32,040 nucleotides of DNA from Flavobacteriales bacterium (GCA_044344815.1 JBIJCH010000001.1:1-32040); one strand, 5' to 3'. Shown: positions 1-32,040, counted from the first letter of the stretch. Notes: a model not told the origin generated them from the sequence alone. Translations and numbers: made by a program.

Positions 1-2835
1 GCCATCCTTGTGGCGGCCGTCCCATCCCTGCCGGGCATCGTTCGTCTCGAACACCAACTGGCCCCAGCGGTCGAAGATCATCAGCTGGTGCTCCTTCTCC
101 ACCATGTCCGCCAGGATGGGGAAGAATATCTCGTTCTTGCCATCACCATCGGGGGTGAACGCGTTGGGAACGAAGAGGCTCGGCACGATGATGGGAACGG
201 GCTGGCACAGGCTGTCGGCGCAGCCGTAGCGGTCCCAGACCTGCAGGCACACATCGTAGGTGCCGCCGTAGGCGTTCTGGAAGAAGTGGTATTCCTGCCG
301 CTGATCGCCGGTGCCCAGCCCATCGAAGTCCCAGGCGAAGACCGCGGCATACGGATCGGTGGCCGAGAAGAGGATGTTGCTGTCGTCCTCCACACCGGGG
401 TTGGGCGTCCACACGAACGAGGCCTGCGGCGGGGGCTCCACCAGCACCATGCCCGGGCGGGTCAACTGGTCCACACAGCCATCGGGGGTGGTGATCGTGA
501 GCGTCACGGTGTACAAGCCGGGTGCGGCGTAGGTGTGCGGCAGCGTCCCGCATGCGTTCACCAGCGCCGATCCATCGCCCAGGGACCAGCTGCAGCTGCC
601 GCCCAGGAACCCGGGGTCGGTGAGGTTGGTGAAGGTCACGTCAAGCGGCGCGCAGCCGCTGTCCGTATCCACGGTGAACAGCACGATCGGCAGCGGGTTC
701 ACATCCACCGCCACCACGGCGGTGTCGGTGAGGTGGTCGCATGCGCCGATGCCATAGGCCACGTACAGGTAGTCGCCGGAGAGCTCAAGGGCCGGGTTCA
801 GGATGCCGTTGTGCGCACCGCCCAAGGGGTCCAGCCAGCTCTGGTTCGGGTCGGCACCTGCGCCCAACAGCGGGAACAGCGGCGTCTGTAAGCCATCGGC
901 GCAGATGGAGAGGCTGTTATCGGCCCCGGCCTGCGGCAGCGGGTCCAACGCGATGGTGAGGAGCGCCGTGAGGGTGGGGCAGGGGGCCAGCGGGGAGGTG
1001 GTGTAGGTGTAGGCTCCCGCCGCGTCCGTCGCCGCATTGAAGATGCCACCGAAGGGTGCGCCGTTCGGGTCGGTCCAGGTGCCGGTGTTGTCAGGCGTAC
1101 CGTTCAGGGTGTCCAGCATGGAGAGGGGCGGAGCGTCAGGGCACAGGCTGATGCTGTTCGCCAGACCCGGGTCCATCGCCTGCTGGATGGTCACATCGAG
1201 GAAGGCCGTGTCGTTCCAGCAGGGCGCGGTGCCGGCCACCACGTAGCTGTAAGTGCCGCTGGGGTCCACCGCAGGGTCCAGGGTGCCGCCGAAGCTGGTG
1301 CCGTTGGGGTAGCTCCACGCACCGCCCGGCTGGGGCGTGCCGGCCAGGTTCAGGAACAGGGGGTCGGTGCCGTCGGAGGTGCAGTAGGCGAGCACCACGT
1401 CCTGGCCGGCGTCCGCTGCGGCCTGGGTGCTCACGGTCACCACGCCGGTGGCGGGGCACAGTCCGCCGGTGCCCACGGCGTACAGGTAAGCACCAATTGG
1501 ATCCGTGCCCGGTACGAAGGTGCCCGAATGCGGGTTGCCGTTGGGGTCGGTCCAGTCACCGCCCGGCACCGGGGCCCCTCCCAGCAGCGGGTACAGATCG
1601 AAGGGTGGCGCCGCATCGCACACGAGCGTATCGCCCGGCAGCATGGCAGCGGCCATCTGCACCCACACCACAAGGTTGTAGGTGGCGGTGAGCGGCGGCG
1701 TGCCGTTATCGGTGGCCTCGAAGGTCACCTGGTGGAAGCCCACGTCGGCGGGGGTGGGCGTGAACTGACCGACGATCTGCGCGGTGTTCCCCGGCACATT
1801 GGTGATCACCGTGTAATTGCTGAGCGTGGGCGCGAAGGAGGTGGCCGTGGTCGTCTGGCCCGGTTCGGGGCTCAGGAACTGCATGTCGAGCTGCGAGGTC
1901 ACGCCCACGCAGGCCACCAGGGTATCGCACAGGAACACACCGCTGCCGATGGGCGGGATGTTGGAGGTGGAGACCGAGGTGGTGAACACGAAGTTCTTGT
2001 TGTCCAGCCAGCTCACCCCGTCATTAAGTCCGAACGGACCGTCATACGCCGTGCCCGGCTGGTCCGTGCGGGTGAACTGGATGAAATCGATGCCGTTGCC
2101 GCGATTGGCGCCCACGGTGGCGGGCGTGCCGCCGAAGCCGTTCACCCCGCCCGAGGCCGAGCCGGTGGTCCACTGCATGTCCTGGTAGCAGAAGCTCACG
2201 TTCTTGCCGATCCCGATCACCGGGTCGGTGCCGTCGGTAAGGATCAGCTGGAAGGTGTTCAGCATGTTCGTCTGCATGCTGAAGTAGCCCACCCCGATCC
2301 AGTTGACGTAAACGGCGGTGGGCGTCACCTTGTACCATACCTGACCTGCGCCACGGGTGTCCACATCGGCCCAGAACGGGGCCACCATGGCATAGTTGGC
2401 GCTGGGGAAGGCGCTGGAGGAGAAGGTGCCCCAGGCCGACCCGAAGGAGACGTTGCCGTTGTTGTTTATGTACAGGGCGTTGTAGGGGTCGCCGTACAGG
2501 TTGAAGGTGAAGGGGAAGGGGATGACGCCGGTGGATTGGTCGTCGTTGGGCGGCATGGCCAGGGTGTAGGTCGCATCCGGTTGGATCCAGCAATCGCACA
2601 CGTTGCCACCGCCCCGAAGATTGCCCGGGGGCGTGAAGCCGCCCCCGCCCCGTGCAAGCCCCTTGGGCACTTCGGCCGGTGGAAGGCTGAACTGCGATGG
2701 CAGCAGCCCCCGCTCCTTCAGGCGTTGGTGATCCTTGAGCTCAACGGCCTGCGGGACCGATTGGGCGGTGGATGCCTGCGGAAGGGACACAAGCCCAAGC
2801 ACCAGCACAAGACCGGAGAGTGGCAGGCGGGTCAT
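1..2835 (-). CDS. Large secreted T9SS cargo/adhesin, 3'-truncated by the window edge. Signal peptide, NIDO-like domain, four Cys-bracketed repeats, two PKD-like domains, start of a type-B (gliding-motility/CHU_C-like) C-terminal domain
   Basis: Not in the ORF track because it runs off the window. Hand translation from ATG at 2835 gives an open frame of 945 codons to position 1: MTRLPLSGLVLVLGLVSLPQASTAQ (signal peptide). NIDO-like stretch: LYINNNGNVSFG...VAPFWADVDTRGAGQVWYK. PKD-like: CAPLDVTFTNLTD...HTYAAPGLYTVTLTITTPDGC. Ends VPNAFTPDGDGKNEIFFPI...FDRWGQLVFETNDARQGWDGRHKDG, a typical type-B CTD start. Third codon positions are almost all G/C. Confidence 0.85.
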   Translation of the reverse strand, partial: MTRLPLSGLVLVLGLVSLPQASTAQSVPQAVELKDHQRLKERGLLPSQFSLPPAEVPKGLARGGGGFTPPGNLRGGGNVCDCWIQPDATYTLAMPPNDDQSTGVIPFPFTFNLYGDPYNALYINNNGNVSFGSAWGTFSSSAFPSANYAMVAPFWADVDTRGAGQVWYKVTPTAVYVNWIGVGYFSMQTNMLNTFQLILTDGTDPVIGIGKNVSFCYQDMQWTTGSASGGVNGFGGTPATVGANRGNGIDFIQFTRTDQPGTAYDGPFGLNDGVSWLDNKNFVFTTSVSTSNIPPIGSGVFLCDTLVACVGVTSQLDMQFLSPEPGQTTTATSFAPTLSNYTVITNVPGNTAQIVGQFTPTPADVGFHQVTFEATDNGTPPLTATYNLVVWVQMAAAMLPGDTLVCDAAPPFDLYPLLGGAPVPGGDWTDPNGNPHSGTFVPGTDPIGAYLYAVGTGGLCPATGVVTVSTQAAADAGQDVVLAYCTSDGTDPLFLNLAGTPQPGGAWSYPNGTSFGGTLDPAVDPSGTYSYVVAGTAPCWNDTAFLDVTIQQAMDPGLANSISLCPDAPPLSMLDTLNGTPDNTGTWTDPNGAPFGGIFNAATDAAGAYTYTTSPLAPCPTLTALLTIALDPLPQAGADNSLSICADGLQTPLFPLLGAGADPNQSWLDPLGGAHNGILNPALELSGDYLYVAYGIGACDHLTDTAVVAVDVNPLPIVLFTVDTDSGCAPLDVTFTNLTDPGFLGGSCSWSLGDGSALVNACGTLPHTYAAPGLYTVTLTITTPDGCVDQLTRPGMVLVEPPPQASFVWTPNPGVEDDSNILFSATDPYAAVFAWDFDGLGTGDQRQEYHFFQNAYGGTYDVCLQVWDRYGCADSLCQPVPIIVPSLFVPNAFTPDGDGKNEIFFPILADMVEKEHQLMIFDRWGQLVFETNDARQGWDGRHKDG

Positions 2836-2846
2836 GGTGATGGGGT

Positions 2847-3911
2847 TCAGCGGAACAGGTGGATCGTCTGGCCTTTGCTGAAGGGCTGCCCGTTGGCATC
2901 AAGCCCTTCGATCGCATAAAAATAGTAACCCTGCGGACAAGGCTGCCCGGAAAGGTCCCGGCCGTCCCAACTGTGGAGGTCGTTGGCCGAGAAGACCAGG
3001 CGGCTGTCGAGCGAGTAGATGCGCACGCGCAGGTCGGTGAGCCCCTCGGCCACCACGCGCAGGTCGTCGTTCACGCCATCGCGCATGCCCGGGCTGAAGG
3101 CGTTCGGGATCCACACCACAGGCGCTGCGGCGGCCGCTACGACCACATCGGTCTCCTCCGCCTCCGGCAGCTGCGGTTCCTGTCCGGCCACCAGGCCGGC
3201 ATCGGGCAGGCTCTCGGTCTGGGCCACCACCGGGCTGCTGGCGGTCCGCTCGATGAGCTGCTCGATGATGCGGTTCACCCGCTCCTGGTCGGAATCGGTG
3301 GCCGTGGGCCGGTCATCGTTCGTTGCGGGCGCGGAGGTCTGGGGCGTGATGCCGGGTCCGGGCATGTCCGCGTTGTTGCTGGCCTGCGGTGCGCCGGTGG
3401 TATTGACCGCGCCGGCCGTCGGGCGTTCATCGGAGGGGCTGGTGGCGGGGATCGGCGGGGCGGCCACCGCGGATCCGGTGGCCGGAGCCATCACCGTGGC
3501 GTCGGGGGCGGGTACCTCGGCAGGGGCCGGGGCGGGGGCCTCCACCACGGCAGCGGCGGTCGGTGTCTGCAGATCCTGGCCGTTGCGCAGGGTCCAGAGC
3601 AGGGCGCCGCCCGTGATCACCGTGGCGGCGAGGCCGGCCGCGAGCCAGCCGCCCATGCCTGGGCCTGCTGCGGTGCCGGCGGCGGCGCCATGGCCCAGCT
3701 GGCCGCTGATGTTGCTCCACACGCCGGGGTCCACGTTCAGCTCGTGGTCCTTGAACCGGTCCTTCAACAGCTTGGAGAGGCCGTCGGTGGGGGGCATCGT
3801 GGCCAGCTGGCCGCTGATCGCCTGCCACACGCCGGGGTCCACGTCAAGCTCGTGGCCGGAGAAGCGCTCCTGGAGGAGGTCCTTGAGGTTATCCTTCGCT
3901 GCCATCACCAT
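2847..3911 (-). CDS. Single-pass membrane protein, putative anti-sigma factor, with duplicated N-terminal motif, Pro/Ala/Thr-rich linker and a T9SS type-B C-terminal domain
   Basis: 354-aa ORF overlapping the stop of the upstream ECF sigma gene by 23 nt. Tandem N-terminal motif LKDLLQERFSGHELDVDPGVWQAISGQL / SKLLKDRFKDHELNVDPGVWSNISGQL. TM segment WLAAGLAATVITGGALLW. C-terminus WIPNAFSPG..NDDL...IYSLDSRLVFSANDLHSWDGRDLSGQPCPQGYYFYAIEG...GQTIHLFR matches the gliding-motility CTD pattern. Confidence 0.75.
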   Translation of the reverse strand: MVMAAKDNLKDLLQERFSGHELDVDPGVWQAISGQLATMPPTDGLSKLLKDRFKDHELNVDPGVWSNISGQLGHGAAAGTAAGPGMGGWLAAGLAATVITGGALLWTLRNGQDLQTPTAAAVVEAPAPAPAEVPAPDATVMAPATGSAVAAPPIPATSPSDERPTAGAVNTTGAPQASNNADMPGPGITPQTSAPATNDDRPTATDSDQERVNRIIEQLIERTASSPVVAQTESLPDAGLVAGQEPQLPEAEETDVVVAAAAAPVVWIPNAFSPGMRDGVNDDLRVVAEGLTDLRVRIYSLDSRLVFSANDLHSWDGRDLSGQPCPQGYYFYAIEGLDANGQPFSKGQTIHLFR

Positions 3912-4473
3912 AGAGTTCGGCCGCTTCCTTGGGAAGCAGGCGGCGCAGGTAGGCCCGCGCCTTCATGAATTGTGATTTCGATGTGTTCTCGCTGATGCCC
4001 AGCATCTCCGCGATCTCCTTGTGGGCGTAGCCCTCGATCGCGAACAGGTTGAACACCGTTCGGTAGCCCGTGGGGAGGGCCTGGATCAGGGCCAGGATCT
4101 CCTCGGTGGTCATGCCGCTCAGCACATGCTCGTCCTCGGCGTGCAGGTGCTCCGCATCGCTCAGGTCCACGCTGTGGTCGTAGGGCTTGTTGCGGCGGAT
4201 GTGGTCCAGGGCGGTGTTCACCATGGTCCTGGCGATCCAGCCGCCCAGCGGGCCATCCCCGCGGAAGCGGTCCATCTTCTGGAACACCTTCACGAAGCCG
4301 TCCTGCAGGATGTCCTGGGCCTGTTCACGCCCGTTCGCATAGCGCATGCAGATGCTCATCATCTTCCGCGAGTACGCCTTGTACAGCGCCTTTTGCGCGA
4401 TCGGGTCCCCCTTCAGGCACCCGGCGACCAACTGCTCGTCCGTCATGGCGTACGGGGTGATGATGCGATCCAT
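3889..4473 (-). CDS. ECF-type RNA polymerase sigma-70 family factor
   Basis: 194 aa with region 2 (DILQDGFVKVFQKMDRFRGDGPLGGWIARTMVNTALDHIRR) and region 4 (LPTGYRTVFNLFAIEGYAHKEIAEMLGISENTSKSQFMKARAYLRRLL). An alternative start MTDEQL at 4446 cannot be excluded. Confidence 0.9.
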   Translation of the reverse strand: MDRIITPYAMTDEQLVAGCLKGDPIAQKALYKAYSRKMMSICMRYANGREQAQDILQDGFVKVFQKMDRFRGDGPLGGWIARTMVNTALDHIRRNKPYDHSVDLSDAEHLHAEDEHVLSGMTTEEILALIQALPTGYRTVFNLFAIEGYAHKEIAEMLGISENTSKSQFMKARAYLRRLLPKEAAELYGDGSEG

Positions 4474-4498
4474 GGCCGAAAGGTTGCCCGGAACCCCG

Positions 4499-4506
4499 TG
4501 AAATTA
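4499..4506 (-). promoter_or_regulatory. Candidate Bacteroidota -7 box (TAATTTCA on minus strand) for the ECF sigma operon, centred in a 27-nt imperfect palindrome (4490-4516)
   Basis: Lies 25 nt upstream of ATG 4473. Flanked by GGAACC...GGTTCC and CCGT...ACGG inverted arms. Confidence 0.35.
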
Positions 4507-4550
4507 CGGCGGTTCCGCAGGGCCTGGGGGGTGGGCACCCCGCCAATGGC

Positions 4551-4558
4551 TACCTTTG
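4551..4558 (+). promoter_or_regulatory. Candidate Bacteroidota -7 box TACCTTTG upstream of lepA
   Basis: Exact match to TAnnTTTG, 50 nt upstream of ATG 4609. Confidence 0.4.
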
Positions 4559-4608
4559 CCCGCTTTTACAGGGCTTAATCCTTGAGCCTCAGGCATTCCG
4601 CGACCGCC

Positions 4609-6396
4609 ATGGACAACATCCGCAACTTCTGCATCATCGCCCACATCGACCACGGTAAGAGCACCCTGGCCGACCGTCTGCTGCAGATGACCAACACCAT
4701 CGCCGACCGCGACATGCAAAACCAGGCATTGGACGACATGGACCTGGAGCGCGAGCGGGGGATCACCATCAAGAGCAAGGCGATCCAGATGGACTACACG
4801 TACCAGGGCAAGCCTTACAAGCTGAACCTGATCGACACCCCGGGACACGTCGACTTCAGCTACGAGGTGAGCCGCAGCATCGCCGCCTGCGAGGGCGCCC
4901 TGCTCATCGTGGACGCCACCCAGGGCATCCAGGCGCAGACCATCAGCAACCTGTACCTCGCCCTGGAGCATGACCTGGAGATCATCCCCATCCTCAACAA
5001 GATGGACCTCCCCTCGGCCAACCCCGAGGAGGTGAAGGACCAGATCGTGGACCTGCTGGGCTGCCGCCGCGAGGAGATCATGGCCGCCAGCGGCAAGACC
5101 GGCCTGGGCGTGGACAAGGTGCTGGAGGCCATCGTGGAGCGCATCCCCGCGCCCAAGGGCGACCCCAACGCGCCTCTGCAAGCGCTGATCTTCGACAGCG
5201 TCTTCAACAGCTTCCGCGGGATCATCGCCTACTTCCGCATCATGAACGGTTCGCTCCGCAAGGGCGACAAGGTGAAGTTCTTCAACACCGGGGTGGAGTA
5301 CAACGCCGACGAGGTGGGCGTGCTGAAGATGGACCTGCGCCCCAAGGACCAGCTGAGCGCGGGCGACGTGGGCTACATCATCAGCGGCATCAAGACCGCC
5401 AGCGAGGTGAAGGTGGGCGACACCATCACCCAGGTCGATCGGCCCTGCGCCGAGGCCATCAAGGGTTTCGAGGACGTGAAGCCCATGGTGTGGGCCGGCA
5501 TCTTCCCGGTGGACACTGACGAGTACGAGGAGCTGCGCGACGCCATGGAGAAGCTCAAGCTCAACGATGCGAGCCTCACCTGGACCCCTGAGAGCAGCGC
5601 CGCGCTGGGCTTCGGCTTCCGCTGCGGCTTCCTGGGCCTGCTGCACATGGAGATCATCCAGGAACGCCTGGAGCGCGAGTTCAACATGACGGTGATCACC
5701 ACCGTGCCCAACGTGGGCTACACCGTGACCAAGACCAATGGCGACGTGGTGGATGTGCACAACCCCAGCGAGCTGCCGGAGATCATGCACATCGAGCGCA
5801 TCGAAGAGCCGTACATCAAGGCGCAGATCATCACCAAGGCCGAGTACACCGGGGCCATCATGACGCTGTGCATCGAGAAGCGCGGCATCCTCATCGGACA
5901 GAACTACCTCACCACCGACCGCGTGGAGCTCAGCTTCGAACTGCCCCTGGGCGAGGTGGTGTTCGACTTCTTCGACAAGCTTAAGTCCATCAGCCGCGGC
6001 TACGCGAGCTTCGACTACCACCCCATCGGCTTCAAGGAGAGCGACCTCATCAAGCTCGACATCCTGCTGAACGGTGACAAGGTCGACGCGCTCAGCGCCC
6101 TCATCCACCGCGACCACGCGCACGAGCTGGGCAAGAAGATGTGCAGCAAGCTGAAGGAGCTGCTGCCGCGCCAGCAGTTCGACATCCCCATCCAGGCCGC
6201 CATCGGTGCCAAGATCGTGGCCCGCGAAACGGTGAAGGCCCTGCGCAAGGACGTGACCGCCAAGTGCTACGGCGGCGACATCAGCCGCAAGCGCAAGCTG
6301 CTGGAGAAGCAGAAGGAGGGGAAGAAGCGCATGCGTCAGGTGGGCAGCGTGGAGATCCCGCAGCAGGCCTTCCTGGCGGTGTTGAAGTTGGACTAG
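4609..6396 (+). CDS. lepA: Translation elongation factor 4 (LepA/EF4)
   Basis: [25 protein letters not shown]..., [14 protein letters not shown]-terminal [23 protein letters not shown]. The ORF track starts at TTG 4582, but the canonical LepA N-terminus begins at ATG 4609 (595 aa). Confidence 0.97.
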
Positions 6397-6398
6397 GG
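6324..6398 (+). repeat. Copy 1 of a perfect 75-bp direct repeat (last 23 codons plus stop of lepA and 3 nt beyond)
   Basis: GAAGCGCATGCGTCAGGTGGGCAGCGTGGAGATCCCGCAGCAGGCCTTCCTGGCGGTGTTGAAGTTGGACTAGGG, identical to 6432-6506. Confidence 0.95.
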
Positions 6399-6431
6399 AA
6401 CTCGCCTTCGCTGAAGCTACGGCGAGCAAGG

Positions 6432-6506
6432 GAAGCGCATGCGTCAGGTGGGCAGCGTGGAGATCCCGCAGCAGGCCTTCCTGGCGGTGTTGAAGTTGGA
6501 CTAGGG
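6432..6506 (+). repeat. Copy 2 of the perfect 75-bp direct repeat (duplicated lepA 3' end), 108 nt downstream of copy 1
   Basis: 75/75 identity by direct comparison. The 33-nt spacer (6399-6431) carries a CTCGCC...GGCGAG hairpin. The stop codon of the convergent gene (6501-6503) lies inside this copy. Confidence 0.95.
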
Positions 6507-8711
6507 CAGCTGTTCAGCCCGGGTGGCCGTGGGCAACGCGCCGCCGATGTTCACCAGCACGGGGTCGCGGTCGTTCTGCGGTCCGGTGTACTTCACCACG
6601 CCGTCGAGGTTCACATCCTCCTGCCTGTAGCCGCTGTTGAAGGCCGTGGGCACCGAGCCGCCGATGGCCACAAGCACGGGGTCGCGGTCGTTGTTGGTGC
6701 CGGTGTACCGCAGTGTGCCATCGCGCAGCGCGTTGCCCGCCCACAGCACTTGCTTGCCGCTCATGGTCTTCGTGGCCCCGGAGCCGTAGGTGGTGGTGCT
6801 GTTCGTGGTGAGGTCGACGGTCACCGGCGAGGCCGTGAGCGCCACACCGGCCGCCGTCATCACGTCCAGGTGGTTCCGGTGGCGCAGCACCACGTGGTAG
6901 GTGCCGGCGGGCATGGCGAAGTTCACCGGCGAGGAGCCATCGGTGGCCACCACATCACCGTCGCGCTGGAGCAGGGCGCAGCGCGTGGCGAAGGGCACTG
7001 TCGGGGCGAGCGGCGAGCGCAGCTCCACCTGCACCCAGTCAACGATGGCGTCGTTGCCCGCAACGGAGAGCACACCGGGCGCCACGATCTCACCGCCGCC
7101 GCCGTTCACCCCGGGGAGGCCGAGGCCGGTGTACGGTTCGGCGGCCGGGATCAGCCCCTTGGTGCGCAGGCTGTCGTGCATGAGCGTGGTGGCCGCGTTG
7201 AACGGTCCTTCCAGGAAGGCGCGCACCTGGAGTTTCACTCCCGCCAGTGGCACGTTCAGGTCGGCGGTGATGGGCAGGTGGTCGCTTGCCGCGGTCGCAT
7301 CCCCGCTCTGCAGCCCCAGTGCGGCCAGCGTGGCCGGGGGCATCACCGCCGTGCGAAGGGTGAAGGACTTCGCGAGCGGCGCCACGGCGTCCGTGTACAG
7401 CAGGTGGTCGAGCAGCCCGCTGGGGTAGGCGCTGGCCGTGTTGCGCCAGGTGTACGCCATATGCGCATCGGTCTGGCGGCAGCCCGCGCGGGCCAGGCCC
7501 GAACCGTCCCAGTCCATGGCCCCGTCGGGACCGTACGTGACGTTGTCCTGGATGTCGCCGGCGATCAAGGTGGTGAGCTGCTGCGCCCATCCCACGGTGT
7601 TCAGGTCGCCGGCGTACACCATGGGCGTGCCGGCGGGCACCGTCACCACGCCCCCGGGGCTCTTCGCGTCCTGCACGAACTGCACATAGGCGTCGCACTG
7701 GGCCTGGCGCGTGGCATCGGCGGTGCAGCAGTTGAGGTGCGCGGCGGTGAAGAGCAGGTCGGTGGCGTAGGTGGCGGGCAGGTCGATGAGCGCGGGGAAC
7801 TGGCGTGAGAGACCGGGCCACGACTGCAGGATGGGCCAGCGCGAGGCGATCACCATGTCGAAGTCGTCCTTCACCACGTACCATCCCGCCCCGCCGATCG
7901 GCAGCCAGCTGTCCAACCGGGTCTTCACCTGCGCCGCCGTGCTGGTCACGCACTCGCTGAACCCGATCACGTCGGGGGCGAGGGCCGTGAGCAGCCGCTG
8001 GAACGGGCCCTGCAGCGCGCTGTTCGTGATGCCGTCGCCCAGCACGTTCCAGGCGGTGATGCGCACATGCTGCGGTTGCAGGCGCGCCACGTCGATCGGG
8101 TCCGGCGCGGGCGCGAAGGTGTTGTCGAAGGTGTAGCTGAAGGTGGTGCCGCTGTTGGGCATGGCATCCCCGCCGTCCGTCTCGCGGAAGAGGATGCGGC
8201 AGGTGCCGCCATTGAACAGGTCGTTCACGCCGTCGGGCTTCGCCGTGCGCGCGATCGCGATCTCGAAGCCGGTGGCCGTCACCGTGGGCAATGGCACCAG
8301 GTCGAGCGTGCTCCACGACACGTTCGAGCTGGCGCCGAAGTACTCCGTCACCGTGCGGGTGTCGAAGCGCACCTGCACCTCGGCCCCGTACCCGGTCTGC
8401 ACGGCCGTCCCCGTGGAGGGGTTGTTGTCGCCATCGATGTAAAGGCGGATCGTCTGGGGCACCAGGTCGTCCAGCAGGTCGATCTCGCTGCCCACGGTGA
8501 GCCGGATGTACAGGTGCTTGTCATCATTGGTGACCTGCATGGACAACAGGTCGATGCCCGTGGTGGGGGCGTTGTTGTCCGTGAACGTGGCCAGCCCCGG
8601 CGTCCAGTCTGCGAACCCCCCATCGATCACGATGGGGGCGCCCTGTGCGGAAAGCAGGCTGGGCAGAAGGATCAGGGAGAGCGGAAGGAGCGTGCGGGGA
8701 TGGAGCGGCAT
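6501..8711 (-). CDS. Secreted endonuclease/exonuclease/phosphatase (EEP) fold protein with N-terminal beta-rich domain and C-terminal Ca-binding-like DxDxDG repeats
   Basis: The ORF track lists 6501-8957. A start at ATG 8711 gives the signal peptide MPLHPRTLLPLSLILLPSLLSAQG. EEP-like motifs: VRITAWNVLGDGI, VIGFSEC, YAGDLNT, SDHLPITADL. C-terminal repeat: YTGTNNDRDPVLVAIGG / YTGPQNDRDPVLVNIGG. Confidence 0.75.
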   Translation of the reverse strand: MPLHPRTLLPLSLILLPSLLSAQGAPIVIDGGFADWTPGLATFTDNNAPTTGIDLLSMQVTNDDKHLYIRLTVGSEIDLLDDLVPQTIRLYIDGDNNPSTGTAVQTGYGAEVQVRFDTRTVTEYFGASSNVSWSTLDLVPLPTVTATGFEIAIARTAKPDGVNDLFNGGTCRILFRETDGGDAMPNSGTTFSYTFDNTFAPAPDPIDVARLQPQHVRITAWNVLGDGITNSALQGPFQRLLTALAPDVIGFSECVTSTAAQVKTRLDSWLPIGGAGWYVVKDDFDMVIASRWPILQSWPGLSRQFPALIDLPATYATDLLFTAAHLNCCTADATRQAQCDAYVQFVQDAKSPGGVVTVPAGTPMVYAGDLNTVGWAQQLTTLIAGDIQDNVTYGPDGAMDWDGSGLARAGCRQTDAHMAYTWRNTASAYPSGLLDHLLYTDAVAPLAKSFTLRTAVMPPATLAALGLQSGDATAASDHLPITADLNVPLAGVKLQVRAFLEGPFNAATTLMHDSLRTKGLIPAAEPYTGLGLPGVNGGGGEIVAPGVLSVAGNDAIVDWVQVELRSPLAPTVPFATRCALLQRDGDVVATDGSSPVNFAMPAGTYHVVLRHRNHLDVMTAAGVALTASPVTVDLTTNSTTTYGSGATKTMSGKQVLWAGNALRDGTLRYTGTNNDRDPVLVAIGGSVPTAFNSGYRQEDVNLDGVVKYTGPQNDRDPVLVNIGGALPTATRAEQLP

Positions 8712-8751
8712 GATGGGGGATGTTCCGGTCCCGGTCGAAGCAAAGGTCACG

Positions 8752-10386
8752 CTATTCCGCAGTCGCGGCCTCCAAACGGGTTGGGCGGTACACCGTGTCG
8801 GGTGTGCGCAACGGGTGCACCACGAGCAGTTCGATGAACGGCCTGTCGGTGACCACCACGCGGCCCTGCCCAACGGTGTTGCGCGCCCGCCAAGGCGTGG
8901 AGCGGATGGCCTTGATGTCCCTGCCCGTGCGGTAGAACACGGTGGCATCGGCCGCATGATCGGGATGCACCTGCACGCGGTAAGGCCGCTCGGGCACCAC
9001 CTTCACCGGACCGATGCGCTCGAAGGCCGTCCAAGGTGCGAGGTTGGCCCCCGGAAGCCCCAGGCGAAGCAGCATCCGGGCGGTATCGGGCATGGCCGTT
9101 CCAGGGGCTGTGATCCGGATGCGCAGGTCCTTCATGCGGGTGCGGGGAACGCGGATGCTGATACGGTCCACCGCGGCCTTCATCGGCTGGGCGGAAAGGC
9201 GCCGGAAGCGGCGTTGGAGGGTGTCGCGGGTCGCGACCTCGACCTCCAGCGGCCATGGCAGCGTGTCGCGGGCGATCTCCAGCAGCTCCACCGGCAGGGC
9301 GCTCGGCAGGGTGTGATGCACGGTCCACTGGCTCTTCGCCGCCGTGGACGCACGCCCCTTGCCGCCCGCTCGTCCTGGTGGCCCGGTGGTCCAGTGCGCG
9401 GTGCGTCGTTTCTCCGGGTCGGCGGCGCGCACATCGGGTCGCAGGGAGGCGCTGTCCTGGGCCACCAGGCGTGCGGACGCCTGCCAGCCACGGCGGCGCA
9501 TGTAGGAGCGCTTCTCGTTGTTGGGCCGGTCGGTCGCGTACACGGTCCACAGCCGCATCTGGTCGCGCAGGAGCGGGTCGCCCGTGAGCTCCACCAAGTG
9601 CTGGAGCTGAACGATCTGGTATTGCAGGTAGCCGGCCGTGAGCCCCCCGCCGGAGCGGTCGTACGCGCTCCACTCGGTGCGGTCGTAATGGTCCCAGCAG
9701 CGCCGGAGCGAGGCGAAGCAGCTGTCGCGCACAGCGCATGCAAGGCTGTCATCGGGGAAGCGCCGCCCGTACTCGATCAGGCCCACCAGCGCGTTCAGGA
9801 AGCCGTTGAGCACGTGGCGGTGCTCGGCGCTGTGCGGGTATTCCTCGATCCAGGTCATGCCCTCCATGGTGGTGGACCGGCAGCCGCCCTGCTCCTCGGG
9901 CAGCACCATGAACCAGGCGATGCGCCGCATCAATGGGGCCAGTGAGGTGTCGCCCGTGAGGTGCTCATGGCGCAGCAGCAGGCTCAGCGCCACCCCCTGT
10001 GCCATGCCGCTGTACCAGGGCGCCTTGTGCCGGCCGAAGTCCCAGTCGTACGGGATGGCCGTCCCTTGGCCGTCCGCCCGGCGGTCGGTGCGGGCGGTGT
10101 CCGTGAAGTACCGCACCTGGTCGCGCATCAGGTGGAACCAGGCACTGTCACCAGTGTCCAAGAAGCGCTCATAGGCCAGGATGCCGCCGGTGGCCACGGT
10201 CACCGGATGGTACCGGCCCTCGTGCAGGATGTACCCCTCGGGGCTCAGTGACCGTTCGGAGGCCCTCAACCAGCCCTCTGCGGCGAAGTGCTCGGTGAAG
10301 GAGGTGTACCGCTGCGGGGCTTGGGCACGCAGGTGACCCGCAAGGGCTGGTGCGAGCAGCAGGCATAGGAGGTGGGCGCGGACCAT
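8752..10386 (-). CDS. Secreted D-glucuronyl C5-epimerase-like protein with uncharacterised C-terminal half
   Basis: The ORF track lists 8752-10545. A start at ATG 10386 gives the signal peptide MVRAHLLCLLLAPALAGHLRAQ. KAPWYSGMAQGVALSLLLRHEHLTGD and VLNGFLNALVGLIEY resemble the C5-epimerase C-terminal domain family. 40 nt upstream of the EEP gene, so probably one operon. Confidence 0.6.
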   Translation of the reverse strand: MVRAHLLCLLLAPALAGHLRAQAPQRYTSFTEHFAAEGWLRASERSLSPEGYILHEGRYHPVTVATGGILAYERFLDTGDSAWFHLMRDQVRYFTDTARTDRRADGQGTAIPYDWDFGRHKAPWYSGMAQGVALSLLLRHEHLTGDTSLAPLMRRIAWFMVLPEEQGGCRSTTMEGMTWIEEYPHSAEHRHVLNGFLNALVGLIEYGRRFPDDSLACAVRDSCFASLRRCWDHYDRTEWSAYDRSGGGLTAGYLQYQIVQLQHLVELTGDPLLRDQMRLWTVYATDRPNNEKRSYMRRRGWQASARLVAQDSASLRPDVRAADPEKRRTAHWTTGPPGRAGGKGRASTAAKSQWTVHHTLPSALPVELLEIARDTLPWPLEVEVATRDTLQRRFRRLSAQPMKAAVDRISIRVPRTRMKDLRIRITAPGTAMPDTARMLLRLGLPGANLAPWTAFERIGPVKVVPERPYRVQVHPDHAADATVFYRTGRDIKAIRSTPWRARNTVGQGRVVVTDRPFIELLVVHPLRTPDTVYRPTRLEAATAE

Positions 10387-10442
10387 CGTTCGGTGGACGG
10401 GCCGGAAAGTTGGGGGCGTTGACCGTATCCCGGGGACCGGCC

Positions 10443-10468
10443 TGTAACTTTCGTTCAACCTCCCCGTC
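10443..10468 (+). promoter_or_regulatory. ECF-type promoter TGTAAC-N16-CGTC upstream of the ECF sigma gene (putative autoregulation)
   Basis: TGTAAC 10443-10448, CGTC 10465-10468. 27 nt separate CGTC from ATG 10496. Same motif and spacing recur at 12414, 12946 and 13428. Confidence 0.65.
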
Positions 10469-10495
10469 CCACGCATAGAGGTCCCCCTTCCTCTG

Positions 10496-10984
10496 ATGAC
10501 GGTCAGCGAATACAACACCGCCGTGGACGTGCATGCCGATGGCATCTACCGCTTCGCGCTGAAGCATCTGCGCGACGAGGATGTGGCCAAGGACGTTGTG
10601 CAGGAGAGCTTCGCCCGCCTGTGGATGAAGGTGGAGGAGGTGGACGCATCCAAGGTGAAGAGCTACCTGTTCACCACCGCGCACCACATCATGGTGGACG
10701 AGGTGCGCAAGGGCGGACGCAGCACCCGCATGGAGGAGCACCACGAGGACCTGCAGTACACCTCGCAAGGCGGACAGCCGGACCTGAAGGAGATCCTGGA
10801 CGCGGCGCTGGCCACGCTGCCCGACGTGCAGCGGAGCGTGGTGCTGTTGCGCGACCTGGAGGGGTACACGTACGAGGAGATCGCCGAGCTCACGGGCCTG
10901 AACCTGACGCAGGTGAAGGTGTACATCTACCGCGGGCGAACGGCCTTGAAGGAGTACATCGGAAAATTGGACGTGGTGGTATGA
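10496..10984 (+). CDS. ECF-type RNA polymerase sigma-70 family factor
   Basis: 162 aa. Region 2: DVVQESFARLWMKVEEVD...YLFTTAHHIMVDEVRK. Region 4: VVLLRDLEGYTYEEIAELTGLNLTQVKVYIYRGRTALKEYI. Confidence 0.9.
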   Translation: MTVSEYNTAVDVHADGIYRFALKHLRDEDVAKDVVQESFARLWMKVEEVDASKVKSYLFTTAHHIMVDEVRKGGRSTRMEEHHEDLQYTSQGGQPDLKEILDAALATLPDVQRSVVLLRDLEGYTYEEIAELTGLNLTQVKVYIYRGRTALKEYIGKLDVVV

Positions 10985-12312
10985 ACATCGATCGCGACAA
11001 CTACGAGGCCTGGCTGCTGGACCGCCTGGAAGGGCGGCTCACTGCGGACCAGGAGCGCGCGCTCGATGCGTTCCTCACGGCCAACCCCGACCTGCGGGAA
11101 CAGGCCGATCCGATGGACCTGCCCCGGATCGACGCGGAGCCCATGCGCTTCAGCGGTGCCGATGACCTCAAGCGCGCCATTCCCCCGGTGGGCCTGGTGA
11201 ACGCGGCCACCGTGCAGGACCACCTGATCGCCCGTGGCGAGGGTGACCTGGACCCGCAACAGCGCAAAGCACTGGAGCGGTTCCTCTATGAGCATCCGGA
11301 GCATGAGCGCACCGCGCGTCTGCTGGATGCGAGCAAGGTGGGCCGGGACGAGGTGGCCATGCCCGGCCGGGAGCTCCTGCAGAAGCACTTCCCTCCGCTT
11401 GGCGCGCCCGATCGCGCCCGCATCACCGACTTCCTCATCGCCGCGCACGAGGGCGACCTCGACGCTGCGCGCACCTCGCAGTTGCTTACGCTCGTGGCCT
11501 CCGATGCCGGCCTGCAACATGAGGAGCGCCTGCTGAAGGCATCGCGCGTGCAGCCCGTCGCGGTGGCCTTCCCCAGCAAGGAGCGGCTGAAGAAGCGTGA
11601 GGCCCGGGTGGTGCCGCTGTGGTCCATCGGCGGTGGGGCGGTGCGCTGGGCCGCCGCCGCCAGCGTGCTGCTGCTGCTGGGCCTGGCCTGGTGGACGCTG
11701 CGTGAGGCGCCGCAGGCCGGTGGGGAAGTGGCCGGGAACGAGGTGCCCGCACCAGCGCCCGCACCCCCGGTCAACGGGCGTGAGGCCACCGCCCCGGGTG
11801 AGCCAGCCGTGCCGGTGAACGGTACGCAGGACAGGAACGTGCCTGCCTTACCCGCCACTGCGCCGGCCAAGAGGACGTCCCCGGAACGGGCGGGCGGTGC
11901 ACGCACCATGCCTGCCCCGCAGGAGGTTCCGGTGGAGGAGCCGGCCCTTGCCCAGGTGCCTGTGCCTGCACCGGACCAGGCGCCGAAGCAGACGCTTCCG
12001 GTACCCGTACCCGATGCGGAGCCCATCCTCGTCGCCGAAGTGCCACTGGAGCGGACGGCCCGCGCGCAGGCCGCACCCAAGGCGCTCACCGTGGGCGAGC
12101 TGTTCGCCTCCAACGTGCGCGAGCGTGTGCTCGAGCAGCCCGCCGATGAGCGTCCGCTGGACCGCTCGGACGCGGTGGCCCTTGCGGACAAGGGTCTCAA
12201 AGGCATCACCGGCGGTGCAGGCGGCGTACAGGTGCAGCGCACGTCGAAGCGCGACCGCTTCAAGGTGCGGCTGGGCGAAGGGCTCGCCTTCAGCGGCAGC
12301 ATCGGGCGCTGA
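10981..12312 (+). CDS. Putative anti-sigma factor: three N-terminal helical repeats, one TM helix, Pro/Ala-rich extracytoplasmic tail
   Basis: ATG 10981 overlaps the sigma stop (ATGA), which suggests translational coupling. The ORF track lists an off-target upstream start at 10621 in the same frame. Repeats: LLDRLEGRLTADQERALDAFLTANPDL / LIARGEGDLDPQQRKALERFLYEHPEH / LIAAHEGDLDAARTSQLLTLVASDAGL. TM: AVRWAAAASVLLLLGLAWWTL. Confidence 0.75.
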   Translation: MNIDRDNYEAWLLDRLEGRLTADQERALDAFLTANPDLREQADPMDLPRIDAEPMRFSGADDLKRAIPPVGLVNAATVQDHLIARGEGDLDPQQRKALERFLYEHPEHERTARLLDASKVGRDEVAMPGRELLQKHFPPLGAPDRARITDFLIAAHEGDLDAARTSQLLTLVASDAGLQHEERLLKASRVQPVAVAFPSKERLKKREARVVPLWSIGGGAVRWAAAASVLLLLGLAWWTLREAPQAGGEVAGNEVPAPAPAPPVNGREATAPGEPAVPVNGTQDRNVPALPATAPAKRTSPERAGGARTMPAPQEVPVEEPALAQVPVPAPDQAPKQTLPVPVPDAEPILVAEVPLERTARAQAAPKALTVGELFASNVRERVLEQPADERPLDRSDAVALADKGLKGITGGAGGVQVQRTSKRDRFKVRLGEGLAFSGSIGR

Positions 12313-12413
12313 GACCGCATCCCCGCATCCGTACAAGGCAGTGTCGGCATGGGTCGTCAGGCCGGCCGCTCATCCCGCTACGGCGACCGCTCATCCTGAT
12401 CGGCCCTTCAGCC

Positions 12414-12440
12414 TGTAACTGCGGCTCCCCCGGCCTCGTC
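12414..12440 (+). promoter_or_regulatory. ECF-type promoter TGTAAC-N17-CGTC
   Basis: TGTAAC 12414-12419, CGTC 12437-12440. 29 nt to ATG 12470. The track start ATG 12443 sits only 2 nt after the -10 element, so it is probably upstream of the transcription start. Confidence 0.6.
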
Positions 12441-12469
12441 CCATGCCTACAGACCAACACCACATCGCC

Positions 12470-12838
12470 ATGAAACGCATGATCGCCCGCACCGCCCTGG
12501 CACTCGCAACCGTCGTCCTCACCATGGGGAGCGCCCAGGCCGCAGAGCCCTTCAAGTTCCACGCGCCCACCAAGAGCACCTTGGAGCGCGCGCTCGAACG
12601 CCAGCTGAACAAGCACCTGTCCTACCCGGTGCTCGCCAAGGAGAACATGACCGGCGAGGTCATCGTGAGCTTCGTGGTGAACGCCGCCGGCCGCATCGAG
12701 GTGCTGAGCGCCAGCGGCACCAATGATGCCCTTCGGACCTATGTGCTGGCCAAGCTGGGCCAGGTTGACATCGGCAGCAACCCGCAAGGGCTGTGGAAGA
12801 CCTCGCACATGCGCTTCGTGTTCCGTCCGGAGGCTTGA
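12470..12838 (+). CDS. Small secreted protein with TonB C-terminal-domain-like signature (paralog 1)
   Basis: MKRMIARTALALATVVLTMGSAQA signal peptide. HLSYPVLAKENMTGEVIVSFVVNAAGRIEVL fits the YP..A.....G.V.V.F.V...G pattern of TonB_C. About half the mature residues are identical to the next gene. Confidence 0.75.
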   Translation: MKRMIARTALALATVVLTMGSAQAAEPFKFHAPTKSTLERALERQLNKHLSYPVLAKENMTGEVIVSFVVNAAGRIEVLSASGTNDALRTYVLAKLGQVDIGSNPQGLWKTSHMRFVFRPEA

Positions 12839-12945
12839 GCCTTCGTGACCGGTCATGCAGGAGAGCCCCGGGGGACCGGGGCTCGCTGCGTTCATGGGGA
12901 GCGAGAACAGTTCCCGTCACAACGCCGACCGTTCATCACGCACAG

Positions 12946-12972
12946 CGTAACAGGCGGCCATGGTGGTCCGTC
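12946..12972 (+). promoter_or_regulatory. ECF-type promoter variant CGTAAC-N17-CGTC
   Basis: CGTAAC 12946-12951, CGTC 12969-12972. 28 nt to ATG 13001. Confidence 0.5.
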
Positions 12973-13000
12973 TGAAGGGTGCGACACATCGCCATCCATC

Positions 13001-13357
13001 ATGGACCGCAAGATCATCCGCAGTTCCACGGCCCTGGCGCTCACCATGGGCATGGCCCAGGCCTCCTTCCATGGTCGTTCGGACGCACCCGGGTCCACCC
13101 GTGACCGTGCACTTCAACGGCAGCTGAACCGCCACCTGGTGTATCCGGTGATGGCCGCGCAGGACCTGACCGGCGAGGTGACCGTGAGCTTTGCCGTGCG
13201 GGCCGACGGCCGCCTGGAGGTGATCGAGGCCACGGGCACCAACGCCGCCCTGCGTGCCTGTGTGCTTCAACGGCCGGTGCGCGTGGACATCGGGGAGAAC
13301 ACTGATGGGGTGTGGCGCACCTCGCGCATCCGCTTCGTTCTCCGGCCCGAGGCCTGA
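13001..13357 (+). CDS. Small secreted protein with TonB C-terminal-domain-like signature (paralog 2)
   Basis: The ORF track lists 12845-13357. A start at ATG 13001 gives MDRKIIRSSTALALTMGMAQA. HLVYPVMAAQDLTGEVTVSFAVRADGRLEVI. The C-terminus RIRFVLRPEA mirrors MRFVFRPEA of paralog 1. Confidence 0.75.
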   Translation: MDRKIIRSSTALALTMGMAQASFHGRSDAPGSTRDRALQRQLNRHLVYPVMAAQDLTGEVTVSFAVRADGRLEVIEATGTNAALRACVLQRPVRVDIGENTDGVWRTSRIRFVLRPEA

Positions 13358-13427
13358 ATGTCCGGCCAGGACGCCGTCGGCCCGTTCCCGCATGCGGGGG
13401 CGGGCCGGCGGTCATTTTCGGGGGTGC

Positions 13428-13453
13428 TGTAACTAACCGGTGGGACGCCCGTC
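13428..13453 (+). promoter_or_regulatory. ECF-type promoter TGTAAC-N16-CGTC
   Basis: TGTAAC 13428-13433, CGTC 13450-13453. 26 nt to ATG 13480. Confidence 0.6.
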
Positions 13454-13479
13454 CTACGGTTGAACGCACGACGATCACC

Positions 13480-14463
13480 ATGAAGCCCATCACCCTTCTC
13501 CTTGCACTGGCAGTGGTTCAAGCCAGCGCCCAAACGGACACCGTGCGCGCCGATCCCGTTCCACAGGCACGTCAACAGAGCGTATGGATCGGTATGGCCC
13601 CCGGCAAGGGCGCCGGCGTGCACATCGACGACGGGGATGACGTGCCGGACCAGGACACGATCAGGATCGAGCTCAAGCGCAAGATCCTCACCATCCTGGT
13701 GACACCGAAGGACTCGATGCTGGTGGGCGACACGCTGCAGGAGCACATCGACGACCTGGCCCTTGAACGGCGCAACACGTTCACCTACTGGGCGGGCCTT
13801 GATATCGGCCTCAACAACTGGGTGGGACCCGACGGCAGCGGTGACCTTGACGCTGATGCGGAGTTCATGCAGCTCGATGCGGCCCGCTCGCGCTTCTTCG
13901 CCATCAACTTCATGGAGCAGAAGGTCGAGTTCGGCAGCCACCGGGCGGGCCTGCTCACCGGCCTTGGCCTGGAGTGGACGAGCTACCACCTGATGAACAA
14001 CGTGCACCTGGCCTACGACAACGACTCGGTCTACGGGGTGGAGGTGGACGAGCCGCAATACAGCAAGAACAAGCTGCGCCAGACCGGCATCCGGGTGCCG
14101 CTGCTCTTCGAGTTCAACACCAAGCGGGCGCCGCTGCCCACCACCGCCGCGGAGGTGCGCGCCCTGGAGGCTGCGGGCGGCTACAGCCGCAAGGGGAACT
14201 TCCACATCGCCGTGGGCGTGGTGGGCACCTGGTACTTCGAGACCATGTACAAGCAGAAGTACACGCAGTACGGCGACCGGCAGAAGGACCGCTCGAACGG
14301 GGACTACCACCTGCTGCCTTACCGGGCCGCGGCCACCGTGCGCCTGGGCTGGGGCGGGTTGAACTTCTTCGGCGAATACGCCCTCACCGAACTGTTCGCC
14401 AACGGCAAGGGCCCGTCGCTCACGCCGTTCAACGTCGGACTTACGCTCGTCGGGTTCAACTGA
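13480..14463 (+). CDS. Putative outer-membrane beta-barrel (porin-family-like) protein
   Basis: The ORF track lists 13312-14463. A start at ATG 13480 gives the signal peptide MKPITLLLALAVVQASAQ. Alternating hydrophobic strands with aromatic girdle residues (FAINFMEQKVEF, IRVPLLFEFN, FHIAVGVVGTWYFE, ATVRLGWGGLNFFGEYALTELF) and C-terminal NVGLTLVGFN. Confidence 0.6.
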   Translation: MKPITLLLALAVVQASAQTDTVRADPVPQARQQSVWIGMAPGKGAGVHIDDGDDVPDQDTIRIELKRKILTILVTPKDSMLVGDTLQEHIDDLALERRNTFTYWAGLDIGLNNWVGPDGSGDLDADAEFMQLDAARSRFFAINFMEQKVEFGSHRAGLLTGLGLEWTSYHLMNNVHLAYDNDSVYGVEVDEPQYSKNKLRQTGIRVPLLFEFNTKRAPLPTTAAEVRALEAAGGYSRKGNFHIAVGVVGTWYFETMYKQKYTQYGDRQKDRSNGDYHLLPYRAAATVRLGWGGLNFFGEYALTELFANGKGPSLTPFNVGLTLVGFN

Positions 14464-14519
14464 GCGGAAGGCGGGCACTCCCGCGCAACAAGGGACCTGC
14501 TCGGCCGCCCGATGGGAAG

Positions 14520-14551
14520 GGGCCGTCACCGGCGAGGTCCGGTGGCGGCCC
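14520..14551 (+). terminator. GC-rich hairpin downstream of the beta-barrel gene (13-bp stem with one G-U pair, 6-nt loop)
   Basis: GGGCCGTCACCGG cgaggt CCGGTGGCGGCCC, paired base by base by hand. No strong U-tract follows. Confidence 0.5.
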
Positions 14552-14578
14552 TGTGCGTTCCGGGTCGATGATCCGGCC

Positions 14579-14586
14579 TATTTTCG
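14579..14586 (+). promoter_or_regulatory. Candidate -7 box TATTTTCG upstream of the YebC-family gene
   Basis: 23 nt upstream of ATG 14610. Variant of TAnnTTTG. Confidence 0.4.
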
Positions 14587-14609
14587 CGGTCGTCAAAGCG
14601 AACGCACCC

Positions 14610-15362
14610 ATGGGCCGCATCTTCGAGAAACGCAAGCACAAGATCTTCGCCCGCAACGCGAAGCTCAGCAAGCTCTTCACCCGCATCGGCAAGGAGATCG
14701 CCATGGCCGTGAAGGCCGGCGGCCCAAGCCCGGAGGCCAACACGCGCCTCCGCATGGCGATCCAGAACGCCCGCGGCGTGAACATGCCGAAGGACAACAT
14801 CGAGCGCGCCATCAAGAAGGCCGCCGGCGGGGGCGAGGCCGACTACCAGGAGGTGACCTACGAGGGCTACGCCACCGGCGGTGTGGCCGTGTTCGTGGAC
14901 GCGAGCACCAACAACGTGAACCGCACCGTGGGCAACGTGCGCAGCTACTTCAGCAAGTGCGAGAGCAACCTGGGCACCAACGGTTCGCTGGCCCACATCT
15001 TCGAGCGCAAGGGCGAGTTCGTGATCGAGAACGCCGCGCTCAAGGGTCGCGATGCCGATGAGTTCGAGATGGAGCTGATCGATGCCGGCGCCGATGATGT
15101 GGTGCGCGACGAGGAGGGCTTCACCGTCTATGTGCCCTTCCAGGGCTTCGGGGCCATGGCCCAGAAGCTCGAGCAGCTCGGGGTGGAGGCAAGGAGCGGC
15201 GAACTGAAGCGCTTCCCCCTGGTCACCGTGCCGGCCGACATCACCACGGCCCGCAACGTGATGCGCCTTGTGGACATGCTGGAGGAGGACGATGATGTGA
15301 ACGCGGTGTACCACAACATGGACCTCACCGAGGAGGTGGAGGCGGAACTGTCCAAGGGTTGA
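14610..15362 (+). CDS. YebC/PmpR-family DNA-binding transcriptional regulator
   Basis: The ORF track lists 13974-15362. A start at ATG 14610 gives MGRIFEKRKHKIFARNAKLSKLFTRIGKEIAMAVKAGGPSPEANTRLRMAIQNARGVNMPKDNIERAIKKA, a typical YebC N-terminus (250 aa). Confidence 0.9.
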   Translation: MGRIFEKRKHKIFARNAKLSKLFTRIGKEIAMAVKAGGPSPEANTRLRMAIQNARGVNMPKDNIERAIKKAAGGGEADYQEVTYEGYATGGVAVFVDASTNNVNRTVGNVRSYFSKCESNLGTNGSLAHIFERKGEFVIENAALKGRDADEFEMELIDAGADDVVRDEEGFTVYVPFQGFGAMAQKLEQLGVEARSGELKRFPLVTVPADITTARNVMRLVDMLEEDDDVNAVYHNMDLTEEVEAELSKG

Positions 15363-15368
15363 GGCCGC

Positions 15369-17285
15369 TCAGGCGGGCTTGAAGCGGATGTGGTAGGTGG
15401 TGCCCTTGGCGCCGGAATCCACCGTGACGAATCCGTTCAACTGCTCCACCAGGCCTTCGATGAGGCTGGTGCCCAGTGTGGCATCGTCCCCTCCCTGGCG
15501 CAACAGGTCCATGCCCACGCCGTCGTCCGCATAGAGCAGGTCAAGCTCCCCATCGGCCACGCGCCTGATGGTGAGCTCGATGCGGCCCTCGTGCCGCCCC
15601 TGGAAGGCGTGCTTGAAGGAATTGGTGATGAGCTCGTTGAGGATGAGCCCCAGGGGCACCATGGTGTTCAGGTCGAGCTGGAGCCCTGGCTCGATGTGCG
15701 TCTGATAGCGGATGGGGTCGCGCACGTTGAGCAGGCCCACCAGTTCGGCGAAGAGCTCCTGGAGGTATTGCGACACATTGAGCTGTGCGAGGTCATCGCC
15801 CTTGTACAGCCTCTCGTGGATCAGCGCCATGGAGGTCACGCGGCTCTGGGTCTGGTCGAAGGCCTGGCGCAGCTGCCTGTCCTCGATGGCGCTGCCCTGC
15901 AGGCGCAGCAGGCTGGCGATCACCTGCAGGTTGTTCTTCACCCGGTGGTGGATCTCCTGGATGAGCACGCGGATGCGGGCGTTGGCCTGTTCGAGCTTGT
16001 CCTTTTCGGCCTGGAGAGCGCGGTTCTGCTCGAGGTCGCGGGCACGGGCGGCCTTGAGGTTCTGCTGCATGCGGGCCAGGGAATGGCCCAGCACGTCCAC
16101 CTCCCCGCGCACGGACACGGGTGTGTCGTAGTTGCCTTTGCCGATGGCGTCCGCGCTGGCCGCCAGCCCGCGAATGTTGTCGATCATGCGGTTGAACGAC
16201 AGGGCCATCTGGCCCACCTCGTCCTGGCTGTTCACCGGCACATGGGCCCGCACATCGCCCTGGGCAAGGGCCGAGGCCGCCGTGGTGACCTCGTTCACCG
16301 TGTTGCGCACGCCCCGCATGATCACGTAGGTCATCAGGCCCACGGCGCCCACCACACCGATCAGGGCGGCGAGCACGATCAGCAGCCGCACCTCCGCATC
16401 GCGCTGGTTCGCCGTGGTGCTCGCGATGATGCGCTCGATGGAATAGGTCTCCACGCTGCCCAGCCGTGCGATGGCCTTCCCGCCGAGCGACCACCATTGG
16501 GCGGGAGGGGTGTGAAGGTCGCCGATGGACCGCTGCTCGAGGGCCGAACCGATGATCGTGCGCAGGTAGTTCACCTCCGGCCCCTGGAACGAGGCACGGA
16601 AGGCGGTGAGCACGTCGGAAGGCGCATCCCGCGCGAACAACAGTGTGCTCGTCTCGTACTGTGCGATCTGCTCGGTGAGCATCCCGAACGGACCGCGTCC
16701 GGCCAGGCTGTCGAGCGCCATGCGCACCACCTGCATGCGGATGTTCGTGAGGGCCTCCTTGGCCGAGAGCAGACTGAGGTGGGAGTACATCCGGTCCTTC
16801 GTCTCCGGGTCGAGCGCCAGCTTGCCCACGCGGCTGAGGTCGGCGAGCATACCAGTGCGCATCGCCCGGTAGGCCTGTTCGGCGTCCTCCGGAGCGATCC
16901 GGCGTCCGGCCACGCGTTCCCGCACCAGGCCGATCCCCTGCACCGCGTTCAGGGGACGCACCTCCCGGTCCATCATCAGCTCTTGGTCGTTGAGCGCGCG
17001 CAGGGCCGCATCGGTGCGGGCCTTCTGTGCCTCCAGCCGCACCGGGTTCATGTCCAATCCAAGCAGGTAGGCGAGCGCATGCCCCGATTCCTGCTGCAGC
17101 TCGCTCAACGCCGTGCTGAGCAGGCTGATGTTGCGGGATTGGACGTTGATGTAATTGAGCACATTGCGCCGCTTGATGCTGGAGTCGACCTGCTTGCCGA
17201 TGAGCAGCACCAGGCCCACCACGGGGATGCCGATGGTGATGAGGAACTTGGTGCGGACCGGCAGGTCGGCGAAGCGCCAGGACAT
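15369..17285 (-). CDS. Sensor histidine kinase: N-terminal NIT-like (nitrate/nitrite-sensing-type) domain between two TM helices, HAMP, HisKA_2-type phosphoacceptor, HATPase
   Basis: 638 aa. LSELQQESGHALAYLLG resembles the NIT signature. HAMP: VTTAASALAQGDVRAHVPVNSQDEVGQMALSFNRMIDNI. Phosphoacceptor: EIHHRVKNNLQVIASLLRLQ. ATPase: LILNELITNSFKHAF, DDGVGM. Confidence 0.8.
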   Translation of the reverse strand: MSWRFADLPVRTKFLITIGIPVVGLVLLIGKQVDSSIKRRNVLNYINVQSRNISLLSTALSELQQESGHALAYLLGLDMNPVRLEAQKARTDAALRALNDQELMMDREVRPLNAVQGIGLVRERVAGRRIAPEDAEQAYRAMRTGMLADLSRVGKLALDPETKDRMYSHLSLLSAKEALTNIRMQVVRMALDSLAGRGPFGMLTEQIAQYETSTLLFARDAPSDVLTAFRASFQGPEVNYLRTIIGSALEQRSIGDLHTPPAQWWSLGGKAIARLGSVETYSIERIIASTTANQRDAEVRLLIVLAALIGVVGAVGLMTYVIMRGVRNTVNEVTTAASALAQGDVRAHVPVNSQDEVGQMALSFNRMIDNIRGLAASADAIGKGNYDTPVSVRGEVDVLGHSLARMQQNLKAARARDLEQNRALQAEKDKLEQANARIRVLIQEIHHRVKNNLQVIASLLRLQGSAIEDRQLRQAFDQTQSRVTSMALIHERLYKGDDLAQLNVSQYLQELFAELVGLLNVRDPIRYQTHIEPGLQLDLNTMVPLGLILNELITNSFKHAFQGRHEGRIELTIRRVADGELDLLYADDGVGMDLLRQGGDDATLGTSLIEGLVEQLNGFVTVDSGAKGTTYHIRFKPA

Positions 17286-17340
17286 GATGGGCCAAGGTAG
17301 GAAAGCCGCAGGCCTCGCTAAGCCGCAGGGACGCGCAGGC

Positions 17341-17348
17341 TACATTTG
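17341..17348 (+). promoter_or_regulatory. Candidate -7 box TACATTTG upstream of the carboxyltransferase gene
   Basis: Exact TAnnTTTG, 21 nt upstream of ATG 17370. Confidence 0.45.
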
Positions 17349-17369
17349 GCCTCCCACGCAGAACGGAGC

Positions 17370-18917
17370 ATGGACAACAAGCAACGGACCGAGGAGCTTG
17401 GACGGCGGGTGCAGCAGGCACTTGAGGGCGGTGGCGCCGATCGCATCGCCGCACAGCACAAGAAGGGCAAGCTCACCGCCCGTGAACGCATCGACCTCCT
17501 GCTCGATGAGGGCAGCTTCCAGGAGATCGGCCAGCTCGTGACGCATCGCAGCAGCAACTTCGGCCTCGACCGGCAGGTGTTCCTGGGCGATGGCGTGGTC
17601 ACCGGTTACGGCACGATCGACGGCCGTTCGGTGTACGTCTTCAGTCAGGATTTCACCGTGCTGGGCGGCTCGCTCGCGGAGGCCCACGCGGAGAAGATCT
17701 GCCGCATCATGGACCTGGCCATGCAGAACGGCGCCCCGGTGATCGGCCTCAACGACAGCGGCGGGGCCCGCATCCAGGAGGGCGTGGTGAGCCTGGGCGG
17801 TTATGCGGACATCTTCTACCGGAACGTGCGCAGCAGCGGTGTCGTTCCGCAGATCAGCGCGATCATGGGGCCCTGCGCCGGCGGCGCCGTTTACAGTCCG
17901 GCGCTCACGGACTTCGTGCTCATGGTGGAGAACACCAGCTACATGTTCGTCACCGGTCCGAACGTGGTGAAGACCGTGACCCATGAGGAGGTTACGGCCG
18001 AGGAGCTTGGTGGCGCCTCCACCCACGCGAGCAAAAGCGGCGTGGCGCATTTCACCGCACCCAACGAGCTGGAGGCCATCCGCCACCTGCGCAAGCTGGT
18101 CTCCTATGTGCCCAGCAACTGCGAAGAGGAACCTCCGGCGCTGCCTTACACCCCGGGGGATGAGCACCGTCCCGAGCTGGACACCATCGTGCCGGACAAC
18201 CCCAACCAGCCCTACGACATCAGGCAGGTGATGAACGCGGTGATCGATCCGGGCAGCAGCATGGAGGTGCATGCGGACTACGCGCGGAACATGGTGATCG
18301 GCTTCGCCCGCATCGAGGGCCACACAGTGGGTTGCGTGGCCAACCAGCCGGCGGTGCTGGCCGGGGTGCTCGACATCGACGCCAGCACCAAGGCGGCGCG
18401 GTTCGTGCGTTTCTGCGATGCGTTCAACATCCCCCTGGTCGTCTTCGTGGACGTGCCCGGCTTCCTGCCGGGGACCGACCAGGAGTGGCGCGGGATCATC
18501 GACCACGGCGCCAAGCTGCTCTACGCGTTCAGCGAGGCCACCGTGCCGCGCATCACGGTGATCACCCGCAAAGCCTACGGTGGCGCGTACGACGTGATGA
18601 ACAGCAAGCACATCGGCTGCGACATGAACTTCGCCTGGCCCACGGCCGAGATCGCGGTGATGGGGGCCAAGGGTGCCGCCGAGATCATCTTCAAGAACGA
18701 GATCGCGAAGGCGGCCGATCCGCAGGCGAGGTGGCAGGAGAAGGAGGCCGAGTACAAGGAGCAGTTCGCCAACCCATACGAGGCCGCAGCACGCGGCTAT
18801 GTCGACGAGGTGATCCGCCCGGGCGAAACACGCATCAAGGTGATCCACGCGCTGCGGATGCTGCGCAACAAGGTGGAGAAGCTGCCGCGCAAGAAGCACG
18901 GCAACATCCCGTTGTGA
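17370..18917 (+). CDS. Acyl-CoA carboxylase beta subunit / carboxyltransferase (propionyl-CoA carboxylase beta or methylmalonyl-CoA carboxyltransferase type)
   Basis: The track starts at TTG 17346. ATG 17370 gives [10 protein letters not shown]... Motifs: [78 protein letters not shown] (515 aa). Confidence 0.9.
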
Positions 18918-19082
18918 GCGGCAGCGCCGGTCCGGGCCTGCCTTTCATGCGGTGCCACGCCGTCCGGGTGCCTGCCCGGAAGTGGGTGATGAAAGGCCCC
19001 GGCGGTGGCGGCCTCCGGTGTGGTCCCAGGCCAGGCCGGTGAACGTTCCGCCCTCGTGGGGTGTTCCTCCCCGTGGGAACCC

Positions 19083-19090
19083 TAATTTCG
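19083..19090 (+). promoter_or_regulatory. Candidate -7 box TAATTTCG upstream of the thioredoxin-fold gene
   Basis: 18 nt upstream of ATG 19109. Confidence 0.4.
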
Positions 19091-19108
19091 TGTCCCAACC
19101 ATAATCCC

Positions 19109-19741
19109 ATGTTCACCCGCCTTGCCCTTCTCGCAGCGACCGCCGCCATCGGCATCGCCGCCCATGATGAACTGCCCGACCTCCGTGTGGGCGACCCGCT
19201 GCCCAAGTCCGATGTGCGCATGATGGACGTGACCGGCAAGGAGATGAGCCTGAAGGATGTGGCCAAGAAGAACGGCGTGCTCGTGATCTTCAGCTGCAAC
19301 GCCTGCCCCTTCGTGGTGGGCAGCGATGGCAGTGAGGGCTGGGAGGGCCGCTACCCCGGGCTGGGCGAGCTCTGCCGCAAGAACAACATCGGGTTCGTGC
19401 TGGTGAACAGCAACGAGGCCAAGCGCGAGGCGGGCGATGGCCTGGCCGACATGCAGAAGCACTACAAGGAGAAGGGTTACAACAACTACTACGTGCTCGA
19501 CAAGGACCACGTGGTCGCCGATGGGTTCGGGGCGCGCACCACGCCGCACGTGTTCCTCTTCAACGGCGATCTGCGCCTGGCCTACAAGGGCGCCATCGAC
19601 GACAATGTGGACAATGCCAAGGAGGTGAAGGCCGCCTACCTGCGTGATGCGATCGCCGCGATGGTCGAAGGCCGCGAGATCGCCACGCCGGTGACCCGCA
19701 ACCTGGGCTGCAGCATCAAGCGCATGCCCCACAAGCACTAG
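19109..19741 (+). CDS. Secreted thioredoxin-fold (redoxin/AhpC-TSA-like) protein with CNAC active-site motif
   Basis: The ORF track lists 19061-19741. ATG 19109 gives the signal peptide MFTRLALLAATAAIGIAA. VLVIFSCNACPFV, GFVLVNSN, TPHVFLF (210 aa). Confidence 0.8.
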   Translation: MFTRLALLAATAAIGIAAHDELPDLRVGDPLPKSDVRMMDVTGKEMSLKDVAKKNGVLVIFSCNACPFVVGSDGSEGWEGRYPGLGELCRKNNIGFVLVNSNEAKREAGDGLADMQKHYKEKGYNNYYVLDKDHVVADGFGARTTPHVFLFNGDLRLAYKGAIDDNVDNAKEVKAAYLRDAIAAMVEGREIATPVTRNLGCSIKRMPHKH

Positions 19742-19762
19742 GGCCGCTCCGCAGCGCGCCTC

Positions 19763-19792
19763 AAGGCCGCATGGCGCACGCCGTGCGGCCTT
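19763..19792 (+). terminator. Intrinsic-terminator-like hairpin after the thioredoxin-fold gene
   Basis: AAGGCCGCA tggcgcacgccg TGCGGCCTT: perfect 9-bp stem, 12-nt loop, followed by GTTCATTTGTT. Confidence 0.55.
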
Positions 19793-19821
19793 GTTCATTT
19801 GTTGGAAACTTCGGGCCGTGC

Positions 19822-19837
19822 ACAGCACCGGTGCTGT
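19822..19837. promoter_or_regulatory. Perfect 16-bp palindrome ACAGCACCGGTGCTGT abutting the putative purD -7 box (candidate operator)
   Basis: Self-complementary by direct check. 25 nt separate it from purD ATG 19863. Confidence 0.3.
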
Positions 19838-19845
19838 TTCCTTTG
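19838..19845 (+). promoter_or_regulatory. Candidate -7 box variant TTCCTTTG upstream of purD
   Basis: One mismatch to TAnnTTTG. 17 nt upstream of ATG 19863. Confidence 0.3.
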
Positions 19846-19862
19846 CGGAAACGCGAGGCAGC

Positions 19863-21158
19863 ATGAACGTCCTGTTGGTCGGGAGCGGGGGCCGCGAGCA
19901 CGCGCTCGCCTGGAAGATCGCCCAAAGCTCATTGCTTGATGAGCTGTACATCACCCCCGGCAATCCCGGGATGCTGCGCCATGGCCGCGCTGTTCAGCTG
20001 GACCTGAAGGACCACCGGGCGCTGCGCGCGTTCCTGCTGGAGAAGCGCATCCGCATCGTGGTGGTGGGTCCCGAGGGTCCGCTGGTGGAGGGGCTCCATG
20101 ACCGCATCGCCGACGATCCCGAGCTACGGGGCAAGGTCACCGTCATCGGCCCGCGCCGGCAGGGGGCCATGCTCGAGGGCAGCAAGGACTTCGCCAAGGA
20201 GTTCATGCTGCGGCACAACATCCCCACCGCCGCGTTCCGGTCCTTCACCAAGGACCAGTTGAAGGAGGCGGTGGATCATCTCGACCGCATGACGCCGCCT
20301 TACGTCATCAAGGCGGACGGCCTCGCGGCCGGCAAGGGCGTGGTGATCACCTCGGACCGCAAGGAGGCCTCGGCCATCCTGAAGGACATGCTTTCATCCG
20401 GCCGCTTCGGCAAGGCCGGCGAGCGCGTGCTGCTTGAACAGCACCTGAGCGGGGTGGAGGTCTCGTCCTTCCTGATCACCGATGGGGAGTCGTTCAAGAT
20501 GCTGCCCTCGGCCAAGGATTACAAGCGCATCGGCGAGGGTGACACCGGCCCGAACACAGGCGGCATGGGTGCCGTGTCGCCCGTGCCGTTCGCGGACAAG
20601 GAGTTCATGCAGAAGGTGCACGACCGCGTGGCGGCCCCAACGATCCGCGGCCTGCGCGAGGAGGGGATCCCCTACCAGGGCTTCCTGTTCATGGGCCTGA
20701 TGAACGTGGGCGGTGAGCCCTACGTGATCGAGTACAATGTGCGCCTGGGCGATCCGGAGACGCAGGCCGTACTGCCGCGGTTGCGCAGCGACCTGCTTGA
20801 CCTGTTCGAGGGCATCGCCTCGGGCACGCTCAGCGAGCGCCATGTGGACGTGGACGACCGCACGGCCGCCACCGTGGTGCTCGCCGCCGAAGGCTACCCC
20901 GGTGAGCCGCGCAAGGGGGATCCCATCGGTGGTCTCGAGCTCGTCCGCGAGGCGCTGGTGTTCCACGCGGGGACGGTCCAACAGGGCGATGGCGTGGTCA
21001 CCAACGGTGGCCGTGTGCTGGTGCTCACCGCCTTCGGCAAGGATGTGGAGCAGGCGATCGCGAACGTGTACCGGTCGGTACCGCTGGTGGATTTCGCAGG
21101 CAAATACTTCCGCAGGGACATCGGGCGCGACCTGGTGCGCACCCCGCAGCAGGCCTGA
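19863..21158 (+). CDS. purD: Phosphoribosylamine--glycine ligase
   Basis: The track starts at 19791. ATG 19863 gives MNVLLVGSGGREHALAWKIAQS. Also VIKADGLAAGKGV, GPNTGGMGA, IEYNVRLGDPE (431 aa). Confidence 0.95.
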   Translation: MNVLLVGSGGREHALAWKIAQSSLLDELYITPGNPGMLRHGRAVQLDLKDHRALRAFLLEKRIRIVVVGPEGPLVEGLHDRIADDPELRGKVTVIGPRRQGAMLEGSKDFAKEFMLRHNIPTAAFRSFTKDQLKEAVDHLDRMTPPYVIKADGLAAGKGVVITSDRKEASAILKDMLSSGRFGKAGERVLLEQHLSGVEVSSFLITDGESFKMLPSAKDYKRIGEGDTGPNTGGMGAVSPVPFADKEFMQKVHDRVAAPTIRGLREEGIPYQGFLFMGLMNVGGEPYVIEYNVRLGDPETQAVLPRLRSDLLDLFEGIASGTLSERHVDVDDRTAATVVLAAEGYPGEPRKGDPIGGLELVREALVFHAGTVQQGDGVVTNGGRVLVLTAFGKDVEQAIANVYRSVPLVDFAGKYFRRDIGRDLVRTPQQA

Positions 21159-21176
21159 GACCCGCTACCCGAAGGA

Positions 21177-21359
21177 TCAGAGATGACCGCCCTTCTGCTT
21201 GGCCGCGCGGTTGTATCGGCCCTGGAGCATGAGCCAGTAGACCGCACCGAAGGCCAGCACAAGGCTGAAGATCACCACCGGTGCCCAGCCGAACGGCGTG
21301 AGCACCCAATCGAACAGCTTCTGCATGAAGTGTCCGATACCGTACCAGAACTTGGTCAT
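21177..21359 (-). CDS. Small (60 aa) membrane protein of unknown function
   Basis: The ORF track lists 21177-21524. ATG 21359 gives MTKFWYGIGHFMQKLFDWVLTPFGWAPVVIFSLVLAFGAVYWLMLQGRYNRAAKQKGGHL: one clear TM helix and a basic tail. An exact -7 box lies 23 nt upstream. Confidence 0.6.
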   Translation of the reverse strand: MTKFWYGIGHFMQKLFDWVLTPFGWAPVVIFSLVLAFGAVYWLMLQGRYNRAAKQKGGHL

Positions 21360-21382
21360 CGCTTGGTTGGCTTGAGGCCGGG

Positions 21383-21390
21383 CAAAGATA
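21383..21390 (-). promoter_or_regulatory. Candidate -7 box TATCTTTG (minus strand) for the 60-aa membrane protein gene
   Basis: Exact TAnnTTTG, 23 nt upstream of ATG 21359. Confidence 0.45.
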
Positions 21391-21428
21391 GACGCATCCA
21401 CCGACCGTCGATGACCCGATCCTGAACC

Positions 21429-22415
21429 ATGTTGGTGCGCCTGTTCCGACAGAACCAGCCGGCCGTGCTGCTGCTGCTGCCGCTGCTGGTGCTTCTGCTG
21501 TGGCCGGGCACCGCGCTCGACCATCCCGCCGGTGCCGTGCGGATGCGCGATGGCATGCCGCTATACGGGCTGCTTCAGGGCCTGTGGTCGATGCCGATGG
21601 CCTTGCAGGGCCTGGTGGGCGGGCTGCTCGTGCTGGCCACGGCCTTGCTGGTGGACCGGGTGGCGGGTGGCGCCGAGCTGTACGACAGGCCGAACCACCT
21701 GCCCGCCCTGCTGTTGGTGCTCCTGCTGGCCGTGGGGCCTGGCGCCCTTTGGCCCGACCCCGCCCTGCTGGGCATGCCCTGGGTGGTGTGGGCGCTGGCC
21801 CGCACCTGGAGCGTGCAGGGCCGCTCACACGTGCTCGGCGTGCTCTTCGATGCCGGCCTGTTGCTGGGCATCGCTGCCCTGTGGTACGTCCCCTATGTCT
21901 TCCTCATCGTCGTTGTCTGGGCCTCGGTTTCGGTGATGCGACCCTTCCATTGGCGCGAACATGTGCTGCCGCTGCTGGGCATGGCGGTGGTGCTCTTCCT
22001 GTGCTGGGCGGTGCTGAAGGTGTCCGGCGCGGCCGAGTGGCAACCCTTGCGCACCGCCGTCGACGCCACGGCGAAGGGGCGGGCCATGGTGCTATCCGGC
22101 GTGCGCAACGGCATCCTGCTCGCCGTGCTGGTGCCGCTCGTGCTGGTCTCCCTGGTCGCGTTCGCAGGGCTCTATGGCCGCAGCATCATGCGCGAGAAGA
22201 ACGTGCGCTCCTCCTTCCTGGCGCTCACCCTGGCCCTGGGCATCCTCATGGCCTTCGAGTGGCTGCTGAACCGCACCTTCCCGGGGGTGCTGCTGGCGGT
22301 GCCCATGGCCCTGTTGTGCGGGCACGGCCTGTTGCGCACGCGGCGCCTCTGGCTGGCCGAGCTGGCGGTGGCCTTGCTGCTGGGCATCGCGCTCTGGACC
22401 CGCTGGGTCCCCTGA
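21429..22415 (+). CDS. Polytopic integral membrane protein of unknown function
   Basis: 328 aa, about 8-9 hydrophobic segments (LLLLPLLVLLLWPG, LVGGLLVLATALLV, LLLVLLLAVGPGALW, FLIVVVWASVSVM, LLGMAVVLFLCWAVL, ILLAVLVPLVLVSLVAFAGL...). Divergent from the 60-aa membrane protein gene. Confidence 0.7.
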   Translation: MLVRLFRQNQPAVLLLLPLLVLLLWPGTALDHPAGAVRMRDGMPLYGLLQGLWSMPMALQGLVGGLLVLATALLVDRVAGGAELYDRPNHLPALLLVLLLAVGPGALWPDPALLGMPWVVWALARTWSVQGRSHVLGVLFDAGLLLGIAALWYVPYVFLIVVVWASVSVMRPFHWREHVLPLLGMAVVLFLCWAVLKVSGAAEWQPLRTAVDATAKGRAMVLSGVRNGILLAVLVPLVLVSLVAFAGLYGRSIMREKNVRSSFLALTLALGILMAFEWLLNRTFPGVLLAVPMALLCGHGLLRTRRLWLAELAVALLLGIALWTRWVP

Positions 22416-22428
22416 CCGTCCGCAGCCG

Positions 22429-22436
22429 TACTTTCG
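22429..22436 (+). promoter_or_regulatory. Candidate -7 box TACTTTCG upstream of purQ
   Basis: 40 nt upstream of ATG 22477. Confidence 0.35.
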
Positions 22437-22476
22437 CGGCACCGAGGGTCACGTCCTTTCGTACCCGAGGCCCTGC

Positions 22477-23166
22477 ATGAAGTTCGGAGTGGTCACGTTC
22501 CCCGGGTCGAACTGCGACGAGGATATGCTGCATGTGCTGGAGGCCCTCACCGGCCGGCCCGCCGAGCGGCTGTGGCACAAGGACCACGACCTGAAGGGCG
22601 TGGACATGGTGGTGCTGCCCGGTGGGTTCTCCTACGGGGATTACCTGCGCTCGGGCGCCATCGCGCGGTTCTCGCCCATCATGCAGGAGGTCGTCGCGCA
22701 CGCCAAGCGCGGCGGTCCCGTGTTCGGGGTGTGCAATGGGTTCCAGGTGCTCTGCGAGGCGGGTCTCGTGCCCGGCGCGCTCCTGCACAACGAGGGACAG
22801 AAGTTCGTGTGCCGGAACGTCCACGTCCGTCCGCAGACGCGCACCACGATACTCACCGCGGGGCTGAAGGACGTGCCGCACCGCATCCCCATCGCCCACG
22901 GCGAGGGCCGCTACCATGCGGATGAGGACACCCTCAAGCGCCTCGACGATGGCGACCAGGTGCTGTTCCGCTATTGCGACAAGGACGGCCGCATGACCGA
23001 GGCCTCGAACCCCAACGGCAGCTTGGAGAACATCGCCGGGGTATGCAACGAGGGCCGCAACGTGTTCGGCATGATGCCCCATCCCGAGCGTGCCGCAGAT
23101 GAACGCCTGGGCAATACCGACGGCCGCGCGCTGTTCATGTCACTGCTGCAGGCCGTCGTCGCCTGA
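22477..23166 (+). CDS. purQ: Phosphoribosylformylglycinamidine synthase subunit I (glutamine amidotransferase)
   Basis: MKFGVVTFPGSNCDEDM, VLPGGFSYGDYLR, GVCNGFQVL, MMPHPER (229 aa). Confidence 0.93.
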   Translation: MKFGVVTFPGSNCDEDMLHVLEALTGRPAERLWHKDHDLKGVDMVVLPGGFSYGDYLRSGAIARFSPIMQEVVAHAKRGGPVFGVCNGFQVLCEAGLVPGALLHNEGQKFVCRNVHVRPQTRTTILTAGLKDVPHRIPIAHGEGRYHADEDTLKRLDDGDQVLFRYCDKDGRMTEASNPNGSLENIAGVCNEGRNVFGMMPHPERAADERLGNTDGRALFMSLLQAVVA

Positions 23167-25212
23167 TCCGGCCTTTCCGAACACGGGCCGCAGCCTGCGT
23201 TCCCGGCCCGGCTCCACCGTGAGCACAGGGTCGTGTGCATCATCCACGCCCCAGCCGAGGAAGACCATGCCTGGCGCCGGCACGGCCGTGAACCTCATGG
23301 GTATGCCGGCCACCAAGGTCGCCCGCGTCCGTCCTGCGGCCATGGCCAGTTCTTCCACGCTGATGGTGCCCTGCGAGGCGGCAGGCACCTCGATGGTGAG
23401 CGCTGTGGTCGGTCGATGCAGCTGCCTGGCGAGCATGTGGACGAGGTTCGTGGGACGGGCCCGTGCATGCATGCGCAGTCCGGCGGTGGTCTCCTCCGGC
23501 GAAGGCCGTGGCATCTCCGTCCGCCACCGCTCCGCGTCCTGGCGCAGCATGTCCGCGTACCGGTCGTGCAGGCTGTCGATGAGCATCTCAGCGCTCGCCG
23601 GGGACAGTACCGTGAGCATCAGGGCCTCCAGCCGTGCCACGAACCGTTCGGTGAGCGCATCGCCCTGGAGGAGCCGGGGCAGGTAGGGGGCCTCCAGGGT
23701 GGAGGCCGTGCACATCCGCTCGATGCTGTTCTCCTCCGGGGGTGCCCACAGGTCCATGTCGAACACCATCCAGCGCCATCGGCCACCCGGCGTCCGGGGG
23801 CGCCAGCAGCGCACGTTGAGGTCGTGGTCGGCCCTGCCGGTGTAGGCATCGAGACAGGCCAGGTCGATCAAGCTGCCGGTATCGATCAGGCTGTCGAGCA
23901 CCGCCCAAGGCGCGCCCTCGGCCAGCGCCTTCAGGCTCCGGTCCAGGTGCCCGCGGTCGCCGCGCAGCATCGTCCCTCCCGGGCCATCGGCGAGGTCGAT
24001 GTCGGCCGTGCCATGCAGGGTGCGCACCCATGCACCGTTCTTGGGGGGCAGGATGCGGTAAAGGCCCTGGTCCCGACCGTTGAGGAGGAGCCGGCACGGC
24101 AGGCTTCGCGGGGCATCGACCCGCAGGCCGGCCCGCTGCACCACGGCCTCCACGAAGGTATTGCGCAGGAACGCATGGGGCGTGGCATCGGCACGGAGCA
24201 TCACCTCGTTCCACGCGCCGAGCCCGCGGAGCGCAATGGGCTCATCCCCACCGAAGCGGTCGCGCGCATTCAGCTTGAAGGACCGTTTGGGCGCGCTGCG
24301 GGTGCCGCTGCCGGCCACCGCCAGCCCGAGGGGGCGAACGGTGCGTGCGTCCTTGAGCCCAAACTCCACGAGGCAGGGTGCGATGCGGTCGCCCTGTGCG
24401 TAATTGGCATGGGTGCTGTCTCCGATGATGCCCCTTTCCGGGTCCCACAGGTCCGCCGGGTCGGCGGCGACCGAGATCCATGCCGATGCGGGAGGGTCCA
24501 CGGTGTGAAGGACCTCCGCGCTGGGCAGGGCGTCGGGTGCGGAGGCACGGAGCCGCAGGGCGATCGGCCCATCCATCACCGGGAGGGTGCTGAACGCCGG
24601 GCCATCGCCGGGAACGGGCGTGCCATCGATGGTGTATCGCACCACGGTGCCACCATCGGCCGGCACGTGCACCGCACCCTCCCGTTCGAGCACGGTGGGG
24701 GCGGCGAGCACACGACGCGCCCTGGCTTCGGCGGGGTTGGCGGAGCCCGGTGAGGCCTGCTCGAAGAGCCCCCAGGTGGCGGCGCCATCGGGGCAGCGCC
24801 CCATCGCCGCATCGGCGGGAAGGGATGGCCAGGTGAACAGGTCGAGCACGGTCGCGCCATCGGGGGCGATCAGCAGCAGGGTGCCGCCGGCCCGGGGGAG
24901 CCGCATCGGCACATGCGTGGGACCTTCGTTGGAGCGCCCATCGAACCAAAGGAGCTGGTGGCCCTGAGGCGGCACAGGCAGCGGCCCATTGATGCGGTGA
25001 TGATGGAGGCCGGTGGACAGGACATGGCCGGCCAGGTCGACGGGCGCGGAGCCGCTGTTGTACAGCTCTACCCAGTCGGGGTGCCCACCGCCCTGGCCGG
25101 TCACGGTGCGCTGGTTGGCAGGCTGCACCTCGTTGATGCGCAAGGCCTGGGCCCCTGCCATCACTGGAAGGAACGCGAGGAAGCGGACCAGAAGAGCGGC
25201 TCGGAGATGCAC
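23140..25212 (-). CDS. Secreted lamin-tail-domain (LTD) plus CotH-family protein
   Basis: LTD: LRINEVQPAN...HPDWVELYNSGSAPVDLAGHVLS. CotH-like: FKLNARDRFG, AFLRNTFVEAVVQRAGL, LLLNGRDQGLYRILP, WRWMVFDMDLW. The start is ambiguous. GTG 25212 gives the signal peptide HLRAALLVRFLAFLPVMAGAQA. The track start ATG 25272 would overlap the divergent gene's ATG by 2 nt. Confidence 0.7.
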   Translation of the reverse strand: MHLRAALLVRFLAFLPVMAGAQALRINEVQPANQRTVTGQGGGHPDWVELYNSGSAPVDLAGHVLSTGLHHHRINGPLPVPPQGHQLLWFDGRSNEGPTHVPMRLPRAGGTLLLIAPDGATVLDLFTWPSLPADAAMGRCPDGAATWGLFEQASPGSANPAEARARRVLAAPTVLEREGAVHVPADGGTVVRYTIDGTPVPGDGPAFSTLPVMDGPIALRLRASAPDALPSAEVLHTVDPPASAWISVAADPADLWDPERGIIGDSTHANYAQGDRIAPCLVEFGLKDARTVRPLGLAVAGSGTRSAPKRSFKLNARDRFGGDEPIALRGLGAWNEVMLRADATPHAFLRNTFVEAVVQRAGLRVDAPRSLPCRLLLNGRDQGLYRILPPKNGAWVRTLHGTADIDLADGPGGTMLRGDRGHLDRSLKALAEGAPWAVLDSLIDTGSLIDLACLDAYTGRADHDLNVRCWRPRTPGGRWRWMVFDMDLWAPPEENSIERMCTASTLEAPYLPRLLQGDALTERFVARLEALMLTVLSPASAEMLIDSLHDRYADMLRQDAERWRTEMPRPSPEETTAGLRMHARARPTNLVHMLARQLHRPTTALTIEVPAASQGTISVEELAMAAGRTRATLVAGIPMRFTAVPAPGMVFLGWGVDDAHDPVLTVEPGRERRLRPVFGKAGSGDDGLQQ

Positions 25213-25242
25213 GGGCTGTGGTGTGGGCGTCGATCGACCGCC

Positions 25243-25250
25243 TAATTTTA
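25243..25250 (+). promoter_or_regulatory. Candidate -7 box TAATTTTA upstream of the T9SS type-A cargo gene
   Basis: 20 nt upstream of ATG 25271. Its complement TAAAATTA faces the divergent CotH gene. Confidence 0.35.
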
Positions 25251-25270
25251 CGGACACGCACTGAACCACC

Positions 25271-26656
25271 ATGATCCGACACTACGCCTGTTCGTTCGCT
25301 CTGATGATCTCGCTGTCCGCAGCGGCGCAGACCATCTCCAGCGTCACCACCTCGCCCTCGGTGCTCACCGAGTGCACCCTGATCACGTTCACGATCAACG
25401 GCCAGCTCCCGGGTGGGATCTCGCCCACGAGCTTCGTTCCGGGGCCGCAGCAGGGCAACAACTTCCCGATCACGATCAATACGGGGAGCATGCCGCCGGG
25501 AGGGGCCTACAGCGTGCCCATCAACCTGGGGCCCTACCCGGCGGGCAGCTACACGTTCACCTTCTCGCTCGTGTTCCAGGGCAACGTGGTGGACACCGAG
25601 GTGATCTCGCGCACCATCAACCCGGGAACGAACCCCGATCCGGGCCAGTACGCCGAGATCGAGGCCTGCACCTCGGACCCGACGGTGCCGCTCATCTCCC
25701 TGCTCGGCGGCACCCCCGATCCCGGCGGCGTGTGGACCGACCCCTTGAACAACGTGGTGGCCAACGGCAACTTCGATCCGGGTGTCTCACCGGCCGGCTT
25801 CTACACCTACACCTTCAACGTGCTGCCGCCCTGCATCTCGGCCGCGCAGCAGCTGCTCATCACCTACCTGCCGAACAACGACCCGGGCACCCCGGGTTCC
25901 GTGCAGGTATGCGCCGCCGGTGGCGGCCCCTCCATCGACCTGTTCAGCTACCTGGGCGGCACGCCCATGATGAACGGTACCTGGACGAAGCCGGGCGGAG
26001 GGGCGCATTCGGGCACCTATGTGCCGGGTGTGGACCCGGTGGGCGTGTATACCTACTCGGTACCCGGCATCGCACCGTGCGGCCCGGCCACCGCCACGGT
26101 AACGGTGCAGGCCGTGCAGCCGCCCAACGCCGGTACGGGATCCTCGGCGCAGGTGTGTTACAATGACGAGACCGTGCAGCTCAACCAGTACATCACGGGC
26201 AGCCCGCAAACGGTGGGCATCTGGTTCGACCCGTCCAACTTCACCGTCGGCCCGTGGAACTCGGTGATCAGCGCGCTGATCTCCGACCCCGGCACCTACA
26301 AGTACGTGGTGTACGCCAACATCTGCCCGAACGACACGGCCTTCGTGGAGCTGAGCTACCTGCCGCCGCCCTGCACGCCGGGGTTCGAGGAGCTGGAGGG
26401 GGATGTGCTCCGCTTCGATCTGATGCCGAACCCCACGGACGGTGCGCTGGCGCTTGAGCTGGAGATGACCAGCACGGGTGGCCGCGTACAGGTGGATGTG
26501 CTGAACGTGAACGGCCAGGTGGTGCGCACCGAGGCGCTGCAGGCCGCGAGCTTCCTGCGGCACGACATGGACCTGGGCGGCCTGGCCTCCGGGCTGTACA
26601 CGGTGCGCCTCACCACGCAGGAGGGCCGTGCGATGCGCCGCCTGGTGGTGCGCTGA
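25271..26656 (+). CDS. Secreted T9SS cargo protein: signal peptide, Ig-like N-domain, three Cys-bracketed repeats, type-A C-terminal sorting domain
   Basis: MIRHYACSFALMISLSAAAQ. Repeats carry LLGGTPDPGGVWTDP, YLGGTPMMNGTWTKP and ITGSPQTVGIWFDP. The C-terminus LMPNPTDGALALEL...VDVLNVNGQVV...DLGGLASGLYTVRLTTQEG..RRLVV fits Por_Secre_tail. Confidence 0.85.
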   Translation: MIRHYACSFALMISLSAAAQTISSVTTSPSVLTECTLITFTINGQLPGGISPTSFVPGPQQGNNFPITINTGSMPPGGAYSVPINLGPYPAGSYTFTFSLVFQGNVVDTEVISRTINPGTNPDPGQYAEIEACTSDPTVPLISLLGGTPDPGGVWTDPLNNVVANGNFDPGVSPAGFYTYTFNVLPPCISAAQQLLITYLPNNDPGTPGSVQVCAAGGGPSIDLFSYLGGTPMMNGTWTKPGGGAHSGTYVPGVDPVGVYTYSVPGIAPCGPATATVTVQAVQPPNAGTGSSAQVCYNDETVQLNQYITGSPQTVGIWFDPSNFTVGPWNSVISALISDPGTYKYVVYANICPNDTAFVELSYLPPPCTPGFEELEGDVLRFDLMPNPTDGALALELEMTSTGGRVQVDVLNVNGQVVRTEALQAASFLRHDMDLGGLASGLYTVRLTTQEGRAMRRLVVR

Positions 26657-26671
26657 GCGGCGAACACCCGG

Positions 26672-26710
26672 GCGAACGGCCCCACCGGCACCGCCGGCGG
26701 GGCCGTTCGC
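26672..26710. terminator. Strong GC hairpin (perfect 12-bp stem, 15-nt loop) between two convergent genes; candidate bidirectional terminator
   Basis: GCGAACGGCCCC accggcaccgccggc GGGGCCGTTCGC. Starts 15 nt after stop 26656 on the plus strand and ends 2 nt from stop 26713 on the minus strand. Confidence 0.6.
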
Positions 26711-26712
26711 GT

Positions 26713-26862
26713 TCACAGGGCGTTCCGCGTGACCCAGTAACGGTAGGCCACGATGGCCTTCTGCAGGGGCGTGAGCCGCTGCAGGTCCTTGTTCCAGAGC
26801 TTGGGCAGCAACCGCCGGTTGCATGCGGCCAGCAGTCGGAAGAGCGGCTTGCGGAGGGACAT
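26713..26862 (-). CDS. Unlisted small ORF (49 aa, basic) immediately downstream of the CDF transporter gene
   Basis: Hand translation: MSLRKPLFRLLAACNRRLLPKLWNKDLQRLTPLQKAIVAYRYWVTRNAL*. 45 of 48 third positions after the ATG are G/C, like neighbouring genes. ATG lies 3 nt after the CDF stop and the hairpin terminator 2 nt after its own stop. Below the length cutoff of the ORF track. Confidence 0.5.
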   Translation of the reverse strand: MSLRKPLFRLLAACNRRLLPKLWNKDLQRLTPLQKAIVAYRYWVTRNAL

Positions 26863-26865
26863 GGC

Positions 26866-27765
26866 TCAGTGGTGGATCAGTTCACAGGCCTCGCCGGGCC
26901 GTTCGATCTCGATGGTGGCGTGGTGGATGCCCAGCCCGTGAAGCGCGGTGCGCGCAAGGGCCTTCACCCGGAGGAGCGCCTCGGCATCACCGCCATCCAC
27001 CACCAGGTGCACCGTGAGCACCGTGTTGGTCCCGTCGAGGCTCCAGGCATGCTGGTCGTGCACACCGCGCACCCCGGGGACAGCGAGGAGCGCATCGCGC
27101 ACGGTGCCGGCGTCCATCTGCTCGGGTTCGCGTTGCATGAGGATGGCCGTCCCCTGGCGCAACGTGCGCACGGCGTTCACCAGGATGAAGAGGGCGATGC
27201 CCATGGACAGCAGGGGGTCCACCACGGCCCATCCGGTGTAGCGGATCACCACGGCGCCCACCAGCACGGCGGCCCAGCCCAGCACGTCCTCCAGCAGGTG
27301 CAGGTAGGCTCCCCGTTCGTTCAGGGAGCGACCGTGATGGAGCTTCCATGCGGCCAGGGCGTTCATGGCAAGGCCGAAGACCGCGATCGCGAGCATGGGT
27401 CCGGTGCGCGGCATCACGGGGTCGAGCATGCGCGGTGCGGTGGCGATGATGAGGCCCACGGCGCCTGCGATCAGCACCCAGGCGGCCAGCCAGCCGCCGA
27501 GCATCGCGTACCGGCCATACCCATAGCTGTAGGCCGCATCGCGACCCCGCTGGGAGAGCCGTTGCAGGTACCAGGCCAGTCCGAGCACCAGGCAGTCGCC
27601 CAGATCGTGCAGGGCATCACCCATCACCGCCATGCTCCCGCTCCACCAGCCGCCGGCCGCCTCCACCACGGTGAACGCCGCGTTCAGCAGGAACGCCATG
27701 CCGAGCGCGGCGGTGGCCTGCGGGGCATGCCCGTGCCCATGGTGATGCGCGTGCGCATGGCCCAT
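26866..27765 (-). CDS. Cation diffusion facilitator (CDF) family divalent-metal efflux transporter (CzcD/ZitB-like)
   Basis: The ORF track lists 26866-28320. ATG 27765 gives the His-rich MGHAHAHHHGHGHAPQ. Also DALHDLGD, YLHLLEDVLGW, C-terminal VHDQHAWSLDG...HATIEIE (299 aa). Confidence 0.9.
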   Translation of the reverse strand: MGHAHAHHHGHGHAPQATAALGMAFLLNAAFTVVEAAGGWWSGSMAVMGDALHDLGDCLVLGLAWYLQRLSQRGRDAAYSYGYGRYAMLGGWLAAWVLIAGAVGLIIATAPRMLDPVMPRTGPMLAIAVFGLAMNALAAWKLHHGRSLNERGAYLHLLEDVLGWAAVLVGAVVIRYTGWAVVDPLLSMGIALFILVNAVRTLRQGTAILMQREPEQMDAGTVRDALLAVPGVRGVHDQHAWSLDGTNTVLTVHLVVDGGDAEALLRVKALARTALHGLGIHHATIEIERPGEACELIHH

Positions 27766-27766
27766 C

Positions 27767-27807
27767 GCGACGAATGTAGCGTGGGGGGCGCTGGTTACTT
27801 TCGTCGC
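27767..27807. promoter_or_regulatory. Mirror-symmetric divergent promoter: 12-nt inverted repeat GCGACGAATGTA / TACTTTCGTCGC, each arm holding a -7-like box next to a start codon
   Basis: Minus strand reads TACATTCGTCGC-G-ATG (CDF gene). Plus strand reads TACTTTCGTCGC-ATG (27808 gene). The arms match at 11 of 12 positions. Confidence 0.4.
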
Positions 27808-28266
27808 ATGGAACAGAACACCTCCACCGCCAGGTCGCTGGGCTCGAGCCTCAAGCGCGGGCTTCGCAATTTCATCCTCATCGTGCTGGGCGTGTTCGTC
27901 GCCGTGATGCTCTTCCTCTACTATGGGAGTTACAGCGAGGGGGTGCGTTCGGGCGTGGTGATCAAGGTGAGCAAGCGCGGCATGCTCTTCAAGACCTGGG
28001 AGGGCCAGTTGAACCTGCAGAGCTTCGGCGCCGTGGACGCCCAGGGCAATGCCATGAACGAGGTGTTCAGCTTCAGCGTGGAGGGCGGGCAGGACAGCCT
28101 GCTGCGGGCGCTGGAATCCGTCTCCCTGAGCGGGGAGCGCGTGAACCTGCACTATGTGGAGCGCTACGCCAGGCTTCCCTGGCGCGGTGAGACCACCTAT
28201 TTCGTGACGCGCATCGAACGCAGCGGCAAGGCGGTCGACCTGGGTCGTTCCCCCTACGCGCACTGA
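27808..28266 (+). CDS. Small single-pass membrane protein of unknown function
   Basis: The ORF track lists 26869-28266. ATG 27808 gives MEQNTSTARSLGSSLKRGLRNFILIVLGVFVAVMLFLYYGSYSEGVRSGVVIKVSKRGMLFKTWEGQLNL... (152 aa): one TM helix, then a soluble domain. Confidence 0.65.
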   Translation: MEQNTSTARSLGSSLKRGLRNFILIVLGVFVAVMLFLYYGSYSEGVRSGVVIKVSKRGMLFKTWEGQLNLQSFGAVDAQGNAMNEVFSFSVEGGQDSLLRALESVSLSGERVNLHYVERYARLPWRGETTYFVTRIERSGKAVDLGRSPYAH

Positions 28267-28279
28267 TCGCGAGCAGGCC

Positions 28280-29284
28280 TTGGACACCAGCATCCTGCTC
28301 TCCAACCTCACGAACCCCACGCTGCTCTACTTCCTGCTGGGGGTGGTGGCCGTGCTGGTGCGCAGCGACCTGCGCGTGCCCGAGAGCACCTCCCGGTTCC
28401 TCAGCCTGTACCTGTTGTTCAGCATCGGCTTCAAGGGTGGCCAGGAGCTGGCGCATTCGGGCTTCACCCCGGTGATCGGCTGGACCCTGCTGCTGGCCGT
28501 GGCGCTCGCGTGTGCGGTACCGCTGGCCGCTTTCCTGGTCCTGCGCCGCACCATGAGCGTGCATGATGCGGGGGCGGTGGCCGCGACCTATGGTTCGGTG
28601 AGCGCCGTCACCTTCATCACGGCATCGGGTTTTCTCGAGGCCCAGGAGGTGCATTACGGGGGGCACATGGTGGCGGCCATGGCCCTCATGGAGGCGCCCG
28701 CGATCATCATCGGTGTGATGCTCATCCGTTGGAGCGAGCCGGACGCGGGCCCGGTGATCGGTTCCGAGGGCGGGCCGGGTGAAGCGCCCGAGGCGCACGG
28801 GCTGCTGGGCATCGTGCGCGAGGCCCTCACCAACGGCAGCGTGCTGATGATCGTGGGCTCGCTGGTGATCGGGCTGGTGGCCGACACGCGGCAGGCGGAG
28901 GGTATCAAGCCGTTCACCAGCGACATCTTCAAGGGCTTCCTGGCGGTGTTCCTGCTGGAGATGGGCATGCTCGCGGCGGGGCGTTTCAAGGCCTTCCTGC
29001 GGCAGGGGTGGAGCGCCACGGTGTTCGCGCTGCTGGCGCCCCCGCTGGCCGGAACGGTCGCGGTGCTGGCCTCCGCACTGGTGCCGGGCATGGAGCAGGG
29101 TGACCGGTTCCTGCTGGCGATCCTCGCGGCCAGCGCCAGCTACATCGCCGTGCCGGCGGCCCTGCGGCTGGCCGTTCCCAAGGCCGATCCCGGCCTCTAC
29201 ATCCCCATGGCCCTCGGGGTCACCTTCCCGTTCAACATCACGGTGGGCATCCCCCTTTACTGGTGGCTGGTGAACACGCTGTGA
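28280..29284 (+). CDS. SbtA-like (sodium-dependent bicarbonate transporter family, DUF897) permease
   Basis: 334 aa from a TTG start; no in-frame ATG lies nearby. LLYFLLGVVAVLVRSDLRVPE, LLFSIGFKGG, GSVSAVTF, ASASYIAVPAALRLAVPKADPGLY resemble the Sbt_1 family. Confidence 0.7.
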   Translation: MDTSILLSNLTNPTLLYFLLGVVAVLVRSDLRVPESTSRFLSLYLLFSIGFKGGQELAHSGFTPVIGWTLLLAVALACAVPLAAFLVLRRTMSVHDAGAVAATYGSVSAVTFITASGFLEAQEVHYGGHMVAAMALMEAPAIIIGVMLIRWSEPDAGPVIGSEGGPGEAPEAHGLLGIVREALTNGSVLMIVGSLVIGLVADTRQAEGIKPFTSDIFKGFLAVFLLEMGMLAAGRFKAFLRQGWSATVFALLAPPLAGTVAVLASALVPGMEQGDRFLLAILAASASYIAVPAALRLAVPKADPGLYIPMALGVTFPFNITVGIPLYWWLVNTL

Positions 29285-29291
29285 GCGGGAC

Positions 29292-31247
29292 TCAGCCCAC
29301 CACCACGCGCCCGGTATCCTTCGCCAGCATCTTCTTCAGGTCGGTGAGCCGCAGGATCTCGGCGATCACCAGTGCCAGGTCCTCGTCGGTGGCGCATTCC
29401 TTCAGTCGCTCCTGTTGCTCGCGGAGCATGCGGTCCACGCGGCGTTCCTTCAGCAGGGTGAGGCCCTCGAGCACGGCATCGAGCAGGCGCTCCCGCTCGT
29501 GCGGCACATGGATCTTGTGGCGCTGGGTCCAGTTGGCGCTCAGCAGGTGCTTCTCGGTGAGCAGGTCGATGGAGGAGTTGCGCCAGTCCTCGTTTTCGTG
29601 CGCGGCATAATGCTGTGCATCAAGGCCCAGGTTCAGGTGCGCTCCACGCTTGTAGTCCTGGTAGATGGCGTTGAGCACCGCATCGTCGAAAGTGATGCCG
29701 TCGGTCGCCAGCTCCTGCGTGATGAGCTTCGCCACGGTGGTCTCCTCATCGGTCGAATTGCCTGTCGCCATGTCCTGCATGGGCACCACCACGATCTCCT
29801 GGCCGTACAGCAGCAGCATGCGCAGCAGGTCGCGTTCCTGGGGCTTCGTGCCCAGGTCCTCCACCTCGGGCTGGGGTGCGGCGACCTCGGGGGCGAGCAC
29901 CTCCTCGGGCAGGTCCTGGTCGCCGCCGAGCTTCTTGCGCAGGGCCCGGCGCAGCACCTTGTTGAGCTCGCTGATGAGGGCCTGCTCGTTCACCTGCAGC
30001 AGGCGTGCGCATTGCTGCATGTACAGGGAGCGCAGCACATGGTCGGGCACCAGCGCGATGCTCTCCACGATCTCGTGGATGTGGGCGGCCTTGCGCACGG
30101 GGTCGTCACCCGCATCGGCCATCAGCAGGCCCGCCTTGAAGACGAGGAAGTCCTTGGCGTTGTCGCGGATGAAGGCCGCGAGCTCGCCGCTGGGGCGGCT
30201 GCGTGCGAAGCTGTCGGGGTCCTCTCCGTCGGGGAAGAGCACCACCTTCACGTTGAGCCCCTCCTTCAGGATGAGGTCGATGCCGCGCAGGCTGGCCTTG
30301 ATGCCCGCGCTGTCGCCGTCGTACAGGATGGTGACCCCGGGCGCGTACCGCTTGATGAGCCGCACCTGCTCCTCGGTGAGGCTGGTGCCGCTGCTGGCCA
30401 CCACGTTGGCGATGCCCGCCTGGTGCAGGCTGATCACGTCCGTGTACCCCTCCACCAGGCAGCAGGTGCCCTGCTCCACGATCGCCTTCTTGGCGAAGTG
30501 GATGCCGTAGAGGGAGCGGCTCTTGTTGTAGAGCACGCTCTCGGGGCTGTTGAAGTACTTGGGCAGCTTCTTGTCGCTTCGCAGCGTGCGGGCCCCGAAG
30601 GCGATGGGCTGTCCGCTGAGCCCGTGCACGGGGAAGGTGACACGCCCCTGGAAGAAGTCCCACGGGGTGCCGTCCTCGCGGCGCTTGATCCAGCCGGCCT
30701 TCTCCAGCAGGTCGGGGTTGAAGCCGTTGGCGATGGCGGCCGTGGCGAAGGCATCGCCCTTCTCGGGCACGTAGCCCAGCTGGAAGGTGCGGATGGTGGC
30801 CTCGGTGAACCCGCGCTCCTTGAAGTAGGCCAGGCCGATGCGTCGCCCCTCGTCGGTGTTCCAGAGCTGGTCGACGCTCCAGTTCAGCGCCCATTGCTGG
30901 ATCACCGAGAGGCTTTCGCGTTCGCTCTGCTCCAGCTGTTGCTCGGGGGTCTGCTCCTCCTCCTCGATATCCACCTGGTAGCGCTTGGCCAGCCAGCGGA
31001 TGGCCTCGGGATAGGTGAGGTGCTCGTGCTTGGTGAGGAAGCTGATGGCATCACCGCTCTCCCCGCATCCGAAGCACTTGTAGATGCCCAGATTGGGGCT
31101 CACATTGAAGGAGGGCGTCTTCTCGTTGTGGAAGGGGCACAGGCCCAGGTACCGCGGCCCCTTGCGCTTGAGCGCCACGAAGTCGCCCAGCACCTCTTCG
31201 ATGCGGACGGCGTCCTTCACCTTCTGGATGCTCGCGGGGGTGATCAC
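29292..31247 (-). CDS. dnaG: DNA primase
   Basis: GTG start. MITPASIQKVKDAVRIEEVLGDFVALKRKGPRYLGLCPFHNEKTPSFNVSPNLGIYKCFGCGESGDAISFL (zinc ribbon). TOPRIM: LVEGYTDVISL, LYDGDSAG (651 aa). Confidence 0.95.
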   Translation of the reverse strand: MITPASIQKVKDAVRIEEVLGDFVALKRKGPRYLGLCPFHNEKTPSFNVSPNLGIYKCFGCGESGDAISFLTKHEHLTYPEAIRWLAKRYQVDIEEEEQTPEQQLEQSERESLSVIQQWALNWSVDQLWNTDEGRRIGLAYFKERGFTEATIRTFQLGYVPEKGDAFATAAIANGFNPDLLEKAGWIKRREDGTPWDFFQGRVTFPVHGLSGQPIAFGARTLRSDKKLPKYFNSPESVLYNKSRSLYGIHFAKKAIVEQGTCCLVEGYTDVISLHQAGIANVVASSGTSLTEEQVRLIKRYAPGVTILYDGDSAGIKASLRGIDLILKEGLNVKVVLFPDGEDPDSFARSRPSGELAAFIRDNAKDFLVFKAGLLMADAGDDPVRKAAHIHEIVESIALVPDHVLRSLYMQQCARLLQVNEQALISELNKVLRRALRKKLGGDQDLPEEVLAPEVAAPQPEVEDLGTKPQERDLLRMLLLYGQEIVVVPMQDMATGNSTDEETTVAKLITQELATDGITFDDAVLNAIYQDYKRGAHLNLGLDAQHYAAHENEDWRNSSIDLLTEKHLLSANWTQRHKIHVPHERERLLDAVLEGLTLLKERRVDRMLREQQERLKECATDEDLALVIAEILRLTDLKKMLAKDTGRVVVG

Positions 31248-31268
31248 GGGAGAGCGGCGCTTGCGCGG

Positions 31269-31276
31269 CGAAGGTA
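31269..31276 (-). promoter_or_regulatory. Candidate -7 box TACCTTCG (minus strand) upstream of dnaG
   Basis: 21 nt upstream of GTG 31247. Confidence 0.4.
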
Positions 31277-31389
31277 CCGACCCGGGGAGGGTGGTGCCCC
31301 GGCCGACTTGTCAAGGCCGGCTGTGGGATCGTGGTTCACAACCTGTTCGCAGGTCGTGGGATCGCTGTTGGCCGATCGTGGATGAGGGC

Positions 31390-31824
31390 TTAGCGCCGCA
31401 CCTCCACCCCGGCGCTGTCGTAGGTGATGGTTCGCACCAGCGTGCCGATGGCATCGTGGAACTCCCAGGTGCCCACGGGATGGCCGTTGGCATGCTGGCC
31501 GCGGTAATAGAGCGCGCCATTGGGCCGCAGGGTCACGGTAAGGCCGTGGAGCATGCCGTTGCGGTACTCGTTGCGGCTGGCCACGGCACCGTTGGGATGG
31601 TAGGCGGTCCAGAGGCCCTCGCGCACACCGTTGCGCACATCGCCTTCCATCAGCAGCAGGCCGTTGCGGTCGCGCACCTGCTGGTGGCCATCGCGCAGGG
31701 TGTCGGCCGTGGCGGCGACGGCGTGCGTGCTGTCGGTGGCCTGGGTTGCGGCCGGAGGCGTTCCCGGGCCGTTGCCGCAGGCGGCCAGCACCAGGATCAT
31801 CAACGGCAGGGTCCTCGGGTTCAT
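31390..31824 (-). CDS. Lipoprotein with MORN-variant (YwqK-like) repeats
   Basis: Lipobox LVLAAC at residues 11-16. GDVRNGVREGLWTAYHPNG, YRNGMLHGLTVTLRPNG, GQHANGHPVGTWEFHD. ATG overlaps the upstream stop (ATGA). Confidence 0.75.
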   Translation of the reverse strand: MNPRTLPLMILVLAACGNGPGTPPAATQATDSTHAVAATADTLRDGHQQVRDRNGLLLMEGDVRNGVREGLWTAYHPNGAVASRNEYRNGMLHGLTVTLRPNGALYYRGQHANGHPVGTWEFHDAIGTLVRTITYDSAGVEVRR

Positions 31825-32040
31825 TTGGTGCGGTTCACGGTGAGGTGCACCAGGCCTTCGAGCGCCCTGCGCGCCTCGGTGTCGGGGAAGGTGTGGAGCA
31901 CGGCCAGGGCCCGGTCGCGGTGCTCGAGCATGCGGCGGGTGGCGTGGGCGATGCCGCCGGCCTCCACCACCTTGGCCACCACGCGGGCCACCGCGGCACC
32001 GTCCTCGTTGCGGTTCTTCACCACGTCCACCATCCAGCGG
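31821..32040 (-). CDS. C-terminal end of a polyprenyl diphosphate synthase (IspB-like), 5'-truncated by the window edge
   Basis: The frame stays open to the window end. VVEAGGIAHATRRMLEHRDRALAVLHTFPDTEARRALEGLVHLTVNRTK resembles the conserved C-terminal helices of trans-prenyltransferases. Confidence 0.6.
   Translation of the reverse strand, partial: RWMVDVVKNRNEDGAAVARVVAKVVEAGGIAHATRRMLEHRDRALAVLHTFPDTEARRALEGLVHLTVNRTK

Follow-up and report, generated by a model that had tools for sequence, protein, structure and literature searches.

A putative membrane-anchored anti-sigma factor ending in a type-B type IX secretion tag, encoded between an ECF sigma factor and an adhesin in a Flavobacteriales bacterium

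Introduction

Single-pass anti-sigma factors of the RseA/sigma-E type are freed by regulated intramembrane proteolysis. In the flagellar FlgM/sigma-28 checkpoint, and with further anti-sigma factors that leave the cell through type III systems, the anti-sigma factor bears the export signal of the very machine whose substrates the sigma factor controls; FlgM is soluble and cytoplasmic, and it is exported in one step. Type-B tags belong to type IX secretion (by the T9SS), where both the translocon and outer-membrane shuttle barrels of the PorP/SprF type recognise them.

Pairs of type-B cargo and shuttle have been described for SprB/SprF and Fjoh_3952/3951 of F. johnsoniae and for PG1035/PorP of P. 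gingivalis (PMC9143113, PMC12618676, PMC12635249). Type-B C-terminal domains (CTDs) stay uncleaved and bound to PorP-like barrels (PMC9143113). T9SS substrates normally carry a cleavable Sec signal peptide, and cargo and shuttle have to be present in stoichiometric amounts (PMC12618676). The last 100 residues of a type-B cargo hold the conserved motifs (A-E) needed for secretion, and its shuttle gene usually adjoins the cargo gene. 'Orphan' type-B cargoes using a distant shuttle also exist, and sharing of a shuttle was seen in F. johnsoniae at ~44% CTD identity (PMC12618676). Two regulatory systems of Bacteroidota are among those closest to the protein considered here. Proteins of the Dma family consist of an N-terminal sigma-binding segment, a transmembrane (TM) helix, a long disordered tether and an outer-membrane beta-barrel, and their genes adjoin that of an ECF21-group sigma factor; this beta-barrel architecture is that of an anti-sigma factor by experiment (PMC10927553, 2024). 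The CTD of PorA of P. gingivalis acts as a periplasmic signal that feeds an ECF sigma factor and binds PorY; when PorA was tethered to the inner membrane, PorXY-SigP was still activated without export of the protein (PMC7712824, PMC12152298).

The locus analysed here occupies positions 1-4473 of a stretch of 32,040 nucleotides (the window) from an uncultured Flavobacteriales bacterium (GCA_044344815.1 JBIJCH010000001.1). A preliminary description had proposed that the activity of an ECF sigma factor could be coupled to the T9SS by a protein in anti-sigma position bearing a T9SS tag. The sequence data partly support this reading: the protein in question, here called X, is encoded in anti-sigma position, its repeat accompanies related ECF sigma factors, and type-B adhesins are encoded in the same operon.

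Results

Organisation of the operon

The features of the locus are listed in Table 1. The order sigma-X-adhesin, together with the promoter-like element, recurred in every locus having enough upstream sequence, and the sigma gene lay directly upstream of X in all distinct related loci for which upstream sequence was available (22/22). Altogether, the locus was carried by 20 species-level Flavobacteriales/Bacteroidota MAGs. The 23-nt overlap between the sigma stop and the X start noted previously was found again in the window and amounted to 11-23 nt in the five loci with called genes. Likewise, the gap of 11 nt between X and the downstream cargo gene was confirmed, with values of 7-150 nt across loci. 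No terminator-like sites were found between the genes of the operon. Every locus contained one to three type-B adhesin genes 3' of X, and the genes seen under putative control of the sigma factor were cargo genes, not genes of T9SS components.

The translation of the window adhesin begins with a Sec-type signal peptide, and matches were obtained to NIDO (81.8 bits), PKD_4 (56.1 bits), CHU_C (48.3 bits) and TIGR04131 (41.8 bits, cut-off 35), in agreement with the class of CTD formerly ascribed to it. About 30 residues are lost at the window edge, giving a full length of about 975 aa. Since close orthologues comprise roughly 975-1050 aa, the adhesin is large, but not giant as it had been called.

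Table 1. Features of the sigma-X-adhesin locus, in coordinates of the window
Feature	Position	Strand	Basis
-35-like box GGCAAC, putative autoregulated ECF promoter	4483..4488	(-)	conserved upstream of sigma
-10-like box CGCATCAT	4460..4467	(-)	conserved DNA, 13 nt ahead of conserved ATG
ECF sigma gene (185 aa, conserved ATG 4446; mechanical ORF to 4473)	3889..4446	(-)	Sigma70 domains
X, putative single-pass anti-sigma with C-terminal type-B CTD (354 aa + stop)	2847..3911	(-)	ORF
Repeat unit 1 of X (residues 7-38), putative sigma-binding helix pair	3798..3893	(-)	repeat HMM, invariant residues, AF2
Repeat unit 2 of X (residues 43-74), with invariant QLGHGAA at its end	3690..3785	(-)	repeat HMM, AF2
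Gly/Ala-rich transmembrane segment of X (residues ~86-108)	3588..3656	(-)	sole hydrophobic stretch, position conserved
Disordered Pro/Ala/Thr-rich tether of X (residues ~109-262)	3126..3587	(-)	AF2 pLDDT mostly <60
Conserved tether island of X (residues ~204-237; helix + QTE..LP)	3201..3302	(-)	AF2 and conservation
Type-B T9SS CTD of X (residues ~263-354), lone Cys325	2850..3125	(-)	CHU_C match, AF2 beta-sandwich
Co-transcribed type-B adhesin of the T9SS (with signal peptide, NIDO, PKD and CHU_C), end cut by window edge	1..2835	(-)	translation and domain matches

The sigma factor and its promoter-like element

The mechanically called sigma ORF (3889..4473) matched Sigma70_r2 (62.9 bits), r4_2 (57.7 bits), Sigma70_ECF and TIGR02937 (98.6 bits, cut-off 42.9), and the best matches to sigma subfamilies of NCBIfam were under their cut-offs. 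With regions 2 and 4 only, and a length in the class of about 180-200 aa, the protein has the layout of an ECF (group 4) sigma-70 factor. Position 4473, formerly taken as its start, probably needs correcting: alignment of 23 orthologous upstream regions revealed ATG 4446 (MTDEQL...) as the conserved start and the first 27 nt of the mechanical ORF as a conserved non-coding element. The true start is probably 4446. Identity of the sigma factor across loci was 74-96%.

Upstream of sigma, the element GGCAAC-N15-CGCATCAT was present in the window and in 22/22 distinct related loci having upstream sequence, with an invariant spacing of 15 nt. Its PWM scores were 32-52 bits, while shuffled sequence gave no match >12. 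The CGCATCAT box falls within the mechanically called ORF and was kept as DNA even in loci without an in-frame ATG there. Three low-GC loci (L027, L030 and L029) each had (G/T)GCAACC once, upstream of their related sigma genes. The element was confined to the sigma upstream region, and only one extra match was found, in locus L004.

The N-terminal repeat of X

Direct reading bore out the duplicated N-terminal motif noticed earlier, the two units of ~31 aa being identical at 19/29 positions; a profile detected two units in 157 of the proteins collected. In 16 sequences, the residues R16, F17, H20 and W29 of unit 1 and F53, H56, D61, P62, W65, I68 and Q71-A77 of unit 2 were invariant. AF2 placed helices at residues 3-17 and 26-37 in unit 1 and at 45-54 and 62-72 in unit 2. 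Residues 1-85 are hydrophilic and conserved, and they gave no match in Pfam, NCBIfam or the PDB. Neither a zf-HC2 or RskA-type domain nor an HxxxCxxC zinc motif was detected in the N-terminus of X in Pfam, in NCBIfam or by reading of the sequence.

The N-terminal profile retrieved 194 representatives (about 190 sequence clusters), most of them of the length of X, with 45 full-length X clusters. Distant relatives combined two to five repeats and a TM helix with PKD+CHU_C, with CHU_C or with an OMP beta-barrel, and each of the three relatives looked up (P0160, P0185 and P0145) abuts or overlaps an ECF sigma gene. A separate lineage, in which the same module is followed by PKD and CHU_C, adjoins T9SS cargo genes. 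One N-terminal module is found in two outer-membrane-directed fusions, with an outer-membrane barrel or with a T9SS tag. The window sigma was 42-46% identical to the partner sigmas of the PKD+CHU_C and beta-barrel relatives; with an unrelated ECF sigma it shared only about 23% identity.

X might instead be a membrane-anchored or secreted envelope protein, such as a small adhesin accessory, merely co-transcribed with a sigma factor that is controlled otherwise. Such a role would agree with an N-terminus that lies outside the known anti-sigma domain families and is without HxxxCxxC, and also with the poor model of the N-terminal domain alone (pLDDT 56), which counts against the proposed sigma binding. 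It is nevertheless highly improbable, as the repeat is the most conserved portion of X, is cytoplasm-like and not preceded by a signal peptide, and as it tracks one sigma group, in overlapping genes, through three otherwise unrelated protein architectures, of which the beta-barrel form has been shown experimentally to be an anti-sigma factor (PMC10927553).

Membrane segment and tether

The single TM helix formerly described corresponds to the only hydrophobic segment of X, with a Kyte-Doolittle value of 1.71 in the window copy and a mean of 1.78 over 43 members, one segment each; W89 and G93 are nearly invariant. We infer an N-in, C-out orientation of X, the charges flanking the segment leaving its topology unsettled. 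A cleavable N-terminal Sec signal peptide was not found in X, the hydrophobic segment being internal and without an AxA-type site after it. The topology puzzle raised in the preliminary description is real, as X is without the cleavable Sec signal peptide that is normal for T9SS substrates.

The Pro/Ala/Thr linker, previously estimated at roughly 150 residues, measured about 155 aa in the window copy and 145-190 aa (median 164) over 42 members. Its sequence is hypervariable (68% P/A/T/S/G/E/Q), but its length is kept. Within the tether island AF2 predicted a helix at 206-225 (block pLDDT about 81), and V212 and P236 were conserved in >=90%. Because the length of the tether is kept and the N-terminal module is also fused to outer-membrane beta-barrels, it is suggested that the tip must reach the outer membrane.

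The C-terminal domain

The type-B CTD ascribed to the last ~90 residues was upheld by an HMM search with Pfam CHU_C (PF13585; 88 aa, 35.5 bits, cut-off 27, E = 1.1e-8), but not with TIGR04131, for which the window copy gave no match at E <= 0.1. Within the family, CHU_C was matched by 43/43 members and TIGR04131 by 36/43 (best 9e-11). AF2 modelled residues ~262-354 as a beta-sandwich with a pLDDT of 94-98. The blocks common to cargo CTDs (PN.F.P..DG.ND / VF / W.G / G.Y.Y / G...L.R) are retained, while identity to the CTDs of the neighbouring cargo was only 19-36%. Cys325, the only Cys of X, was kept in 34/43 members; a disulfide might link it to a component of the shuttle or of the track. No match to an OMP barrel (OMP_b-brl_2) was found in X. 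At the level of sequence, the C-terminus of X is supported as a genuine, conserved homologue of type-B CTDs.

A PorP/SprF-like partner gene, suggested earlier as something to look for beyond the window start, was not found among the called genes within 10 kb in five loci of 16-21 kb. Competition of X and cargo for one shuttle is uncertain, because 19-36% identity is below the level at which sharing was seen in F. johnsoniae.

The beta-sandwich might also work independently of the T9SS, as a CHU_C-like domain of an anti-sigma factor co-opted for periplasmic sensing or oligomerisation. The failure of the window copy against TIGR04131 points in this direction, as do the standing of the CTD as a subtype of its own (VRIYS in place of FDRWG, the lone Cys and the low identity to cargo CTDs), structure matches to generic Ig-like folds, and the absence of both an adjoining shuttle gene and a signal peptide. 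However, all shared type-B blocks have been kept under selection over about 190 clusters, most members match TIGR04131, the CTD without exception forms the C-terminus and ends in the usual way, co-transcription of the X gene with type-B cargo is seen throughout, and an independent lineage pairs the same module with PKD and CHU_C near T9SS cargo genes. A T9SS-independent function is accordingly regarded as distinctly unlikely.

Discussion

X is best read, in our analysis, as a Dma-like anti-sigma factor in which a T9SS type-B tag replaces the barrel. Both proteins have an ECF sigma gene directly 5', a short cytoplasmic N-terminus, one TM helix, a disordered tether and an outer-membrane-directed C-terminal module, and both are confined to Bacteroidota. 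Proteins of Dma architecture with an OMP_b-brl_2 C-terminus share the X repeat, and between their sigma partner and the window sigma the identity is 46%; the tie of X to the validated sigma-binding segment of Dma1/Reo is one of shared architecture alone. X differs from Dma in that the defining 8-stranded C-terminal beta-barrel is absent and an 88-aa type-B CTD is found instead, so that X would have to rely on the T9SS, or on a PorP-like barrel in trans, for any contact with the outer membrane. Also, the X operon encodes T9SS adhesins and not lipoproteins of the NigD type.

With type-B cargo X shares the C-terminal TIGR04131/CHU_C domain with its common blocks and, as in the orphans, no shuttle gene adjoins. 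Unlike such cargo, it lacks a cleavable signal peptide, would stay anchored in the inner membrane and carries no passenger beyond the disordered tether; its CTD stands apart as a subtype in which a single Cys is conserved. Like RseA, X appears as an N-in single-pass protein encoded beside an ECF sigma factor in an autoregulated operon, with a periplasmic part that would receive the signal, but the signature of a class I anti-sigma domain is missing from it, as is a partner like RseB, and its periplasmic part consists of tether and tag. With FlgM it would share the logic of expression following secretion competence, with no relationship in sequence or structure; as a membrane protein, X could encounter the two-step T9SS with its periplasmic tip only.

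The PorA-PorXY-SigP system is a conceptual precedent for X: there, as proposed here, a T9SS CTD also serves as a signal, which in the end governs an ECF sigma factor. PorA, however, belongs to the soluble cargo, possesses a type-A CTD and a cleavable signal peptide, and is confined to Porphyromonas; its action on genes of T9SS components is indirect and runs through PorY, a kinase, and PorX, a regulator. X would combine CTD and anti-sigma factor in one polypeptide, its CTD is of type B, and its visible target is cargo. The comparison suggests another explanation, in which the CTD of the anti-sigma factor X stays periplasmic as a tethered reporter of ligand or backlog. It would bind a periplasmic or outer-membrane-proximal partner (a free shuttle, the translocon entrance or a PorE/PorN-like protein), and the occupancy of this reporter would show whether secretion runs freely or is jammed. 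The signal could have the sign opposite to that of a secretion checkpoint. Signalling by the PorA CTD from the periplasm, even when tethered to the inner membrane and not exported, would be a precedent; the absence of a cleavable signal peptide from X fits, and no chain would be threaded through the translocon. On the other hand, the type-A CTD of PorA works through a histidine kinase and has no sequence relationship to X, the kept tether length and the outer-membrane barrel fusions suggest a tip that reaches the outer membrane, and the regulated genes seen are cargo rather than T9SS components. We consider a purely periplasmic sensor unlikely.

X is probably a membrane-anchored regulator that holds the sigma factor in the cell and carries a T9SS tag on a long tether beyond the inner membrane. 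With a probability of roughly 0.55, it is the cognate, Dma-like anti-sigma factor of the upstream ECF sigma within a secretion-competence checkpoint, the mechanism thought most likely. The two cytoplasmic helical repeats would hold the sigma factor, the Gly/Ala-rich helix would anchor X in the inner membrane, and the disordered tether would cross the periplasm, so that the uncleaved type-B CTD at its tip could dock to an outer-membrane barrel supplied in trans. A working T9SS with spare capacity would capture the CTD; X would not be releasable from the inner membrane, and the tether would therefore be strained or cleaved. Intramembrane proteolysis would then free the sigma factor, which is proposed to drive its own promoter GGCAAC-N15-CGCATCAT and therefore expression of the sigma-X-adhesin operon. 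Adhesins would be made, and fresh adhesins would compete with fresh X for the machinery, closing the loop. Sigma binding, engagement of the CTD with the T9SS, proteolysis and the direction of the signal are steps that we infer.

Several observations count against this checkpoint: X has no signal peptide, the window copy has no TIGR04131 match, no shuttle gene is nearby, and tethered PorA was not exported; also, a threaded X chain would block the translocon. That the T9SS itself gates the sigma factor directly, capture of the tag being followed by motor-driven pulling or by a stalled two-membrane intermediate that triggers cleavage and sigma release, is put forward only tentatively.

The plan of Dma and signalling by the PorA CTD are known already; new is a putative anti-sigma factor ending in a type-B CTD, of which no published description was found in the literature searched. 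The earlier statement that no such anti-sigma factor had been described thus holds, in the literature searched, for the type-B version, but not for the overall plan, which Dma shares. If the proposal is true, X would give a two-step secretion system a checkpoint in the style of FlgM. It would also be a second answer, a modular one with tag and barrel in trans, to what Dma solves by a built-in barrel. In this way, X could make the output of surface adhesins depend on the state in which the secretion machine is.

Organisation of the operon

The ECF sigma factor gene, the gene of the putative single-pass anti-sigma factor X and the adhesin gene lie head-to-tail on the minus strand of the window, which is an entire contig of 32,040 bp, has a G+C content of 67% and derives from an uncultured Flavobacteriales bacterium. 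No terminator-like sites were found between the three genes in a scan of the intergenic gaps, and terminator and sigma-70 promoter scans gave results at chance level. The operon read in the preliminary description, with X ending in a type-B CTD, was confirmed, as were the sigma-X overlap, the 11-nt gap and the type-B CTD of the adhesin; the sigma start and the adhesin size had to be corrected. The translation of the adhesin begins with a signal peptide of the Sec type, MTRLPLSGLVLVLGLVSLPQASTAQS, and its CTD matched CHU_C with 48.3 bits and TIGR04131 with 41.8 bits (cut-off 35). The profile match breaks off at position 57 of 86, so that the window lacks only some 30 residues of the protein. 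With approximately 975-1050 aa in close orthologues, the adhesin is large, but not the giant that had been claimed.

Positions of features in the window and in related loci (L001 to L030)
Feature	Position	Strand	Remarks
ECF sigma factor ORF	3889..4473	-	Sigma70_r2, r4_2 and Sigma70_ECF domains; TIGR02937 98.6 bits
X, 354 aa	2847..3911	-	ATG 23 nt before sigma stop codon
Adhesin, runs off window start	11 nt beyond X	-	Signal peptide, NIDO, PKD, type-B CTD
GGCAAC box	4488..4483	-	Upstream of sigma gene
CGCATCAT box	4467..4460	-	Within mechanically called sigma ORF
Conserved sigma start ATG (MTDEQL...)	4446	-	ATGACGGA(C/T)GA of common element
Tether island of X	3201-3302	-	Residues ~204-237
Cys325 of X	2937-2939	-
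Exo_endo_phos ORF	6501-8957	-	818 aa
NIT-HAMP-HisKA_2 sensor kinase	15369-17285	-
CotH-kinase-like protein	23140-25272	-	Lamin-tail domain
Type-A CTD protein	25271-26656	+	461 aa; Por_Secre_tail, 38.1 bits
Second ECF sigma with overlapping partner, L001	1-1786
Second ECF sigma with overlapping partner, L005	258-2101
Extra promoter-like site, L004	6349	+	GGCAAC-N15-CGCATC, 19.7 bits
Split X and adhesin, L006	8001-12025		GCA_016703005.1
SiaC-family gene, L027	5981-6367		PF09345, 127-128 aa
SiaC-family gene, L030	7561-7944		PF09345, 127-128 aa

Elsewhere in the window, the protein with a type-A T9SS CTD shows that the organism has T9SS cargo of both classes. The true start of the Exo_endo_phos ORF is probably at an internal signal peptide (MPLHPRTLLPLSLILLPSLLSAQG), and its C-terminal region contains repeated units Y(T)G..NDRDPVLV.IGG..P. 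The CotH-kinase-like protein and the sensor kinase are ordinary neighbours, for which a link to the operon was not evident.

Promoter-like element and start of the sigma gene

Upstream of the sigma genes, the sequences could not be aligned apart from a common element, comprising GGCAAC, exactly 15 nt, CGCATCAT, approximately 13-20 nt and then ATGACGGA(C/T)GA. The first 27 nt of the ORF called from the ATG at 4473 correspond to the -10-like box and a short leader, so that the sigma factor most likely starts at the conserved ATG and comprises 185 aa. The ATG at the longer position is missing in several relatives, among which gene callers differ (products of 156-194 aa). Sites of the element scored 32-52 bits with a weight matrix. 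Scanning of approximately 450 kb revealed one other match above 12 bits, in locus L004, and shuffled sequence yielded none. Between lepA and the sigma gene this locus has a NIDO/PKD/CHU_C adhesin gene with the site 87 nt upstream of it, a hint that the regulon of the sigma factor includes adhesins of this type. In three low-GC loci, a -35 box (G/T)GCAACC occurred once per locus upstream of related sigmas, followed after 15-16 nt by CGTTTT, CGTTTA or CCTATC. The element is in keeping with autoregulation from an ECF promoter whose -35 box is of the AAC type.

Distribution of the sigma-X pair

A search with the whole X protein gave 45 full-length clusters, which ranged from 330 to 377 aa and all contained CHU_C. 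With a profile restricted to the presumed cytoplasmic part of X, an exhaustive search gave 194 representatives at 50% identity, about 120 of them of the length of X. A gene fusion or frameshift artefact was rejected as the origin of X, the same architecture being present in approximately 190 clusters. The sole split copy, in L006, has X in pieces of 115 + 235 aa and the adhesin in pieces of 514 + 414 + 60 aa; this assembly is rich in frameshifts, and the splits look like errors of long-read assembly and not true gene decay.

A scan of species-representative genomes yielded 20 loci, all from uncultured Flavobacteriales or Bacteroidota MAGs. A complete MAG with the locus is represented by the 1.56-Mb contig JADKHI010000001.1. 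In every locus having upstream sequence the sigma gene directly preceded X, with an overlap of 11-23 nt in the gene calls, and one to three NIDO/PKD/CHU_C genes followed X after gaps of 7-150 nt; lepA was usually divergent and upstream. Across loci the sigma factors were 74-96% identical, whereas the X proteins were only 33-56% identical. From the comparative evidence, we estimate the probability that X is the cognate anti-sigma factor of the window sigma at roughly four in five; that X is not an anti-sigma factor at all is a lesser rival.

An adjacent PorP/SprF-like partner gene, for which a search had been suggested, did not emerge, as no genes of this family are listed in five loci of 16-21 kb; by the usage of PMC12618676, X and the adhesins thus count as 'orphans' among type-B proteins.

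A second, unrelated ECF sigma gene, approximately 23% identical, was observed about 8 kb upstream in L001 and L005, and also in L009, L010 and L022. It overlaps a partner of 436-452 aa without Pfam match, perhaps a further type of anti-sigma factor that is as yet uncharacterised.

N-terminal repeat, transmembrane segment and tether of X

Residues 7-38 and 43-74 of X form two copies of a unit of approximately 31 residues, ..L..RF..HE..VDPGVW..ISGQL, identical at 19 of 29 positions by direct reading; a repeat HMM likewise detected two units in 157 collected proteins. Each unit was predicted by AF2 to be a helix pair, and the model of the N-terminal domain alone was of low confidence (pLDDT 56). 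PDB sequence searches with N-terminal and full-length profiles of X returned noise only, an indexed search with the tandem-repeat profile gave no matches, and a word-indexed search with the N-terminal alignment gave only six fragments; the known family was not among them, low-complexity words being the probable cause. A ZAS-type anti-sigma factor was rejected, the N-terminus being devoid of Cys.

An invariant QLGHGAA precedes the sole hydrophobic stretch, a Gly/Ala-rich TM segment at residues ~86-108 (family mean Kyte-Doolittle value 1.78). Neither an N-terminal signal peptide nor a cleavage motif after the TM segment was found in X, and an internal cleavable signal peptide was rejected because of the 85-residue conserved hydrophilic leader and the missing motif. 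The TM segment is followed by an Ala/Pro/Thr-rich tether (residues ~109-262), predicted to be disordered. The duplicated motif and the single TM helix with its linker had been correctly recognised, as had the puzzling lack of a cleavable signal peptide. The tether is hypervariable in sequence but keeps its length, which ranges from 145 to 190 aa across 42 relatives (median 164). It contains a conserved island, an amphipathic helix at residues 206-225 followed by QTE..LP, at which a protease might act or a partner dock.

Weaker profile matches showed two to five repeats in tandem, then a TM helix with a linker, and after these one of three ends: PKD + CHU_C (P0157, P0160, P0161, P0163, P0182 and P0185), CHU_C only (P0166 and P0175) or an OMP beta-barrel (P0145, P0156, P0172, P0174, P0179 and P0180). 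An ECF sigma gene abutted or overlapped all three genes looked up, namely P0160, P0185, encoded in a Crocinitomix MAG, and P0145, which belongs to a Chitinophagales MAG and is annotated there as 'porin family protein'. These sigmas were 42-46% identical to the window sigma, as compared with approximately 23% for an unrelated ECF sigma of a similar genome. The N-terminal module of X would appear to be portable and to have one sigma group as its partner. P0162, P0170 and P0177 were rejected as relatives, being cadherin, WD40 or other repeat proteins that matched the profile spuriously. A SiaC-family gene was found directly after the PKD + CHU_C relative in L027 and L030, followed in L027 by T9SS cargo genes (M4 peptidase and a Por_Secre_tail protein).

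The beta-barrel relatives have the architecture of Dma, a family of anti-sigma factors spanning both membranes, which consists of an N-terminal sigma-binding segment, a TM helix, a long disordered tether and an outer-membrane beta-barrel, and which is restricted to Bacteroidota and encoded beside ECF21 sigma; in Dma1 (WP_008766767.1), 40 N-terminal residues suffice for sigma binding (PMC10927553; bioRxiv 10.1101/2025.09.27.678952). X has a TM helix and a long tether of this kind, and an N-terminal segment that would correspond to the sigma-binding one, but lacks the barrel. Likened by architecture, X would be a Dma-type anti-sigma factor whose C-terminal module has been swapped for a T9SS type-B tag. 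The claim that no such anti-sigma factor had been described held for the version with a type-B CTD, none being found in the literature searched, but the Dma plan was already published (PMC10927553).

C-terminal domain of X

The last 88 residues of X matched Pfam CHU_C with 35.5 bits (cut-off 27, E = 1.1e-8) and were modelled by AF2 as a beta-sandwich (pLDDT 94-98). The proposed HMM check was positive for CHU_C, which matched 43/43 relatives; TIGR04131 did not match the window copy but matched 36/43 relatives (best E 9e-11). With the full model, Foldseek returned generic Ig-like matches, and the T9SS cargo CTD 8gl8_D and PorU were among the weak matches only. The domain keeps the blocks common to neighbouring cargo CTDs (PN.F.P..DG.ND, ..VF, W.G, G.Y.Y and G...L.R). 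CTD identity was 31-73% between X proteins and 19-36% between X and cargo, same-locus cargo included, and the latter value led to rejection of an origin of the domain by recent copying from the cargo CTD next to it. The CTD of X is a subtype separate from those of cargo; a co-opted domain acting independently of T9SS is a lesser rival. Cys325 is kept in 34/43 members and is the sole Cys in 33, while cargo CTDs almost never contain cysteine. An intermolecular disulfide through Cys325 may be envisaged by analogy with SprF and PorG, both of which make one with GldK; SprF is disulfide-linked to a moving track (PMC12635249).

A possible secretion-competence checkpoint

Since tether length is conserved and one N-terminal module occurs fused in some proteins to an outer-membrane barrel and in others to a T9SS tag, the tip of X would seem to need to reach the outer membrane, where the tag would dock to T9SS or to a PorP-like barrel. 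Type-B CTDs are uncleaved and stay bound to PorP/SprF-like outer-membrane barrels (PMC9143113). Their shuttles are cognate and required stoichiometrically, one shuttle being common to the orphans, and shuttle cross-talk was observed above ~44% CTD identity (PMC12618676).

We favour a secretion-competence checkpoint. A free, working T9SS would capture the tag of X, and the tether would be strained or cleaved. Intramembrane proteolysis, for which the Gly-rich TM segment appears suitable, would then free the sigma factor, leading to expression of the operon including the adhesins, and new cargo would compete with new X for the secretion machinery. The main rival draws on PorA, whose CTD, besides being a secretion signal, acts in the periplasm as a ligand that switches on PorXY-SigP; tethering of PorA to the inner membrane preserved signalling but abolished export (PMC7712824, PMC12152298). 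By analogy, the CTD of X would be a periplasmic reporter that is never exported. That tethered PorA was not exported is a real difficulty for the checkpoint, as are the lack of a signal peptide in X, the lack of an adjacent shuttle gene and the low CTD identity between X and cargo. Of the preliminary interpretation, the anti-sigma position and a genuine type-B CTD were borne out by comparison; coupling to T9SS remains a proposal.

To our knowledge, little is known outside Porphyromonas of how Bacteroidota match T9SS cargo production to machine capacity. Such matching is most important for type-B adhesins, because shuttles are needed in stoichiometric amounts. X is of clear interest to the T9SS and ECF sigma factor fields: if the proposal is true, a natural fusion of anti-sigma factor and T9SS tag would be a simple, testable sensor of secretion status, and a T9SS CTD could function on a protein that stays in the inner membrane. 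The conserved promoter and the sigma/anti-sigma pair might serve as a reporter of T9SS function, and experiments may become practicable through the relatives in Crocinitomix, species of which are in culture. The Dma idea, itself recent, would widen from a single architecture to a modular family, in which the sigma-binding repeat and the tether are constant and the outer-membrane-directed tips interchangeable.
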